Source: Eubacteriales bacterium (lineage in GTDB: Bacteria > Bacillota > Clostridia > Oscillospirales > QAKW01). From it: 64,000 nucleotides of DNA. The stretch's first letter is position 1. Each line of letters begins with the position of its first letter. A program made the translations under genes and the position numbers. The stretch spans positions 4,136 to 68,135 of the forward strand of contig JAZQJG010000066.1 in NCBI GenBank assembly GCA_045541535.1, written 5' to 3'. The notes beneath the pieces were generated by a model that saw nothing but the letters and a program-made list of their open reading frames with translations, was not told the origin of the DNA and searched no databases. Shown here piece by piece: positions 1-64,000 of the stretch.

Positions 1-573
1 GACGACCCCGCCCACAACTTGGGTCTCATCCGCATCGCCGCCGACGGTGAAACCGCCGAGCTGATGTGGGGATACACCGACGGCGGCAAGTTCACCAGTG
101 AACTGCCCGCCCATCTGATGAGCCATATGGCCCGTCTGGCCCAGGATCCCAATCACCGTGTTATTATGCACACCCATCCCACCCACACCCTGGCCATGAC
201 CCATATCCATCCCCTGAATGATAAAGAATTCACCCACACCATCTGGGAAACCTGCACCGAGTGCATCGTAGTCTTTCCCGACGGTATCGGTGTTCTGCCC
301 TGGATGGTCTGCGGCAACAACGAGATCGGTGAGGCCACTGCCAAAAAGATGGCCGAGTACCGCCTGGTGGTCTGGGGCCTGCACGGCATCTACGGCGCCG
401 GCAAGGATCTGGACGAAACCTTCGGTCTGATCGAAACCGTGGAAAAGGCCGCCCAGCTTTATATGCTCTACTGCCATATGCCCCACCTCAACACCATCCA
501 CGACGACGAGCTGGTGGCCGTGGCCGAGCACTTCGGCCTTGCCTACCGCAAAGACTTTTTAAACCTCAACTAA
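1..573 (+). CDS. rhaD: rhamnulose-1-phosphate aldolase, C-terminal ~190 aa (5' end cut by window edge)
   Basis: The frame is open from nt 1. Class II aldolase motifs VIMHTHPTH and TECIVVFPDGIGVLPWMVCG are present, and the tail LDETFGLIETVEKAAQ resembles E. coli RhaD as I recall it. Confidence 0.8.
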   Translation, partial: DDPAHNLGLIRIAADGETAELMWGYTDGGKFTSELPAHLMSHMARLAQDPNHRVIMHTHPTHTLAMTHIHPLNDKEFTHTIWETCTECIVVFPDGIGVLPWMVCGNNEIGEATAKKMAEYRLVVWGLHGIYGAGKDLDETFGLIETVEKAAQLYMLYCHMPHLNTIHDDELVAVAEHFGLAYRKDFLNLN

Positions 574-580
574 ACAAAAA

Positions 581-616
581 GGCGGCGCATTCTAAGGAAT
601 GCACCGCCCTTTTTTC
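581..616 (+). terminator. intrinsic terminator after rhaD
   Basis: 12-bp GC-rich stem ggcggcgcattc/gaatgcaccgcc (1 mismatch), followed by cttttttc. Confidence 0.7.
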
Positions 617-619
617 GTC

Positions 620-647
620 TTGACGAAAATTTTATTTAGTATATAAT
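620..647 (+). promoter_or_regulatory. sigma-A-like promoter (TTGACG-16 nt-TATAAT) for the ACT/UPF0210 pair
   Basis: Hexamers read directly from the sequence, ~35 nt upstream of the 682 start. Confidence 0.45.
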
Positions 648-681
648 AGAGATATATCATTTTACCAAAGGAGAACACAAA

Positions 682-951
682 ATGAGAGCAGTAATTACCG
701 TGGTCGGCAAGGACCGTGTGGGCATTTTGGCCAACGTCAGCGCCATTTGCGCTGAAAACGGCGTGAACATTGAGGACGTGACCCAGTCGGTTATGCAGGA
801 CACCTTTTGTATGATCATGATGGCGGACATCGAGCAGATGACCCAGCCCTTTGCCGAGTTTGCCAAACAACTGAAGGCCAAGGGCGAGGAGATGCATCTG
901 GTCATTCATTGTATGCACGAAGACATTTTTGATTCTATGCACAGAGTGTAA
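682..951 (+). CDS. ACT domain protein (UPF0237 family)
   Basis: 89 aa with [28 protein letters not shown], an ACT fold signature. It has the classic pairing with the UPF0210 gene downstream. Confidence 0.8.
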
Positions 952-962
952 AGGACGCCGCT

Positions 963-2321
963 ATGATTAATACCAACGATATTTTAGAAACCATTTCCAT
1001 GATCCGGCAGGAGCATCTGGACATCCGTACCGTCACCATCGGTATTTCCCTGCTGGATTGCATTGATCCCGATATTGACCGCGCCTGTGAAAAGGTGTAT
1101 CAGAAGATCACCCGCATCGCCAAAAATCACGTGGCTGTATGCAACGAGATCGCCGACGAGCTGGGTATTCCCATCATCAACAAGCGCATTTCTGTTACCC
1201 CCATCGCCATGCTGGCCGCCGCCTGCCCGGGCGACAATCCCGTAAAATTCGCCCTGACGCTGGAGAGGGCGGCAAGAGAGCTGGGGGTGAACTTTATCGG
1301 CGGCTACAGCGCTCTGGTGCAAAAGGGCTTTGCCCCCGGTGATCTGCGCCTGATCGAGAGCATTCCCGAGGCGCTGAGCGTGACCGATCATATTTGTTCT
1401 TCCGTCAATATCGGCTCCACCCGTGCCGGCATCAATATGGACGCCGTGCGCAAAATGGGTGAAATCGTGAAAAAGACCGCCGAGGTCACCGCCGACCGTA
1501 ATTGCATCGGCGCCGCCAAGCTGGTGGTATTTTGCAATGCGGTGGAGGACAACCCCTTTATGGCCGGCGCCTTCCACGGCGTGGGCGAGGCGGAATGCTG
1601 TATTAACGTGGGTGTCAGCGGCCCCGGTGTGGTCAAATCCGCTCTGGAAAAGCACAAGGGCGAGGATCTGTCTGCCGTAGCGGATTGTATCAAACGCACC
1701 GCCTTTAAGATCACCCGTGTGGGTCAACTGGTGGCCAACCGCGCCGCCCAGCGGCTGGGCATTCCCTTCGGCATTGTGGACCTTTCTCTGGCCCCCACCC
1801 CTGCGGTGGGTGACAGCGTGGCCCATATTCTGGAAGAAATGGGGCTGGAGACCTGCGGCGGCTGTGGCACCACGGCGGCCTTGGCCCTGCTCAACGACGC
1901 TGTGAAAAAGGGCGGCGTTATGGCCAGCAGCCACGTGGGCGGCCTGTCCGGCGCCTTTATCCCCGTAACGGAAGATGCGGGTATGATCGCCGCCGCCACC
2001 AGCGGCGCCCTGACCCTTGAAAAGCTGGAGGCTATGACCGCCGTATGCAGTGTGGGTCTGGATATGATCAACATTCCCGGTGACACCACTCCCGAGGTCA
2101 TCTCTGCCATCATCGCCGACGAAGCGGCCATCGGTATGGTCAATTCCAAAACCACCGCCGTCCGTGTGATTCCCGCCATCGGCAAGACCGTGGGCGACAC
2201 CCTATCCTTCGGCGGATTGCTGGGAGAGGGTCCCATTATGCCGGTCAACACCGCCTCCCCGGCCGAATTTATCCATCGCGGCGGTCGCATTCCTGCGCCC
2301 TTGCAGAGCTTGAAAAACTGA
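963..2321 (+). CDS. UPF0210 / PFL-like (DUF711) family protein
   Basis: 452 aa. The N-terminus [23 protein letters not shown] is typical of UPF0210, and the gene lies 12 nt after the ACT gene. Confidence 0.85.
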
Positions 2322-3277
2322 TGAGAGAAGTATCTTTTGAAGAGATCCGCGCCTTTTTATTCGGCGCGGTGGAAACGGAAATAAACGAGTGGGGTCTCTC
2401 CGCCCATCGCTTTACTGCAAAACAACGAGCCATCTGGTCGTCACTCAATGACTTTATGGGTGGCGGCGCCCGTTGTACCACCGGCGTGCGGCTGGACTTC
2501 CACACCGATGCCGACAAGGTGCGCTTTACCGTAGGGGGCGAAGACCTGCGGGAGCTGAACAGCGAAAAGAATTTTAAATTCGAGGTGCTGATCGACGGAC
2601 TGTTGTCCGATTGCGTCATCACCGAGCAGGGTGAGGTGGATGTGAAACTGCCCGAGGGCGAGCACCGCCTGACCTTTGCCTTCCCCAGCCACGTGCGGGG
2701 CTATCTGCGCCGAATGGAAATTGCAAAAGGCGCCACCCTCACCCCTCACGTATACAAGCAAAAAATCTTAATGCTGGGGGATTCCATCACCCAGGGCTGG
2801 CACTCCCGTTTTGATACCTTGTCCTACGCCTGGCGCACCGCTTTGGCGCTGGATGCCGATTTATTGTGTCACGGTGTGGGCGGCAGTTATTTCTACCCCG
2901 CCGATTTTGACGGGATGGGCTTTGCGCCGGATCTTGTCACCGTGGCCTACGGTTGCAACGATTACAGTACGGTACAAAGTGAGGAAGAACTGCGGAGCAA
3001 TATGGCGGCGTTTCTCACGCCCCTGTTTGCCGCCTTTCCCGATGCACGTAAGGTGGGTATTCTGCCCATTCCCCGTCTGTCCCAGAGCGGCGAAAAGCCA
3101 CTGGGCACCTTTGCCAACTGCCGCCGCATCATAAAGGAAGAATATGCGGCCCGCAACCTTGAAATCATCGACGGCTACGAACTGGTGCCGCCCCTTGGGG
3201 AGCTGTACACCGATCATCTCCATCCCAACGACATCGGCTTCAGCCTTTACGCCGAAAACTTACTAAAAAAACTCTGA
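2321..3277 (+). CDS. SGNH/GDSL family hydrolase
   Basis: Block I LMLGDSITQGW, block III GCNDY and block V DHLHPND are present. The start overlaps the upstream stop (TGATG). Confidence 0.75.
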   Translation: MREVSFEEIRAFLFGAVETEINEWGLSAHRFTAKQRAIWSSLNDFMGGGARCTTGVRLDFHTDADKVRFTVGGEDLRELNSEKNFKFEVLIDGLLSDCVITEQGEVDVKLPEGEHRLTFAFPSHVRGYLRRMEIAKGATLTPHVYKQKILMLGDSITQGWHSRFDTLSYAWRTALALDADLLCHGVGGSYFYPADFDGMGFAPDLVTVAYGCNDYSTVQSEEELRSNMAAFLTPLFAAFPDARKVGILPIPRLSQSGEKPLGTFANCRRIIKEEYAARNLEIIDGYELVPPLGELYTDHLHPNDIGFSLYAENLLKKL

Positions 3278-3286
3278 TCCGAGCCG

Positions 3287-3340
3287 CCAAAAAGTCGTTT
3301 CACCACAGTGAAAACCCTTAAAAAGAAAAAATGGTTTGTG
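3287..3340 (+). repeat. truncated copy (5' part) of the ~260-nt intergenic repeat family 1
   Basis: ccaaaaagtcgtttcaccacagtgaaaa...aaagaaaaaatggtttgtg matches the 5' ends of the copies at 13971 (+) and 31786 (-). Confidence 0.7.
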
Positions 3341-3370
3341 CGAATATACAAAGCACAAACCATTTTTATT
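3321..3370. terminator. bidirectional terminator between convergent genes
   Basis: 11-bp stem atggtttgtgc/gcacaaaccat, flanked by an A-tract on the left and a T-tract on the right. Confidence 0.6.
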
Positions 3371-3902
3371 ATTTTAAATCCTGAATTAAAGAACGGTAGG
3401 AGCGTTTGGTATTGCCATAGCCGATGAGGGTGTCTCCGTCGGCTTGGTACCAGCCGGTGTACCGTCCCCCTTGAATGCGGTAATAATCACCCGTTTGTCC
3501 CTCGGGACGGTACAAAAAGGCCACCACCTCGTCCCCTTTGTGAATTTCGGGGCAACCGGTGCAATCGTATTCATGGGTAAAGGTATAACCGCCGTCAATG
3601 CGCACTTTGACTTTTTCGTCGGCCTTGCCGCGCAGAGTGTTTGTTACCTGCAAGGTGTATTCGGTGTACAGCCAATCGTCCCCGGCGCCGCCGTCCTCAC
3701 GGATATTTTTGCCGCCATCTACAATCCTGCCGCGCACCACCAAATGACCTTTGGCGGTCAACTGATCGTAAGGAACGAGCGCGGAACAATCGTCCAGCGT
3801 GGCACGGGAGCGTAGCATGGGAGCGAAAATCAGACCCACGATCACCAGCAGTGCCACGACCGCTACAACGCCCACACTCCACCAAATTTTCTTTCGGCTC
3901 AT
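3369..3902 (-). CDS. hypothetical membrane-anchored protein (single N-terminal TM)
   Basis: 177-aa ORF with the hydrophobic N-terminus WWSVGVVAVVALLVIVGLIF. I recognise no family. Confidence 0.6.
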   Translation of the reverse strand: MSRKKIWWSVGVVAVVALLVIVGLIFAPMLRSRATLDDCSALVPYDQLTAKGHLVVRGRIVDGGKNIREDGGAGDDWLYTEYTLQVTNTLRGKADEKVKVRIDGGYTFTHEYDCTGCPEIHKGDEVVAFLYRPEGQTGDYYRIQGGRYTGWYQADGDTLIGYGNTKRSYRSLIQDLK

Positions 3903-3919
3903 AACAAAGCCACCTCCCT

Positions 3920-4981
3920 CTATTCTCTTTCAAGTTGGTTTTGAATATACGCTAAGGTTTCCCCGTCCCGTACCAGATGGCCGTACTTTTGCAGATAGGC
4001 CTTCAAAAGGGGCCAAACGGGCGCCTTGGGTGTGGGGGAAACACGGCGGGCAAAATTGTCCCTGCAAATTTTGCGGCACACCTCGTCGGGCAGATTCAGG
4101 CCTTTAAAGCGCAGGCCCCACTGCTCCATTTCCTCCCCGGTGGTGAGAAAACGGTAGACGGTGTCGTATTTCACCATACAGCCCTCCATCAGTTTTTGAT
4201 TATGGGCGTCGGTGCCAAATTCAATACGATCCTGATATTTGATAAAGAATTCTCGCCAGTAGGCGAGATCCTTGCCGAAGTTGCCGTACATTTCGCATCC
4301 CGGTGTGAGGTCCACGTTGACGTTGGGATAGGTGTCAAAGAGCTTTGCCAGTCGCTCCCCGTCTGCCGACAGGAAGAAAAAGTGAGCCAAAGTCACCTTT
4401 AGATTGGGGTGACGCTCCAGCACGGTGTACACCTGACGGTAAAATTCTTCCTTGGGCGGGAAGGTGCCATCCACGTAGGCCCACCCTGCATCGATGGCGG
4501 TTTGGGTCACCTTGTCGGGGTCCCAGAATTCCTCGGGGTCTGCCACGTGCCACAGCAGATGAGTGCCGTCTGCCTCCACCGCCGCCAAAAAGGGCTCGTA
4601 AAATTCATCGTCCAGCGGCAATTTGGTTTGCTTTTGCTCGGTGGGTTTGGTTTCCAGCATCTTAATACCGTCACAACCCATGGCCATCAGCTCTCTGTAC
4701 TGGGTCAGAGGGTCAAAACCCTCCCCGGCACCGGTAACGGGAAACTGTTCGTAACCGAGGGCGCCGTGAACAAAGACGTTGTCAAACTTTTCCTTGGCCA
4801 GCATTCCCAACATATTCAGCCCCACGTCCCACTCGGTGGTGGCCAGCGCCGCCACGTTGAGTCCCGCCACGTCGGTGCGTTTTAAGTACTCCTCCAAATG
4901 GTCCAGATAGTGGCCGCCGTCCTTATTGATCATTTTTTCGGTATGATAATGTCCGTCAATAACGGGAAACTGTCGCCCCAT
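3920..4981 (-). CDS. amidohydrolase family protein (metal-dependent hydrolase)
   Basis: IDGHYH metal-binding start motif. I chose the ATG at 4981 (MGRQFPV) because GGGGAG lies 6 nt upstream; the ORF is open back to 5011. Confidence 0.7.
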   Translation of the reverse strand: MGRQFPVIDGHYHTEKMINKDGGHYLDHLEEYLKRTDVAGLNVAALATTEWDVGLNMLGMLAKEKFDNVFVHGALGYEQFPVTGAGEGFDPLTQYRELMAMGCDGIKMLETKPTEQKQTKLPLDDEFYEPFLAAVEADGTHLLWHVADPEEFWDPDKVTQTAIDAGWAYVDGTFPPKEEFYRQVYTVLERHPNLKVTLAHFFFLSADGERLAKLFDTYPNVNVDLTPGCEMYGNFGKDLAYWREFFIKYQDRIEFGTDAHNQKLMEGCMVKYDTVYRFLTTGEEMEQWGLRFKGLNLPDEVCRKICRDNFARRVSPTPKAPVWPLLKAYLQKYGHLVRDGETLAYIQNQLERE

Positions 4982-5034
4982 AGTCTTCTCCCCCGATTTT
5001 TTCTTTATCATATCACAGTTTTTCCTTTATAGCA

Positions 5035-5066
5035 ACAAAAAAGAGAGCCGTACGGCTCTCTTTTTT
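5035..5066. terminator. hairpin terminator downstream of the GH16 gene
   Basis: gagagccg-ta-cggctctc with A-tract and T-tract flanks. Confidence 0.5.
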
Positions 5067-5886
5067 ACGGTTTTTTCTTAAAAACACGGATATGGTCAAC
5101 GAGAAAGACGTCGCCGGCGCGGGCGGCGGCAAAGGCCTCCTCGGTGGGCAGATGCTCCGCCTTGCGATACCCCTTCATCTCGGTGGAAATGAGGATAAAC
5201 TGGGGGGTGTGAGACACAAATTCATCAATATGCCCGTCCTCCTTGCCGTCAATATAATAGGTATATCCCGTATCGTCCCACTCAAGGCCGAAGGTGTGCC
5301 ACTCTTTTTCGTCCACCGTTCCGCCGCCCACCTTGCGGCGCTGCATATCCTGCCCATAGCCACCGGTAAAGGCGTTGTGCGCGGCGATCTCGCCGGGATG
5401 GAAGGATTCCATAATATCAATTTCGGTGCCGGTTTTGGCGGGATCAAGGGAGGCGCCGATGATGGGACTCTGGAGCCAAAAAGCGCTCCACCAGCCCTCC
5501 ATCTGTTGCAGCTTGCACCGGCATTCAAAATAGCCGTGGCACTGCAAAAACTTGTCTTTTTCCAGCTTGCCGATGTTCCATTGCAGATGATCGTGACCAA
5601 AGGTGGTTTCCTTGACGGGGGCATCCATAAAATTGTGCCCCGTCTGCAGTTGGGAGGATACGGGACGGCCGTCCTCCATCATCGCAGTAAACACACAGTT
5701 GCCCTTGCCGTCCAGATGCACCCCCTTGTCGGTCCAAGCGGGATGCTCCTTTCCCATCATACTCAGACGGTAGTCCCATTTGCTCTCGTCCAGTTCCGTG
5801 CCGTCAAACTCATCACTGAACGTCAGCTCCCATTCCCCCTCGGGAAGCAGGCTGGGAGCGTGATCCTTTACAACATATTCTTTCAT
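5065..5886 (-). CDS. glycoside hydrolase family 16 protein
   Basis: Catalytic EIDIME (ExDxxE) motif within a beta-jelly-roll-like sequence of 273 aa. Confidence 0.8.
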   Translation of the reverse strand: MKEYVVKDHAPSLLPEGEWELTFSDEFDGTELDESKWDYRLSMMGKEHPAWTDKGVHLDGKGNCVFTAMMEDGRPVSSQLQTGHNFMDAPVKETTFGHDHLQWNIGKLEKDKFLQCHGYFECRCKLQQMEGWWSAFWLQSPIIGASLDPAKTGTEIDIMESFHPGEIAAHNAFTGGYGQDMQRRKVGGGTVDEKEWHTFGLEWDDTGYTYYIDGKEDGHIDEFVSHTPQFILISTEMKGYRKAEHLPTEEAFAAARAGDVFLVDHIRVFKKKP

Positions 5887-5904
5887 AGGTTTACTCCTCC
5901 ACTA

Positions 5905-5957
5905 TCTAAAAAGCCTTGTTTGTATCATCATAACACAAACAAGGCTCTTTTTTCTTT
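5905..5957. terminator. hairpin terminator after the 518-aa membrane protein gene
   Basis: 12-bp stem agccttgtttgt/acaaacaaggct with flanking A/T tracts. Confidence 0.55.
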
Positions 5958-5974
5958 TGAAAAACTATGTATTT

Positions 5975-7531
5975 TTAAGAGATTTTATCAGGATGGGCGG
6001 CATAATACTCTGCCAGCGTGATATATTCGATCTTTACGTCGTCCGGCGCCCCAAGGAAACGGCGGAAATTCCGCTTTTTGGCCATATATTTATGAACCTC
6101 CTCAGAGGTGCGGGGCCACCAGACGTATTTCTCATAGGGCCAGATAATGACCTCCACCGTGTCCTCACCTGCGGCCACCTGTTCGGCTACGTATGCCATT
6201 CGCTGGGCATCCACCTTGAAGATATAGCCGTAAATACTGGTCCAGAACAGACACAGCACGCAAACGGTGGCAAGCAAGCCCCCCATAGCGGGACGGGGGA
6301 TCCGCCAGTGCTCCGCCACCTCGGCAAAGAGCATACAGGCAATGAGGATCTGCACCACGTAGCCCGCAAAGAAATTGCGGGGACCGATGGGATTGACCAC
6401 GAACAGCGGCGCAATCATCACGCCGAGACTGCCGTACAGTGCCCAGACACGCACCCGCATCCGACCGTCGGAAGCGGTGAGCAATAACAATGCAAAGCAA
6501 CTGATCAGATAGGCCAGACCGCTGAGCACTTTAAAGGTTTCGGTATAGGTGCCCAGCACCTGCCAGGTGTAAGAGGCGCGGTGAACAAAATAGCCGGTAT
6601 GGATCCAATCGGTGACGTTGCAGGCGTAGACGGTGGCGTATACCGCCCACAAAAGATTGTACAGACACAACACCCGACAAACCAATGCCCGACGTCCCGA
6701 CATAGCAGGCAATTTGCGGCTGACAAACCAGATCAGCAGTACCGTTACCACCAAATTGAGCAAAGTGTTCTGGTACATACCGTACTGAAACACCGTGCCG
6801 GAACTGTCCACGATACCCTGCAACAGACCGCCGGCCAGACTGCGATAGCCGTCCTCACCGGCAGCCACCTTATAATATCCGCCATTGGAAAACATAATCA
6901 CGGCGCCAACCACACTGCCCAACAGCCAGGAAATACCCACACCGCTGAGCTTTTTACGGGAAAACCATACGAAGGCAACGGCGCTCACACCCAATACCAG
7001 ATTGAACACCGTCATATTTTCCATACAAAGGGCGGCTAAAACGGCCACCGGTCCCACCGTAAGGCAGAGGGCCGGCCCCCCTTTCCATTCGCCGTCCAGT
7101 GTCTTTTTCATACACAAGGCAAAGAACATTGCCGCCACCAGCGGGGGCACGTAGTTGAAAAATCCGGCGGCCCACACGATGGCCTGCTGCCAGATCTCCG
7201 CCGAGCAAAGCAATACCAATGCGGTACTGCCCACGGCAATGGTCATCCGCTTGCGATCGTTGAGAGCGGCCGTCAGGCCGATGAGTGCCGTCAGCAAGGC
7301 TCCCTCCAACAACGCCCGCAGGGGACGCACACGGGTAGCCACGATCTCCAGCATATTGCCCAGATACCGACCGTTGTAATCCTTAAACCCTTTGTTCAGC
7401 AAATTCATTCCGTGCTGAGTTCCCCAGGACCAATCGTCGCCGCTGTAAGGAAAGAGATAGCTGAGCAGGACGAAAAAGAGAAACAAAATGCCAAGATACA
7501 CCCACAAGGGCTTTTTACACAGCTTTTTCAT
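5975..7531 (-). CDS. polytopic integral membrane protein of unknown function (GT-C-like/DUF6056-like; tentative)
   Basis: 518 aa with more than 10 hydrophobic segments and an N-terminal YSGDDWSWG motif. An AGGAG RBS overlaps the cysS stop, and the gene starts 9 nt after it. Confidence 0.7.
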   Translation of the reverse strand: MKKLCKKPLWVYLGILFLFFVLLSYLFPYSGDDWSWGTQHGMNLLNKGFKDYNGRYLGNMLEIVATRVRPLRALLEGALLTALIGLTAALNDRKRMTIAVGSTALVLLCSAEIWQQAIVWAAGFFNYVPPLVAAMFFALCMKKTLDGEWKGGPALCLTVGPVAVLAALCMENMTVFNLVLGVSAVAFVWFSRKKLSGVGISWLLGSVVGAVIMFSNGGYYKVAAGEDGYRSLAGGLLQGIVDSSGTVFQYGMYQNTLLNLVVTVLLIWFVSRKLPAMSGRRALVCRVLCLYNLLWAVYATVYACNVTDWIHTGYFVHRASYTWQVLGTYTETFKVLSGLAYLISCFALLLLTASDGRMRVRVWALYGSLGVMIAPLFVVNPIGPRNFFAGYVVQILIACMLFAEVAEHWRIPRPAMGGLLATVCVLCLFWTSIYGYIFKVDAQRMAYVAEQVAAGEDTVEVIIWPYEKYVWWPRTSEEVHKYMAKKRNFRRFLGAPDDVKIEYITLAEYYAAHPDKIS

Positions 7532-7540
7532 AGTGTTCTC

Positions 7541-8935
7541 CTATTTTTTAATGAGAATCTTGGGACCGTCCTTGGTGTCCTCCACAATGACGCCCAAGGC
7601 GGTGAGCTGATCGCGGATCTCGTCGGCCTTGGCCCAATCCTTGGCGGCACGGGCGGCAGAGCGGGCCTCCACCAAAGCCATCACCTCGTCGGAAACCTCC
7701 ACCTTGCGTTCCTCTGTGAGTACACCCATCACGCCCGTCAGCTCCTCAAAGAGACCGAGCACCTTGGTAAGGAAGGCGGCGGAATGGGGCGCCTCCAGCG
7801 TGATATTGATCTGTTTTGCGAAATCAAAGAGCACGGAGATGGCGTCGGCGGTGTTGAGATCGTCGTCCATCCGCTCGCAGAATTTGTCACGGAAGGCCTC
7901 AAACAGAGCGATGTCCTCCCCGTCCTGCAATTTGGCGGTTTTGGCGTTTTTGATCTCATAGCGCAGATTGTCACGGGCGGTGTAGAGCCGCTCCAGACCG
8001 GCGGCCGCGCCCTCCAGCGCATCGGCGGAATAGTTGATGGGGGAACGGTAATGGGAGGTGAGCATAAAGAAACGGATGGTCTCGTAGCCGTAGGCGGCGG
8101 CCGCATCCCGCACGGTGAAGAAGTTGCCGGCGGATTTGCTCATCTTGCGATTATCAACGTTGATGTGTCCGTTATGGATCCAGTAGTTGGCAAATTGCTG
8201 ACCGTTGGCCGCCTCGGACTGGGCGATCTCGTTTTCATGATGGGGGAACACCAGATCCACGCCGCCGCAATGGATATCAATGGTCTTACCCAAAAATTTG
8301 CCGGCCATAGCCGAGCACTCAATGTGCCAGCCGGGACGGCCCATACCCCAAGGAGACTCCCAGGCGGGCTCGCCGGGCTTTTGGGCCTTCCAGAGGGCGA
8401 AGTCCATGGGGTCCTCCTTACGCTCGTCCACACCAATACGGGCGCCGCTTTCCAGCTCGTCCAGGGGCAGGTGGGACAGCTTGCCGTACTCTTTGAATTT
8501 CTTGGTACGGTAATAAACGTCACCGTCCACCTCGTAGGCATAGCCCTTTTCCACCAAGGTAGACACCAGGTTAATGATATCGGTGATGCAGTCGGTGGCC
8601 TTGGGATGCACGGTGGCGGCCCGCACGCCCAAGCCCTTGGCATCGGTAAAATATTCCTCAATATACTTTTCACCCAACTCCTTGACGGTGATGCCCAGAT
8701 CGTTGGCCTTGTTGATCATCTTGTCGTCAATGTCGGTAAAGTTTTGCACGAAGCGCACCTTTTTGCCCCGATACTCAAAATATCTGCGCAACAGATCAAA
8801 GGTGATAAAGGGGCGGGCGTTGCCGATGTGAAAGAGATTGTATACCGTGGGACCGCAGGCATAAATGGTGACGGTACCGGGCTTGATCTCCTTAAATTCT
8901 TCCTTTTGACGGGTGAGTGTATTAAACAGTTTCAT
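7541..8935 (-). CDS. cysS: cysteine--tRNA ligase
   Basis: [14 protein letters not shown].., HIGN (HIGH-type) and KMSKS motifs. The start is reset to the ATG at 8935; the upstream 75 codons of the listed ORF run through the cysE 3' end. Confidence 0.95.
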
Positions 8936-9569
8936 TTGACTTTTCCTCCAATTTTTTCTCCAAAGCCGCAATGCGTGCCTGCAGGCGGCAAATTTCTTGA
9001 CTGACGGGGTCGGCAAAATGGGTCTGGTCCAGTTTTTCCCGGGGCACCGATTTGCCGCCCAGACGCACCACTCTGGCAGGTACGCCCACCGCCGTGGCAT
9101 CGTCGGGAATGGGATCCAGCACCACGGCGCCTGCGGCGATCTTAACGTTGTTGCCCACACGGAAGGGGCCCAGAATCTTGGCGCCGGCGCCCACCATAAC
9201 GTTGTTGCCGAGGGTGGGATGACGCTTGCCGGTGTCCTTACCGGTGCCGCCCAGGGTCACCCCCTGATAGAGCACGCAGTTGTCCCCGATCTCGGCGGTC
9301 TCGCCGATGACCACGCCGGTGCCATGGTCAATAAACAGGCCCTTCCCGATGGTGGCGCCGGGATGAATCTCAATCCCCGTACGCCGTTTGGATCGCTCGC
9401 TGATCCAACGAGCCAAAAACCGAAACCCCATCTTGTGCAACCGATGGGCCAGACGGTAGGAACGTACCGCCTTAAACCCATTGTACAACAGCACGATCTC
9501 CAGCCAGCTACGGGCGGCGGGGTCGTTGTCCTTGACCACTTGGATTTCATATTTTAGGTTTTTGAACAT
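8922..9569 (-). CDS. cysE: serine O-acetyltransferase
   Basis: Hexapeptide-repeat region [44 protein letters not shown]. The start is the ATG at 9569 (MFKNLKY) after a GGAGAG RBS. It overlaps cysS by 14 nt. Confidence 0.9.
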
Positions 9570-9771
9570 ACATATCTCTCCTTTGGCAAAAAGAAATACA
9601 GAGTAAAGCGCATCTTCATTTCTTTTTGCCGCCTTGTTGCGTACAAAACAGTTGTTATTTTGGGGACGCACCATTTCACGTTCGCTCCCGCTCCGCTCAA
9701 AGGAACTTCCCCAAGGCTTAGCCGCTGACGCTCCAAGCCTGCATACCGAATCCGTGTGATCGTGGAGCCGC

Positions 9772-10009
9772 ACAAAAAGAAAGCGCCCCTTGACCGTTTG
9801 GGTCAAGAGGCGCAGAAAAATACGCGGTTCCACTCTCGTTTATCGCTTTTAAGGGAAAATAACGGTTCCACCCGTGGGACACTGCCGCATCCCCCGCTCC
9901 GCCGAACGCAATGCACGCTTCCACCTTTCACCGCGGCTCTCAGCCCTTGACCGCAGGCTCTCTTACAAAAGTGAGTGAAGCTGCCCTTTCGGAATCAACA
10001 CGTTTGTTC
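9772..10009 (-). promoter_or_regulatory. T-box leader (probable Cys specifier) with intrinsic terminator
   Basis: On the minus strand, the T-box motif AGAGTGGAACCGCG lies at 9823-9836. It is followed by the terminator gcgcctcttgaccc-aaac-ggtcaaggggcgc plus a U-tract (9772-9813). AGAGA and GCUGAGAG stem I elements are present. A UGC followed by A sits in a plausible specifier position (plus-strand 9913-9915). Confidence 0.75.
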
Positions 10010-10016
10010 TCTCTAT

Positions 10017-10045
10017 ATTATATGTGACTTTTTTAAAAAAAGCAA
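10017..10045 (-). promoter_or_regulatory. promoter of the T-box/cysES unit (TTGCTT-17-TATAAT on the minus strand)
   Basis: Hexamers read from the reverse complement, immediately downstream of the pgsA stop. Confidence 0.5.
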
Positions 10046-10052
10046 CAAAAAC

Positions 10053-10631
10053 TTATTTTTTCGGATCAATATAGCTACGGGCGTCCCACAAATAGATGGC
10101 GCCGGAGATCACGCACAAAACGGCACCGATCCACAAAATCACAATGATGGCGATATCCGCCACAGGCTTTAAAGCCGCAACGCCAAAATCAAAGACCAGG
10201 CTGTACAGCCCCAAGGCGGCCACGATGCCCACCATCTGGGCCATGGTTTTGCTCTTGCCCCAGATATTGGCGGCCACCACCTTGCCGTCGCTGGTCACCA
10301 GCACCAGACGGATGGAGGAAACCAAAAATTCACGGAACAGCACGATAAAGCAAACCCACACGGCGTGGGCCCGAATGCCCTCCCACATAATAAAGCCGAT
10401 AAAGGCGGAGGTGGTGAGCATCTTATCCGCCAAGGGATCCAGAAATTTGCCGAAATTTGTCACCAAATTGTGTTTTCTGGCCATATTGCCGTCAATGGCG
10501 TCGGTAATGGCCGCCAGGGCAAACAAAACCAGGGCCACCAAATAATGATAGGGAAATTCAATGGCCATCGCCGCCATAAAGAAGGGGCAGGCGATCATAC
10601 GGGCTACCGTCAATTTGTTGGGTGTATTCAT
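10053..10631 (-). CDS. pgsA: CDP-diacylglycerol--glycerol-3-phosphate 3-phosphatidyltransferase
   Basis: CDP-alcohol phosphatidyltransferase motif DAIDGNMARK..G.FLDPLADK in a 192-aa polytopic protein. Confidence 0.9.
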   Translation of the reverse strand: MNTPNKLTVARMIACPFFMAAMAIEFPYHYLVALVLFALAAITDAIDGNMARKHNLVTNFGKFLDPLADKMLTTSAFIGFIMWEGIRAHAVWVCFIVLFREFLVSSIRLVLVTSDGKVVAANIWGKSKTMAQMVGIVAALGLYSLVFDFGVAALKPVADIAIIVILWIGAVLCVISGAIYLWDARSYIDPKK

Positions 10632-11944
10632 TCTACTACCTCTCCGATCATATCAAAATCCAACAGTTCGGTGATACGCACTTTGACAAAGCTACCGGGG
10701 GCCGCCTTGCCGGTGAAAAAGATCTTACCGTCAATGTCGGGCGCCTCGCCGTAGCTGCGGCCGAAATTGCACTCCGCCAGCCGATCAAAGCCCTCGCACA
10801 GTACGGTGAGCTCCTTGCCCACCATCGCCTCCATTTTGCCATAGGCAATGTCAGTCTGTACGTCCTCAATGATCTCCGCCCGACGGGCCTTGACCTCCTC
10901 GGGGATCTGACCGTCAAAGTCGGCGGCAGGGGTGCCCTCCTCGGCAGAGTAGGTAAACACGCCCAACTTGTCAAATTCAGCCGCCTTTACAAAGCGGACC
11001 AACCCCTCAAACTCCGCCTCCCCTTCTCCGGGGAAGCCCACCATCAGGGTGGTGCGCAGTACCGCCCCGGGAATGGTCTTGCGAATCTTTGCAATCAGCG
11101 AGAGCAGGCTCTCTCTGTCACCGGGACGGTTCATTTTGGACAGCACCGCCTCCTCGCTGTGCTGAATGGGCATTTCAATATAGGGGATCAGTTTTTCCTC
11201 TCTGGCAATGAGCTCCAAAAGCTCGTCGGTCACCTTGTCGGGATAGAGATACAGCAAACGGATCCAGACAAAGCCCTCTATCTTGACAAGCTCTCTCAAA
11301 AGATCGCAAAGCTTTTGCTCACCGTAAAGATCCACACCGTACATGGTGGTGTCCTGGGCAATGAGGATCAGCTCCTTCACGCCCTCGGCGGCAAGCTCCT
11401 TGGCCTCCGCCAGAATATCCTCCATTTTGCGGGAACGCAGCTTGCCCCGAATGCCGGGGATGGCGCAATAACTGCAACAATTGTTACAGCCGTCGGCAAG
11501 CTTGAGATAGGCGGTGAAGGGCAGCCCGGTACGGATCCGTTTTCCTTCCAGATCCTGCTCCTCGGGCGGGGCGAAACGGCAGGGCTTTTTTCCCTGTTCC
11601 AGTTCCTCCAGCACCGCCACGATGTCCTGAAAGCTACCCACGCCCACAAAGGCGTCTGCCTCAAAGATCTCCTCGGCAATGCTGTCCTGATACCGCTCGG
11701 GCAGACAGCCGCATACCACGATCTTTTGAATCTTGCCCTCTTTTTTCAGCTCCGCCATCTCCATAATGGTCTCAATGGCCTCGCTCTTGGCGGATTCAAT
11801 AAATCCGCAGGTGTTGATCACGATCACCTCTGCCGCGTCGGCGTCGGACACGATCTGATGTCCCGCCTCCTTGACACGGTAGATCATCTGCTCGGTGTTG
11901 ATCATATTTTTTTCACAGCCGAGCCCGATAAATCCTACTTTCAT
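10628..11944 (-). CDS. rimO: ribosomal protein S12 methylthiotransferase
   Basis: MKVGFIGLGCEKN start, radical-SAM CNNCCSYC cluster motif and C-terminal TRAM-like region. Confidence 0.9.
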   Translation of the reverse strand: MKVGFIGLGCEKNMINTEQMIYRVKEAGHQIVSDADAAEVIVINTCGFIESAKSEAIETIMEMAELKKEGKIQKIVVCGCLPERYQDSIAEEIFEADAFVGVGSFQDIVAVLEELEQGKKPCRFAPPEEQDLEGKRIRTGLPFTAYLKLADGCNNCCSYCAIPGIRGKLRSRKMEDILAEAKELAAEGVKELILIAQDTTMYGVDLYGEQKLCDLLRELVKIEGFVWIRLLYLYPDKVTDELLELIAREEKLIPYIEMPIQHSEEAVLSKMNRPGDRESLLSLIAKIRKTIPGAVLRTTLMVGFPGEGEAEFEGLVRFVKAAEFDKLGVFTYSAEEGTPAADFDGQIPEEVKARRAEIIEDVQTDIAYGKMEAMVGKELTVLCEGFDRLAECNFGRSYGEAPDIDGKIFFTGKAAPGSFVKVRITELLDFDMIGEVVE

Positions 11945-12552
11945 TCAAAGACCTCTGTATCTGTATATTCACTCATCACGGCCCGAATGTCCTCAAAGGA
12001 AAATCCCAGCCGCACCAGTCCCGCGCTGACCCGCCGCCGCTCGTCGGGGTCGGACAGATCCTTTTTGCGGTATTTGTGCTCCAGATGATAACGGATGTGC
12101 TCCCGCTCGTCCTCCGGCTCCTCCCCGGAGGTGGGGGTGATGCCCCGTTTGTAGAGCTCCCGGGCTCTGCGGCGGGGGCCCCAATGCTTGCTTTGCACCA
12201 TCACGTCGGTCAGTCTGCCGGCCAGTGCCTCATCGTCCACCAGCCCCAGCTCCTCCAGACGGGTGAGCGCCACCTCCACAGCCGCCTCGTCAAAGCCGGC
12301 CTTTTGCAGTTTTTCTCCCAGCTTTTTGCGGGAGAGCGCCTGATAGGAGAGATAGGTATACGCCTTCTGAATGGCCCGCAAGCCCTCGGCCTTGGCCGTC
12401 AGTTCCTCCAGCGCCGCCTCGTCCAGCTCGTCCCCGGTGTGCAGGTCCAGACTCATCACGATATCGGCGCCCAGAGTGGCAAACAGCTCACCGTCCAGAT
12501 AGATCTGACGCTTGCCGTTTTCATCGGAGGGTGTAATGCTTGTAATGATCAT
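11941..12552 (-). CDS. recX: recombination regulator RecX
   Basis: 203 aa with helical repeats. It directly follows recA with a 1-nt overlap. Confidence 0.85.
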   Translation of the reverse strand: MIITSITPSDENGKRQIYLDGELFATLGADIVMSLDLHTGDELDEAALEELTAKAEGLRAIQKAYTYLSYQALSRKKLGEKLQKAGFDEAAVEVALTRLEELGLVDDEALAGRLTDVMVQSKHWGPRRRARELYKRGITPTSGEEPEDEREHIRYHLEHKYRKKDLSDPDERRRVSAGLVRLGFSFEDIRAVMSEYTDTEVFE

Positions 12553-13703
12553 TATTCAAAATCGTCGGCCAATACGTCCAGATCCACCTTGCCGCCCTTG
12601 GTCTTTTTCACAGGGGCGGGCTCGTCGGCAAACATCGCTTTGGCCTCGGGGGAGGATTCGGTGGGCATCTTCCCTACCACCTGATCTGCGGCCGCCTTTT
12701 TCAGGGCCTGATCCGCCTTCTGCTGTTGCAGGGTCTGACGGATCTTTTCCTCAATCTCGTTGGCGATGTCGGGATTTTGCTTGAGATATTTCTTGGTGTT
12801 GTCTCTGCCCTGACCGATGCGGTTTTCACCGTAGGAGAACCAGGCGCCGCTCTTCTTGAGAATGCCGAACTCAACGCCCATATCCACCAGTTCACTCTCG
12901 TGGGAGATACCCTCGCCGTACATAATGTCGAAGGTAGCGGTCTTAAAGGGCGGGCTGACCTTGTTTTTAACCACCTTACACTTGGTGGTGGAGCCGATCA
13001 TCTCGGTACCGTTTTTCAGGGTCTCGCCCTTGCGCACGTCAATACGGACGGAGGAGAAGAACTTCAGCGCTCTGCCGCCGGGGGTCACCTCGGGATTGCC
13101 GTATACCACGCCCACCTTTTCACGGAGCTGGTTGATAAAGATACCCACGCAGTTGGTCTTACCCAGAGCGCCTGCCAGCTTTCTCATCGCCTGACTCATC
13201 AGACGGGCCTGCAGACCCACGTGGCTGTCACCCATATCACCCTCAATTTCGGCTTTGGGTACCAGGGCGGCAACGGAGTCCACCACCAATACGTCCAGCG
13301 CGCCGCTGCGGATCAGCGTTTCGGCAATTTCCAGACCCTGCTCGGCGGTATCGGGCTGGGACACCAACAAGCTGTCCACGTCCACGCCCAATGCCTCGGC
13401 ATATACGGGGTCCAGTGCGTGCTCGGCGTCGATATAGGCAACCTCGCCACCCATCTTCTGGGCCTCGGCCACGATGTGCAGGGCAACGGTGGTCTTACCG
13501 GAGGATTCCGGCCCAAAGATCTCCACGATACGGCCGCGGGGCACGCCGCCGATTCCCAGGGCATGGTCCAGCGCAATGGAGCCGGTGGGAATGACCTCCA
13601 CGTTCATTGCCTTGTTTTCACCCATTTTCATAACGGCGCCTGCGCCGAATTCCTTTTCAATCTGTTGCAGGGCCACCTGCAATGCCTTTTTCTTATCCGC
13701 CAT
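12552..13703 (-). CDS. recA: recombinase RecA
   Basis: [16 protein letters not shown] Walker A and full-length RecA similarity, with a longer C-terminal K/A-rich tail. Confidence 0.97.
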
Positions 13704-13741
13704 AATAAAAATCTCCTTTTTATTAAGTTACATATATAATC

Positions 13742-13770
13742 ATTATAACAATTATTCTGTATAATTGCAA
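13742..13770 (-). promoter_or_regulatory. recA promoter (TTGCAA-17-TATAAT on the minus strand)
   Basis: Hexamers read from the reverse complement, ~40 nt upstream of the recA ATG. Confidence 0.55.
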
Positions 13771-13933
13771 CATCTATTTCTGCAAAATACGCAACAAATT
13801 TCATATTTTGCAGCCTTCCGTTGTATACAGGATATCACTCCATCTGTCCCATAGAACGGACAGGGGCAGCCTTTGCGTACAAATGCGCAGTTCGGAATTT
13901 CGGTAGCCTTTTGGCTTGTGCATAATTGTTCAC

Positions 13934-13969
13934 TAAAAAAACACTCTTGCCGGGCAAGAGTGTCTTTTC
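13934..13969. terminator. bidirectional hairpin terminator
   Basis: Stem acactcttgc-cgg-gcaagagtgt with an A7 tract upstream and cttttc downstream. Confidence 0.6.
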
Positions 13970-13970
13970 A

Positions 13971-14231
13971 GACTGTCAAAAAAGTCGTTTCATCACAGTG
14001 AAAAGCGAATCAAAAGAAAAAATGGTTTGTGGAGTCATAATAAACACAAGTCGTTTTTAATAATGGAAAGTCATCAAAGCAATTCCTTCTTTCCCTTGCG
14101 TTGCAAGGGATTCACTGTTTTCCGCTGCTACGCTCTCTACCGTACCCATGTACGCCGACGAGATCGCATCAGCGAAATGCAACGCCCTTTTTGGCAGTCT
14201 GCCAGCGTGTCAAAGAGGGTTCTTTGACACG
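13971..14231 (+). repeat. intergenic repeat family 1, full copy (~260 nt)
   Basis: Near-identical over most of its length to the reverse complement of 31524-31786. It contains conserved hairpins cccttgc-gt-tgcaaggg and gtgtcaaagag..ctttgacac. Confidence 0.85.
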
Positions 14232-14235
14232 CTGA

Positions 14236-14276
14236 CAAAAAGACAGGATTTTTCATCCTGTCTTTTTGTGTTTTTT
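14236..14276 (+). terminator. intrinsic terminator immediately 3' of the repeat copy
   Basis: Stem agacaggat-ttttc-atcctgtct, followed by tttttgtgtttttt. Confidence 0.75.
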
Positions 14277-14522
14277 GGGGGGCTTTACAGTCATTTTAAT
14301 ACATAAAAAAAGGGTGGTCAACGGGGCGGGAGGGGGAGATTTTGTTAATTTTGAATTTTTTTGCATATAGATATCCCGACGGCAGGGTTTACAAGCAAAA
14401 TAAAATGTGATACACTAAAAGATAATATAAATCAGGAAAAATCCAGCCCCCGGCGGCCGGAGAAAAGCGGGCGATTTTCCTGTGATATGCCGTCCCGACG
14501 GCAGGAGAAGAGAGGTAGACCG

Positions 14523-15629
14523 ATGGTAATTTTAGACGAGATCAAAATGAATCTGAGCGCCAAGGAGCCGGAGCTGAAAAACCTGAAAAAGGCCCTTGGA
14601 ATTGAGGAAAATCAAGGACGTTTGGCAGAGCTGGAAAAGCAGAGCGAGGCCCCCGATTTTTGGGACGATCTGGAAAACAGTCAGAAGGTATTGCGGGAGA
14701 TCAAGGGCATCAAAAACACCGCCGAGGAATATGCGGCATTGGAGAGCGCCTTTGAGGATATCGGCGCGATGATCGAGCTGGCCGAGGAGGAAGGCGAGGA
14801 GGATCTGGCAAGTGAGATTGCCGCCGAATACGCCGCCTTTGAGCAAAAGCTGGAGGCCGCCAGCCTGCAGGCCTTGCTGTCGGGGGAATATGACAAGAAC
14901 AACGCCATCCTCACCTTCCACGCCGGCGCCGGCGGCACCGAGGCCCAGGATTGGGCGGAGATGCTGTACCGTATGTACACCCGTTACGCCCAGCGCCACG
15001 ATTTCAAGATCACCGTGCTGGACTATCTGGACGGAGAAGAAGCGGGTATTAAGAGCGCTACCATTATGGTAGAGGGAATGTATGCCTACGGCTATCTTAA
15101 GTGCGAGATGGGCGTGCACCGTCTGGTGCGCTGTTCTCCCTTTGACTCCAGTGGCAGACGGCACACCTCCTTTGCTTCTCTGGAGGTTACCCCCGAGCTG
15201 GAAAACGACACCACCATTGAGATCGCCGACGACGACATCCGTGTGGACACCTATCGGGCCAGCGGCGCCGGCGGTCAGCACGTTAACAAAACCAGCTCCG
15301 CCATCCGGATCACCCATCTGCCCACCGGTATCGTGGTCACCTGCCAGAACGAGCGCAGTCAGCACAAAAACCGTGATATGGCCATGAAAATGCTGAAGAG
15401 TAAACTGTTGCAGATCAAGGAACGGGAGCATCTGGAAAAAATTGAGGATATCAAGGGCGATATGATGCAGATCGGCTGGGGCAGTCAGATCCGCAGTTAC
15501 GTATTTATGCCCTATACTCTGGCCAAGGATCACCGCACCGGCCACGAAAACGGCAACATCAACGCCGTTATGGACGGCGATATCGACGGCTTTATCACTG
15601 CCTCCCTGTTGGGCAAAACCGAGGAATAA
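14523..15629 (+). CDS. prfB: peptide chain release factor 2 (single ORF, no programmed frameshift)
   Basis: SPF tripeptide (RCSPFDS), GGQ ([11 protein letters not shown]) and PDFWDD near the N-terminus. The start is the ATG at 14523 after a GAGAGG RBS. Confidence 0.93.
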   Translation: MVILDEIKMNLSAKEPELKNLKKALGIEENQGRLAELEKQSEAPDFWDDLENSQKVLREIKGIKNTAEEYAALESAFEDIGAMIELAEEEGEEDLASEIAAEYAAFEQKLEAASLQALLSGEYDKNNAILTFHAGAGGTEAQDWAEMLYRMYTRYAQRHDFKITVLDYLDGEEAGIKSATIMVEGMYAYGYLKCEMGVHRLVRCSPFDSSGRRHTSFASLEVTPELENDTTIEIADDDIRVDTYRASGAGGQHVNKTSSAIRITHLPTGIVVTCQNERSQHKNRDMAMKMLKSKLLQIKEREHLEKIEDIKGDMMQIGWGSQIRSYVFMPYTLAKDHRTGHENGNINAVMDGDIDGFITASLLGKTEE

Positions 15630-15656
15630 ATCACAAAAATCAAGGACGTTAAAGTT

Positions 15657-16940
15657 ATGACGCTGATTGAATTTTTTGACGAAAACCGCATTGAAAACGT
15701 GGCCTGCGCTCTGATCTGTAAGGCGGAGCGGGTATATCTGCTGGGGGGCTCCCCTGCGGGACTGGCTGAGTATTGCAGACGGTATGGGGAGCTGACGGGT
15801 AAGGAATTTATTGCCCGCAGTATCAACCGCAGTAAGCTGACCGAAACGGTAAAAGAATTGGAAAAGCTGATCCACGAGATCCTTGCCGAGGATGAGGAAT
15901 GCGTGCTGGAGCTGGCCGGCGGAGACGATCTCTGTCTGGTGGCCGCCGGTATGGTGGCGGATCGGTTTGAGAGCGGGGTGCGTTTGTGTCGCACCAACGT
16001 TCCCCACAGCCGTATCGACACCTTTTATCCCGAGAGCAAGAGCTGCAGTGCACCCCTGCGACTGAGCATTGCGGAGAACGTGCGCATATACGGTGGCGGA
16101 TTGCATCTGACGGAGAACTGGGATCTGGAGGCTATCCGTCCCACCGCCGAGCTGTTGTGGAGTCTGGGAGAAGAATTTTCCGACTGGAACAGCCGTTGCG
16201 AGCTGATGGGGCGGATCCGCGCCAATTTCCCCGTGGATGCCAATAACAATCCTTTGACCGTGGAAGGGGACAAGACGGGCTATCTGCGCTTCGGCGGGCG
16301 GTTTTCCGATATTTGCAATCCCAATCATCTGGCCCGGCTGACCCGTGCCCAGTTGCAACAAGTGATCGAACTGTTGCAGGCCATCTGGCGGCGGCAGGGG
16401 GAGGAAAATCAGGTATTGCGTTCCCTGTTGGTGGATGAGCAGGCGGGGCTGTTGTATGCGGAATTTGCAAGTGAGAGCGCCAAGCGCTTGCTGGACAAAG
16501 CGGGTCAGGTGCTGGAGGTCTGGCTGGCCTGTCAGCTCAAAGAACTGAAGGAGCCCAAGGCCAAGGTGGGCGGTCCCTTTTTCCAGGATATCTGCGTGGG
16601 CGCAGAGCTGGATTGGGACGGTGTGGCCGAGCCGGACAATTTGCCCGACGTCAATAACGAGATCGACGTTATGGCCATGCGGGGAATGATCCCCATCTTT
16701 ATTTCCTGCAAAAACGGCAAGGTCAAAACAGAGGAGTTGTACAAACTCTCCCACGTGGCCGAGCGCTTTGGCGGGGAATATGCCAAAAAGCTGTTGGTGG
16801 CCCGCTCTCTGGGAGCGGAGGACAACGCCGAGATCAGCTTTGAAAAGCGGGCCAAGGAGATGGGCATCCATCTTATAGAGTTGGACGAACTGGAAAATAC
16901 ACAGCAACTGCTGTGGGAAATACAAAAACATTGTATGTAG
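15657..16940 (+). CDS. Card1-like (DUF1887) protein: CARF-like N-domain + PD-(D/E)xK nuclease-like C-domain
   Basis: The N-terminus ENVACALICKAERVYLLGG ... LELAGGDDLCLVAAG is Rossmann/CARF-like. The C-terminus NEIDVMAMRGMIPIFISCKNGK fits the DUF1887 restriction-endonuclease-like signature. Confidence 0.65.
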   Translation: MTLIEFFDENRIENVACALICKAERVYLLGGSPAGLAEYCRRYGELTGKEFIARSINRSKLTETVKELEKLIHEILAEDEECVLELAGGDDLCLVAAGMVADRFESGVRLCRTNVPHSRIDTFYPESKSCSAPLRLSIAENVRIYGGGLHLTENWDLEAIRPTAELLWSLGEEFSDWNSRCELMGRIRANFPVDANNNPLTVEGDKTGYLRFGGRFSDICNPNHLARLTRAQLQQVIELLQAIWRRQGEENQVLRSLLVDEQAGLLYAEFASESAKRLLDKAGQVLEVWLACQLKELKEPKAKVGGPFFQDICVGAELDWDGVAEPDNLPDVNNEIDVMAMRGMIPIFISCKNGKVKTEELYKLSHVAERFGGEYAKKLLVARSLGAEDNAEISFEKRAKEMGIHLIELDELENTQQLLWEIQKHCM

Positions 16941-16952
16941 AGGAGAAAAAAT

Positions 16953-17420
16953 ATGGGACTCAACAAAAGTGATCTGATCTTTGCCGCACTGCAGGCGGCG
17001 CTCAACAAAATTGATTGGAAGTACCGTGTACGGGAAAACAGCAGAATGATCGTCAGCGGTATGAGAGGGGACGATCTGCCCATTGACGTAAAGATCGACG
17101 TCAGAGAGGATATGGAGACCATTCTTTACGTTTCCGTCCTGCCCTTTGAGGTACCGGCTGAAAAGCGTATGGAGATGTGTACGGCCCTCAACGTCACCAA
17201 CTACGTATTAAGGGACGGTTGCTTTTCCATGGATATGGCCGACGGCAACGTGTTGTTTAAGCTGACCACCTGCTATCACGATTGTAACGTGGGAATGGGT
17301 CTGTACGTCCATTATCTGGAGCGTATGTGCGCCACGGTGGATCATTTTGACCGCAAATTGTACGAGCTGTCCACCGGTGAGATCACCTTGAAGGATTATA
17401 TTGCTTTTGTGATGGAATAA
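16953..17420 (+). CDS. YbjN-like (T3SS-chaperone-like) domain protein
   Basis: 155 aa. The pattern ..ILYVSVLPFEVPAEKRMEMCTALNVTNYVLRDGCFSMDMADGNVLFKLT is typical of the YbjN family as I recall it. Confidence 0.55.
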   Translation: MGLNKSDLIFAALQAALNKIDWKYRVRENSRMIVSGMRGDDLPIDVKIDVREDMETILYVSVLPFEVPAEKRMEMCTALNVTNYVLRDGCFSMDMADGNVLFKLTTCYHDCNVGMGLYVHYLERMCATVDHFDRKLYELSTGEITLKDYIAFVME

Positions 17421-17424
17421 AAAC

Positions 17425-18327
17425 GTGACCGGAGAAGAAATCTATCAAACAATAGAGGCGGCCTTGGTACAGAGAAACTGTACCGTTCGGCGGCAACAGG
17501 TATACGGTGTGCAATGGCTGGAAGCCGTGCGAAGGTCGGGGGATAGCGTAAGGGTGCAGTACTTGCAGTGGGAGAACGTATCGGAACTGGAGTTTACCGT
17601 TGCGTTGGCCACCCCGATCAAAAAGGAAAATACGGTTACGACCTGTGTGTTGGCCTCCCGCCCCCTCTACCCGTTCACCGTGGAAGGGAATCGGGTTTTG
17701 TACCGTCGGCGGTTTGCGTTGTCGGAGCCGGTGGACACCGAATATCTTATCCGCGCTCTGGAACGGATGTGGGCGGTTACGGATCGGTACGTTTGGTATT
17801 TTGCGGCGGTGGACGTTACGGCACAGCCAAAGCAGGTGTTGCCGGAGGATTTGCCGCCCATCAGCCATTCGTCAGACCGTCTGCAGGAGGCGGATTCCGA
17901 GAACTTTGTGGGCCTTGGGGAGGCATTTGAACAGGCAGGCTGTTACGTGGAAGCGCGGGACGGCCGCTTTGCCGCCACCCCGGAGGGCGGCTTTCCGTAT
18001 ATGGTATATCGGGAGCCGGAGTCGGCACAGTTGCGCATCTGCTATCGATTGGGGCGGATCCCACGGCACAAGCGGGCGGCGGCCTGCGTCCTTCGTTGCG
18101 CCCTGCAACGGGAGATGGAGGGCCTTTATCTGCAATTTGACGTGGATGATGGGACGTTGGAGCTTTGTTATGAGTTACCCTACTACGCCGCCCCGGAAAA
18201 TGATTTCATCGCCTTGGTTTTGAAAAGACTCTTTCGGCAACGTCGGAGGACAACGCGCTTTTTTAACCGATTAAACGACGGTTGTCCCCTGGGGGAGCTG
18301 TTGGAGGAACTGGGAGGTTTGGGATGA
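17425..18327 (+). CDS. hypothetical protein, apparently two YbjN-like modules
   Basis: GTG start 4 nt after the upstream stop. The second half, RICYRLGRIP..CALQREMEGLYLQFDVDDGTLELCYEL, repeats the YbjN-like pattern. Confidence 0.5.
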   Translation: MTGEEIYQTIEAALVQRNCTVRRQQVYGVQWLEAVRRSGDSVRVQYLQWENVSELEFTVALATPIKKENTVTTCVLASRPLYPFTVEGNRVLYRRRFALSEPVDTEYLIRALERMWAVTDRYVWYFAAVDVTAQPKQVLPEDLPPISHSSDRLQEADSENFVGLGEAFEQAGCYVEARDGRFAATPEGGFPYMVYREPESAQLRICYRLGRIPRHKRAAACVLRCALQREMEGLYLQFDVDDGTLELCYELPYYAAPENDFIALVLKRLFRQRRRTTRFFNRLNDGCPLGELLEELGGLG

Positions 18328-19220
18328 GCGCCAACGAACAACTGCTGGAATGTTTTGGAAAAGTATTGGCAGAACAAGGAATTTATTGCAGATTGGAGCA
18401 TTCTGCGTTGGTGGGGAGCGAGCCCTATCCCGTGTTGGTGCGGGCGGAGGGGTATTCGCTGAACGTTCGCATCGGCTACGGCCCCGCCAACGGACGGCAG
18501 CATTACGTGAAAACGGCGGTGCAATTGGCACGGGCCGGCGCATTTTGCGACACCGGCGGCACCTTTTGCCAAACAGAGGCGGCAGCGCCGGAATATCGCC
18601 GTACCTTTGTTTTTATCTACGATCCTACGCCGGACGTGCTGGAGGCTTGGGCGGAACAGCTTTTGCGCATTATGCATGGGTTTCGCGGCTTTATTTATGA
18701 GGGCAAGCCCATTGCATATCTGCCCGATCAACCCTTACGTTATAACGACAATCCCGAATTTTTGGGGCGGCTGGCACGGCGTAATATGCAACGGATGAAG
18801 CGATTTTTGATACAAGAGGACTTGCCCGCCACCGAACGGGACAATATGCTGGGCTGTGCCCTGCCGGAGGGAAGCGTTTTTACGATACAGCCAAACGTCA
18901 ACGGACAGTTTTTGCTGGTGAGCAGTCAACGGATTGACGTTCCCGATCATAAACTGGCATTGGCGGCGGCCTTTCAGGCCTTGCTCAATACCCGTATCGA
19001 GCCCTTTTACGTGGACACCCATCTGGAGGAGGGCTGGTTGCGGCTCTGCCTGACGCTGGATTATGCCGGTGGCACCCCCATCGCCTCGGAGAAGATGACC
19101 CTGTTGCGGGAATTTTCGGAAACGACGGAGCGGTTGAAGGAACTGTACAACACGCTGTTTCGGGAGGAAACGGACGTGCGTGCCCTGTGGCAAAGCATAT
19201 ATAACAGTGGACTGAAATAA
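18324..19220 (+). CDS. hypothetical protein, apparently two YbjN-like modules
   Basis: The ATG at 18324 overlaps the upstream TGA (ATGA coupling). The C-terminal half, ..ALLNTRIEPFYVDTHLEEGWLRLCLTLDY, is YbjN-like. Confidence 0.5.
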   Translation: MSANEQLLECFGKVLAEQGIYCRLEHSALVGSEPYPVLVRAEGYSLNVRIGYGPANGRQHYVKTAVQLARAGAFCDTGGTFCQTEAAAPEYRRTFVFIYDPTPDVLEAWAEQLLRIMHGFRGFIYEGKPIAYLPDQPLRYNDNPEFLGRLARRNMQRMKRFLIQEDLPATERDNMLGCALPEGSVFTIQPNVNGQFLLVSSQRIDVPDHKLALAAAFQALLNTRIEPFYVDTHLEEGWLRLCLTLDYAGGTPIASEKMTLLREFSETTERLKELYNTLFREETDVRALWQSIYNSGLK

Positions 19221-19230
19221 AGGAGAGGCT

Positions 19231-19764
19231 ATGTATACACCCCAACCCACCAAAACCGACCATATCACCCTGCCCGAAACGCTGTTACCCCTGCGGGAAA
19301 AGCTGGCGGAAAACGTCCATCGGGTATGGATGGAGACCCGCCTGTCCCAGGGCTGGCGCTATGGCCCCCGTCGGGACGACGAGCAACTGACCCATCCGGG
19401 GCTGGTGCCCTACGGGGAGTTGTCCGAATCGGAAAAGCGGTTTGATCGGGCCACCGCGCTGGGGACTCTTCGGCTGATTTTGGCGCTGGGCTATCGGATA
19501 ATTGCCGATGAGCAGACCGAGGGATTTCCGCCTGAGCTCTACCAACTGCAGGAGCAGATTGCCGAGGATATCCACGACATCTGGTCCAAGGGACGGCTGG
19601 AGCAGGGCTGGCGTTACGGCCCGGCGCGCAATGATGAAACGAAGGAGCACCCCTGTCTGGTGCCCTACGAGGAGCTCAGCGAGGAGGAAAAGGAATACGA
19701 CCGCCGTACCGCCTTTGAGACCTTATCCCTGATCCTTGCATTAGGTTATAAAATTTATAAATAA
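19231..19764 (+). CDS. tandem RyR (ryanodine-receptor repeat) domain protein
   Basis: Two internal repeats: AENVHRVWMETRLSQGWRYGPRRDDEQLTHPGLVPYGELSESEKRFDR..ILALGYRI and AEDIHDIWSKGRLEQGWRYGPARNDETKEHPCLVPYEELSEEEKEYDR..ILALGYKI. Confidence 0.75.
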   Translation: MYTPQPTKTDHITLPETLLPLREKLAENVHRVWMETRLSQGWRYGPRRDDEQLTHPGLVPYGELSESEKRFDRATALGTLRLILALGYRIIADEQTEGFPPELYQLQEQIAEDIHDIWSKGRLEQGWRYGPARNDETKEHPCLVPYEELSEEEKEYDRRTAFETLSLILALGYKIYK

Positions 19765-19772
19765 CGAGTAAG

Positions 19773-19805
19773 ACCGCCGTGGGAACGCCACGGCGGTTTT
19801 TTATT
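19773..19805 (+). terminator. intrinsic terminator after the RyR gene
   Basis: Perfect 10-bp stem accgccgtgg/ccacggcggt followed by T6. Confidence 0.8.
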
Positions 19806-19807
19806 TG

Positions 19808-19836
19808 TTGACAGTATATCAATAAAATTATATAAT
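19808..19836 (+). promoter_or_regulatory. consensus sigma-A promoter TTGACA-17-TATAAT
   Basis: Both hexamers are perfect with a 17-nt spacer, 40 nt upstream of the 19877 ATG. Confidence 0.7.
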
Positions 19837-19876
19837 TGTTCTATATATTGACAAATTCTGCAAAGGAAGTGCTTGT

Positions 19877-22800
19877 ATGAATAAAAGTAAAGCTTTAAGG
19901 GCAATGATGCTGACCGCTCTGCGCCGCACGGCGGCCTCCGGTATTTATAAAATTACGCCGGAGCAATTTTTACTTTGTGTGGCGGAGATCGATACGCTGA
20001 ACGCCGATTCGGAAGTGATGCGGGCGGTGGATCTGCTACGTCACAGGGCGGAGAATTTTGAGCGTTTTCAACAGGCACTGCAATATTTTCTTCGTTTAAA
20101 GCAGGGAGAGCCTGCGGAATTTGACGAGGCGCTGGAGCGTGCCGAAGAGAGAAGTCAGGCGGCGGAAAAAACGGAACTGACGCTGGATGCGCTGGTGGAG
20201 GAAATCCTGGAGGAGCCCGGCCGTAACGTGGGCTTTGCTCTGCTGTGTGAAGAAGCGGAGCTGGAATTGTTGCGGGCAGAACTGGAAGAGGAGGCGCAAG
20301 GGGCGTCTTCCGGCCGGGAGCGCACGGATGAGGAACTGTTGCAACTGCTGGAACGGTTACATCAGGTGGAACAGGAGGAAATGGCGGAGCTGATGGGAGC
20401 TCTCAATCCGGCGGATCTGGAACGGTTGGGCGAACTGCTTACCGAGCAGCATCCGGAGGTTTTGGAGGAGGATCCGGACCGTACCTATACCGATGAGGAA
20501 CTGTGGGCGCTGTGGGAGCAAATGGACGAAGCGGACGGCGACGAGGTAGACCGTGTTTTGGAGAGTTTGCCCCCCGCGGATCTGAAGCGTCTGGTGGAAC
20601 TGATTGAGGAAAAGCGAGAGGATCTGCTCACCGAACTGGCGGTGGATTTGGCAAATATGGAAGAAAAGGCGAAGGCGGAGGATTCCGCATCCGAGCTTTC
20701 GGTGGAGGAAAAGGCGAAACGTGCCATTCTCACCCTGGACCGTATGATGAAACAGGGGGATCACGTGGGGGCCTTCACAATGATCCAGAACACCGAGCCG
20801 CCCGTGGCTATGGAGATCATTTCTTTGATGCAACAGGCCGGTATGTTGGAGGAGGATGCCGCCGAGCAGTTGCGATATGCGCTGGGCGGCGAGGAAGCCC
20901 TGCAACAGAAACCCGAAGATATGGAAGAAAACAAAGGAGCCGAGGAGCCCCGTGCAACGGGCAAACTCTCGGACTTTTTGGCAGAGCTTTTGGGCACCGC
21001 CATGGCAGAGGCTGAAGAAGTGCTTGGGGAGGAGACCGAACAGGTGATCACCGAGAAAGAGGAGGCGGCAGACGTTGACGCCATCACCCGACTGGTGACC
21101 CGTGTCAACGACATTCGCACCAAGCTCCTTGGCAAGGTATTTGGTCAGGAGCACGCCGTGGACGTGTGTGTGACCGGTTTGTTTAATGCGGAGTTTGCCG
21201 CCCTCACCGGTCACGAGACCAACAAGCCCCGGGCCACCTTCCTCTTTGCCGGACCTCCCGGCGTGGGTAAGACCTATCTGGCTGAATCTATGGCTGAGCT
21301 GATGGGACTGCCCTATCTGCGGGTGGATATGAGCGAGTTTGGTAATTATCACGGCTCCGAGCGCTTTAGAAACGTTCTTCAATTCGTGAAGGAAAAGCCC
21401 AAAAGCGTTATTTTGTTTGACGAGATCGAGAAGGCCAACGGCGAGGTTATCAATCTGTTTTTGCAGATTCTGGACGCCGGCAGAGGCGGCGAGGCGCCCC
21501 GTGCGGTCAGCTTTGCCGAGACCTATCTCTTTTTTACCACCAACGTGGGTCGGGGGCTGTACGAGGGCACCGATCAGACCGATCTCTCCGGCAACAGCCG
21601 CAAGGTGATCCTGCGGGCCTTGGAGCAGGAGATCAATCCCCAGACCCGTCAGCCTATGTTCCCGGCGGCCATCTGTTCCCGCTTTGCCACCGGTAACGTG
21701 GTGATGTTCAATCACCTGCCCGCCCACCAGCTTTGTCGCATTGCCAAGGACGTGATCCTGCGGCGGGCAGAGGGTGTGGCCAACAAGATGAATCTGCAGG
21801 CGGAATTCGACCCTGCCGTTTTTTCCACCGTTCTTTTTGCCCAGGGCGGTCGGGCCGACGGCCGTACGGTAACCGCCTGTGCCAACGCCTTCTTTGAGGG
21901 TGAGCTGTACGAGCTGTTCCGTATGGTCCACAGCAAGGCGGAGGACAAGAAGATCGGCAACATCCGTCGGGTGCGCTTTACCCTGGAAATGCCCGAGGAT
22001 GAAGAACTCCGCAAGCTGTACGTGGCAGAGGAAAAAATGAAGGTGCTGATGTTTGCCGATTCCCTGACCGGCGCCCTGCAACGCCCTGCCTGTAACCAAT
22101 GTGAAATTCTGACCGTGGATAATATTCCCCAGATGGAGCTGCTGTTGGCCACCGAGCCCATCCGTCTGGTGCTGTGCGATATTTCCTACGGTTTTAAAAC
22201 CAGTGATTATCTCAACACCGAGGATTGCAGCTCCCGTGGACGGGATTGCTTTAAAAGACTGCGGGAGCGGCATCCCGCTTTGCCCGTTTATCTGCTCCAC
22301 GACGGTTTGAGTGACGAGGAAAAGGTTTCCTTTACCCGTGAAGGGGCCAGAGGATTTTTTGAGAAAACTGCCATCCATCATCCGGAGACCATGACGGCCT
22401 TGGACGAGATCGCCCTGCAGCTTCATCAGCAGGAGAGTATGTACGCCCTGGCCAGTACCAATCGTATGGTGGATTATGAAACGGCCCAGCGGATCTCCGA
22501 GGACGGCGAGAGCTGTGAGATCCGTATCTTTGATCTGTGCACTCGGGTCAACGTGGACGCCGAGGATCGCGACAGCGTGCTCTCCGCCTTGGAAAAACCG
22601 GACGTAAACTTCGCCGACGTGATCGGCGCCAAGGATGCCAAGGAAGAACTGCAGTTCTTTGTCAATTACCTGCGGGATCCCAAGGCCTTCCGCAAAAGCG
22701 GGACCAAGGCGCCCAAAGGCGTTCTGCTCTACGGCCCTCCCGGCACCGGTAAGACTATGCTGGCCAAGGCCATGGCCAACGAATCCGGCGTCACCTTTAT

Positions 22801-23920
22801 TGCCAGTGAGGGCAACGCCTTTTTGAAAAAATGGGTGGGCGAGGGCCCGCAAAAGGTGCACGAGCTGTTTGCCACCGCCCGTAAATATGCGCCCGCCATT
22901 ATTTTCGTGGACGAGATTGACGTGATCGGCAAGGAGCGCTCGGGAGACGACGGCACCGGCTACAAGCCTGACGATATTCTCACCGCGTTTCTGGCCGAGA
23001 TGGACGGCTTTGCCGCCAACCCCGACAAGCCGGTCTTTGTACTGGCCGCCACCAATTACAGCGTGGAGGCGGGCAATGCCAAGAGTCTGGACGGAGCGCT
23101 GTTGCGGCGCTTCGACCGGCGGATCCTGGTGGATCTGCCGGATAAGGAGGAACGGTTGCGCTATCTTAAACTGCGCACCGAAAAGGATACCTTCTTTAAG
23201 GTCAGCCAGGCGCAACTGGAGAGTCTGGCCGCCCGTTCGGCGGGGATGAGCCCCGCTTTGCTGGAGGGTGTGCTGGAAATGGCCAAGAGAGAAGCTCTCA
23301 AGGACGGCGCTTCCGCAGTGGACGACAATATGCTGGACCGTGCCTTTGAGACCTACAACAGCGGAGAGGAAAAGGTGTGGAATCCCGATCAGCTGGAGCG
23401 GGTGGCCTATCACGAGGCAGGACACGCCTTGCTGAGCTGGCTGGCGGGGGACAAGCCCACCTACATCACCATCGTGGCCCGTGGCAATCACGGCGGCTAT
23501 ATGCAACACGGTGATAACGAGGGCAAGGCCATCTTCACCAAGGATGAATTGTTGGCGCGCATTCGCACCTCTTTGGGTGGACGGGCCGCCGAACTGCTAC
23601 ATTACGGCGACAAAGACGGCGTAACCACCGGCGCCTCCGGTGATCTGGCCTCGGCCACCGAGCTTGCTACCCATCTGGTTTGCTCCTACGGTATGGACGC
23701 CGACTTCGGTCTGGCGGTGATTTCCCCCGAAGCGGCCTATAAGGGCGGCTTGGCGGAAGAAATCCGCGCCACCGTTAACGTCTTGCTTCAGGAACAGTTG
23801 ACCCGGGCCATCGGGCTGTTGCAGGAGCATCAGAACAAACTGGAGGCTATGGTGGAGCGCTTGTTGGACTGCAACCACCTGACTGCCGAAAAAATCGAGC
23901 AGATCTTTGCTGAAAATTAA
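19877..23920 (+). CDS. soluble dual-AAA+ metalloprotease chimera (acidic N-region, Clp-D2-like AAA+, receiver-like domain, FtsH-type AAA+ and M41 peptidase)
   Basis: Walker A FAGPPGVGKT and Walker B VILFDEIEKA, preceded by GQEHAV (Clp D2 style). Second Walker [11 protein letters not shown] and Walker B IIFVDEIDV. Zn motif HEAGH and GASGDL are present. There is no hydrophobic TM segment, unlike the canonical ftsH at 40733. Confidence 0.8.
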   Translation: MNKSKALRAMMLTALRRTAASGIYKITPEQFLLCVAEIDTLNADSEVMRAVDLLRHRAENFERFQQALQYFLRLKQGEPAEFDEALERAEERSQAAEKTELTLDALVEEILEEPGRNVGFALLCEEAELELLRAELEEEAQGASSGRERTDEELLQLLERLHQVEQEEMAELMGALNPADLERLGELLTEQHPEVLEEDPDRTYTDEELWALWEQMDEADGDEVDRVLESLPPADLKRLVELIEEKREDLLTELAVDLANMEEKAKAEDSASELSVEEKAKRAILTLDRMMKQGDHVGAFTMIQNTEPPVAMEIISLMQQAGMLEEDAAEQLRYALGGEEALQQKPEDMEENKGAEEPRATGKLSDFLAELLGTAMAEAEEVLGEETEQVITEKEEAADVDAITRLVTRVNDIRTKLLGKVFGQEHAVDVCVTGLFNAEFAALTGHETNKPRATFLFAGPPGVGKTYLAESMAELMGLPYLRVDMSEFGNYHGSERFRNVLQFVKEKPKSVILFDEIEKANGEVINLFLQILDAGRGGEAPRAVSFAETYLFFTTNVGRGLYEGTDQTDLSGNSRKVILRALEQEINPQTRQPMFPAAICSRFATGNVVMFNHLPAHQLCRIAKDVILRRAEGVANKMNLQAEFDPAVFSTVLFAQGGRADGRTVTACANAFFEGELYELFRMVHSKAEDKKIGNIRRVRFTLEMPEDEELRKLYVAEEKMKVLMFADSLTGALQRPACNQCEILTVDNIPQMELLLATEPIRLVLCDISYGFKTSDYLNTEDCSSRGRDCFKRLRERHPALPVYLLHDGLSDEEKVSFTREGARGFFEKTAIHHPETMTALDEIALQLHQQESMYALASTNRMVDYETAQRISEDGESCEIRIFDLCTRVNVDAEDRDSVLSALEKPDVNFADVIGAKDAKEELQFFVNYLRDPKAFRKSGTKAPKGVLLYGPPGTGKTMLAKAMANESGVTFIASEGNAFLKKWVGEGPQKVHELFATARKYAPAIIFVDEIDVIGKERSGDDGTGYKPDDILTAFLAEMDGFAANPDKPVFVLAATNYSVEAGNAKSLDGALLRRFDRRILVDLPDKEERLRYLKLRTEKDTFFKVSQAQLESLAARSAGMSPALLEGVLEMAKREALKDGASAVDDNMLDRAFETYNSGEEKVWNPDQLERVAYHEAGHALLSWLAGDKPTYITIVARGNHGGYMQHGDNEGKAIFTKDELLARIRTSLGGRAAELLHYGDKDGVTTGASGDLASATELATHLVCSYGMDADFGLAVISPEAAYKGGLAEEIRATVNVLLQEQLTRAIGLLQEHQNKLEAMVERLLDCNHLTAEKIEQIFAEN

Positions 23921-23927
23921 CCCTGTT

Positions 23928-23950
23928 CCCGACGGGCCTCGCCCGTCGGG
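23928..23950 (+). other. GC-rich stem-loop between the protease and membrane-protein genes (no U-tract)
   Basis: Perfect 10-bp stem cccgacgggc-ctc-gcccgtcggg followed by GGAAAGGA (the RBS of the next gene). Confidence 0.5.
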
Positions 23951-23964
23951 GGAAAGGATATGAT

Positions 23965-26499
23965 ATGCAACAGTTTTTAGAAGCCTTTTTGGCACTTCTC
24001 GGCAAGAAAACCTATCCGGCAGAGCCAAAGGTGATGCTGATCACCACGGCCCTGTCCCTGCTGGTGTTGGCGCTGGCCATCGGCATTGCGCTCAAACGAC
24101 GCAAGCCCACCGGCGGCAAGCCTTTTCCCTTTTCCCGTGGCATCGTATCGGTGGCTCTCATTGCCTTTTCGGTGTTTATCTACGTATTTCCCTTGCAGAT
24201 GTACGTGTATCTGGGAGATTATCAAGGGGAATGGGATCTGGGAGCGGCTATTGCGCTGGCCCTTTACGAAACGGTCCGTGTCTTTCTGGTGGGCGCCGAT
24301 TTTAACTTTGTGAAGGATGCCGTCAGCACCAGCTCCGATATTTTGCAGAGCTTTTGCGTGATTTACGGCGGCCTGCTGTATGCCTTGGCTCCGATGATGA
24401 CCATCGGCTTTGTGCTCTCTATGTTCAAGGATTTCTGGGCGCAGGTGCGCTTTATGATGCCCCGGTATTTCCGTACCACCTATTACGTTTTTTCCGAACT
24501 CAACGAGCGCTCTCTGGCCCTGGCCACCAGCATCTGCCGGCAATACCATTCTCCCTGGGACAGATGGTTTAGGGGGGCAAAGACTGCCTCTTTAAATGCG
24601 GCACAGCCCGTGGAGCAACCCACGCCTTACGAAGCGCAGGGCGAACTGCTGAAGAGCGTGCAGGCACAACTGGCACAGGTGGAAAAGAGGCTGCGGGAGG
24701 CGACGGGGGATGAAAAGCGGGATTCGCTTACGGTCCAACGGCAACAATTGCTGGAATTGGAGCAGACGCATCGGCATATTTTGGAAAACGCTCCGCAAGA
24801 GGTGCGGGTAAAATACCTGAAGGAAGAAGACCGGGGTGCCGCCCGAAAGTCCTCGGTCAACCGGCGGAAGCCCTATTTCGGTAAGCCCATCATCGTGTTT
24901 ACCGACGTATACGTGCAAAACGAGGAGCGACCCTACGAGCTGACCGCCAGAGCCAGAGAATTGGGCGCTATCTGCCTGAAAAAGGATATTACCACCCTGA
25001 ACGTACATAAACGGTGGAACGGTGTGGAGTTTTACGTCATAGGCGAGAACGAATCGGAAAATCTGCATCACGCCTTGCATCTGGTGGAGCAATGCGCCCA
25101 GCGTCCGGTAAAGGTGCGCCGCAGAGTGTATATCTTCGCTCGCACCGAAACGGCGGCCCATATCATTGATTCGGCCCAAGGACAGGAGTTGACGGAACTG
25201 CGGGAGCAGTTAAAAGAATCCTTTGCAAAAAATGAAGAAAAATTTGCCGCCAACACAGAGGATCCCGGCCTGATCAAGGCCAATATTCAAAAAATGCTGC
25301 AGGCCCATCAACGGATGAGCGACGAGCGGCTTATGATCCGCAGGGTGGACGACGTGCAACTGTTGGTACTGCGCACTTTGAGGCAGGCAAAGCTCTTTGA
25401 ATCCGCCAAAAGCACCGGCAAGATCTGTATCACCGTGGCCGGTATGGGCGAATACGGCAGAGCCTTTGTTAAAACCGCCCTGTGGTTTTGCCAGACCGAG
25501 GATTATTTTCTGGAGCTCAACGTGATTGATGAAAACGGTGATGCCCAGCAACGGCTGTGGCACGAATGCCCCGAGCTGATGGCCCGTAACGGCGTCGTTG
25601 AGGCAGGGGAGGCCCGTTACAGTATGCGGTTTTTCAGCGGTGTCAACTGCTTTGACAAAACGCTGGACGAATTGCTGGAGGGCAAGAAGGGCTTTACCGC
25701 AGAGGATGCCGCCCGTCTGGGCCGCACCACCCATCTGTTTATCGCCTTGGGCGACGATGATCGCAATATTGAGGCGGCAATGATGTTCCGCAATCGCTTT
25801 GATCGCCTGCGGGGCTTTCGGGCCAATAAGAAGATCAAACCGGAAGAGGAAACTCTTGCCATCTATGCCGTGGTCTACGACGATCAAAAGGCGCACAATC
25901 TGGATATTTCCGAGAATGACAAGCAGACGCTGATCAACCACGAGAGCATCCCTTATAATATCAATTTCATCGGCAGTATGAGTGAGCAATATCGGTACGA
26001 CTTTTTCCACGACGACGAGGAGGAGCATCGGGCCTTTGCCTATCATATGGATTGGGCGGCCTCGGAATTTGCCATCCGTCTGGCAGAAGCCCGCAGGCAG
26101 GGCGCCGTGGCGGTGGATCTTACCTATTTGGATCAGTTGTCCGACCCCGAAGAAGCCTATCAAGATATTATGAAATACGAGCAGTACGAGTATTATCGGG
26201 AGTCCTCCCTGGCCAAGATGCACCATCGAGAAGCCAGTCTGGATGCCATGCCCAAACGACTGCTTTGTCACTACGTCTTACCCACGGAAACGCCGGAAAG
26301 ACGGCGACAGGTGAAACCCTACGTTGGCTGTCAGTGTGAGAACTGTCAGCGCCGCCGTCGCAGTGAGCATATGCGCTGGAACGCCTATATGCGCGCCCAG
26401 GGCTACGTTTTCGGTCCCCGCAAGGCCACCCGCGGCAAGGTCCACGCAGATCTCAAGCCCTTTGCCGGGCTACCCCTTCACGAGCAGCTTAAGGATTAA
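23965..26499 (+). CDS. membrane protein with Rossmann-like (TrkA-N-like) central region and C-terminal RyR-like domain
   Basis: About 4 N-terminal hydrophobic segments, a coiled-coil-like stretch and a glycine loop ICITVAGMGEYG. The C-terminus SEHMRWNAYMRAQGYVFGPRKATRGKVHADLKPFAGLPLHEQ resembles the RyR repeat of the 19231 gene. Confidence 0.65.
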   Translation: MQQFLEAFLALLGKKTYPAEPKVMLITTALSLLVLALAIGIALKRRKPTGGKPFPFSRGIVSVALIAFSVFIYVFPLQMYVYLGDYQGEWDLGAAIALALYETVRVFLVGADFNFVKDAVSTSSDILQSFCVIYGGLLYALAPMMTIGFVLSMFKDFWAQVRFMMPRYFRTTYYVFSELNERSLALATSICRQYHSPWDRWFRGAKTASLNAAQPVEQPTPYEAQGELLKSVQAQLAQVEKRLREATGDEKRDSLTVQRQQLLELEQTHRHILENAPQEVRVKYLKEEDRGAARKSSVNRRKPYFGKPIIVFTDVYVQNEERPYELTARARELGAICLKKDITTLNVHKRWNGVEFYVIGENESENLHHALHLVEQCAQRPVKVRRRVYIFARTETAAHIIDSAQGQELTELREQLKESFAKNEEKFAANTEDPGLIKANIQKMLQAHQRMSDERLMIRRVDDVQLLVLRTLRQAKLFESAKSTGKICITVAGMGEYGRAFVKTALWFCQTEDYFLELNVIDENGDAQQRLWHECPELMARNGVVEAGEARYSMRFFSGVNCFDKTLDELLEGKKGFTAEDAARLGRTTHLFIALGDDDRNIEAAMMFRNRFDRLRGFRANKKIKPEEETLAIYAVVYDDQKAHNLDISENDKQTLINHESIPYNINFIGSMSEQYRYDFFHDDEEEHRAFAYHMDWAASEFAIRLAEARRQGAVAVDLTYLDQLSDPEEAYQDIMKYEQYEYYRESSLAKMHHREASLDAMPKRLLCHYVLPTETPERRRQVKPYVGCQCENCQRRRRSEHMRWNAYMRAQGYVFGPRKATRGKVHADLKPFAGLPLHEQLKD

Positions 26500-26511
26500 C
26501 TTAAGTTTTGC

Positions 26512-26540
26512 TTGACAAAAATTCGGGCCCTCATTATAAT
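26512..26540 (+). promoter_or_regulatory. consensus sigma-A promoter TTGACA-17-TATAAT
   Basis: Perfect hexamers with a 17-nt spacer, directly upstream of the riboswitch. Confidence 0.7.
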
Positions 26541-26549
26541 ATTAATAGT

Positions 26550-26716
26550 GATTCCCAATGAGGGAGTAGCAACCGTCCGTCGGACGGAGTTCGGTCAACA
26601 ATCGGCATTTTGCCTGGCCGACTTTAAACTGCGAGACTCATGTATGATCCTTTCGACGTACATCGGTCGGCTAAAACATCCAAACCCGTGTACACTAAAG
26701 GTGTACGCGGGTTTTT
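26550..26716 (+). promoter_or_regulatory. yybP-ykoY (Mn2+) riboswitch with terminator expression platform
   Basis: AAUGAGGGAGUAGC (26557-26570), GGUCAACAAUCGGCAU and UUUAAACUGCGAGACUCAU match the conserved cores. P1 is aatgag/ctcat. The terminator aaacccgtgtacac-taaag-gtgtacgcgggttt plus T5 lies at 26682-26716. Confidence 0.7.
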
Positions 26717-26741
26717 CAATTTACACAAGGGAGAACAAGGT

Positions 26742-29366
26742 ATGAAGTTTTACAACAACACCCCGGAAGAGATCTTTACGTCTCTGGAATGTAGTGAAAA
26801 CGGTCTTTCCGCCGCCGAGGCCGCTGCCCGGTTGGAGAAAAACGGCCCCAACAAATTGGCCGCCGCCAAGGGAAAGAGTATTTTCCGCCGTTTTCTGGAG
26901 CAGTTGATGGATCCGATGATCATCATTCTGCTCTTTGCCGCCGCCATCAGCGGCGTGATGGCTGTGGTGGAAAACGAGAGCTTTGCCGACGTGATCATCA
27001 TTCTGGCCGTCGTTTTGATCAACGCCGTGTTGGGCGTGTATCAGGAGAGCAAGGCGGAAAAGGCCATTGAAGCCCTGCAGGAAATGAGCGCCGCCACCAG
27101 TAAGGTCATCCGGGACGGCGTGCTCAAGGTCGTTCCCAGCGAAAGTCTGGTAGTGGGCGATATCATTGCTCTGGAGGCCGGCGACGCCGTGCCTGCCGAT
27201 GCCCGCCTGCTGGAAAGCGCTTCGCTGAAGGTGGAGGAGGCCGCCCTGACCGGTGAGTCCGTCCCCGTCGACAAGGTGATCAAGCTGTTGGGTCTGGAGG
27301 GGGAGGACGTCCCTCTGGGCGACCGTAAAAATATGGTTTATATGGGCGGCACCGTGGTGTACGGCCGTGGCAAAGCGGTGGTCACCGCCACCGGTATGGA
27401 TACCGAGATGGGTAAGATTGCCGACGCTCTTACTGCCGCCGAGGAGGGGGATACCCCTCTGCAGAGAAAGCTCCATCAGCTTTCTAAAATTCTGACCTGG
27501 CTGGTACTGGGCATCTGTCTGGTGGTGTTCGGCGTGCAGTTATTGCGTGCCGGCGGCTTTGAATTTGAGGTGGTACTGCACTCCTTTATGGTGGCGGGTT
27601 CTCTGGCCGTTGCCGCCCTTCCCCAGGGTCTGGCCGCCGTGGTTACGGTGGTGCTGTCCATCGGTGTTACCAATATGTCCAAGCGCAACGCCATTATCCG
27701 TAAACTGACGGCGGTGGAAACGCTGGGCTGTGCCCAGATCATCTGCTCCGACAAGACCGGCACCCTCACCCAGAACAAGATGACGGTGGTGGACGCCTTC
27801 GGCTGTGATGAAAAGCTGACCGCCGCCGCTATGGCCCTTTGCTCCGATGCGGAATTGGATCAGGAGGGCGAGGTCACCGGTGAGCCCACCGAGGCCGCTC
27901 TGGTGGTTTGGGCCGACAAGTTAGGGCTCAACAAAAACGCTCTGAAAACTGCCGCTCCCCGTGTGGGCGAGGCTCCCTTTGATTCCGGCAGAAAGATGAT
28001 GTCCACCGTTCATCAGCAGGACGGTAAATTGGTGCAATACACCAAGGGCGGTATGGACGTACTGCTGGCAAAATGCACCTATTATCTCAAGGACGGGCAA
28101 CCCGTACCCATCAACGAGGAATATAAAAACGAGGTGATCTCCGCCGCCGGCGCCATGGCAAACAAGGCCTTGCGCGTGCTGGCCTGCGCCACCCGTACCC
28201 ACGATACCATGCCCGAATGTACACCGGAAAATCTGGAGCAGGAGCTCTGCTTTATCGGTTTGACGGGTATGATCGATCCTGTTCGTCCCGAGGTCAAGGA
28301 CGCCATTACCGAGTGCCGTAACGCCGGCATCCGCGCTATTATGATCACCGGCGACCATATTGACACCGCTCGTGCCATTGCCGCAGAGCTGGGCATCCTC
28401 ACCGAGGGTGTATGCGCTGTCAGCGGCAGTGAGCTGGACAAAATGGACGATGAAACCTTTGAGAAAGAATTTCAGTCCATCGGCGTGTACGCCCGCGTAC
28501 AGCCCGAGCACAAGACCCGTATCGTCACCGCCTGGAAAAAGGCGGGATATATCACCGCTATGACCGGTGACGGCGTTAACGACGCCCCCTCCATCAAGAG
28601 CGCCGACATCGGCGTGGGTATGGGCATCACCGGTACCGACGTTACCAAAAACGTGGCGGATATGGTTCTCACCGACGATAACTTCGCCACCATCGTGGGC
28701 GCCGTAGAGGAAGGCCGCCGAATTTACGACAATATCCGTAAGGCCATTCAGTTCCTGCTGGGCTCCAATATGAGTGAGGTCATTTCTATCTTCGTGGCCA
28801 CCCTCATCGGCTTTACCATTCTGGAGCCGGTGCATCTGTTGTGGATCAATCTGGTCACCGACACCTTCCCCGCCCTGGCTCTGGGTATGGAAAAGGCGGA
28901 GCGGGACGTAATGAAGCGTAAGCCCCGTGATTCCAAGGCCGGCATCTTCGCCGACGGTATGGGTGTGGACGTAGTCTATCAGGGTCTGATGGTTTCCGTG
29001 CTCACTCTGGCCTCTTACTTCATCGGCTGTTATCTGGAGACCGGTGTCTGGGCCTTCGTTCAGGAGCCCCACGGCATTACCATGGCTTTCCTTACCATGT
29101 CCATGGCCGAGGTATTCCATTCCTTCAATATGCGTTCCCAGCGTGGTAGCATCTTTACGATGAAATCCCACAACAAGGTGCTGTGGCTGGCCATGCTTGG
29201 CTCCTTTATCGCCACCACCGCCGTATGTGAGATTCCCTTGCTGGCCGGCGCCTTCGGTCTGACCGCCGTCAACCTCACCGAATACGCCATTGCCATCGTA
29301 CTGGGTATGGCCGTTATTCCCGTGGTGGAACTGGTCAAATTTATTCAGAGAAAATTGGCAAAATAA
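26742..29366 (+). CDS. P-type (PII, Ca2+/Mn2+-type) cation-transporting ATPase
   Basis: DKTGTLT, TGDGVNDAPS and TGES motifs, with N-terminal GLSAAEAAARLEKNGPNKL. The start is the ATG at 26742 after a GGGAGAA RBS; the listed ORF extension overlaps the riboswitch terminator. Confidence 0.9.
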   Translation: MKFYNNTPEEIFTSLECSENGLSAAEAAARLEKNGPNKLAAAKGKSIFRRFLEQLMDPMIIILLFAAAISGVMAVVENESFADVIIILAVVLINAVLGVYQESKAEKAIEALQEMSAATSKVIRDGVLKVVPSESLVVGDIIALEAGDAVPADARLLESASLKVEEAALTGESVPVDKVIKLLGLEGEDVPLGDRKNMVYMGGTVVYGRGKAVVTATGMDTEMGKIADALTAAEEGDTPLQRKLHQLSKILTWLVLGICLVVFGVQLLRAGGFEFEVVLHSFMVAGSLAVAALPQGLAAVVTVVLSIGVTNMSKRNAIIRKLTAVETLGCAQIICSDKTGTLTQNKMTVVDAFGCDEKLTAAAMALCSDAELDQEGEVTGEPTEAALVVWADKLGLNKNALKTAAPRVGEAPFDSGRKMMSTVHQQDGKLVQYTKGGMDVLLAKCTYYLKDGQPVPINEEYKNEVISAAGAMANKALRVLACATRTHDTMPECTPENLEQELCFIGLTGMIDPVRPEVKDAITECRNAGIRAIMITGDHIDTARAIAAELGILTEGVCAVSGSELDKMDDETFEKEFQSIGVYARVQPEHKTRIVTAWKKAGYITAMTGDGVNDAPSIKSADIGVGMGITGTDVTKNVADMVLTDDNFATIVGAVEEGRRIYDNIRKAIQFLLGSNMSEVISIFVATLIGFTILEPVHLLWINLVTDTFPALALGMEKAERDVMKRKPRDSKAGIFADGMGVDVVYQGLMVSVLTLASYFIGCYLETGVWAFVQEPHGITMAFLTMSMAEVFHSFNMRSQRGSIFTMKSHNKVLWLAMLGSFIATTAVCEIPLLAGAFGLTAVNLTEYAIAIVLGMAVIPVVELVKFIQRKLAK

Positions 29367-29480
29367 TTTTTTCGGCACAGCCTGTCGGCTGTGCCGAAAA
29401 TTGCGAAAGGGCAAAAAAAGTTGCGTTTTTCGGTAAAAACGCGGTACAATAATAATGATTTTACACAGGGAGGATAAATT

Positions 29481-29771
29481 ATGGACCCCAATACTCAGCC
29501 CGATTATATTGCGCTCGGGATGGTCATCGTACTGCTGGTGATCGTGGCGGTGCTCTTCGTTCGTAAGTGGCTGTCCAACCGTGCCGCCGCCAAGGCGGAG
29601 TCGGAGACCGCCGTATCAAGTGTCGCCCCTGCCCCCGGTACCGGCGGCAAACTGCGACTGAATAGCGTTGATCCCAAAACGGCGGCAATGCTGATGGCCA
29701 TCGTGGCCGATCAAACCGGCAAACCGCTCAACGAACTTCGTTTTATTTCCATCGAGGAGGTTGATGAATAA
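29481..29771 (+). CDS. OadG/GcdD-like small membrane subunit of a Na+-translocating decarboxylase
   Basis: 96 aa with one TM and the C-terminal PKTAAMLMAIVADQTGKPLNELRFISI motif of the decarboxylase delta/gamma family. Confidence 0.7.
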   Translation: MDPNTQPDYIALGMVIVLLVIVAVLFVRKWLSNRAAAKAESETAVSSVAPAPGTGGKLRLNSVDPKTAAMLMAIVADQTGKPLNELRFISIEEVDE

Positions 29772-30172
29772 TGAAATACAAGATTACACTGGAAGGCCGT
29801 ACATACGTGGTCGAGGTGGAAGAGGGCAAGCCCATGCTGTTGGATGAGTACGAGGCTGTGATGCCCGCCGCCCCCGCTCCCGTTGCCCCGGCCGCCCCCG
29901 CTCCTGCAGCTCCCGCTGCTCCCGCCGCTCCTGCGGCTCCCATCACCGTCACCGGTGCCGGCGAGCCGGTCAACACCCCCTTGCCCGGTACCATCCTGCA
30001 GATCAAGGTCAGTGCCGGACAGGCTGTCAAGAAGGGCGACGTGCTGGTAGTGCTGGAAGCAATGAAAATGGAAAACGAGATCACCGCTCCCAAGGACGGT
30101 ACCGTCACCCAGATCGTGGCCCAGGCCGGCTCCACCGTGGACACCGGCGCCGTTTTGCTGATGCTGGAATAA
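29771..30172 (+). CDS. biotin carboxyl carrier subunit with Ala/Pro linker
   Basis: EAMKMENEI biotinylation motif and an (AP)-rich linker APAPVAPAAPAPAAPAAPAAPAAP. Confidence 0.85.
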   Translation: MKYKITLEGRTYVVEVEEGKPMLLDEYEAVMPAAPAPVAPAAPAPAAPAAPAAPAAPITVTGAGEPVNTPLPGTILQIKVSAGQAVKKGDVLVVLEAMKMENEITAPKDGTVTQIVAQAGSTVDTGAVLLMLE

Positions 30173-30186
30173 GAAGGGAGTAAACT

Positions 30187-31287
30187 ATGGATATTCTTTA
30201 TAAAAACCTGCTGGAATTTCATTGGCAGAACATCGTGATGATCCTCATCGGCTGTCTGCTGGTGTATCTGGCTATTAAAAAGGAAATGGAGCCCTCCTTG
30301 CTTCTGCCTATGGGCTTTGGTACCATTCTGGTCAACATTCCCTTGGCAGACGTAATCACCGAGCACGGCGCCCTGACCACCCTGTACGGTGCCGGTATTG
30401 CCAACGAGCTCTTTCCCTTGCTCCTCTTTATCGGTATCGGTGCGATGATCGACTTTGGCCCCCTGCTCACCAATCCCAAGCTGATGCTCTTCGGCGCCGC
30501 CGCTCAGTTCGGTATCTTTTTCACCCTGTGTACCGCCAGCATCTTCTTCCCTGAGATCAAAGATGCGGCCTCCATTTCCATCATCGGCGCCGCCGACGGT
30601 CCCACCTCCATCGCCGTTGCCAACACCTTAAAATCCCAATACGTGGGCGCCATCACCGTGGCCGCCTACTCCTATATGGCGCTGGTACCCATCATTCAGC
30701 CCCCGGTCATCAAACTGCTCACCACCAAAAAGGAACGCCTGATCCGGATGCCCTACGAGCAAAAATCCGTCAGCAAGCTGACCCGGATCATGTTCCCCAT
30801 CATCATCACCGTAGTGGCCGCCGCCGTCGTGCCCCAGGCCACCTCGCTGATCGGTTTTCTGATGTTCGGTAACCTGATCCGTGAGTGCGGCGTGCTGGAG
30901 TCTCTCTCCGAAACGGCCCAGAAGGTGCTGGCCAACCTGATCACCATTTTCCTTGGTATCTCCGTTGCCTTTAATATGACTGCCGAGCAGTTCTTAAAGC
31001 CCGACACCCTGCTTATTCTGGGTCTGGGTCTGGTGGCCTTTATCGTAGACACTGCCGGTGGTGTGCTCTTTGCCAAACTGCTCAACCTCTTCTCCAAAAA
31101 GAAGATCAATCCTATGATCGGTGCCGCCGGTATCTCCGCTTTCCCCATGTCCGGCCGTATCGTTTCCAAAATGGCCACCGACGAGGATCCCCAGAACTTT
31201 ATTCTGATGCAGGCCATCGGTGTCAACGTTTCGGGTCAGATCGCCTCGGTGATCGCCGGCGGTATCATCTTGAATCTGTTTTCTTGA
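30187..31287 (+). CDS. Na+-translocating decarboxylase beta subunit (OadB/GcdB/MmdB family)
   Basis: 366-aa polytopic protein with family-typical IGAADGPTSI and GAAGISAFPMSGR blocks. Confidence 0.9.
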   Translation: MDILYKNLLEFHWQNIVMILIGCLLVYLAIKKEMEPSLLLPMGFGTILVNIPLADVITEHGALTTLYGAGIANELFPLLLFIGIGAMIDFGPLLTNPKLMLFGAAAQFGIFFTLCTASIFFPEIKDAASISIIGAADGPTSIAVANTLKSQYVGAITVAAYSYMALVPIIQPPVIKLLTTKKERLIRMPYEQKSVSKLTRIMFPIIITVVAAAVVPQATSLIGFLMFGNLIRECGVLESLSETAQKVLANLITIFLGISVAFNMTAEQFLKPDTLLILGLGLVAFIVDTAGGVLFAKLLNLFSKKKINPMIGAAGISAFPMSGRIVSKMATDEDPQNFILMQAIGVNVSGQIASVIAGGIILNLFS

Positions 31288-31305
31288 TAGGGAGGAGTAC
31301 AAACG

Positions 31306-31476
31306 ATGAATATTGCTTTGTTATCTGCGGCCCCCAGAATCTTTTTTGAGCCGCTGAATTTTGTGAAAAATCTGCAGTATATGGGTGTGGGTATGCTGGT
31401 CATCTTTGCGGTCATCGGTGTGATCATCCTGACCACGATGCTGGTAAACTACCTTTTCTCCACCCCCAAAAAATGA
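31306..31476 (+). CDS. 56-aa single-TM peptide, possible extra small decarboxylase subunit (not in the supplied ORF track)
   Basis: The ATG at 31306 follows a GGAGGAG RBS. Translation: MNIALLSAAPRIFFEPLNFVKNLQYMGVGMLVIFAVIGVIILTTMLVNYLFSTPKK. Confidence 0.5.
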   Translation: MNIALLSAAPRIFFEPLNFVKNLQYMGVGMLVIFAVIGVIILTTMLVNYLFSTPKK

Positions 31477-31487
31477 AAACTAAAAAA

Positions 31488-31519
31488 CTGCGGCGCAGGG
31501 ATACTTCCCTGCGCCGCAG
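31488..31519. terminator. 14-bp-stem hairpin (minus-strand terminator of the repeat copy)
   Basis: Stem ctgcggcgcaggga-tact-tccctgcgccgcag. On the minus strand it is followed by ttttttagtttt. Confidence 0.6.
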
Positions 31520-31523
31520 TTCG

Positions 31524-31786
31524 TCGTGTCAAAGAATCCTCTTTGACACGACGGAAGACTGTCAAAAAGGAAGTTGCATTTCGCCGATGCGATCTCGTCG
31601 GCGTACGTTGGTACGGTAGAGAGCGTAGCGGCGGAAAACAGTGAATCCCTTGCAACGCAAGGGAAGGAATGGATCACTTAGGCGAATTTCAATTACTTAA
31701 AATGGCTTGTACCTATTATGTTTGCACAAACCGTTTTTTCTTTACATTCTATTTTCACTGTGGTGAAACGACTTTTTGCCAGTCTT
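31524..31786 (-). repeat. intergenic repeat family 1, full copy (inverted relative to 13971-14231)
   Basis: The reverse complement aligns with 13971-14231 with scattered substitutions and small indels. Confidence 0.85.
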
Positions 31787-31794
31787 AACAAAAA

Positions 31795-31835
31795 CTGCGG
31801 CGCAGGGAAGCCTCCCTGCGCCGCAGTTTTGTTTT
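31795..31835 (+). terminator. second copy of the same 14-bp-stem hairpin, with a T-tract
   Basis: Stem ctgcggcgcaggga-agcc-tccctgcgccgcag followed by ttttgtttt. Confidence 0.65.
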
Positions 31836-31893
31836 CGGCGGGTGGCGCCCGTTTGATTTAACAAGCCCTCACGGGGCGGTTTTGAAATTGAGG

Positions 31894-31922
31894 TTGTATT
31901 TTTGCAAGGTTTGGTATATAAT
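31894..31922 (+). promoter_or_regulatory. possible rnj promoter (TTGTAT-17-TATAAT)
   Basis: Hexamers read from the sequence. It would give a ~190-nt structured 5' UTR. Confidence 0.4.
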
Positions 31923-32114
31923 ATATAGTGATTTCGTGTTCGGACGGTAAAAAGGGTCCCACTCACCCCTTTTTGCCACAATTACAAATCCGCAGGGGTA
32001 CGGACCTAAATATCCCTGCTGCATCAACGGGGAAGGGGCACCTTTCCTGCTTTTTGCGTTGCAAAAAAAGCCCGTTTTCGGGCTGGTACATACTATATTG
32101 AATTGGAGAAAACT

Positions 32115-33983
32115 ATGCAAGAAAAAATCAAAAAAGCGCTCCCCACCGAACAAAAGGGAAGCAAGAAAACCGGTCGCAAGCCTGCGGCCAAAAAAACGGC
32201 GACCAAAAAGAGCGTGGCTAAAAAGCCTGCGGCCGGGAAAACGGCCCCCAAGGCAAAAAAGCCGACCGCTAAAAAAACGGTCGCTAAAAAGCCGACCACC
32301 AAGAAAAAGGCGCCCCGCACGGCGTTGCCCGCCGGCAAGCTGCGGGTGATCCCGCTGGGCGGTCTGGACGAGATCGGTAAGAATATGACCCTCATTGAGT
32401 ATGAAAACGATATGATTCTCATTGACAGCGGTATGGCCTTTCCCGACGAGGATATGCCCGGTATCGATCTGGTCATCCCCGACTTTTCCTATCTTATTAA
32501 AAATCGGGATAAACTGCGGGGTGTCTTTATCACCCACGGTCACGAGGACCATATCGGCTCCTTGCCCTATCTTTTGCGGGAGATCAACGTGCCCGTCTAC
32601 GGCACCCGTCTGACGCTGGGTCTGGTGCGGCGCAAGCTGGCCGAGCATCGGCTGGATAAGCAGGCCATTCTCATTGAAAAGCAATACGACGACGTGGTGA
32701 AAAGCGGTTGTTTTGCCGTGGAATTTATCAAGGTCAATCACTCCATTGCCGACGCCTGCGCCTTTGCGGTGCACACTCCGTTGGGTACGGTGATCCACAC
32801 CGGCGACTTTAAGATCGACACCACCCCCATTCGGGGCAAGATGATCGATCTGGCCCGTTTCGGCGAGCTGGGGCGGGACGGTGTGTTGCTTATGATGAGT
32901 GACTCCACCAACGCCGAGCGCCCCGGCTATGCCATGAGCGAAAAGGCGGTGGGCAAGAGCTTTGAAAACATCTTTAACAACGCCGGAGATAAGCGTATCA
33001 TCGTCGCTACCTTCTCCTCCAACATTCACCGTGTACAGCAGATCATCAATGCGGCGGTGGCCCACGGACGGAAGGTGGCCCTCAGCGGCCGCAGTATGGA
33101 AAGCGTGCTGCAGGTGGCCAGAGAATTGGGACATATGAACATCCCCGAGGGTACGCTGATCCCCTTGGCCGAGATCTCCCGTTATCCCGATCGCAAGGTG
33201 GTGCTCATCACCACCGGCTCCCAGGGCGAGCCGATGAGCGCCCTGTATCGGATGGCCTTCAGCGATCATAAGAGCGTGGAGATCACCGGTAACGACCTGA
33301 TCATCATTTCCGCCCGTCCCATTCCCGGCAATGAAAAGCTGGTCAACAACGTGGTCAACGAGCTGGAAAAGTTGGGGGCCGAGGTGGTGCAGGACGGCAC
33401 CATTCACGTTTCCGGTCACGCCTGTCAGGAGGAGCTGAAGATTATGCTCTCCCTGATCAAGCCGATGTATTTTATGCCGGTGCACGGTGAGTTTAAGCAT
33501 TTGTTGCAACACGCCGGTCTTGCCAAGGAAACGGGGGTCAGCCCCGAAAACGTCTTCCTCTCGGAAAACGGCAAGGTGCTGGAGATCACCGCCGCCAAAG
33601 CGGGCTTTAACGGCACGGTGCCCTGCGGCAAGACCTTTGTGGACGGCATCGGCGTGGGTGACGTGGGCAACATCGTGCTCCGTGACCGCAAGCATCTGGC
33701 GGAGGACGGCATCATCATCGTGGTGGCTACCATTGATCCTGCCACCGGTATTTTGGTGTCGGGTCCCGACGTGATCTCCCGCGGCTTCGTATACGTCAAG
33801 GACAACGAGGCGTTGATGGAGGAGGCCCGTAAGGTGGTGCTGGCGCGAATGCAACGTACCCTGTCCCGTGGGATGCGGGATTGGGGCACCCTGAAAAACG
33901 ATATGCGGGAGGAACTCCAGCACTTTATCACCGCCAAAACCAAGCGCCGCCCCATGATCCTGCCTATTTTAATGGACATTTGA
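32115..33983 (+). CDS. rnj: ribonuclease J with Lys/Ala/Pro-rich N-terminal extension
   Basis: Metallo-beta-lactamase HGHEDHIG motif and beta-CASP region. The ATG at 32115 follows a GGAG RBS. About 75 aa of AKK/PAAKK repeats precede LRVIPLGGLDEIGKN. Confidence 0.9.
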   Translation: MQEKIKKALPTEQKGSKKTGRKPAAKKTATKKSVAKKPAAGKTAPKAKKPTAKKTVAKKPTTKKKAPRTALPAGKLRVIPLGGLDEIGKNMTLIEYENDMILIDSGMAFPDEDMPGIDLVIPDFSYLIKNRDKLRGVFITHGHEDHIGSLPYLLREINVPVYGTRLTLGLVRRKLAEHRLDKQAILIEKQYDDVVKSGCFAVEFIKVNHSIADACAFAVHTPLGTVIHTGDFKIDTTPIRGKMIDLARFGELGRDGVLLMMSDSTNAERPGYAMSEKAVGKSFENIFNNAGDKRIIVATFSSNIHRVQQIINAAVAHGRKVALSGRSMESVLQVARELGHMNIPEGTLIPLAEISRYPDRKVVLITTGSQGEPMSALYRMAFSDHKSVEITGNDLIIISARPIPGNEKLVNNVVNELEKLGAEVVQDGTIHVSGHACQEELKIMLSLIKPMYFMPVHGEFKHLLQHAGLAKETGVSPENVFLSENGKVLEITAAKAGFNGTVPCGKTFVDGIGVGDVGNIVLRDRKHLAEDGIIIVVATIDPATGILVSGPDVISRGFVYVKDNEALMEEARKVVLARMQRTLSRGMRDWGTLKNDMREELQHFITAKTKRRPMILPILMDI

Positions 33984-34009
33984 CAAATCGGTAAAAGAAT
34001 AATATAATT
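33981..34009 (+). promoter_or_regulatory. consensus sigma-A promoter TTGACA-17-TATAAT (overlaps the rnj stop)
   Basis: Perfect hexamers with a 17-nt spacer, upstream of the yybS-gdpP-rplI-dnaB cluster. Confidence 0.65.
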
Positions 34010-34100
34010 ATATATTACCACTTTGTGGTATATTGTTATAGCGGGGCGGGGACGCCATTGTTTCCGCAAAACCCGCCTGATCATCCGAGGATAGAGGCTT

Positions 34101-35099
34101 ATGGAGCAAAAGAAACCGAAAACAATTTTATACGTTTTACTCACCACCTTGGGTGGCGGGGCGTTGCTCATTGGGGGCAACTATCTGCCGCTGTTGTGGT
34201 TTTTCGGGTTGCTGTTGGCGCCGGTCAGTCTGGCAGTCTTTCGCAGTTTTCCCCGGGCGCGGGCGCTGTTGTTCGGGCTGGGGCTGGGCGTGATGTGTCT
34301 GGTGGGAGCCCCCACCGTGGGCATCGGGCTTTTGCTCTTCGTTTTGTGGTACGGCGCCGCCATTCTTTCCGATCAGATGACCCGCTCCTCTCCCGAATTG
34401 TTTCCCGCCCTCTTTTACGGCGGCACCCTCCAGGGCTTTGCCTTTTGCGGAGCGGTGTGCGTGTGCATCAAGGAGCACTACGGCGTGTGGGATATCCGTG
34501 GAATATTCACGGCTATGGAGCGCGCCGTGGGGCAGGCCATTGATCTGGTGGAAAAGACCTATGCCACCCTGCTGACAGAGGAAAGTATGGCGCAGATGAG
34601 CGCCCAGTTGGATCTGTTGCGGCAGGGAATCGAGAGCTTTGTATATCTGTGTATTTGTATGGTGCTGAGCGCCGTATTACTGCACTTTTTCCTCACCCTT
34701 AAGACCGGCGTCCGTCTGTGTGAGCGGGTGGGCATTCCCTATCCCGTGTTGCCCCTGCGTCTGCTGGTGGTACCGCCGGAGATCACCACCGCTTATCTGC
34801 TGGTTACCTTTATCAGCATCTTCTTTATGAACAGCGATTATTTCTACGCTCTGCTCATTGCCAACGTTTTGATGGGATATCTCTTCGTGTTGGTGGGCAT
34901 CGGCTGGGTGGACAGCAAAATGCAAAAACTGCCCGTGGCCCTGCGGAATCTGATCAAGCTGGCGTTGCTTGGCGCCGCCTTTTTCAGAGAAAATCTCTTT
35001 TACGGAATCGCCTATCAGCTTTTGCAGCTGCCGGGTATTTTTATCAGCCTGTCCAGACGGGTGATCGTCCGTCGGACCGAAGGAGACGACAATGAATAA
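34101..35099 (+). CDS. YybS-like (DUF2232) membrane protein
   Basis: 332-aa polytopic protein in the conserved position directly upstream of gdpP (8-nt overlap). Confidence 0.75.
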   Translation: MEQKKPKTILYVLLTTLGGGALLIGGNYLPLLWFFGLLLAPVSLAVFRSFPRARALLFGLGLGVMCLVGAPTVGIGLLLFVLWYGAAILSDQMTRSSPELFPALFYGGTLQGFAFCGAVCVCIKEHYGVWDIRGIFTAMERAVGQAIDLVEKTYATLLTEESMAQMSAQLDLLRQGIESFVYLCICMVLSAVLLHFFLTLKTGVRLCERVGIPYPVLPLRLLVVPPEITTAYLLVTFISIFFMNSDYFYALLIANVLMGYLFVLVGIGWVDSKMQKLPVALRNLIKLALLGAAFFRENLFYGIAYQLLQLPGIFISLSRRVIVRRTEGDDNE

Positions 35100-37062
35100 A
35101 CGAATCAAGACCCTCCGACCCCACGACACGGTGTCGTTGGTCCTGCCGGTGCTCTTTATTTTGCTGACCGCCACCACACGGGTGTGGTGGATCGTCGGCG
35201 TGGAGGCACTGGCACTGTTGGGCTATTATATCTTCCGCTTCTTTGCCCGCAAGCATCACAACGAGCGGCTCTTTTCCTATCTGCAGAATATGACGGAGTT
35301 TCTGGACGAGGCCAGTCGGGACAACCTGACTTCCTTTCCCATGCCCATCACCCTGCTGGATTCCAAGGGTATCGTTTTGTGGTACAACGATCTCTTTCAC
35401 AACATTCTGCAGGGTCACAACGTGCCCAGTGTGTTCGGTGAGGAGATCGGCAAGCTGTGCGATTCCATCTATCTGGATCAGATCGCCGGCGGCAGACAGC
35501 GCTTTGACGTCAGCTTTCAGGGCAAATACTACACCGTCTACGCCATGCGGCAGGGGCTGAAAAATCAAAAGGAGCATTATTTCGCCCTCTACTGGATGGA
35601 GGATGACAAGATCAAGCGGGAAAACCTGCGCCTGAAAAATGAAAAGCTGTGTCTGTGTTACATTATGATCGACTCCTACGACGAGATCCCCTCGGACATT
35701 TCCGAGATACAAAAGTCCAATTTCGTTACCCGTGTGGACGTTAAGGTGAGAAATCTGGCCCGTAGCGTGGACGGCGTGCTGAAAAAGCTGGAAGTGGACA
35801 AATATCTTTTGATGTTTGAGCGGCATAAGCTGCAACAACTGGAAAAGAACAAATTCCAGATTCTGGAGGAGGTCAAGGAGGTCTCCATTGACGATCGGGT
35901 ACACGCCACCCTGTCCATCGGCGTAGCCAAAATGAGCGGCGAGATGCGTAAGATCGACCACGCCGCCCGCGCGGCGCTGGATATGGCCCTCTCTCGAGGC
36001 GGAGATCAGGCCGCTGTAAACACCGGCGAAAAATACGTCTTTTACGGCGGTAAGGCTCAGGCGGCGGAAAAGCGCAAGCGTGTCAAGGTGCGCATCATTG
36101 CCGAGGCCTTTGCCACCCAGGTCACCACCGCCGACCGTGTGCTGATTATGGGGCACAAGTTTGCGGATCTGGATTGCATCGGCGCCGCCCTGTCGTTGGC
36201 CCATTGTGTCAACATTCTGGCCACCCCCGTTAATATCGTCATTCATCCAAAGGAAAATCTGGTGGGCAATCTCATTGACAGTGTGATGGATACGCCGGAA
36301 TATGCCGACGTTTTCGTAGACCCCATCCGCGCCCAAAAGCTGATCACCGAAAATACCCTGCTGATCATCGTGGACACCCATTCTTTGGGGTATATGGAAA
36401 ACGACAAGCTTTATCATATGGCCACCCGTGTGGCCCTCATTGACCACCATCGCAAGGTGACCAGCGGCGCCGTGGAAAACGCCTTGATCCATTTCCACGA
36501 GCCCAACGCATCCTCCTGTTGTGAGATGGTCGCCGAGCTCATTGACAATCTGCCCGGTTGCCGCATCGGCAAAACCGAGGCCAACGCCCTGATGGCGGGT
36601 ATCATTCTGGATACCAAAAACTTCACCGAGCGCACCGGCGTGCGTACCTTTGAGGCGGCGGCCTATCTGAAGGGCTGTGGCGCCGATACCGCTCAGGTGC
36701 AAAAATTCTTTAAGAGCGATATCGACACCTACAAGCGGCAACTGGAAATTATGGGCAGTGCCGTGCTGTACGGTGACAATATGGTGGCGGCCTACGACGC
36801 CCCGCCTTTCCCCGGCATCAAGATGCTGGCGGGTAAATCTGCCGACGAGCTGTTGGGCCTGAAGGGGGTACACGCCTCCTACGTGCTCTACCGTGAGGAG
36901 GGACAGACCCATATCTCCGCCCGTGGGGAAGGGGATAAAAACGTGCAGACCGTGATGGAAGCCCTGGGAGGCGGCGGTCACCGTTCTGCCGCCGGCGCAC
37001 AACTGGATTGCAGTCTGGAAGAGGCGCTGGAGCAACTATTGCAACTCATCAACGAAAAGTAA
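35092..37062 (+). CDS. gdpP: c-di-AMP phosphodiesterase GdpP (TM-PAS-degenerate GGDEF-DHH/DHHA1)
   Basis: Two N-terminal TMs, DHH motif (IIVDTHS .. LIDHHR) and DHHA1 GGGGH near the C-terminus. Synteny with rplI and dnaB. Confidence 0.9.
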   Translation: MNKRIKTLRPHDTVSLVLPVLFILLTATTRVWWIVGVEALALLGYYIFRFFARKHHNERLFSYLQNMTEFLDEASRDNLTSFPMPITLLDSKGIVLWYNDLFHNILQGHNVPSVFGEEIGKLCDSIYLDQIAGGRQRFDVSFQGKYYTVYAMRQGLKNQKEHYFALYWMEDDKIKRENLRLKNEKLCLCYIMIDSYDEIPSDISEIQKSNFVTRVDVKVRNLARSVDGVLKKLEVDKYLLMFERHKLQQLEKNKFQILEEVKEVSIDDRVHATLSIGVAKMSGEMRKIDHAARAALDMALSRGGDQAAVNTGEKYVFYGGKAQAAEKRKRVKVRIIAEAFATQVTTADRVLIMGHKFADLDCIGAALSLAHCVNILATPVNIVIHPKENLVGNLIDSVMDTPEYADVFVDPIRAQKLITENTLLIIVDTHSLGYMENDKLYHMATRVALIDHHRKVTSGAVENALIHFHEPNASSCCEMVAELIDNLPGCRIGKTEANALMAGIILDTKNFTERTGVRTFEAAAYLKGCGADTAQVQKFFKSDIDTYKRQLEIMGSAVLYGDNMVAAYDAPPFPGIKMLAGKSADELLGLKGVHASYVLYREEGQTHISARGEGDKNVQTVMEALGGGGHRSAAGAQLDCSLEEALEQLLQLINEK

Positions 37063-37077
37063 AAGGAGAACGTAAAT

Positions 37078-37521
37078 ATGAAGGTAGTATTACTTGCTGA
37101 CGTAAAGGGCAAGGGTAAAAAGGGCGACACCGTCAACGTTGCCGACGGTTACGGCCGTAATTTTCTCATTGCCAAGGGGCTGGCCGCACCGGTAGACGCC
37201 CAGCTTCAAAACGATTTTGCCGGTAAAAAGCAAAGTGAGATCTTTAAGGAGGAGCAGGCCGAGGCCGCCGCCAAGGAAGTGGCCGCCAAACTGGAGGGTA
37301 AAACCATCACGCTGCCTGCCAAGGGCGGCGACAGCGGTAAGCTGTTCGGCAGTCTGACCACCAAGGAGATCGCCGCCGCACTCTCCAAGGAGACCGGCGC
37401 CACCATTGATAAAAAGAAACTTGTGGCCGAGACCATCAAGGCCTTCGGCAGTTATCCCGTTACCGCCAAGCTTCATAAGGGCGTGGTGGCTAAATTTACC
37501 GTCAACGTGGTAAAAGAATAA
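37078..37521 (+). CDS. rplI: 50S ribosomal protein L9
   Basis: [30 protein letters not shown] is the canonical L9 N-terminus. Confidence 0.95.
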
Positions 37522-37549
37522 ACACTCCCACAACACAACGGAGGTTATT

Positions 37550-38911
37550 ATGGAATTTGACGCTTTAAAGCAAATGCCCCATTCCATTGAAGCGGAGCAA
37601 TCGGTGATCGGCGCGCTGATCATGGATCCCGCCTGCTTTGATCAGATCACGGGCTTTTTGAAGCCGGAGCATTTTTATCACGAAAAATACGGTCGCATTT
37701 TTCAAACCATTTCCTATATGAATATGGATAATGAAAAGACCGATTTCGTTACCGTACTGGAAAAGGTGCGGGCCGCCGGCATTTACGACGAGGAAGAGGG
37801 CAAGCGGGTGTTGTACGATCTGGCCCAGAGCGTGCCCACCTCGGCCAACGTGGTGGCCTATGCCCGCATCGTGGAGCAAAAGGCCAAACTGCGGCAACTG
37901 ATCACCGCCTGCAGTGAGATCAACGAGGCGGCCTACGCCCAAAACGAAGAGGTTGCCAAAATTCTGGATATGGCGGAAAGCAAGATCTATGAGATTATGC
38001 AGAGCCGCCAGAACACCGAGCTGACCCATATCAAGAGCGCCATCGTGGAAGCCTACGACGCTTTGTCCGAGCGTTGCGAGAACCGTGGCTCCATTCAGGG
38101 TGTGGCCACCCATTTCTCTGCCTTGGACCAGTATTTGCTGGGTCTGGGCAAGGGCGATCTGGTACTGATTGCCGCCCGTCCCGGTATGGGTAAAACCGCC
38201 TTTGCGCTCAATATTGCCGAAAACGTGGCACGCGGGGGTAAGGATAAGGCGACCCGCGCCGCCAATAAAGAACATAAGACCATCGCCGTCTTTTCTCTGG
38301 AGATGTCCAACGAACAGCTGGTCAACCGTCTGTTGTCCTCTGCCTCCGGCGTTATGAACACCAAGTTCCGTAGCGGCGAGCTGGACAGTAACGAGTGGCG
38401 TGCCATCAATCAGGCGGCCGAGTTGTTATCCCGTACCGATATTTATCTGGACGATACTCCCGGTATCACCGTTCCCCAGATCAAGGCCAAATTGCGCCGC
38501 CTGAAAAATCTGGATCTGGTGATCATCGACTATTTGCAGTTGATGGAATCCGCCAAAAAGACCGACGGCAGAACCCAAGAGGTTTCCGAGATCTCCCGTT
38601 CCCTCAAGCTGATGGCCAAGGAATTCGGTATTCCCGTGATTGCCCTGTCCCAGTTGTCCCGTGGACCGGAGAGCCGTCCCGACAAGCGCCCCCAGATGAG
38701 CGATCTGCGTGAATCGGGCGCCATCGAGCAGGATGCGGATATCATTATGATGCTGTATCGTGACGATTATTATAACAAAGAAAATTCCCAGACCCCCGGC
38801 ATCTGCGAGTGTATCATCACCAAAAACCGCCATGGTTCCTCCGGTACGGTACAATTGCACTGGTCGGGTGAAAATACCAGATTCTCCGATCTGGAACAAC
38901 GGTATGAATAA
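37550..38911 (+). CDS. dnaB: replicative DNA helicase
   Basis: MPHSIEAEQSVIGALI N-domain, Walker A ARPGMGKTAF and DYLQLM block. Confidence 0.95.
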   Translation: MEFDALKQMPHSIEAEQSVIGALIMDPACFDQITGFLKPEHFYHEKYGRIFQTISYMNMDNEKTDFVTVLEKVRAAGIYDEEEGKRVLYDLAQSVPTSANVVAYARIVEQKAKLRQLITACSEINEAAYAQNEEVAKILDMAESKIYEIMQSRQNTELTHIKSAIVEAYDALSERCENRGSIQGVATHFSALDQYLLGLGKGDLVLIAARPGMGKTAFALNIAENVARGGKDKATRAANKEHKTIAVFSLEMSNEQLVNRLLSSASGVMNTKFRSGELDSNEWRAINQAAELLSRTDIYLDDTPGITVPQIKAKLRRLKNLDLVIIDYLQLMESAKKTDGRTQEVSEISRSLKLMAKEFGIPVIALSQLSRGPESRPDKRPQMSDLRESGAIEQDADIIMMLYRDDYYNKENSQTPGICECIITKNRHGSSGTVQLHWSGENTRFSDLEQRYE

Positions 38912-40157
38912 ACGCATTGCCGCCGCCCTGACGGGCCCCTGTGGTCTGCGGGCCGGCGATCATATCACCGTGGCCCTGTCCGGTGGACGGGATTCGGTGG
39001 TGTTGGCCCACGCCTTGCTGGCTGTGGCAGGGGAACTGGGGCTCACCCTTTCCGCTCTTCACATCCATCACGGCCTGCGCTCCGCCTCCGACGGGGAGGA
39101 GCAGTTTGTCAGAGAACTGTGCCGGAGCCGGAACCTGCCCCTGTCGGTGCGCCGCCTGCAGATCACCCCGCAAAAGGGGGAGAGTCTGGAGATGGCGGCC
39201 CGCGCCGCCCGCTACGCCGTATTTGCCGAATACGTGGGGGAAGGCCGCTACGTTGCCACCGCCCACCATCTGGACGATTGTATGGAAACCTTTTTCATCA
39301 ATCTTTGCCGTGGTTGCGGCAGTAAGGGGCTCAGCGCCATCCCTCATCAGCGGGACGGCATCATTCGCCCTCTGCTGGATTGCCCCGGGGAGACGGTGCA
39401 GGCCTACGCCGAACAGCAGGGTCTGCAATGGGTGGAGGACGAGAGCAATGCCGACACCTATTATCTGCGCAATTTTATCCGTCACGAAATCCTGCCCCGA
39501 CTCAAGGGGCGGCAGGACGTGTCCTTTACCGCCGGCTTTGCCGCCACCCTGTCCAATTTGCGGGAGGAAAACGAGTTTCTGGAGCAGGCGGCGGGAACGG
39601 AGGAACTAACCCATCGGCCGCTGGCCTGGCGGGTGCTCAAGGTCCGGTGTCCCGCCTTGACCCGAGAACGCTTTGAGCAGATCTACGGACGGATACAGGC
39701 GGGGGAGAAAAGCTTTGAGGAACAGGTGCAGGGGGATTTGTTCGCCCGATGGGAAAAAGGGGAGATCTCCTTTTATCGGCGAAGCGCCCAACGGCCCATC
39801 CCTCTGCAAAAGTTGGAGGAAACGCTGTCCCTGTCCGATAAAAAAACAATTTATTTGAAAGAAATTCACAGCGAGTTTACAAATTTTGATATGGACTGTG
39901 ATAAAATAGGTGATACTCTGTATATAAGCTCCCGTAAAGCGGGGGACGAGATCACCCTGCCCCGACGTCCGAGGAAGAGCCTGAAAAAACTCTTTGCCGA
40001 GGAAAAGGTGAAAAATCGGGAAGAGGTGGCGGTGATTCGGGACGGACAGGGCGTCCTTTGGGTGGAAGGCTTTGGCGCCGATGAGCGCAGTGCGCCCGAC
40101 GGTAATACAAAACGTGCATATCGTGTGGTTGTGACGACTACTGATAAAAATAAGTAG
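38904..40157 (+). CDS. tilS: tRNA(Ile)-lysidine synthetase
   Basis: PP-loop SGGRDS. The ATG at 38904 overlaps the dnaB stop; the longer listed ORF lies inside dnaB. Confidence 0.9.
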   Translation: MNKRIAAALTGPCGLRAGDHITVALSGGRDSVVLAHALLAVAGELGLTLSALHIHHGLRSASDGEEQFVRELCRSRNLPLSVRRLQITPQKGESLEMAARAARYAVFAEYVGEGRYVATAHHLDDCMETFFINLCRGCGSKGLSAIPHQRDGIIRPLLDCPGETVQAYAEQQGLQWVEDESNADTYYLRNFIRHEILPRLKGRQDVSFTAGFAATLSNLREENEFLEQAAGTEELTHRPLAWRVLKVRCPALTRERFEQIYGRIQAGEKSFEEQVQGDLFARWEKGEISFYRRSAQRPIPLQKLEETLSLSDKKTIYLKEIHSEFTNFDMDCDKIGDTLYISSRKAGDEITLPRRPRKSLKKLFAEEKVKNREEVAVIRDGQGVLWVEGFGADERSAPDGNTKRAYRVVVTTTDKNK

Positions 40158-40167
40158 GAGAGAAAAA

Positions 40168-40713
40168 ATGAAAATTCATAAGGACGTAAAGTACGTGCTG
40201 ATTTCCGAGGCACAACTGAAGGAAAAGGTAGAGCAACTGGGTGCCAGGATTACCGAGGACTTTCGGGGCAAGCATCCGGTGGTGGTGTGCATTCTCAAGG
40301 GAAGCGTGGTCTTTATGGCCGACCTGATGCGCGCCATTGATCTGGACATTGATATTGACTTTATGGTGGTTTCTTCTTACGGCGCCGGCACCAAGAGCGG
40401 CGGCAACGTTAAGATCGTCAAGGATCTGTCGGTGGACATCACCGGCCGTGACGTGATCATCATTGAGGATATTCTGGACAGCGGTAACACCCTGTCCAAT
40501 CTGATCCGTTTGTTGGATTGCCGCGGCGCCTCCTCTATCAAGCTGTGCGCCCTGCTCAACAAGCCGGATCGCCGCACCGCCGAGGTGCATCTGGACTACG
40601 AGGGGTTCGTTATTCCGGACGAGTTTGTCATCGGCTACGGTCTGGACTATAACGAGACCTATCGCAATTTGCCCTACGTCGGCGTACTGAAGGAAGAAGT
40701 TTATTCCAAATAA
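40168..40713 (+). CDS. hpt: hypoxanthine phosphoribosyltransferase
   Basis: PRPP-binding VIIIEDILDSGNTL. Part of the tilS-hpt-ftsH synteny. Confidence 0.93.
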   Translation: MKIHKDVKYVLISEAQLKEKVEQLGARITEDFRGKHPVVVCILKGSVVFMADLMRAIDLDIDIDFMVVSSYGAGTKSGGNVKIVKDLSVDITGRDVIIIEDILDSGNTLSNLIRLLDCRGASSIKLCALLNKPDRRTAEVHLDYEGFVIPDEFVIGYGLDYNETYRNLPYVGVLKEEVYSK

Positions 40714-40732
40714 AACCTAAGGAGATACCGTT

Positions 40733-42673
40733 TTGAAGAAGAAAAAGAAAGTAAGCGGACTGCTGTTTTATATCCTGATTATGGTGATTATCGTGGTGGG
40801 ACTCTCCGTCTTCACCCGTGGTAAGGCAGAGGATAAAAACGTGTCCTTCCACGGCCTGGTGGAACTCTTTGAGCAGGATCAGGTAGCCACCTTTACCGTA
40901 GAGGGGGCTAAGGTGACCTGTAAGCTGGTGGATGGCAGCGAAAAGACCCATACGCTGCTCAGTCTGGGGCTGTTTGACGAATACGTGATGCCCCTGACCG
41001 CCGAATGTAAAAATCTGCAGGACTATAACTTTGAAGAGGGCTTTGTATTGCCCTGGTGGGTCAGCTATCTGCCCCTGTTTTTGCTCAGCGGCGTGATCAT
41101 CTTTATGATCGTGATGTCCAATCGGCAGATGAACGGCGGCAAGGCCCCCAATTTCGCCCGTGCCCGTGTGCGTATGGCAGAGGACGATAAGGACAAAAAG
41201 ACCTTTGCCGACGTGGCCGGCGCCGATGAAGAAAAAACAGAGCTTTCCGAAATGGTGGATTTCCTCAAAAATCCCCAGAAATATATGGCGCTGGGCGCCC
41301 GTATTCCCAAGGGCGTACTGTTGGTGGGCCCTCCCGGAACGGGTAAGACCCTGCTGGCCAAGGCCACGGCAGGGGAGGCCGGCGTGCCCTTTTTCACCAT
41401 CAGCGGTTCCGATTTTGTGGAGCTGTACGTAGGTGTGGGCGCCAGCCGTGTCAGAGATCTGTTTGAGCAGGCCAAAAAGGCGGCTCCCTGTATTATCTTT
41501 ATTGATGAGATCGACGCCGTCGGTCGCCAGAGAGGCACCGGTCTTGGCGGCGGTCACGACGAAAGAGAGCAGACCCTCAACCAGTTGCTGGTGGAGATGG
41601 ACGGTTTCGGTAAAAACAGCGGTATCATCGTGATGGCCGCCACCAACCGCGCCGACGTTTTGGATCCCGCTCTGTTGCGTCCCGGCCGTTTTGACCGTCA
41701 GGTCTACGTGGGCTATCCCGATCAGAAAGGTAGAGAAGAAATTCTGCAGGTCCACGCCGTTGATAAGGTGTTTGCCTCCGACGTATCCTTTAAGGATATC
41801 GCCAAGGAGACCATTGGCTTTACCGGCGCCGACCTTGAAAATCTCTTAAACGAAGCGGCCCTGCTTGCCGCCCGTAACGATCAAAAGGAGATCACGGCGG
41901 CCAATATTCAGGATGCGGTGATGAAGGTGGCCGTTGGCCCCGAAAAGAAATCCCGCAAGATTTTGGAAAAAGAACGCCGTCTGACCGCCTTCCACGAGGC
42001 GGGTCACGCCGTGGTTGCCAAATATCTGCCCACCGCCGATCCCGTCCACGAGATCAGCATCATTCCCCGCGGCACCGCCGGCGGTTATACCATGCATCTG
42101 CCTCAGGAGGATCTGTCCTATTCCACCCGCAGTGAGTTGTACGAGCGTATCGTCAGCCTGTTGGGAGGCCGTGCCAGCGAAAAGCTGACGTTGGACGATA
42201 TTTCCACCGGCGCCTCCAGCGATATCCAGCGCGCCACCGCCATTGCCAAGGATATGGTCACCAAGTACGGCTTTTCCGAGACCCTTGGTCCCATCCTCTA
42301 CGGCGGCGAGAGCAGAGAGGTATTTCTGGGCCGTGATTTCTCCAATCAGGCCCAATGGTCCGAGGAGACCGTGGCCGTTATTGATAAGGAGATCAAGGCT
42401 TTGGTGGACAAAGCCTATCAACAGGCCCTTGACCTGCTCACCGAGCACCGTGACCAGTTGGACGCCGTGGCGGCCTATTTGCTGGAGCACGACAAGATGA
42501 CCGGCGAGCAGTTTGAAAACGTGATGAAGGGTCTGCCGGCCGACGGCGAGCCCGAAGAGGCCCCCGCCGAGGAGAGCGACGCTCCCGTGGCCGACACCCC
42601 TGTGGCAAACCCCGTGGAGCCTGCCGCTCCCGAGGCAACCAACACCCCCGCCACCGAGGACGAAACCGAATAA
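40733..42673 (+). CDS. ftsH: ATP-dependent zinc metalloprotease FtsH (canonical, membrane-anchored)
   Basis: TTG start after an AAGGAG RBS. Two TMs, [17 protein letters not shown] and HEAGHA. Confidence 0.95.
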
Positions 42674-42675
42674 CC

Positions 42676-42712
42676 AAAAAGAGCAAAGCGATTTGTCGCT
42701 TTGCTCTTTTTT
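42676..42712 (+). terminator. intrinsic terminator after ftsH
   Basis: Stem gagcaaagcg-atttgt-cgctttgctc followed by T6. Confidence 0.8.
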
Positions 42713-42797
42713 ATGGGTTTTTAGCTCCGTCAAATGGCTACTGAAATTCCGAACTGCGCATTTTAGATGGAGGTTTTGCAGGGCAAAACCAAACCGA

Positions 42798-42832
42798 CGT
42801 TATTCGTTTTTTCGTTATTCGTTATTCGTTTT
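42798..42832 (-). repeat. CGAATAA-type heptamer tract (reverse orientation)
   Basis: Sequence cgttattcg tttttt cgttattcgttattcg ttttt. Confidence 0.7.
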
Positions 42833-43034
42833 TGCGGCGACAGCCGTTTTTTGTATATATTATACAAAAAAGTCTCTTGCTTTTTGACACTTCCCACAAG
42901 CAAACAACTATTGCTTTTTTGACAAATATAAGGTAAAATATAGTATGAGTAATAGACTGCACTTTTATATCCTTTTATACTTCTTATAATTATAAATATA
43001 TAAAGGGTCAGTCGGAAAAAGGAGAGAATGCAAT

Positions 43035-46000
43035 ATGTTGAAATCAAAACGCGTACTCAGCTTGATTTTGGCGATCTTTATGTTGGTCAGCATGCTGACT
43101 TGCATCGTTCTGCCCACGGCAAGTGCGGAAAACACCCTGTCCGTTGCAGAGCGCTTTGCCAAGATTAAGGCCACAGACAGCGACAATGACGGTGTGTTTA
43201 CCCCTGCGGCAAACGTCGTCTTTGTCAATCCGAGCTTCGGCACGGGTACCTTCACCTACAAATACGGTGACGGTACCACTTGGGGTAACGGTGTTACCTA
43301 CGAGCTGACCCTCGGCGAAAACGCTTTTAAAAAATTGCAAGAGGGTATCTACGCTTGTCGTGATGCCTGGAATGCCCATGGCGGCACCGTGGCCGACTAC
43401 ACCGGTCCCGACACCGTTGTCGTTTGCCCCGGCACCTACGCAGGTGACCAGTGGCAAAAGACTGAGTGGGTTATTTACAACCTGCCCTCCGATTGGGATG
43501 ACGGCGCTTATACCGACCTGTTCACCCTGAACGTTGTGGGTCCCCAGGCAGGTATTTCCCCCGTAACCGACGGTATTGACCATGCCAACCCCACTCCTCA
43601 GAACGGCAGAAGCGTGGACACCAAGAAGGAAGCTGTTTCCACCTCCACCATGTGGGAAGCTACCAATGCTCACTACATCGTTGACGGTATGGCTTTCAAG
43701 GGCGCCCATAACTTCTATTTCAGAGGCACCTCTGCCGGCGTTTACTATGCTCAGACGTTTAGAAATATCTATCATCAGATCGACGTTGAGTATCAGGACA
43801 GCAACGGTTATACCTACTTCCGTGGCGCCGGTGTTGCCTGTAACCGTAGCTTTGAGATGAACAACTACTACCTGAAGTATAAACAGATCAACTACACCAA
43901 GGCAACCGGTAACAACAAGCTGATCGCCACCCGTATGGTGATGGATAACTTCTATCAGGATTCCCACGAGATCGACTATCTTTCCGACCAGCACAAGCAG
44001 GGCTTCCAGATGCATTGCTATCTCACTCCCTATAAGAGTCAGGCCCCCGGCTTTTTGGGTAAGGACGTAAAGGGTTCTCATTGGGAGATCAAAAACTCTG
44101 TTGTTAACAACACCAAGTCCAATCACTGGATGCGTTTCTACACCCATGATAGCAACTATGCCGACGATGCAAACGGCGGCACGGCGGCCATGGACTCCCT
44201 GAACATCAGCTACATCAACAACCTGTTCTACAATCCTGCCCAACTTGTCCGTACCACCTATGCCAACAGCAAGTGGAACGGCGCCGATCAGGCTACCATC
44301 AAGGACGACGGTGGCTTCGGTGACACCATCTCCTTCCAAAACGGTTGGGCTTTCACTCAACAGTCCGGTATGCTGAACTTCACCTTCTCCGAGAACACCA
44401 TTCAGTACACCTCCGCTGCTCTCAACGACCGTTACAACGGCGCCGGCGGCAGAGAGGCCAAAACGGCCGGCGGTACCTTCTTTAACATTAACGACGATAC
44501 TTGGAACAAGCTGGCCGATACCGCCAACAACAAGATCGACTGGGTATTTAAGGACAACACCCTCATCGTTCCCACTCCTTATACCCTCTCCTCCAAGTTC
44601 TATCTGACCAACACCTCCGATGCGGCGGCCAAGGCCAACGCTCACGGTACCCACTTTGACGCCTCCTCCATTCTGGTGATGAACCAGAACAACGAGGTTT
44701 GCACCTTCTATCAGAGTAACCACGATATGAAGGACATCTACGCCTCCGACAAGATGGCCGGCGGTGTCAGAGAAATGTTCGGTGTTACCAACGGTGCCCA
44801 GATGGCAATTGCGGATTCTCAGGTAGAGATCCGTAAGTCCCAGAACAATCACTGTCCCGTTCCCGGCTTTGACGGTAAACTGATGATCGTTCCTCAGAAC
44901 AATGCCACCACCCACGACGTGAAGGATCTGTTTACCTTCCGTGGTGAGGGCGTTGAGATCGTCAAACTGGTTGATACAAACGGCACCGAGGTGACCGGTA
45001 AGGTCAACCCCAAGGATCTGGACGGTTATAAAGTAACGGCGCAGCTCAAGGGTGACAAGTCCGTTTGTAACGTGACCTTCACCATCAGCATCGCCACCGA
45101 TGACAAATATCTGTTTATCGATCCCACCAACTCCGTTACCTCCTATGAATTTAACGGCAAGACCTATACTTTGAATTCAAGCAACCGTGTCGCTCAGTTT
45201 AATCTGGCACAGGCGGATGCAATGGTCAATGCTTCCGATGCTACCCGCAAAAAGGTAGTTGTATTCCTGCCCGGTACCCATACTCCCGGTAACAACCAGC
45301 TCAAGAGCAATATGGCTCTGCTGGGTCCCCAGTTCGGTGTCTCTCCTGTAACCGACAACTTCACCCTGGCCACCGGCCGTGGCATTACCAAGAATGCCGA
45401 AAACAGCTATGCCATTGATACCACCAAGGAAGCTGTTCTGAAGAACGGCTACTGGGATATCTACCGTACCGAGGTTGCGGTATACGTTGACGGTTTTGTC
45501 TTTGACAACGCCCGTTTCAACATTTCCAACGCTACCGTTGGTGTAAACGGCTGGCACTTTGCCATGCGCGGCGCCCTGCTGGGTCTGTCCATCAACAACG
45601 TATTCCTCAACGGTTGGTCCTCCACCACTGTCGGCGGTTTCGGCACCAGCTACGCCAGCCAAGGTATCAAGGGCTTCCTGCAGATGAAGGACATCTATGC
45701 GGCAGGTCTCGGTAAGACCGATTATAAGAACATTATCGATACCACCGCCATCAACGTCAATCTGGATCATATGTACGTTGAAAACAGATACACCTCTGCA
45801 CTCTTCCGTGTACAGGCCACCAACGGTAAAAACCTGATGATCCATCCCGGTCAGGTTACCTTTAAGCTCAAGAATTCCAAGTTTATCAATATGTATGATA
45901 ACTGGAACTTTATGTATCCTAACTACGTTGACCCGATGGTCAGCTCTTCCACCTGGGGCGGCACCGCCAATGCAAACTCCGCCGAGTATTATCCTGCAGG

Positions 46001-49000
46001 CTTTAAGCACGAGCTGGACAACAATATCTTTGAGGATATTTCCACCACGGCAGCCTATGCCTATCGCGGCGGCGCTCCCAACAACCCTGTCGGCACCGAT
46101 TTTTACTTTACCAACAATACGGTAATCGATACTGCCGACACTACCCACGGCGCCAACTATTACTTCTGGACGCCCGCGGCTATGGGTAAAGTCAACGATT
46201 ACGTTATTGAGGGCAACGCCTTTATCAATCAGCCCAAGGTTGGCGGTGTGTACATCGCTTATAAGGATCATGATGTTAATCTGGTCAATCTGGACGAAAA
46301 CTTCTACGGTAAGACTGTAGGCGGTAAGGACGTCGTTCAGCTGATGAGCCCCACTTTGGCGCAGCACACTTCCAAGAGCGATTGGTACTATCTGGATCGT
46401 GCCTTGACCACCAAGAATACCGAGGTATATCTGGCTGACAACGGCTACACCTCCATTGAGCACGGCAAGTTTGATGGCATCAACTATGCCACCATCAAGA
46501 CCGCTCAGACCGGTCTGACTGCTGAGAATGCCTTCAAGGCCATCAGCGGCGCCGAGATCGCCGGTGTATATGCCGACGAGGCTTGCACCACTCCCATCAC
46601 CGGCGCACTGACCAAGCCCAATATGACCCTCTACGTTATGGTCAAGAAGAGCGCCACCGGCATCGGTTGCGTTACCAAGGTGACCATGGAACTGCCCTGT
46701 GCGCACGCCGGCAGCAAGACCCTCAAAGACCACGTTGCCGAAACCTGCGGCACCGACGGTTACAAGACCTACACCTGTGACGACTGCGGCAGAGAGATCA
46801 ACGCTTGGAAAGAGATCCTGCCCGCTACCAACGCTCACGTTTGGGACAGCGGTGTTGTAAGCATTGCTCCCACCTGTCAGGTAATGGGTACCACCCTGTA
46901 TACCTGTACTGCCGCCAATTGTTTGGCGGACGGCAGCAAAGCCACCAAGACCGAGCAGGATATCGCCGTTGTTCCCTGCGAAAGCGACGGTACCTGGAAC
47001 GTAGTTACCGCTCCCAAGTGTGAAGTGGACGGTAGCGAAACTCAAAACTGTAAATGGTGTGGCGCCGTTCTGGCCACCCAGGCCATTCCTCAAACCGGCC
47101 ACGATTGGGATGAGGGTTACGAGGATCCCATCCACGATTGTATGCATTCCGGTACCATGCACTACACCTGTAAGAACGATTCCAGCCATACCTATACTGC
47201 AGAAGTTCCCTCTACCGGCGAGCATAACTTTATTCCCGCCGTTAAGACTCCTGCCACCTGTACCACCGAGGGTGTAATGACCTACACCTGTTACGGTTGT
47301 AACACCACCCACGAGGCCGCCATTCCCGTTACCGGTCACGATTACGTGGCTGTAACCACCAAAGAGCCTACCTGTGTGGAAGACGGCATTTTAACCTATA
47401 CCTGTCAGAATTGTGGTGATTCATACACCACTCCCGCCCCTGCCAACGGTTCTCACGATTACAAGGCAGAGGTTACCGTATATCCCACCTGTACCACCGA
47501 GGGTGTGATGACCTACACCTGTCAGAGATCGGATTGCGGCGAAGTTACCACCGAAGCGATCCCCAATCTGGGCGGTCATAAGTACGGCGATTGGATACTG
47601 CGTACCGCTTCCACCTGCGCCGTGCCCGGTGTGGAATACCACACTTGTACCGTTTGCGGATATGAGGAGACCAGAAATCTGCCTCTGTTCGACCACTACT
47701 ATTCCGACGAATTCACCATTGACATCAAGCCCACCGGCACCGTCAGAGGTGAAAAGTCCCGTCACTGTCTCATCTGTACCGCCAGAACGGACATTACCGA
47801 TCTGGGCTATTGTCAGCACGAGAATATCGGTAAAGACTGGATCATTGATATGGAGGCCAGTTGTACCGCTCCCGGCGAGAAGCATCAGGTATGTCTGGAT
47901 TGTGGCGACAACGTTAACAGCACCGAGATCAAGCAGCTGGATCATACCTACGTTGAAACCGGTGTGAACAAAGAGCCCACCTGTACCGAGAAGGGTGAGA
48001 TGGCGCTGACCTGTAGCGTCTGCGGTGGCACCTCTACCAAGGTGATTGCCGCCAACGGCCACAATCCCGGTGCTTGGGTTACCGTTACCGCTCCCACCTG
48101 CACCACCGAGGGTCTGGCCGAGCAGGTATGTCTGACCTGTGATGCCAAGGTGAAGACCAAGACCTTGAGTGTCGTTGATCACGCCGAGCTGATCTGGGTT
48201 ACCACCACGCCTGCCGATTGTTTGGCCGAGGGTGTATCCTCTTACGTATGCGCCGATTGCGGCGACGTCTTTGATGAAAAGGTAATTCCCGCCACCGGCC
48301 ATAAGGCTACCCACGTTGATACCACTCCCGCCACCTGTACGGAAGACGGTCTGCGCGACTACGTCTGCAGCGTCTGCGGCGAGGAGAATCTGGACGTAGT
48401 GATCGCCGCCAAGGGCCACACCGAGGGTGAATGGGTTGTTGTTACTCCCGCCACCATCCACGGCGCCGGCCTGCAGGTGAAATACTGCACCGTCTGCGGC
48501 GAGATCGTTGCAGAGGAAGTTCTGGAGTGGGTTGTCAACGAGTGTGATCCCTTCACCGACGTTGTTAAGAAGAGCTGGTATCATAAGGGCGTTGACTTCG
48601 TATTCAACTCCGGTCTGATGTCCGGTATCTCCTCCACCAAGTTTGCTCCCACTATGGCCACCTCCCGTGGTATGTTCGTTACCATTCTGGGTAGACTCAG
48701 CGGTGTGGATGCCGACCAGTACACCTTCGCTTACTTTGAGGACGTGAAGGATGGCTCTTACTACTTCGGTTATATCGAGTGGGCCAGAGTCAACGGCATC
48801 GTAGCCGGTACCGGCAACTACGTCTTCCAGCCTGACCGTGCTATCACCCGTCAGGAGATGTGTAAGATGATCGTATCCTACGCCAACTACGAGGAAATCG
48901 AGCTGGTGATGAACAAGGGTAAGGTCACCTTCAAGGATGACGCTTCCATTGCCAAGTGGGCCAAGAGTGACGTTTACACCTGCCAGCGTGCAGGCATCGT

Positions 49001-49100
49001 CAACGGCGATACCAACGGCACCTTCCGTCCCACCGATACCGCAAGCCGTGCAGAGGTTGCAGTGCTTATTATGAACTTCTGGAACTCCTGTATGAAATAA
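43035..49100 (+). CDS. 2021-aa secreted SLH-anchored surface protein (candidate S-layer/adhesin)
   Basis: Signal peptide LSLILAIFMLVSMLTCIVLPTASA. Two paralogous ~600-aa modules, about 15 Cys-containing ~40-aa repeats and three C-terminal SLH-like repeats (FTDVVKKSWYHKGVDFV.., FEDVKDGSYYFGYIEWA.., FKDDASIAKWAKSDVY..). Confidence 0.85.
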   Translation: MLKSKRVLSLILAIFMLVSMLTCIVLPTASAENTLSVAERFAKIKATDSDNDGVFTPAANVVFVNPSFGTGTFTYKYGDGTTWGNGVTYELTLGENAFKKLQEGIYACRDAWNAHGGTVADYTGPDTVVVCPGTYAGDQWQKTEWVIYNLPSDWDDGAYTDLFTLNVVGPQAGISPVTDGIDHANPTPQNGRSVDTKKEAVSTSTMWEATNAHYIVDGMAFKGAHNFYFRGTSAGVYYAQTFRNIYHQIDVEYQDSNGYTYFRGAGVACNRSFEMNNYYLKYKQINYTKATGNNKLIATRMVMDNFYQDSHEIDYLSDQHKQGFQMHCYLTPYKSQAPGFLGKDVKGSHWEIKNSVVNNTKSNHWMRFYTHDSNYADDANGGTAAMDSLNISYINNLFYNPAQLVRTTYANSKWNGADQATIKDDGGFGDTISFQNGWAFTQQSGMLNFTFSENTIQYTSAALNDRYNGAGGREAKTAGGTFFNINDDTWNKLADTANNKIDWVFKDNTLIVPTPYTLSSKFYLTNTSDAAAKANAHGTHFDASSILVMNQNNEVCTFYQSNHDMKDIYASDKMAGGVREMFGVTNGAQMAIADSQVEIRKSQNNHCPVPGFDGKLMIVPQNNATTHDVKDLFTFRGEGVEIVKLVDTNGTEVTGKVNPKDLDGYKVTAQLKGDKSVCNVTFTISIATDDKYLFIDPTNSVTSYEFNGKTYTLNSSNRVAQFNLAQADAMVNASDATRKKVVVFLPGTHTPGNNQLKSNMALLGPQFGVSPVTDNFTLATGRGITKNAENSYAIDTTKEAVLKNGYWDIYRTEVAVYVDGFVFDNARFNISNATVGVNGWHFAMRGALLGLSINNVFLNGWSSTTVGGFGTSYASQGIKGFLQMKDIYAAGLGKTDYKNIIDTTAINVNLDHMYVENRYTSALFRVQATNGKNLMIHPGQVTFKLKNSKFINMYDNWNFMYPNYVDPMVSSSTWGGTANANSAEYYPAGFKHELDNNIFEDISTTAAYAYRGGAPNNPVGTDFYFTNNTVIDTADTTHGANYYFWTPAAMGKVNDYVIEGNAFINQPKVGGVYIAYKDHDVNLVNLDENFYGKTVGGKDVVQLMSPTLAQHTSKSDWYYLDRALTTKNTEVYLADNGYTSIEHGKFDGINYATIKTAQTGLTAENAFKAISGAEIAGVYADEACTTPITGALTKPNMTLYVMVKKSATGIGCVTKVTMELPCAHAGSKTLKDHVAETCGTDGYKTYTCDDCGREINAWKEILPATNAHVWDSGVVSIAPTCQVMGTTLYTCTAANCLADGSKATKTEQDIAVVPCESDGTWNVVTAPKCEVDGSETQNCKWCGAVLATQAIPQTGHDWDEGYEDPIHDCMHSGTMHYTCKNDSSHTYTAEVPSTGEHNFIPAVKTPATCTTEGVMTYTCYGCNTTHEAAIPVTGHDYVAVTTKEPTCVEDGILTYTCQNCGDSYTTPAPANGSHDYKAEVTVYPTCTTEGVMTYTCQRSDCGEVTTEAIPNLGGHKYGDWILRTASTCAVPGVEYHTCTVCGYEETRNLPLFDHYYSDEFTIDIKPTGTVRGEKSRHCLICTARTDITDLGYCQHENIGKDWIIDMEASCTAPGEKHQVCLDCGDNVNSTEIKQLDHTYVETGVNKEPTCTEKGEMALTCSVCGGTSTKVIAANGHNPGAWVTVTAPTCTTEGLAEQVCLTCDAKVKTKTLSVVDHAELIWVTTTPADCLAEGVSSYVCADCGDVFDEKVIPATGHKATHVDTTPATCTEDGLRDYVCSVCGEENLDVVIAAKGHTEGEWVVVTPATIHGAGLQVKYCTVCGEIVAEEVLEWVVNECDPFTDVVKKSWYHKGVDFVFNSGLMSGISSTKFAPTMATSRGMFVTILGRLSGVDADQYTFAYFEDVKDGSYYFGYIEWARVNGIVAGTGNYVFQPDRAITRQEMCKMIVSYANYEEIELVMNKGKVTFKDDASIAKWAKSDVYTCQRAGIVNGDTNGTFRPTDTASRAEVAVLIMNFWNSCMK

Positions 49101-49113
49101 GCTAAACCTACCA

Positions 49114-49147
49114 AGTTCTCCCGCCGCAAGGTGGGAGAACTTTTCTT
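49114..49147 (+). terminator. intrinsic terminator after the SLH protein gene
   Basis: Stem agttctccc/gggagaact followed by ttttctt. Confidence 0.7.
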
Positions 49148-49164
49148 AGAAAAGGAGAATCATT

Positions 49165-49560
49165 ATGCAAGGAAAAATTAAAGGTGTACATCACATTGCG
49201 CTCAAGGCCAAGGGTCTGGAGCAATATCATCAATTGGTATCCTTCTATCACGATCTGTTGGGGATGCCCGTAGTGCGTGAGTGGGGCAGTGCCGAAGCGC
49301 CTGCCATGATGCTGTCCACGGGAGACGCCCTGCTGGAACTCTTTTCCGACGCGCCCGATTGTCTGGGCGCCGGTGCTTTGCGCCATCTGGCGCTGGCCAC
49401 CGACGACGTAGACGCCTGTATTGCCGCCGTTCGGGCGGCGGGCTACACCGTGACGATGGAGCCCACCGATATCGTCATTTCCTCCAATCCGCCCTATCCC
49501 GCCCGCATTGCCTTCTGCATCGGCCCGGTGGGGGAGGAAGTGGAGTTTTTCAGTGAATAA
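49165..49560 (+). CDS. VOC (glyoxalase/bleomycin-resistance/dioxygenase) family protein
   Basis: 131 aa with GVHHIALKAKG start and RHLALATDD, a typical VOC pattern. Confidence 0.8.
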   Translation: MQGKIKGVHHIALKAKGLEQYHQLVSFYHDLLGMPVVREWGSAEAPAMMLSTGDALLELFSDAPDCLGAGALRHLALATDDVDACIAAVRAAGYTVTMEPTDIVISSNPPYPARIAFCIGPVGEEVEFFSE

Positions 49561-49581
49561 TGAATAATGAATAGTGAATAG
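49554..49581 (+). repeat. TGAATAR heptamer x4 (the first unit supplies the VOC stop codon)
   Basis: Sequence tgaataa tgaataa tgaatag tgaatag. Confidence 0.75.
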
Positions 49582-49586
49582 TTGTG

Positions 49587-49712
49587 GAGGGATTTTTGAC
49601 TTTGTCAAAAATCTCCATTCACAAACCGATCGTGCGTTCGTGTACTTATTGCAATTACATGCTGATATGATCGGATGGCCTCCCCGTGCTACGGGGGCGG
49701 GGGTCTCCCCGC
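49587..49712 (+). repeat. mosaic intergenic repeat modules
   Basis: ggagggatttttgactttgtcaaaaatctccattc matches 51360-51394. ccccgtgctacgggggcggg matches the reverse complement of cccgccctgtagcacgggg near 51425. Confidence 0.7.
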
Positions 49713-49795
49713 AAAAGTTTACAAAAAGGACTTTATTTTTATATAGAAGTATGATAGAATATAAGTAATATTCTACGTAAGGAAGGAAGATCCCC

Positions 49796-51304
49796 ATGGG
49801 AAAAGGACAACGTTCTCGTCTGGCAAGAGCTGACGAGGTCAAAGAAAAGAAAATCGCTGCAAAAAAGAAAGAAAAGAGAGATAAGATCGTTCGTGTTATT
49901 TCTCTGATCACCGCCATTGTTTTGGTGATCGGTTTGGCCGGTTGGATCGGTTATTCCGTGGTAGACAGCAACAACCGCTCCAGCGGTAGCTATCTGAATA
50001 AAGATATTGCCGTCGAGTCTGCCAACTTTAAGGTGACCGATGCGCAACTGATGTATTATTTTCAGAACTACTATGCCAATATGCTGAGCAACTATTCTGC
50101 CGAGAGTCTGGGCCTGGACACCAGCAAATCGCTGAAGGAACAGCAATGCGCCATTTCTACTGATGAAAGCGGTAACACCCAGACTTGGTATGAGTATATG
50201 ATGGACGGCACCGTTGCACAGGTCAAGCAGACGCTGGTAATGGCCGAAGCGGCCAAGGCTGCGGGCGTAGAGCTGGACGAGCACGACACCGCCGAAATTG
50301 AAAACACCCTGAACAACATCAAGCCCGAGGATTATGCTCCCGGTTTGACCAAGGAAGCCATCGGCGAATTTATGAAGATGGCAATGCTTGCCTCCAATTA
50401 TCAGACCCAGGTGCAGGAGAGCATTGAATGCACCACTGCTGATATGGAAAAGTATTATAAAGAAAACAAGAACAACTACGACAAGGTTGACTATCGTATG
50501 TATTCCTTCAGCTATGCGGCCGCTGAGGATGAGGAAACCACCGCACTGACCAAGGAAGCCGCCAAGAAACTGGCTGATGAGCTGGCCGCCACCGGTAATG
50601 AAACGGCCTACGTTGATTGGTTGAGAAACTACTTCACCACCGTCGTTAAACCCAAGGATGTGGAGAAAGAGTTGAACAACTATAAGACGGAAGGCGCCGC
50701 TTATGATGAATCCAATGCCGGTAACGAGTTCCTCTTTGCCTCTTCCACCAAAGCCGGTGATATCAAGGTAATTGATGACGAAACCGACGAATGCTATAAG
50801 GTATATCTGATGCTTGCGCCCGCTCACCGTGATGAGACCGTTACCCAGAGCGTCCGTCACATCCTGATCAGCGTGGATGATAAAGAGGACAAAGAAGCCT
50901 TGGCCACCGCCAAGAAGGAAGCCGACGATCTGCTGGCCAAATGGAAGAAGGACGGCGGTACCGAAGAAGCCTTTGCCGCGCTGGTACACGACAACACCGA
51001 CGATCCCGGCTCTGCCGAGAATGGCGGTCTGTACGAAAATTTCCCCAAGGGCCAGATGGTAGCCGAGTTTGAAAACTGGGCCTATGATGCCGCCCGTAAG
51101 ACCGGCGACACCGGCATCGTGCAAACCGATTACGGCTATCACATTATGTACTATGTTGGTAAGGGTCTGCCCGCCTGGCAGGCAACCGTTAAGGCTGATA
51201 TCGTCAGCACCGAATATGCCAAGCAAACCGAAGCCTTCACCGAGAAACACGTAGTTACCGTCAACGACAAAAACGTTAAGAAGATCGCTTCTTACATTGC
51301 CTAA
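49796..51304 (+). CDS. membrane-anchored peptidylprolyl isomerase (PpiC/parvulin type, PrsA-like)
   Basis: N-terminal TM and a parvulin block VRHILISVDD ... GGLYENFPKGQMVAEFENWA ... DYGYHIMYY. Confidence 0.8.
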   Translation: MGKGQRSRLARADEVKEKKIAAKKKEKRDKIVRVISLITAIVLVIGLAGWIGYSVVDSNNRSSGSYLNKDIAVESANFKVTDAQLMYYFQNYYANMLSNYSAESLGLDTSKSLKEQQCAISTDESGNTQTWYEYMMDGTVAQVKQTLVMAEAAKAAGVELDEHDTAEIENTLNNIKPEDYAPGLTKEAIGEFMKMAMLASNYQTQVQESIECTTADMEKYYKENKNNYDKVDYRMYSFSYAAAEDEETTALTKEAAKKLADELAATGNETAYVDWLRNYFTTVVKPKDVEKELNNYKTEGAAYDESNAGNEFLFASSTKAGDIKVIDDETDECYKVYLMLAPAHRDETVTQSVRHILISVDDKEDKEALATAKKEADDLLAKWKKDGGTEEAFAALVHDNTDDPGSAENGGLYENFPKGQMVAEFENWAYDAARKTGDTGIVQTDYGYHIMYYVGKGLPAWQATVKADIVSTEYAKQTEAFTEKHVVTVNDKNVKKIASYIA

Positions 51305-51310
51305 TACAAG

Positions 51311-51348
51311 CTCTCCCGCAGACACTTGTCTGCGGGAGATTTTTTTTG
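51311..51348 (+). terminator. intrinsic terminator after the PrsA-like gene
   Basis: Stem ctcccgcagac-actt-gtctgcgggag followed by a T8 run. Confidence 0.8.
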
Positions 51349-51359
51349 TGAACAATTAT

Positions 51360-51625
51360 GGAAGGATTTTTGACGTTGTCAAAGATCTCCATTAATAATC
51401 CGATTTTATGTTCGTGTACCCGCCCTGTAGCACGGGGAGGCAATCCGCTGGAATGCCCGAGTACCTGTGATAGGTGCCCGCGCATTCGCAGATTGCACCA
51501 AAGGTGCTGTCTGCGCCCGAGATTGCGCCGCCCCACCGAGTGGGGAATCTATCCGATCTCACGTGCGAGCACTCTTTGCGTGTGCTCGCAAATGCAATCG
51601 GATTACCCACAGGGGTACCCTGTTT
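51360..51625 (+). repeat. mosaic GC-rich hairpin-module repeat block
   Basis: Shares ~20-35-nt modules with 49587-49712, 53033-53215 and 54722-54905, for example ccgat(c/t)ttatgttcg(g/t)gtacc and gtgcgagcac..gtgctcgcaaatgc. Confidence 0.7.
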
Positions 51626-51695
51626 GTGCAAAGTGTTGCAAAAAAATGTGGAGGGGTATTGTTTTTGGGCGGGTCTACAAAAATGATTGATTCAT

Positions 51696-51724
51696 TTGAC
51701 ATTTGTGGCGTTTTGCAGTAGAAT
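51696..51724 (+). promoter_or_regulatory. promoter TTGACA-17-TAGAAT for the MFS gene
   Basis: Hexamers read from the sequence, 45 nt upstream of the 51770 ATG. Confidence 0.55.
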
Positions 51725-51769
51725 AAGGGACGAAACGAGCAAAAAATGATCACTTCTTCGGAGGTTTCT

Positions 51770-53053
51770 ATGAAAAAACTAACCAATCGTAAACACGTCG
51801 CCGCCTTGACCTGGTTGTGCACCCTAGCCTATTTTGCCAGCTACGTAGCCCGTACCGACTTTGCGGCGGTGCTCACCAGCTTTGTGGACGCACAGGCCGC
51901 CGCCAAGACGGGGATCGATGCCGCACAGGCGGGCCTGATCATCACCGGCGCCTTTTTCTCCTACGGCATCGGCCAGTTGCTCAGTGGCTATCTGGGGGAT
52001 AAAATCCCGCCTAAATACATCATTTTCTTCGGCTTTTTGCTGACCGGCAGTATGAATCTGCTGATGCCTTTGGGGCAGGGGATCGTGTGGTATATCACCG
52101 TGTGGGCGGTCAACGGTTTTGCCCATGCCATGATGTGGCCGCCTATGACCAAGATTCTCACCGCTTATCTGTCGGCAAACGATTACGTTCATTCGGTAAC
52201 CACCGTGTGCGCCGGCGCCAATCTGGGTAGCGTGGCGGTATATTTGCTGGCCGCCGCTTTGGTAGGTGTAATGGGTTGGACCTCGGTATTGTATATTGCC
52301 GCCGGTGTGGCGCTGACGGTGGCGGTGGTTTGGTTTATCGCCATGACCGCCATTGAGAAAACGGCAGAGAAATACGGCGAAGAGGATAAATTGACCATCC
52401 CTCAAGAAAACCGCAATCATACCGCCGCCGAATCTCTGAAAAACGTGCATTGGAAGCGCGCCATCGTTTTGATTATGGTGGCCATTATTGCACAAGGGTA
52501 CCTGCGGGACGGCATTTCCACCTGGCTTCCCAAATACCTGCAGGATACCTTTTCTCTTAACACCTCCGGCTCCTTGCTGGCCACCGTGCTTTTGCCCGTC
52601 TTTAACATCGTGATCATGGAATTCACCAGTTGGCTTTATCGCAACCACCTGCGCAACGAAACGCTGTGTGCCGGCGTGTATTTCGGTTTTTGCTCTCTGC
52701 TGACCGTATTGCTGACGGTGTTCTTTGATCTCCACGTGGCCCTTTCCTTGGCACTGGTGATTCTGGTCAATGGCGCTATTCACGGCATCAACCTGATTTT
52801 GGTGTGTATGATCAGCCCCCATTTCCGCAAATACGGCAAGACTTCTATTATGAGCGGCGCCCTCAATTTCTGTACCTACATCGGTTCCGGCACCGCCACC
52901 TATACCATTGCTCTGGTGTTTGAATACGTGGGCTGGCGGGCAACTATCGCCTCCTGGTCGGTGATTGCGCTGGTGGGCGCCCTGTGTTGCGTTTTTGCCA
53001 TCGGTCTTTGGAAAAAATTCGTCCGCACCGCAGATGCGGCGGGTCGCCGCTGA
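51770..53053 (+). CDS. MFS transporter
   Basis: About 12 hydrophobic segments. The ATG at 51770 follows a GGAGG RBS. The last ~7 codons and the stop lie inside a repeat module. Confidence 0.85.
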   Translation: MKKLTNRKHVAALTWLCTLAYFASYVARTDFAAVLTSFVDAQAAAKTGIDAAQAGLIITGAFFSYGIGQLLSGYLGDKIPPKYIIFFGFLLTGSMNLLMPLGQGIVWYITVWAVNGFAHAMMWPPMTKILTAYLSANDYVHSVTTVCAGANLGSVAVYLLAAALVGVMGWTSVLYIAAGVALTVAVVWFIAMTAIEKTAEKYGEEDKLTIPQENRNHTAAESLKNVHWKRAIVLIMVAIIAQGYLRDGISTWLPKYLQDTFSLNTSGSLLATVLLPVFNIVIMEFTSWLYRNHLRNETLCAGVYFGFCSLLTVLLTVFFDLHVALSLALVILVNGAIHGINLILVCMISPHFRKYGKTSIMSGALNFCTYIGSGTATYTIALVFEYVGWRATIASWSVIALVGALCCVFAIGLWKKFVRTADAAGRR

Positions 53054-53215
53054 CGATCCGATTGCATTTGCGAGCACCTATAACGGGTGCGCGAACGTAA
53101 GGTCGGATGAATCCCCACGTAGTGGGGCGGCGGGTCGCCGCTGACAATCTCGGGCGGCGGGTAACCTGCCGGTTATCCCGTCGTATGTGTGAGTACCCAC
53201 TACAGGTGCCCGAAC
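53033..53215 (+). repeat. mosaic GC-rich hairpin-module repeat block (left flank of marR-degV)
   Basis: Modules tttgcgagcacctataacgggtgcgcgaac, ccccacgtagtggggcggcgggtcgccgctgac, gtaacctgccggttatcccg and gtacccactacaggtgcccgaacataag recur inverted and re-ordered at 54722-54905. Confidence 0.8.
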
Positions 53216-53228
53216 ATAAGAATACAAT

Positions 53229-53260
53229 AAACAGCCGTTCCCTGGGGAACGGCTGTTTTA
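53229..53260 (+). terminator. hairpin terminator (short T-tract)
   Basis: Stem acagccgttcc-ctgg-ggaacggctgt followed by ttta. Confidence 0.5.
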
Positions 53261-53272
53261 ATGAGTTAGAAG

Positions 53273-53301
53273 TTGACATATCAACATTTTTGGTATATAA
53301 T
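53273..53301 (+). promoter_or_regulatory. consensus sigma-A promoter TTGACA-17-TATAAT for marR-degV
   Basis: Perfect hexamers with a 17-nt spacer, 30 nt upstream of the 53332 ATG. Confidence 0.65.
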
Positions 53302-53331
53302 GGTAGGGACAACAGCAAAGGAGAAAAAACA

Positions 53332-53784
53332 ATGGTCAGTCGTTTTGAAAAATTCAGCACCGCAATTTTTACCGTTTTCCGTTACGTTCAGCATCTGGAA
53401 ACGGAGGAAATGGAAAAATTCGGGATGAAGGGCAGTTTTGCCCAATATTTACTGGTAATGGAACGGTTTCCCGAGGGTATTACAGCGGCAAAACTCGGTA
53501 AACTATGTGATAAGGATAAGGCGGCGGTGTCCCGTGCGTTGAACGAAATGCAGGAAAAGGGGCTGGTCTGCCGTGTGGATCAGGGGAATGGCAGTTACCG
53601 TGCGCCCTTGGGTCTGACGGAGGAAGGCAAGGCGGCGGCTGAGTTTGTACAACAGCGGGCCAAATTGGCCGTGGAGGCCGCCGGCGCCGGACTGGATGAG
53701 GAAAACCGCAGAATTATGTATGAAAGTCTGGACCTGATCGCCGCCAATCTTAAAAAAATCTGTGAGGATGGAATTCCCCAATGA
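53332..53784 (+). CDS. MarR family transcriptional regulator
   Basis: Winged-helix block GITAAKLGKLCDKDKAAVSRALNEMQEKGLV. The ATG at 53332 follows a GGAGAA RBS; the longer listed ORF runs through repeat DNA. Confidence 0.85.
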   Translation: MVSRFEKFSTAIFTVFRYVQHLETEEMEKFGMKGSFAQYLLVMERFPEGITAAKLGKLCDKDKAAVSRALNEMQEKGLVCRVDQGNGSYRAPLGLTEEGKAAAEFVQQRAKLAVEAAGAGLDEENRRIMYESLDLIAANLKKICEDGIPQ

Positions 53785-54608
53785 GTGTAAAAATAATCGT
53801 GGATTCCGGCACCGATCTGTTGCCCGGTCACAGAGAACGGGTGGAGGTACTGCCGTTGACGGTACGGTTTGGCGAGCGGGAATATGCGGATGGAGTGGAT
53901 TTGACTCCCGCCGAATTTTATGAAAAATTGGCGACGGAGACGATGTTTCCCACCACCAGTCAGGTTCCGCCCGAGCAGTTTGCCACTGTCTTTGCAGGTT
54001 TCAAGGCGGCGGGGGATACCGCCGTGGTGCTCACCCTGTCAAGCGAGTTGTCAGGCACCTATCAGAGCGCTATGATCGCCGCTATGGATTTCCCCGGTAC
54101 CGTTTACGTGGTGGACAGCCGCTCGGTGGCCATTGGCGGCGGTATTTTGGCGGCGTACGCCCTGCAATTGATCGACAAGGGAAAGAGTGCCGCCACCGTG
54201 GCCCAAGCCTTAATGGAGGCCAGAGAACGGATCAGCCTGATTGCCGTGGTGGATACTCTGGAATATCTTAAAAAGGGTGGCCGTATTTCTGCCGCCGTGG
54301 CGTTGGCGGGTGGATTGCTTGGCATCAAGCCGGTGATCGGCCTGCGGGACGGCAAGGTGGAAATGCTGGGCAAGGCCCGTGGTTTCAAACAGGCGACGAG
54401 GCTGATGAATCGATTGGTGGCAGAGGTGGATGGGAATATGCCCATTCTGTTGGGCTATACCGGCGCCGAGGATGAAATACTGAAAAAATATATCGCCGAA
54501 AACGGGGAACTGTGGGGGCCGCAACCGCCCTGTACCGTGGTGGGAAGCGCCATTGGCGCTCACGCCGGTCCCGGTGCCATTGCCGTGGCGTATTTTGGAA
54601 AAGAATAA
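53781..54608 (+). CDS. DegV family fatty-acid-binding protein
   Basis: MSVKIIVDSGTDL start and TSQVPPEQF motif. It has an ATGA overlap with marR. Confidence 0.9.
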   Translation: MSVKIIVDSGTDLLPGHRERVEVLPLTVRFGEREYADGVDLTPAEFYEKLATETMFPTTSQVPPEQFATVFAGFKAAGDTAVVLTLSSELSGTYQSAMIAAMDFPGTVYVVDSRSVAIGGGILAAYALQLIDKGKSAATVAQALMEARERISLIAVVDTLEYLKKGGRISAAVALAGGLLGIKPVIGLRDGKVEMLGKARGFKQATRLMNRLVAEVDGNMPILLGYTGAEDEILKKYIAENGELWGPQPPCTVVGSAIGAHAGPGAIAVAYFGKE

Positions 54609-54643
54609 AAAGTGCTTGTACCGGTGGTACAAGCACTTTTTTG
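54607..54643 (+). terminator. intrinsic terminator after degV
   Basis: 12-bp stem agtgcttgtacc/ggtacaagcact followed by T6. Confidence 0.8.
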
Positions 54644-54644
54644 A

Positions 54645-54675
54645 CGAATAACGAATAACGAATAACGAATAACGA
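54645..54675 (+). repeat. CGAATAA heptamer x4.4
   Basis: Sequence cgaataa cgaataa cgaataa cgaataa cga. Confidence 0.8.
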
Positions 54676-54721
54676 TGGAAACCTTTTGGGCGAGGCCCAA
54701 AATCTGATTGAGTTTTATAAT

Positions 54722-54905
54722 TATGTGTTCGCGCACCCGTTATAGGTGCTCGCAAATACGGCGGGATAACCGGCAGGTTACACGCCGTCCGTGATCGTCA
54801 GCGGCGACTCGCCGCCCACTACGTGGGAATTGATCCGATCTTATGTTCGGGTACCAATTATGGGTACACGCTGATGCGATCGGATTGACAGCGGGGTCGC
54901 CCCGC
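54722..54905 (-). repeat. mosaic GC-rich hairpin-module repeat block (right flank of marR-degV, inverted)
   Basis: See the 53033-53215 block: the same modules occur as reverse complements in a different order. Confidence 0.8.
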
Positions 54906-56027
54906 TTAATTGCAGAGGGAGGCGAAGGAGTAGATGTCGGTGCTACGGGAAACGTAGGAACGGGTGATGCGGAAATTTTCGCCGTTGGTGGTGAAGGTGC
55001 CGCCGTTCATCAGCAGACCGAAACTATAATACCGCTCACAAACCTCACGGGAAAGGGTAGAACTCTTGCCGGTGGGATAGCAGATGACAAAAGGCTCCTT
55101 GCCGGTGATCTTTGCCAGAGTCTTTTTGGACCCCAACAGCTCGTCCACCAGCGCCTCCTCTCCCAGATCACTGAGGAAGGGATGGGTCACGGTGTGGCTC
55201 TGGATGGAAACCAGACCCGAGTCACTCATTTCCTTGATCTGGGCCTCGTTCATATAATGGGTGGTGCCGATGCTGCCGGTGATCACGAAAACGGTGGCCT
55301 TGGCGTTGTACTTTTTCAGTAGAGGAAGAAGTTGGGAATAGTTATCCTCATAGCCGTCGTCAAAGGTGAGCATCACCGGCTTTTCAATTTCGTCCAGTCG
55401 ACCCACGTCCTCAAAGGTGACGGTGGTGTAGCCGTTGTCACGGAGATAAATCAACTGTTTTTCCAGCTCGGAGGGACGGACGAAGAGGGAGGATATGCCC
55501 CAGGGCTCGTCGCCTACGGCGTGATACATCAAAATGGGCAACCGAATGCCCTCAGGCATCTGATCGGGATAGGCGGTGTAATAGGTAACGTTGCCGTCCT
55601 CAAAAACGTGATAATCGGGGCCGATGGGAAGAAAACGGCAGGGGAGATACCATTGGGTGCCGTCAAAGAGGGGCTTGTACCCCAGCTCTACGTCCAATTC
55701 GCCGTCGGTGAGCAGATCACTGTCGGTGGAAAGCTGATAGAGCTTGCCGGAGGCGGAAAAGGAGCAGGCGTAGGGGGCGGCATTGTCCTCGGGGGTATTT
55801 ACGGTGCCACCAAAGGCCTCGGCCAGGGCAGTTAGCCGGATATAATCGTTTTCCCCTGCGGCAAAGACGGGAAAAACTTTGCCGTCAAAGGCAACGGTTT
55901 CGCCGTTTTCCACGGGAGCGGTGTCATAGACGGGGGTGGGAGTCGGCGGCTCGGCGGGAGCGGTCGGCGTGGCCGAACAGCCTGCCAACAGACAAACCAT
56001 ACAGAATAAACAAATCAACTTTTTCAT
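54906..56027 (-). CDS. lipoprotein-type polysaccharide deacetylase (NodB homology domain)
   Basis: Lipobox LLAGCSA and NodB motifs MLTFDDGYEDNY and VSIQSHTVTH. Confidence 0.8.
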   Translation of the reverse strand: MKKLICLFCMVCLLAGCSATPTAPAEPPTPTPVYDTAPVENGETVAFDGKVFPVFAAGENDYIRLTALAEAFGGTVNTPEDNAAPYACSFSASGKLYQLSTDSDLLTDGELDVELGYKPLFDGTQWYLPCRFLPIGPDYHVFEDGNVTYYTAYPDQMPEGIRLPILMYHAVGDEPWGISSLFVRPSELEKQLIYLRDNGYTTVTFEDVGRLDEIEKPVMLTFDDGYEDNYSQLLPLLKKYNAKATVFVITGSIGTTHYMNEAQIKEMSDSGLVSIQSHTVTHPFLSDLGEEALVDELLGSKKTLAKITGKEPFVICYPTGKSSTLSREVCERYYSFGLLMNGGTFTTNGENFRITRSYVSRSTDIYSFASLCN

Positions 56028-56512
56028 TGATCTACCTCATTTGTCAAACTTTGTTTGAGCTCGGCCAGCGCCGTGTGGATCTCGGGACAAAAGTCCAGAT
56101 ACCACTGCTCGGTTTCGGCAATATATTTTTGTTTAAAGGCGGGATCGGTGGCCACGGCGCAACGGAGGTTGTGCAAACGGTCGGCCGCCTTAACGGTAAA
56201 GGCCAAGGGATTTTCCTTGATGGCGGCGATGTATTCGGCCATCTGATATCCGGGCTGTTTGGTGAGGAGCTTAACCGCTTGTAATACCTCGGCGTTGGAC
56301 AGGGCCAGAATTTCTGCTTCCGTAGCGTCGGTATCCTCCAGCAGATCGTGGAAGAGGGCGGTGATGCGGTATTCCTCTCCATACCCCCATTCCTGTACGA
56401 TGTCAGCCACGGCGGTGGGATGGGTGATATAGGGCAATCCGCCGCGACGGCGCTGATTGCTGTGCTTTTCGGCGGCGTACACCAAAGCTGCTTTGTAATC
56501 CATTGGGATCAC
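56024..56512 (-). CDS. HD domain protein (small SpoT/Mesh1-like (p)ppGpp hydrolase type)
   Basis: YITHPTAVA ... LFHDLLEDT ... KAADRLHNL. Confidence 0.8.
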   Translation of the reverse strand: MIPMDYKAALVYAAEKHSNQRRRGGLPYITHPTAVADIVQEWGYGEEYRITALFHDLLEDTDATEAEILALSNAEVLQAVKLLTKQPGYQMAEYIAAIKENPLAFTVKAADRLHNLRCAVATDPAFKQKYIAETEQWYLDFCPEIHTALAELKQSLTNEVDQ

Positions 56513-56518
56513 CTCTCG

Positions 56519-57760
56519 TTATTTTGTAATTCTGCGGCATTCCAGATAAAACCGCTTGTCATGGGATTCACCCATAGAAAAGGTTTTGCGGGGCAGGATG
56601 CCGTCGGCAAAAATGCTGTCAAAAAAGCAATCTTTTTCAATGGCGGGAAGTAAAAAACCCACGCTGTTTTCTGCTTTACAGCAGGCTTTCAGGGCCTCCT
56701 CCTCGTGGATATAATCCACCTCCGCTTCGGGATGACGGGTCAGGTAATCGTCAATAAAGCTCTGCAGGGTGCCCACGGTCAGCTTGGCGGTGGGACGGGT
56801 GAGATAGATGCCTTGCTCTTCGCCGTCGGCATAACAGCGCAGAAATTGCCCTTGCTCCCCATCCTGGGGTTGGGCGGCAAACAGTTCGGACAAAAGTTCC
56901 TCTTTGTTTACGTTGTAGAGTACACGGTGAATGGGCTCAAATACCGTACCACTGCTGTGCAGATTGGTGATCTCCACCAACATATAGCGGGCGGGATGCT
57001 CCAAAGCGGCCTCCCCCAGATTGCGCTTTACCCGCTCGTAACAGGCCTTGGCGGTGGCGATGGAATGATTGCCGTCCCCCACCAGATAGAGCAGGGGATG
57101 GCCGTATTTGGCGGCAGAGGCTTCCTTGATTGCGTTCAAAGAGGCGTCCACCTGTGCCACCTGCTCTTCGCTGAGGGTATAGCCCTTGAGATGACCGCCC
57201 CGTTGCATCAGGGTGAAATCATAGACCTTTTTCATCTTTGATTTGCTTTTCTCCAGAGGCTCAATGACGCTGAGGGTCGGATCATCGATGAGGATGAGGG
57301 CGTGGGGCAGCTCCAAGGGCGCGCCGGTGCGTACCCGTTGGCGGGGCGGAATGCGGGAGGCCACCGTTTCTTCGGTGGGACGGCAAAGGGTGGTGGCGTC
57401 GGGAGAAAAGTCGTATTCCTCCAGATCCAACACACCCACGAGCCCCTTGCGGATTCTGCCGCAATCCAGCGTGCGCTCCACGTAGATCATGGTGTTCAGA
57501 TGACGGCGCAGGATGCGCTGGTCCAGATATTCTTCCATATGCCGGTGGATGGCGTCAATGCGATCCTCCATACCACGCTCATTCAAAAAGATCTCGGGCA
57601 GGGTGAGATGCAGGGTGGAGGGAGCGTCCCCCACCTGACGGTAGAGTTCCTCCCAATATTCGGGGGAGCCGGTGTATTGATCGCAGGCGACCACGCTCCA
57701 CTTTTTCATATTTTGACCGTAGGGCAGCAGGATATCAGCGGGATAAAAACCTGTACTCAT
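56519..57760 (-). CDS. DUF1015 family protein
   Basis: 413 aa. The N-terminus ..PADILLP....MKKWSVVACDQYT and the GDGNHS block are typical of DUF1015. Confidence 0.8.
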   Translation of the reverse strand: MSTGFYPADILLPYGQNMKKWSVVACDQYTGSPEYWEELYRQVGDAPSTLHLTLPEIFLNERGMEDRIDAIHRHMEEYLDQRILRRHLNTMIYVERTLDCGRIRKGLVGVLDLEEYDFSPDATTLCRPTEETVASRIPPRQRVRTGAPLELPHALILIDDPTLSVIEPLEKSKSKMKKVYDFTLMQRGGHLKGYTLSEEQVAQVDASLNAIKEASAAKYGHPLLYLVGDGNHSIATAKACYERVKRNLGEAALEHPARYMLVEITNLHSSGTVFEPIHRVLYNVNKEELLSELFAAQPQDGEQGQFLRCYADGEEQGIYLTRPTAKLTVGTLQSFIDDYLTRHPEAEVDYIHEEEALKACCKAENSVGFLLPAIEKDCFFDSIFADGILPRKTFSMGESHDKRFYLECRRITK

Positions 57761-57777
57761 ACTGTTACTTCCTTTGT

Positions 57778-59118
57778 TTATCTCAAAAATGCGCGCATCG
57801 CGCGGTAGGTTTCGTAGACGTCGGCCTTGGAGGAGAGCTCGTAGGGGGCGTGCATAGAGAGCAGACCCACACCGATGTCCAGAGTGTCAATGTCACGGTT
57901 GGCCATATATTTGGCAACGGTACCGCCGCCGCCAACGTCCACCTTGCCCAGCTCGCCGGTCTGGAAGACCACGTTGTCCTTGCGCATAATTTCGGTGAAA
58001 TAGCGCATCACCTCGGCGGTGGCGTCGCTGGTGGAGGACTTGCCTCTGGCGCCGGTATATTTTGTCAGACAGGGACCGCAACCCAGCGTACAACCGTTTT
58101 GCTTGTCAATTACGGAAGGATAGAGGGGATCCAGGGCGGCGTTCACGTCGGCAGACAGACAATGGGAATTGGTGCAGATCTCCAGCAGATCGCCGCCGTT
58201 GGAGAGCAGAGAGAGCATTCTCTCAAAAAATCTGCCCTGCATACCGGTCACACCGTCGGAGCCCACTTCTTCCTTGTCGGCCAAAAATACGATGGCGGTC
58301 TGCTCGGGGGCGTCCACTTCCATCAGGGCCTCAAAGGCGGTGTAGGCGCAAACACGGTCGTCCTGACCGTAGGCGCCGATCAGACTCTTGTCCAGACCGA
58401 TGGCGGCGGGCTCCAGCTTGGGCACCAGCGTCAGCTCTGCGCATTGCAGATCCACTTCCTCCACACCGTATTGGTTGTAGATCAGATCCAGAATGGCGCT
58501 TTTTACCTTCTGCTCGGAGGCATCCTTGTCGGGAATACTGCCGGCGATCACCTGCAGTGCCTCGCCTTCAATGGCGTTGCTCAGGGTCTTTTGCATTTGA
58601 TCGGCGGCCAGATGGGGCAACAGATCGGAGATGCAATAGGTGATCTCTTCGTCGTGTACGTCCACGGCAGTGCCGTCCTTCTTGATGATCACACCCTCCA
58701 GGGACAGAGGAATGGCGGTCCATTGATATTTCTTGATACCGCCGTAATAATGGGTCTTAAAGAGCACCAGCTCCTCCTGCTCGGTGACGGGGTTACACTT
58801 CAGGTCCAGACGGGGGGAGTCGATGTGAGCGGCGGCAATATGCACGCCCTTTTCCATGGGTTGCTTGCCCATAACGGCAAAGGCGGCCGCCTTGCCACGG
58901 TTGTTAAAGTATACCTTGTCGCCGGTTTTGTAGACCTTGCCCTTTTCAAAGGGGAGGAAGCCGTTGGCTTCCGCCTCGGCAATCAGGAAGTTTACACAAC
59001 GCCGCTCGGTGGTGGCATCTTTTAAAAACTTCATATATTTTTCGGCAAATTTATCGCCTTGCTCCGTGGTATACTCGGTGTCGTAAACGCTCAGTTTTTT
59101 GTAGGCATGTTCACTCAT
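57778..59118 (-). CDS. M18 family aminopeptidase
   Basis: AAHIDSPRLDLK, LADKEEVGS and LSMHAPYE blocks. Confidence 0.85.
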   Translation of the reverse strand: MSEHAYKKLSVYDTEYTTEQGDKFAEKYMKFLKDATTERRCVNFLIAEAEANGFLPFEKGKVYKTGDKVYFNNRGKAAAFAVMGKQPMEKGVHIAAAHIDSPRLDLKCNPVTEQEELVLFKTHYYGGIKKYQWTAIPLSLEGVIIKKDGTAVDVHDEEITYCISDLLPHLAADQMQKTLSNAIEGEALQVIAGSIPDKDASEQKVKSAILDLIYNQYGVEEVDLQCAELTLVPKLEPAAIGLDKSLIGAYGQDDRVCAYTAFEALMEVDAPEQTAIVFLADKEEVGSDGVTGMQGRFFERMLSLLSNGGDLLEICTNSHCLSADVNAALDPLYPSVIDKQNGCTLGCGPCLTKYTGARGKSSTSDATAEVMRYFTEIMRKDNVVFQTGELGKVDVGGGGTVAKYMANRDIDTLDIGVGLLSMHAPYELSSKADVYETYRAMRAFLR

Positions 59119-59708
59119 AATGCTTTCTCCTTTTTAATTTCTTCCGCAAGTGCCAGGGCACGTTTGGTCAGTTTTACAATGTTGCCGTCGTTTTCCAGAA
59201 TATAGCGGCAATTCCGTCGCAAAAATTCTTCATCCTTCTGATGGGACAGGCGACGGAGCGCCGTTTGGCGGTCAATGCCGTCGCGGTTCATAATGCGCTC
59301 CACACAGGTATTGAGGGGGGCGATCATACCGATCACCGCCTGACATTCCTTGTCAATCCCCGTTTCAAAGAGGGTGGGGGCATCCAATAGGGCGTACTCA
59401 CTGCCGATGGCCGCCAACTCCTTGTGGACCTCGTCCACGATGGCCTGCCGCAGGATATCGTTGAGCAGGGCCAGCTTCCGGGCGTCGGCAAACACCAGCT
59501 TGCCCAGCGCTTTGCGCTGTACGCCGTCCTCGGTGAGCATTTCTGCTCCGAAATGACGGGCAATGGCCTCTCTCACGTCAGGGCGTTGATATACTTTTTC
59601 ATGGACCAGCTTGTCGCAATCAATATGGGCAAAGCCCTCCATGGCGAACAGACCGCCCACCAGCGTTTTGCCACTGCCGCTGGGGCCGCAAAGGCCGATC
59701 AAAATCAT
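59115..59708 (-). CDS. coaE: dephospho-CoA kinase
   Basis: MILIGLCGPSGSGKT P-loop in a 197-aa protein. Confidence 0.9.
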   Translation of the reverse strand: MILIGLCGPSGSGKTLVGGLFAMEGFAHIDCDKLVHEKVYQRPDVREAIARHFGAEMLTEDGVQRKALGKLVFADARKLALLNDILRQAIVDEVHKELAAIGSEYALLDAPTLFETGIDKECQAVIGMIAPLNTCVERIMNRDGIDRQTALRRLSHQKDEEFLRRNCRYILENDGNIVKLTKRALALAEEIKKEKAL

Positions 59709-60727
59709 TCTTCCACCTCCAGCACCGTAAATTCTGCCGCACGCAGTAATCGGTTGTATACCGCCAACCCCACGCCGTGTATGGCGGGGCGGCGGGCATA
59801 GATCTCGGTAACGGGGAGCTTGTCAAACTGCCGCAGGGCGGCAAAGAGCTGTCTGCTCTGGGCATCGGCATCCTCTTCTGCGCCGTAGGTACGCACGCTT
59901 TCTCCCTGCAATTCTCCCTCAAAGCAGAGAATGCCGGCGCCCTCCTTTTGCTTTTGCCGCAAAAAGGCCAATACCTGTTCTTTTTCCCCCGTAACGATGG
60001 TCAGGGGCGCCTTGGGCGCATAATGGCGATGCTTCATACCGGGGGAGAGAACGGGGCGGGTTTGATCCAGTGGGGCCAGCACGTTGGGATCAATCTCCAC
60101 ACGCAGCCCCAGAGCTTCCAGCATGGCGGGGGTGATGGCGCCGGGGCGCAGGATGCGCAGGCTGTTTTCCCCCGTGGGCAGGACCACCGTGCTCTCCACA
60201 CCCACACTGCAGGCGCCGCCGTCAATGATAGCCGCCACCTTGCCCTCCAGATCCTCCGCTGTGGTTTCAAAATCCGTGGGGGAGGGTCTGCCGGAGAGAT
60301 TGGCGCTGGGGGCCACCACGGGTACGCCCGCCGCCCGGATCAGATCTCCGGCAATGGGATGGTCGGGACAGCGCACCGCCACGGTGTCACCGCCGGCGGT
60401 GACACGGGAGGAAAGTCCCTCGGCCTTGGGCAGGATCACCGTCAGGGGGCCGGGCCAAAAGGCATCGAACAGTTTGCCGGCCAGCGGGGTGATCTCACGC
60501 GCCGCCATGGGCACCATAGAAGGGTCGGCCACGTGGGCGATAAGGGGGTTATCCGCCGGCCGGTTTTTGGCGGCAAAAATTTTGGCCACCGCCTCGTCGT
60601 TCAGGGCGTCGGCTCCCAAACCGTAGACCGTTTCGGTGGGAAAGGCCACGATCTCACCCTCCCGTAGCAGGGCGCCGCAATGGGCCAACTGCTCAGACGT
60701 TATGTTTTTAAATAATTCCGTTTTCAA
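59705..60727 (-). CDS. tsaC: L-threonylcarbamoyladenylate synthase (Sua5/YwlC type with C-terminal Sua5 domain)
   Basis: FPTETVYGLGADA, NRPADNPLI and PSANLSGRPSPT blocks. Confidence 0.9.
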   Translation of the reverse strand: MKTELFKNITSEQLAHCGALLREGEIVAFPTETVYGLGADALNDEAVAKIFAAKNRPADNPLIAHVADPSMVPMAAREITPLAGKLFDAFWPGPLTVILPKAEGLSSRVTAGGDTVAVRCPDHPIAGDLIRAAGVPVVAPSANLSGRPSPTDFETTAEDLEGKVAAIIDGGACSVGVESTVVLPTGENSLRILRPGAITPAMLEALGLRVEIDPNVLAPLDQTRPVLSPGMKHRHYAPKAPLTIVTGEKEQVLAFLRQKQKEGAGILCFEGELQGESVRTYGAEEDADAQSRQLFAALRQFDKLPVTEIYARRPAIHGVGLAVYNRLLRAAEFTVLEVEE

Positions 60728-60743
60728 ATATACAATCTTCTTT

Positions 60744-61304
60744 CTACATTGTTGCGATCATCAGCGCCAGCGCCAGACCGCCCAGCCAACGGGCGGAGAG
60801 GGGCAGGCGGGGCGCCGTTTGTAATACCAGCCCGCAACTGACTGCCAACAGCATTCCGCACAATCGCAGGGGTGGAGAACACCAATGGTGCAGTATCACC
60901 CCCACCAGATAGGCGGGTGGCGCCGCCCATGGCAGGGCGGGGGCAGACAGCAGTCCCACGCTTGTAAAATACCACAGCAGGGGGACGGGCAGGGGTGTGG
61001 CGTTCAGCCCCAGACAGAGGCTGTGTACCGCCAGCGCAAGGATAAACAAATTTGTAAAGTTTTTTGGCTTTACAATTTCTTTTAAGAACACACCCCCGAT
61101 AATGCCCAGCACAAAGGCGGGCACCGGGATCAGGGTGGGCAACAGTGGCAGACAGCCGGGGAGCAGGCAAAACACCTGACAGCCCCACAGCATTCCCGCC
61201 CCGATGGCGGGGAGCCGGGGGTAACGCCGTAACCACCGTCCCAACAACAGCCCCGTCAAAATGCGGCCGCTGTGATACAGACCCGTAAGGATCATAGGGA
61301 TCAC
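60744..61304 (-). CDS. hypothetical polytopic membrane protein
   Basis: 186-aa hydrophobic ORF filling the gap between prfA and tsaC. I recognise no family. Confidence 0.5.
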   Translation of the reverse strand: MIPMILTGLYHSGRILTGLLLGRWLRRYPRLPAIGAGMLWGCQVFCLLPGCLPLLPTLIPVPAFVLGIIGGVFLKEIVKPKNFTNLFILALAVHSLCLGLNATPLPVPLLWYFTSVGLLSAPALPWAAPPAYLVGVILHHWCSPPLRLCGMLLAVSCGLVLQTAPRLPLSARWLGGLALALMIATM

Positions 61305-61333
61305 CTCATCAAAGTATATGAGGTGAGAGGGAT

Positions 61334-62398
61334 TTATAAGCCGGCTTTCAGCTTTTCAGCCTGATCGGCGGTGATCAGAGCGTCGATCAGCTCATCCAGA
61401 TCGCCGGCCAGAGTCTGCTCCAACTTGTACAGGGTCAGTCCGATGCGGTGATCGGTCACACGGCCCTGGGGATAGTTATAGGTACGGATGCGCTCACTGC
61501 GGTCGCCGGTACCCACCTGAGTCTTGCGCTGATCGGCGATCTCGGCCTGCTGTTTGGCCATTTCCATATCCAGCAAACGGGCGCGGAGCACCTTCATGGC
61601 CTTTTCACGGTTTTTGTGCTGACTGCGCTCGTCCTGACACTCTACCACCAAACCGGTGGGCAGATGGGTGATGCGGATGGCGCTTTCCGTTTTGTTAACG
61701 TGCTGACCGCCGGCGCCGCTGGCACGGTAGGTATCTACTTGCAGGTCGGCGGGATTGATCTCAAAGTCCACTTCTTCCGCCTCGGGCAATACGGCCACCG
61801 TAACGGTGGAGGTGTGAATGCGGCCGCCGCTTTCCGTTTCGGGTACACGCTGTACACGGTGCACGCCACTCTCAAATTTATAACGGGAATAGGCGCCGTC
61901 GCCGGTGATGTTAAAGGCAATTTCCTTGATGCCGCCCAGCCCCGTTTCGTTGAGGGAGAGCACCTCGAATTTAAAGCCCTTGGTTTCGGCGTACATGGTA
62001 TACATACGGTAGAGGGCGGCGGCAAACAGCGCGGCCTCTTCACCGCCGGCACCGCCGCGGATCTCCACGATAACGTTTTTGTCGTCGTTGGGGTCACGGG
62101 GCAACAGCAGGATCTTCAGCGCCTCGGCGCTCTGCTCCATACCTTCCTTGCCTTCCTTGTACTGGGCCTCGGCCAGCTCCTTGAGCTCACTGTCTCCCAT
62201 CTCCAGCAATTCCTTGGCCTCCTCAAAGGCGGCGGAAAAACCCTTGTAACGGGCAAACTCCTCCATAATGGGGGAGAGGTGCTTGTGCTCCCGCATCAGC
62301 TTGGTATAGGTCTGCTGATCGGAGATGACGGCGGGATCGGCCAGCATATTGCCGATCTCTTCAAATCTTTTTTCAATTTCACTCAGCTTTTCAATCAT
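61334..62398 (-). CDS. prfA: peptide chain release factor 1
   Basis: PET tripeptide region [14 protein letters not shown] and GGQ ([11 protein letters not shown]). Confidence 0.95.
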
Positions 62399-62402
62399 AC
62401 TC

Positions 62403-62579
62403 TTATTCCTTGATCTGTTTGATATTTTTTTCCACTTTACTGCGGGGCAGCATCATTTCCCGTCCGCATCCGTCGCACCGCAGTTTAAAGTCTGCGCCGA
62501 TTCGGGTGACGGCAAATTCACGACTGCCGCAGGGGTGGGGCTTCTTCATAATGAGGATATCGCCGACGGCTATATTCAT
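62403..62579 (-). CDS. DUF951 family small protein (58 aa; not in the supplied ORF track)
   Basis: Minus-strand translation [58 protein letters not shown], with the KKPHPCGS...C.GCG pattern of DUF951. It ends 4 nt before the prfA start. Confidence 0.7.
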
Positions 62580-62718
62580 AAGAATGCCTCCTTTAGTACA
62601 TACATAATTATTATATCATATTTATATAAGGGATGCAAATAAAAAAACGCCAAAGTTGGGGCATACTTGCCCCTGAAAATTCATAGATATATACAAAGAT
62701 TTTTTGGAGGGAACAAAT

Positions 62719-63660
62719 ATGAAGGAAATCTCTTATCGAAGTGAGGGGATCAAAAATCCGGGAGACGAGGTATACCTCTCTTCTCTCAGAGGACTTCAGA
62801 CCGCTATGCGGCAGGGGCGTATCCTGCAGGCCCGTTGCGTGATGTGCGATGCGGAACACAATTTATACGTGGAGCTGGGAGAGCGACGGGGCATTATCCC
62901 CCGTGAGGAGGCGGCTCTGGGCATTCGTGAGGGCACGGTGCGGGACGTGGCCATTATTACGAGAGTTAACAAAATGGTCAGCTTTAAGGTGATCAGCGCC
63001 CAGGAGGACGAGGTGGTGCTCTCCCGTGCCGCCGCCCAGCGGGAGTGTCGGGAGATGCTTTTTTCCACCCTTTCACCGGGGGATATTCTGCCCGCCCGCA
63101 TCACCCATCTGGAGCCCTTCGGGGCCTTTGCGGATATCGGATGCGGCATCGTGAGTATGATTTCCATTGATAATATTTCCGTCAGTCGGATCCGTCATCC
63201 CGCCGATCGGTTTTGTGTGGGAATGGAGATTCTGGCGGTGGTGCGGGAGGTGGATCGGGAACAATTTCGCATCAATCTCTCCCATAAGGAATTACTGGGC
63301 ACCTGGTCGGAAAATGCCGCCTTGTTTGAGGCGGGGCAAACGGTCAGCGGGATCGTGCGCAGTGTGGAGAATTACGGTATTTTCGTGGAACTGGCCCCCA
63401 ATCTGGCGGGACTGGCGGAATATGCCGAAGGCATCACGCCCGGCACATTGGCCGGGGTGTATATCAAGAGTATTTTGCCCGATAAAATGAAAATCAAGCT
63501 GGCCATCGTGGATACGGGGGAAACGGCGCCCCGTCCCGCCCGACCCGAATATTTTATCAGTGAAGGGCGATTGGAGCATTGGCGCTATTCTCCCGAAGAA
63601 TGCCCGCGGCTGATAGAAACGGTATTTCTGCCCCAAGCCGCCGCACTTCCATACGAATAA
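62719..63660 (+). CDS. S1 RNA-binding domain protein (three S1-like modules)
   Basis: PGDILPARITHLEPFGAFADIG and GQTVSGIVRSVENYGIFVELA S1 signatures. The ATG at 62719 follows a GGAGGG RBS. Confidence 0.8.
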   Translation: MKEISYRSEGIKNPGDEVYLSSLRGLQTAMRQGRILQARCVMCDAEHNLYVELGERRGIIPREEAALGIREGTVRDVAIITRVNKMVSFKVISAQEDEVVLSRAAAQRECREMLFSTLSPGDILPARITHLEPFGAFADIGCGIVSMISIDNISVSRIRHPADRFCVGMEILAVVREVDREQFRINLSHKELLGTWSENAALFEAGQTVSGIVRSVENYGIFVELAPNLAGLAEYAEGITPGTLAGVYIKSILPDKMKIKLAIVDTGETAPRPARPEYFISEGRLEHWRYSPEECPRLIETVFLPQAAALPYE

Positions 63661-63708
63661 ATTAAAATATCCGCCCCTCGAGGCGCACTCCGTAAGGAAG
63701 TGCGCCTC

Positions 63709-63890
63709 AACTAAGTTTGCCCTTTCGGGCAAGTGAAGTTATCTGCGATCGTGAAGTTGTCCTGCGGACAGTGAAGTTTCGCCTACGGCGAAATGGGCAA
63801 ACTTAACTTCACTTGGTCTGCAAGACCAAGCTTCACTGTGAGCAAAGCGAGCAACTTCACTTTTGCGTCAGCAAAAACTTCACTTCACAA
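63709..63890. repeat. octamer array: 3x GTGAAGTT then 3-4x inverted AACTTCAC, interleaved with mini-hairpins
   Basis: GTGAAGTT at 63733, 63751 and 63771. AACTTCAC at 63805, 63853 and 63876, with AGCTTCAC at 63829. Between them lie gtcc-tgc-ggac, tcgcc-tac-ggcga, ttggtc-tgca-gaccaa and ttttgc-gtca-gcaaaa. Confidence 0.75.
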
Positions 63891-64000
63891 GCCGAAAAGA
63901 ATCTGCTGTTTTTCGTCAAGTATTTACCTTTCTCAAAGTATGTAACCCACTATGACACTTTCACAATCCTTGTGCAAAGTGTCATTTGTTTTGTGTAGAT

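Follow-up and report, generated by a model that had tools for sequence, protein, structure and literature searches.

The FtsH proteases (MEROPS M41; TIGR01241), which include the mitochondrial i-AAA and m-AAA enzymes, carry a classical-clade AAA+ module fused directly to an M41 domain with the HExxH motif. The protein investigated here, which we call BIG, is built in the same way and shares with them the aromatic-Val-Gly pore loop, the SRH arginines, and the third-ligand Asp motif. To our knowledge, all characterized FtsH-type proteases are membrane-anchored. In contrast, BIG had neither the N-terminal TM helices nor the periplasmic domain of FtsH, its ~900 extra N-terminal residues contained a second ATPase and a receiver fold, and it scored 370 bits against an FtsH_fam cut-off of 600 bits. 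The Clp/Hsp100 unfoldases (ClpA, ClpB, ClpC, and ClpV) share with BIG a D2-type module (HCLR clade, AAA_2) that contains Walker A/B, sensor-1, an Arg finger, and the sensor-2 "DAR" motif. The N-domain of BIG is Clp_N-like as well, and the two-tier motor that we infer above its protease chamber resembles ClpA-ClpP or ClpC-ClpP. Unlike them, BIG has no D1 and reverses the ring order of Hsp100, as its classical-clade ring follows the D2-type one, and its protease is a covalently fused metalloprotease instead of ClpP. The Clp pore loop GYVGY is replaced by ..VYK.. in the BIG family, and BIG scored far below every Clp equivalog cut-off.

In enhancer-binding proteins of the NtrC1, DctD, NtrX, and LuxO type, as in BIG, a CheY fold covalently adjoins an AAA+ module. 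The receiver controls assembly of the AAA+ ring in such proteins, and this gating is established for NtrC1/DctD-type activators. In BIG, however, the receiver is flanked by an AAA+ module on each side, and the acidic pair and conserved Lys/Thr found in phospho-accepting receivers are missing from it. Neither a DNA-binding domain nor a sigma-54 interaction motif is present. Type VI secretion offers a possible parallel in its PpkA-Fha1-ClpV1 circuit, where genetic coupling links a Clp-type AAA+ ATPase with an FHA protein and a Hanks kinase. In some loci, kinase and FHA genes are likewise linked to BIG, a Clp-type ATPase with a Clp_N-like N-domain. The two differ in that ClpV has D1 plus D2 and BIG includes a protease, and T6SS genes were not seen at any BIG locus. 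The FtsH-containing MoxR-vWA ternary systems, embedded in putative conflict systems, likewise include an FtsH-type AAA+ protein that departs from the canonical form and has two ATPase domains (Kaur, Burroughs, Iyer and Aravind 2020, eLife, PMC7159879). Their proteins possess two FtsH-type domains, the first inactive, and the systems are defined by the MoxR-vWA pair (PMC7159879). Unlike BIG, they are described there with no Clp-D2 module, receiver, or YbjN/RyR partners, and no MoxR or vWA genes were seen in the BIG loci examined.

The BIG Gene and Its Cluster

In the window (the whole 64,000-nucleotide stretch of DNA analyzed), the BIG ORF was found with exactly the coordinates and length given in a preliminary description, and all sequence motifs quoted there occurred in its translation. 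The ORF starts with ATG. Its promoter matched the sigma-70 consensus at 12 of 12 positions and sits just downstream of the strong terminator that closes the preceding unit (table 1). A long antisense ORF (20357-23509, 1050 aa) overlaps BIG. The codon-usage score favored the plus-strand ORF, and BIG homologues were also accompanied by antisense shadow ORFs.

Table 1. Coordinates of the genes, signals, and BIG domains in the window
Feature	Position	Strand	Basis or remarks
Card1-like PD-(D/E)xK nuclease, 427 aa, possibly CARF-like N-terminal half	15657..16940	+	Pfam Card1_endonuc, E=6.5e-8
YbjN-family (type-III-secretion-chaperone-like) protein, 155 aa	16953..17420	+	Pfam YbjN, E=1.9e-5; family HMM E=3e-56
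Two orphan ORFs lying between YbjN and RyR, 300 and 312 aa	17425..19220	+	
Protein of two RyR domains, 177 aa	19231..19764	+	Pfam RyR, E=2.8e-60, two copies
Intrinsic terminator, end of upstream unit (Card1-like ... RyR)	19770..19800	+	13-bp stem, 8 G-C pairs, then T-run
Promoter of the BIG / 844-aa transcription unit	19808..19836	+	TTGACA-17-TATAAT
BIG ribosome-binding site	19862-19869		AAAGGAAG; 7 nt 5' of ATG at 19877
BIG, 1347-aa soluble Clp_N / D2-AAA+ / pseudo-receiver / FtsH-AAA+ / M41 protease	19877..23920	+	
Clp_N-like N-domain, aa 1-125	19877..20251	+	AF2 model pLDDT >90
Acidic all-helical insert, aa ~126-400	20252..21076	+	25-30% Asp+Glu
Clp-D2 (HCLR-clade) AAA+ module and small domain, aa 405-704	21089..21988	+	Pfam AAA_2, TIGR ClpA/ClpB/ClpV D2 alignments
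Receiver-fold (pseudo-receiver) domain, aa 720-835	22034..22381	+	
Long helix and beta-hairpin linker before second ATPase, aa 836-895	22382..22561	+	
FtsH-type classical AAA+ module, aa 905-1160	22589..23356	+	Pfam AAA, FtsH_fam, PDB FtsH matches
M41 zinc metalloprotease domain, aa 1171-1343	23387..23905	+	Pfam Peptidase_M41, E=1.1e-35
Partner protein, 844 aa, four TM-like segments, GxGxxG region, C-terminal RyR-like motif	23965..26499	+	

The gap between BIG and the 844-aa gene was 44 nt and contained a hairpin without a T-run; the two genes are probably co-transcribed. The TM-like segments of the 844-aa protein lie at residues 19-45, 54-84, 92-110, and 129-154, its RyR-like match was weak (residues 801-841, E = 1.4e-4 in a small search), and its family (~60 clusters) consists entirely of hypothetical proteins. 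Upstream, the 427-aa nuclease matched the PADLOC model CARF4--CARF_PDDEXK (E = 4.8e-20). The two orphan ORFs had no Pfam, NCBIfam, or PADLOC match and no homologue in the 90 other loci analyzed, and were not significantly YbjN-like; the first scores low for coding potential by codon usage. The cluster sits among housekeeping genes, between prfB and a P-type ATPase gene. The annotated ORFs around it include no integrase or other mobility marker, and those adjoining it no histidine kinase. Neither a CRISPR array nor a cyclase was found in the window.

Domain Architecture and Conservation

From the N-terminus, BIG comprises a Clp_N-like domain, an acidic helical insert, a Clp-D2 AAA+ module, a receiver fold, a helix with a beta-hairpin, an FtsH-type AAA+ module, and an M41 domain. 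The preliminary description had placed two AAA+ modules and an M41 protease in one chain without TM segments, and both points held: the AAA+ modules, which belong to different clades, and M41 were matched in Pfam, NCBIfam, and PDB, and no TM-like segment was detected (highest 19-residue Kyte-Doolittle mean, 1.21). For the first module, matches were obtained with Pfam AAA_2 of the Clp D2 type (residues 451-568, E = 2.2e-22), with NCBIfam ClpA (377-631, E = 4.3e-36), whose alignment falls on the D2 part of the model, and with TIGR ClpV1 (358-653, E = 7.1e-27). The second was matched by Pfam AAA (949-1086, E = 7e-52) and NCBIfam FtsH_fam (905-1340, E = 1.8e-110), and in PDB the cytosolic region of FtsH was matched (4ww0, against 906-1344, E = 2.4e-75).

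We found that Walker A and B, sensor-1, the Arg finger, and sensor-2 were invariant at both ATPase sites in all 114 family sequences, namely K465, D515/E516, N556, R602, and R663 in the D2 module and K959, D1012/E1013, T1059, R1078, and F1079 in the FtsH-type module. The pore-loop residue W986 of the latter was aromatic in 88 of the 114. In the protease domain, H1179 of HEAGH (1179-1183) was invariant, the two His and the Glu of this motif were at least 90% conserved, and so was the third-ligand motif TGASGDL with D1256. The D2 pore-loop segment of the window protein keeps F497 and has 13 residues fewer than is usual in the family; because of this shortening, the first ring may grip substrate poorly, and it could serve mainly in assembly or regulation.

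The preliminary description had also noted a CheY-like segment with a non-canonical acidic pocket, and structure and conservation agreed on this. An AF2 model of residues 640-905 reached a pLDDT of 91.8, and its top 50 PDB matches were receiver (REC) domains only (probability 1.00), with the receivers of NtrC1, NtrX, and LuxO among the best; Pfam Response_reg did not reach its threshold (E = 0.007; 16.9 bits, with the cut-off at 30.2). Among the 114 family sequences, D768, at the position of CheY D57, was Asp in 106, while the D12 position was never acidic and the K109 position was not conserved. A family-specific LNxED motif (N780, E782, and D783) and R789 were conserved. We therefore regard the domain as a pseudo-receiver, since of the CheY site it retains only the D57-equivalent Asp, plus the LNxED motif. 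Classical Asp phosphorylation is unlikely, because receivers throughout the family have neither the acidic pair that binds Mg2+ nor the conserved Lys. In the linker that follows, DSSP assigned a helix to residues 197-221 and strands to residues 224-234 and 240-252 of the 640-905 model, and the motif ...FETAQ..S.DG..A.I.LFDF.L..AVDAED was conserved across the family.

About 430 N-terminal residues had been described as strongly acidic and helical. This stands for residues ~126-400, where the helical conformation is predicted at lower model confidence, and not for the first ~125 residues, which are modeled as a folded Clp_N-like domain. Foldseek matches to this model were almost all Clp/Hsp100 N-domains (target TM 0.55-0.67), with weak E-values of 0.05-2. 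Pfam Clp_N was matched in 5 of 29 aligned family N-termini and had no match in BIG itself. The acidic insert holds a tandem repeat of ~52 residues (146-197 and 202-253; alignment score 99 vs. 29.7 +/- 5.7 for shuffles). The insert is largely specific to the window protein; at its position, over half of the family shows gaps in the alignment.

Distribution of the Family

An exhaustive profile search retrieved 256 BIG-family clusters at 50% identity among 1.84 billion representatives. At 90% identity, the architecture recurred in more than 110 clusters from independent assemblies, and it was present in at least 416 metagenomic stretches. The family was abundant in gut and rumen Clostridia, yet rare overall and patchy even within Clostridia. 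It was not found in viral contigs or PLSDB plasmids, and it has no description in the literature and no curated model. Judged from these sequences, BIG is a member of a conserved, uncharacterized family of gut bacteria. The earlier view of it as a chimera thus stands as regards its modules, not as regards a one-off fusion, and the independent clusters exclude a frameshift or assembly fusion. The separate, canonical membrane FtsH reported in the same window was also confirmed (40733-42673); it has TM-like segments at residues 4-32 and 104-133, and its identity to BIG is 36% across the 455 residues that the two share. N-terminal regions varied among family members: a Pkinase domain was fused to the BIG core in three proteins (P0276, P0311, and P0275), and one variant bears an RNase H1-type hybrid-binding domain.

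Gene Neighbors in Other Loci

Neighbors were counted over 36 dereplicated groups of BIG loci. The commonest was the YbjN-like family, which lay within five genes of BIG in 19 of the 36 groups and within three genes in 13 of the 22 groups in which BIG is flanked by genes on both sides. These genes were mostly immediately adjacent (+/-1), on the same strand as BIG, and often in two or three tandem copies; many loci consisted of just BIG and a YbjN-like gene among ordinary genes. For YbjN proteins, two reports describe a type-III-chaperone-like, protein-binding fold (PMC5398634, PMC3575483). Homologues of the 844-aa partner adjoined BIG in nine groups, and small RyR proteins and Card1-like nuclease homologues (L001 included) each occurred nearby in six. 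The 844-aa family, and its pair with RyR, were also found without BIG. Pkinase and/or FHA genes were adjacent to BIG in L004, L089, L092, and L195, and sensor-type repeats (WD40/TPR) are present in the kinase partners of L089 and L195. In L092, BIG lies inside a TIR-rich island, among FHA-kinase ... TIR-STAND-NUDIX-HD-TIR-TIR genes. Some loci abut prophage or conjugation genes. No partner was universal: YbjN-like genes occurred in roughly half of the groups, and the other partners in no more than a quarter. This context suggests an accessory, signal-gated proteolysis module.

Function of BIG and Alternative Readings

We consider it fairly probable that BIG is an active, cytosolic, self-compartmentalized two-motor AAA+ zinc protease, regulated by its pseudo-receiver and an adaptor, that degrades proteins selectively within an accessory module. 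The preliminary description had likewise proposed regulated unfolding and degradation of specific targets, and this reading is strengthened by the invariant catalytic residues, the conserved adaptor-like partner, and the linkage to kinase and FHA genes.

A dedicated role, in anti-phage defense or another conflict, is plausible, though we hold it to be doubtful. In such a defense module, BIG would serve as executioner or licensing protease and be switched on by a signal: a sensor (kinase/FHA, a CARF-like domain, or RyR proteins) would activate it upon infection, and it would degrade an inhibitor, or phage or host proteins, freeing the Card1-like nuclease, TIR, or membrane RyR effectors. The recurrent Card1-like CARF-nuclease relatives, the TIR-rich island of L092, the sensor-type repeats on kinase partners, the hybrid-binding variant, the rare and patchy distribution, and the adjoining prophage or conjugation genes all favor such a role. 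However, PADLOC matched BIG only through generic AAA+ similarity and to no known defense system, and the YbjN-like gene, not a recognized defense gene, is the commonest partner and often the only one. The absence of the family from viral contigs and plasmids, of CRISPR array and cyclase from the window, and of mobility genes around its cluster also speaks against it.

That BIG is instead a lineage-specific cytosolic quality-control protease, substituting for or supplementing Lon or ClpCP, seems improbable to us. It would remove soluble proteins that have misfolded or aggregated; the D2 ring would serve as a disaggregase-like front end, and the receiver fold would be a mere structural spacer. 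The complete and conserved catalytic machinery, an N-domain like that of ClpA, ClpB, and ClpC, a strong consensus promoter suggestive of constitutive expression, the chromosomal housekeeping surroundings, and the abundance in gut and rumen Clostridia would fit this role. On the other hand, the family's rarity is at odds with it, the conserved Asp768, LNxED, and Arg789 argue for a function of the receiver, the variable N-terminal regions suggest specific recognition, and recurrent fusion or linkage to kinase, FHA, nuclease, and TIR genes is unexpected for general quality control. Finally, a mis-assembled fusion of Clp and FtsH genes, or a decayed, non-catalytic scaffold, might be suspected from the unusual length and domain order, the antisense ORF, and the acidic insert specific to this protein, but is extremely improbable given the same contiguous architecture in hundreds of independent assemblies, the invariance of both ATPase sites and the first HExxH histidine, the proper promoter, RBS, and start codon, the codon-usage score, and the similar shadow ORFs of homologues.

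For the regulated, selective protease that we favor, analogy with Clp/Hsp100 and FtsH suggests a hexamer in which a Clp-D2-type ring is stacked on an FtsH-type ring, with the latter delivering substrate into the fused M41 chamber. In the window protein, the Clp_N-like domain, on its long acidic helical tether, would dock substrates or adaptors, and the small YbjN-type chaperone-like protein would be the likeliest adaptor, or else a regulated substrate. The pseudo-receiver between the two motors may act as a switch, placing ring assembly or coupling under the control of a signal. In several lineages this signal may be Ser/Thr phosphorylation, as the kinase is adjacent or fused. Such a phospho-switch is not directly transferable to the window locus, because no kinase or FHA gene occurs there; binding of a partner or ligand at the conserved Asp768/LNxED site would be the more likely signal. 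The module in this locus would also include the RyR-domain proteins, one of them membrane-anchored, and the Card1-like nuclease. Acting within an accessory module for stress or conflict, BIG would selectively degrade particular proteins, and the BIG family as a whole probably destroys chosen proteins upon a signal.

Domain Order and Catalytic Residues

BIG, the Clp-FtsH fusion protease, is encoded as had been claimed by an open reading frame of 1347 codons with an ATG start (table), and profile searches recovered all three catalytic modules named in the preliminary description. Pfam placed an AAA_2 domain of the Clp D2 type at residues 451-568 (E = 2.2e-22), a classical AAA domain at residues 949-1086 (E = 7e-52) and, immediately after the latter, Peptidase_M41 at residues 1171-1343 (E = 1.1e-35). 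The D2 halves of the NCBIfam ClpA, ClpB and ClpV models aligned to residues ~360-650, ending at 631-653, and ClpB_D2-small was not among the 25 Pfam families listed for BIG. No AAA+ match was found N-terminal to residue 377 in the Pfam and NCBIfam searches, so a D1 module is missing. The NCBIfam FtsH model (TIGR01241) covered residues 905-1340 (E = 1.8e-110) with its positions 154-598 only, and the score (370.5 bits) was below the 600-bit equivalog cut-off. Solved cytosolic regions of FtsH in the PDB matched residues 906-1344 (E = 2.4e-75). From the N-terminus, the order was a predicted Clp_N-like domain, an acidic tether, the D2-type AAA+, a putative pseudo-receiver, a helix and hairpin, the FtsH-type AAA+ and M41.

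The absence of transmembrane (TM) segments was borne out by a hydropathy scan, in which the maximum 19-residue mean of BIG was 1.21 and no segment was TM-like. The same scan found two TM-like segments in the second, canonical FtsH that had been reported in the window, and this protein was 36% identical to BIG across the common AAA-M41 region.

Conservation was counted in a 114-sequence family alignment. Walker A Lys465, Walker B Asp515/Glu516, sensor-1 Asn556, the arginine finger Arg602 and sensor-2 Arg663 of the D2 module were invariant (114/114), and Arg663 sits in a 'DAR'-type motif. Equally invariant were the Walker A/B and SRH residues Lys959, Asp1012/Glu1013 and Arg1078 of the FtsH-type module, its Thr1059 and Phe1079, and His1179 of the protease motif HEAGH (1179-1183). 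The His, Glu and second His of HExxH were each at least 90% conserved, as was the TGASGDL motif of the third zinc ligand with D1256. The FtsH pore-loop position (Trp986 in BIG) was aromatic in 88 of the 114 sequences. A deletion of the D2 pore loop was considered and ruled out, since the family alignment revealed only a 13-residue shortening of the segment carrying the pore-loop Tyr in relatives (..GSDKVYKN..), with the aromatic F497 retained. The ClpP-docking IGF/IGL loop of ClpA, ClpC and ClpX is not expected in BIG because the protease is fused. BIG is an intact soluble protein joining a Clp-D2-type ATPase, a receiver fold and an FtsH-type ATPase-protease, and this arrangement is conserved with full catalytic equipment.

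The N-terminal Region

Residues 1-404 were modelled with trimmed family N-termini (pLDDT 81.7, and >90 across the first ~130 residues). Foldseek searches with this model returned almost exclusively Clp/Hsp100 N-domains with high probabilities and target TM-scores of 0.55-0.67; the E-values of the same matches were weak (0.05-2) and the rmsd was high, the weak E-values being partly due to the ~280 insert residues that the query also carries. Among 29 N-termini aligned across the family, Pfam recognised Clp_N in five, and BIG itself was not one of these. We have moderate confidence, on the basis of the model, in a Clp_N-like N-domain. The N-terminal ~430 residues had been described as acidic and helical throughout; this holds for residues ~126-400, an all-helical insert with 25-30% Asp+Glu that is missing from most relatives, and not for the first ~125, which are predicted to form the folded Clp_N-like domain. 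Within the insert we found a ~52-residue tandem repeat (alignment score 99, compared with 29.7 +/- 5.7 for shuffles).

A Pseudo-receiver between the Two ATPase Modules

A CheY-like segment with a non-canonical acidic pocket had been proposed from the sequence, and both parts of this proposal stood. When residues 640-905 were modelled with an 88-sequence family alignment (pLDDT 91.8), the best 50 PDB matches were all response-regulator receivers, including PmrA, LuxO, NtrX, NtrC1, PhoP and CheY, with probability 1.00 and target TM-scores of about 0.7. In the model the receiver (residues ~720-835) comes after the D2-small domain and is followed by a long helix, a beta-hairpin and the FtsH-type module. 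Pfam Response_reg (PF00072) gave 16.9 bits (E = 0.007), below its gathering score of 30.2 bits.

Asp768, the equivalent of CheY Asp57 at the end of beta3, was Asp in 106 of the 114 aligned sequences. The CheY Asp12 position was A, G, S, T or K and never acidic, the Asp13 position was acidic in 49, the Lys109 position was variable, and the Thr87 region could not be aligned; BIG has A727, D728, H808 and K830 at its pocket positions. A family-specific LNxED insertion follows beta3, with Asn780 in 85, Glu or Asp at the Glu782 position in 105 and Asp783 in 94 of the 114 sequences, and Arg789 was conserved in 82. We therefore call the domain a pseudo-receiver, judging from its residues. Because the Mg2+-binding acidic pair after beta1 and the conserved Lys of beta5 are not kept across the family, and a conserved Thr/Ser of beta4 is also missing, classical Mg2+-dependent Asp phosphorylation appears unlikely for most members, while the conserved pocket argues for a functional role of the domain.

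Extent and Variants of the Family

Searching with residues 1-900 of BIG retrieved about 118 clusters, 1100-1250 aa in length, that share its AAA_2, AAA and M41 content, mostly from MAGs of Oscillospiraceae and other Clostridia, with a few from Blastocatellia, Desulfarculus and Pseudomonadota. Where their sources gave names, these were generic ('AAA family ATPase', 'cell division protease FtsH' and Clp ATP-binding subunit). Since the architecture recurs across the family clusters, an artificial fusion of two genes by a frameshift or assembly error, the refuting case named in the preliminary description, is excluded. When metagenomes were scanned with motifs specific to the family, taken from the portion of D2 after Walker B, at least 416 stretches were confirmed. 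A receiver-plus-linker HMM, run exhaustively against 1.84 billion representatives, matched 256 clusters at E <= 1e-10; therefore, the family is real but rare. It is common in human-gut and rumen Clostridia. In a scan of genome contigs most matches were ClpB picked up by generic Walker motifs, and only two loci (L006 and L007) belonged to the BIG family; no true member was found in IMG/VR viral contigs or PLSDB plasmids.

Several members carry further domains. In three long ones an N-terminal Ser/Thr kinase domain is fused to the BIG-type core, and another has an RNase H1-type hybrid-binding domain at its C-terminus. This terminal domain, of the RNase H1 N-terminal (Cauli_VI) type that binds both RNA-DNA hybrids and dsRNA, lies at residues 1366-1408 of cluster P0298 and is also present in P0102 (precomputed PF01693), which suggests that nucleic-acid sensing is coupled to a BIG-type protease in these lineages. 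Variants of 1500-1613 aa (L007 3674-8515 from a Roseburia MAG; clusters P0189 and P0193) are extended at the N-terminus by 400-700 residues that match nothing in Pfam and represent additional, uncharacterised modules on a BIG-type core.

The BIG Gene and Its Surroundings in the Window

Every gene in 15657-26499 is on the forward strand (table).

Features of the BIG gene and its surroundings (positions in the window)
Feature	Position	Strand	Remarks
Terminator	14235-14269		overlaps 5' part of RF2-type ORF
RF2-type release factor ORF	14361-15629	+	PCRF and RF-1 domains; listed from TTG, ~85 residues before PCRF
Promoter-like site	14388-14416		overlaps 5' part of RF2-type ORF
Card1-like PD-(D/E)xK nuclease	first gene of 15657-26499	+	PADLOC CARF_PDDEXK matches
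YbjN-family protein	16953-17420	+	after Card1-like gene
Two adjacent orphan ORFs	17425-19220	+	300 and 312 aa; between YbjN and RyR genes
Two-RyR-domain protein		+	upstream of terminator 19770-19800
Terminator	19770-19800	+	13-bp stem; ends upstream genes
Promoter TTGACA-17-TATAAT	19808-19836	+	perfect sigma-70 consensus; upstream of BIG
BIG	19877-23920	+	fusion protease
Antisense ORF	20357-23509	-	1050 aa; overlaps most of BIG
844-aa protein	23965-26499	+	44 nt after BIG; four TM-like segments, GxGxxG stretch, weak C-terminal RyR-like motif
Promoter	26512-26540	+	perfect sigma-70 consensus; P-type ATPase gene
P-type cation ATPase gene	ATG 26640 as annotated	+	perfect promoter upstream
Terminator-like hairpin	26682-26714	+	strong; 15-bp stem, then T-run; just within 5' end of P-type ATPase ORF
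Canonical FtsH	40733-42673		two TM-like segments
SLH protein	43035-49100	+	2021 aa; sole Pfam match C-terminal SLH domains
Gut-1 RNA (RF01706)	63708-63782	+	52 bits (gathering score 50); only Rfam match in window

With a ribosome-binding site (AAAGGAAG) 7 nt 5' of the ATG, the predicted expression signals of BIG are credible. Two promoters matching the sigma-70 consensus at 12 of 12 positions lie <7 kb apart; the scanned 13.4-kb region held 9 promoter-like sites against 7.1 expected, so their perfection and not their number is notable. The codon-usage score favoured the forward strand over the antisense ORF, which is thus most likely a non-coding shadow produced by codon bias. Comparable antisense shadow ORFs occur in homologues (1221 aa in L001 and 1964 aa in L095), and such long shadows over BIG genes misdirect gene callers that choose the longest ORF.

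The two orphan ORFs matched no Pfam, NCBIfam or PADLOC family and had no homologue in the 90 other loci, and the first of the pair (300 aa) had a low coding score; judged from sequence, it is uncertain whether they are real genes. Their reading as divergent tandem YbjN domains was unsupported (E = 0.006 and 0.035 when nine sequences were searched). The hairpin at the P-type ATPase gene would mean either that the true start is further downstream or that it is a leader or attenuator element. For RF2, the mechanically listed ORF may not reflect the real start or a programmed frameshift of the prfB type, and the SLH protein is probably a giant cell-surface protein. Together with the nearest homologues, the Gut-1 RNA match suggests that the window comes from a gut bacterium of the Clostridia, probably Oscillospirales-like.

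Neighbourhoods of the Relatives

Genes were called in 91 loci, including the window, with a home-made codon-usage score, the longest-ORF caller having been misled by the antisense shadows. BIG was found in 50 of them, forming 36 groups at 90% identity that are biased to gut Clostridia. Within five genes of BIG lay a YbjN-like gene (~157 aa) in 19 of the 36 groups, a member of the 844-aa family in 9, and a Card1-like gene and small RyR proteins in 6 each. The YbjN-like gene was mostly directly adjacent to BIG in the same orientation, at a distance of 12-200 nt, and was often repeated in tandem two or three times; of the 22 groups having genes on both sides, 13 had it no more than three genes away. 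Database gene calls gave the same neighbour sets in three loci (L001, L086 and L087). Genetic linkage joins BIG to a small chaperone-like protein and, varying from lineage to lineage, to RyR proteins, a Card1-like nuclease, Ser/Thr kinases and FHA proteins, or TIR proteins.

In two non-Clostridial loci (L089 and L195) the BIG gene runs at its end into an overlapping kinase-TPR-WD40 gene, after which come FHA and FHA-kinase genes. In locus L004 a kinase lies two genes upstream. Locus L092, with a Clostridial-type BIG, reads FHA, kinase, BIG, 844-aa family, HTH and RyR, then TIR-STAND, NUDIX, HD and more TIR. Its stretch downstream of BIG (11490-19953; JGI 3300001598) encodes TIR-STAND-TPR (1001 aa), NUDIX, HD, at least three TIR, TerB-like and FHA proteins, and a PcfJ-like gene is located upstream; this dense region resembles a defence island with several effectors directed against NAD+.

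The 844-aa family (P0121-P0182) comprises about 60 clusters, all hypothetical proteins and all from Clostridia. It is usually paired with a ~95-aa RyR-domain protein, and the pair was also found without any BIG gene (L090); it may be an independent two-gene module. In L002 (12106-19261), two giant genes of 1157 aa (unannotated) and 1222 aa (Tubulin_2) stand beside a YbjN-like gene and a homologue of BIG; the locus comes directly after tail and holin genes of a prophage. Two different loci (L086 323-4254 and L088 14078-17955) share, only a few genes from BIG, a trio made up of a ClpP-like protease, a ~540-aa protein lacking annotation and a TraG/VirD4-like coupling-protein homologue.

Comparison with Known Systems

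We found no description of this architecture in the full-text literature available without subscription, and PADLOC and NCBIfam hold no specific model for it. BIG is an uncharacterised AAA+ protease. It shares the catalytic core of FtsH but scores below the FtsH equivalog cut-off and, by the hydropathy scan, lacks the N-terminal anchor of two TM helices flanking an extracytoplasmic domain. With Clp/Hsp100 it has in common the D2-type AAA+ with sensor-2, but not the D1 module or equivalog scores, and the Hsp100 order of AAA+ clades is reversed. With CheY-like receivers it shares the fold, but not the phospho-chemistry residues or the Pfam gathering score. Assignment to the FtsH-containing ternary systems (Kaur et al. 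2020, PMC7159879) was rejected, since these combine two FtsH-type domains with a MoxR-vWA pair, unlike BIG.

Possible Function

By analogy with known machines, we consider the following general mechanism probable. Like Clp/Hsp100 and FtsH hexamers, BIG would form a hexamer in which two stacked motor rings feed the M41 chamber; its N-domain would recruit adaptors or substrates, as in Clp/Hsp100; and the pseudo-receiver would couple activity to a signal, as in receiver-gated AAA+ activators. In kinase-linked members the signal is plausibly Ser/Thr phosphorylation; the cluster in the window is without a kinase. Precedents for such a signal are response regulators phosphorylated by Hanks kinases and the PpkA-Fha1-ClpV circuit of type VI secretion.

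More doubtful is the possibility that BIG forms the core of a previously unrecognised immune or conflict system, proteolytic and gated by a phospho-signal or a ligand, with lineage-specific sensors, a pseudo-receiver switch and effector triggering. Its sensors would be WD40/TPR Ser/Thr kinases with FHA proteins in some lineages and RyR-domain, YbjN-like or CARF-like proteins in gut Clostridia. They would flip the pseudo-receiver, licensing the soluble two-ring Clp-FtsH machine to assemble, and the machine would degrade a specific inhibitor or invader protein, so that nuclease, TIR or membrane effectors are triggered.

A role of BIG dedicated to defence seems to us unlikely. PADLOC-DB v2 returned only generic AAA+ matches for BIG (IetA, DolB and TRIP13) and no defined defence system; among the neighbours it gave CARF_PDDEXK for the Card1-like protein, weak PDC-S05 matches for the RyR protein and nothing for the rest. 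NCBIfam IteA scored 131 bits on BIG against a 510-bit cut-off. An association with type III CRISPR was rejected, there being no array in the window and no cas genes among its annotated ORFs. A plain housekeeping role is very improbable, even though the wider window is chromosomal housekeeping (RecA, CysS, RF2, RNase J, GdpP, FtsH and the SLH protein).

The linkages of BIG (kinase/FHA, YbjN, RyR, Card1-like and TIR) suggest that its proteolysis is regulated and target-specific and serves in responses to stress or conflict. To our knowledge, every characterised FtsH-type (M41) protease is membrane-anchored, and it is mainly for this reason that BIG would surprise specialists. Unfoldase, regulator and protease are fused in one chain, and a conserved soluble M41 form, in which the anchor is replaced by a Clp-type ring and a receiver-fold switch, would widen the known designs of ATP-dependent proteases. 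If the conflict system were true, BIG would be the first FtsH-type protease that is soluble and the first AAA+ protease that is gated by a receiver. Moreover, for the poorly understood RyR and YbjN domains of bacteria, it is a possible entry point to their function.
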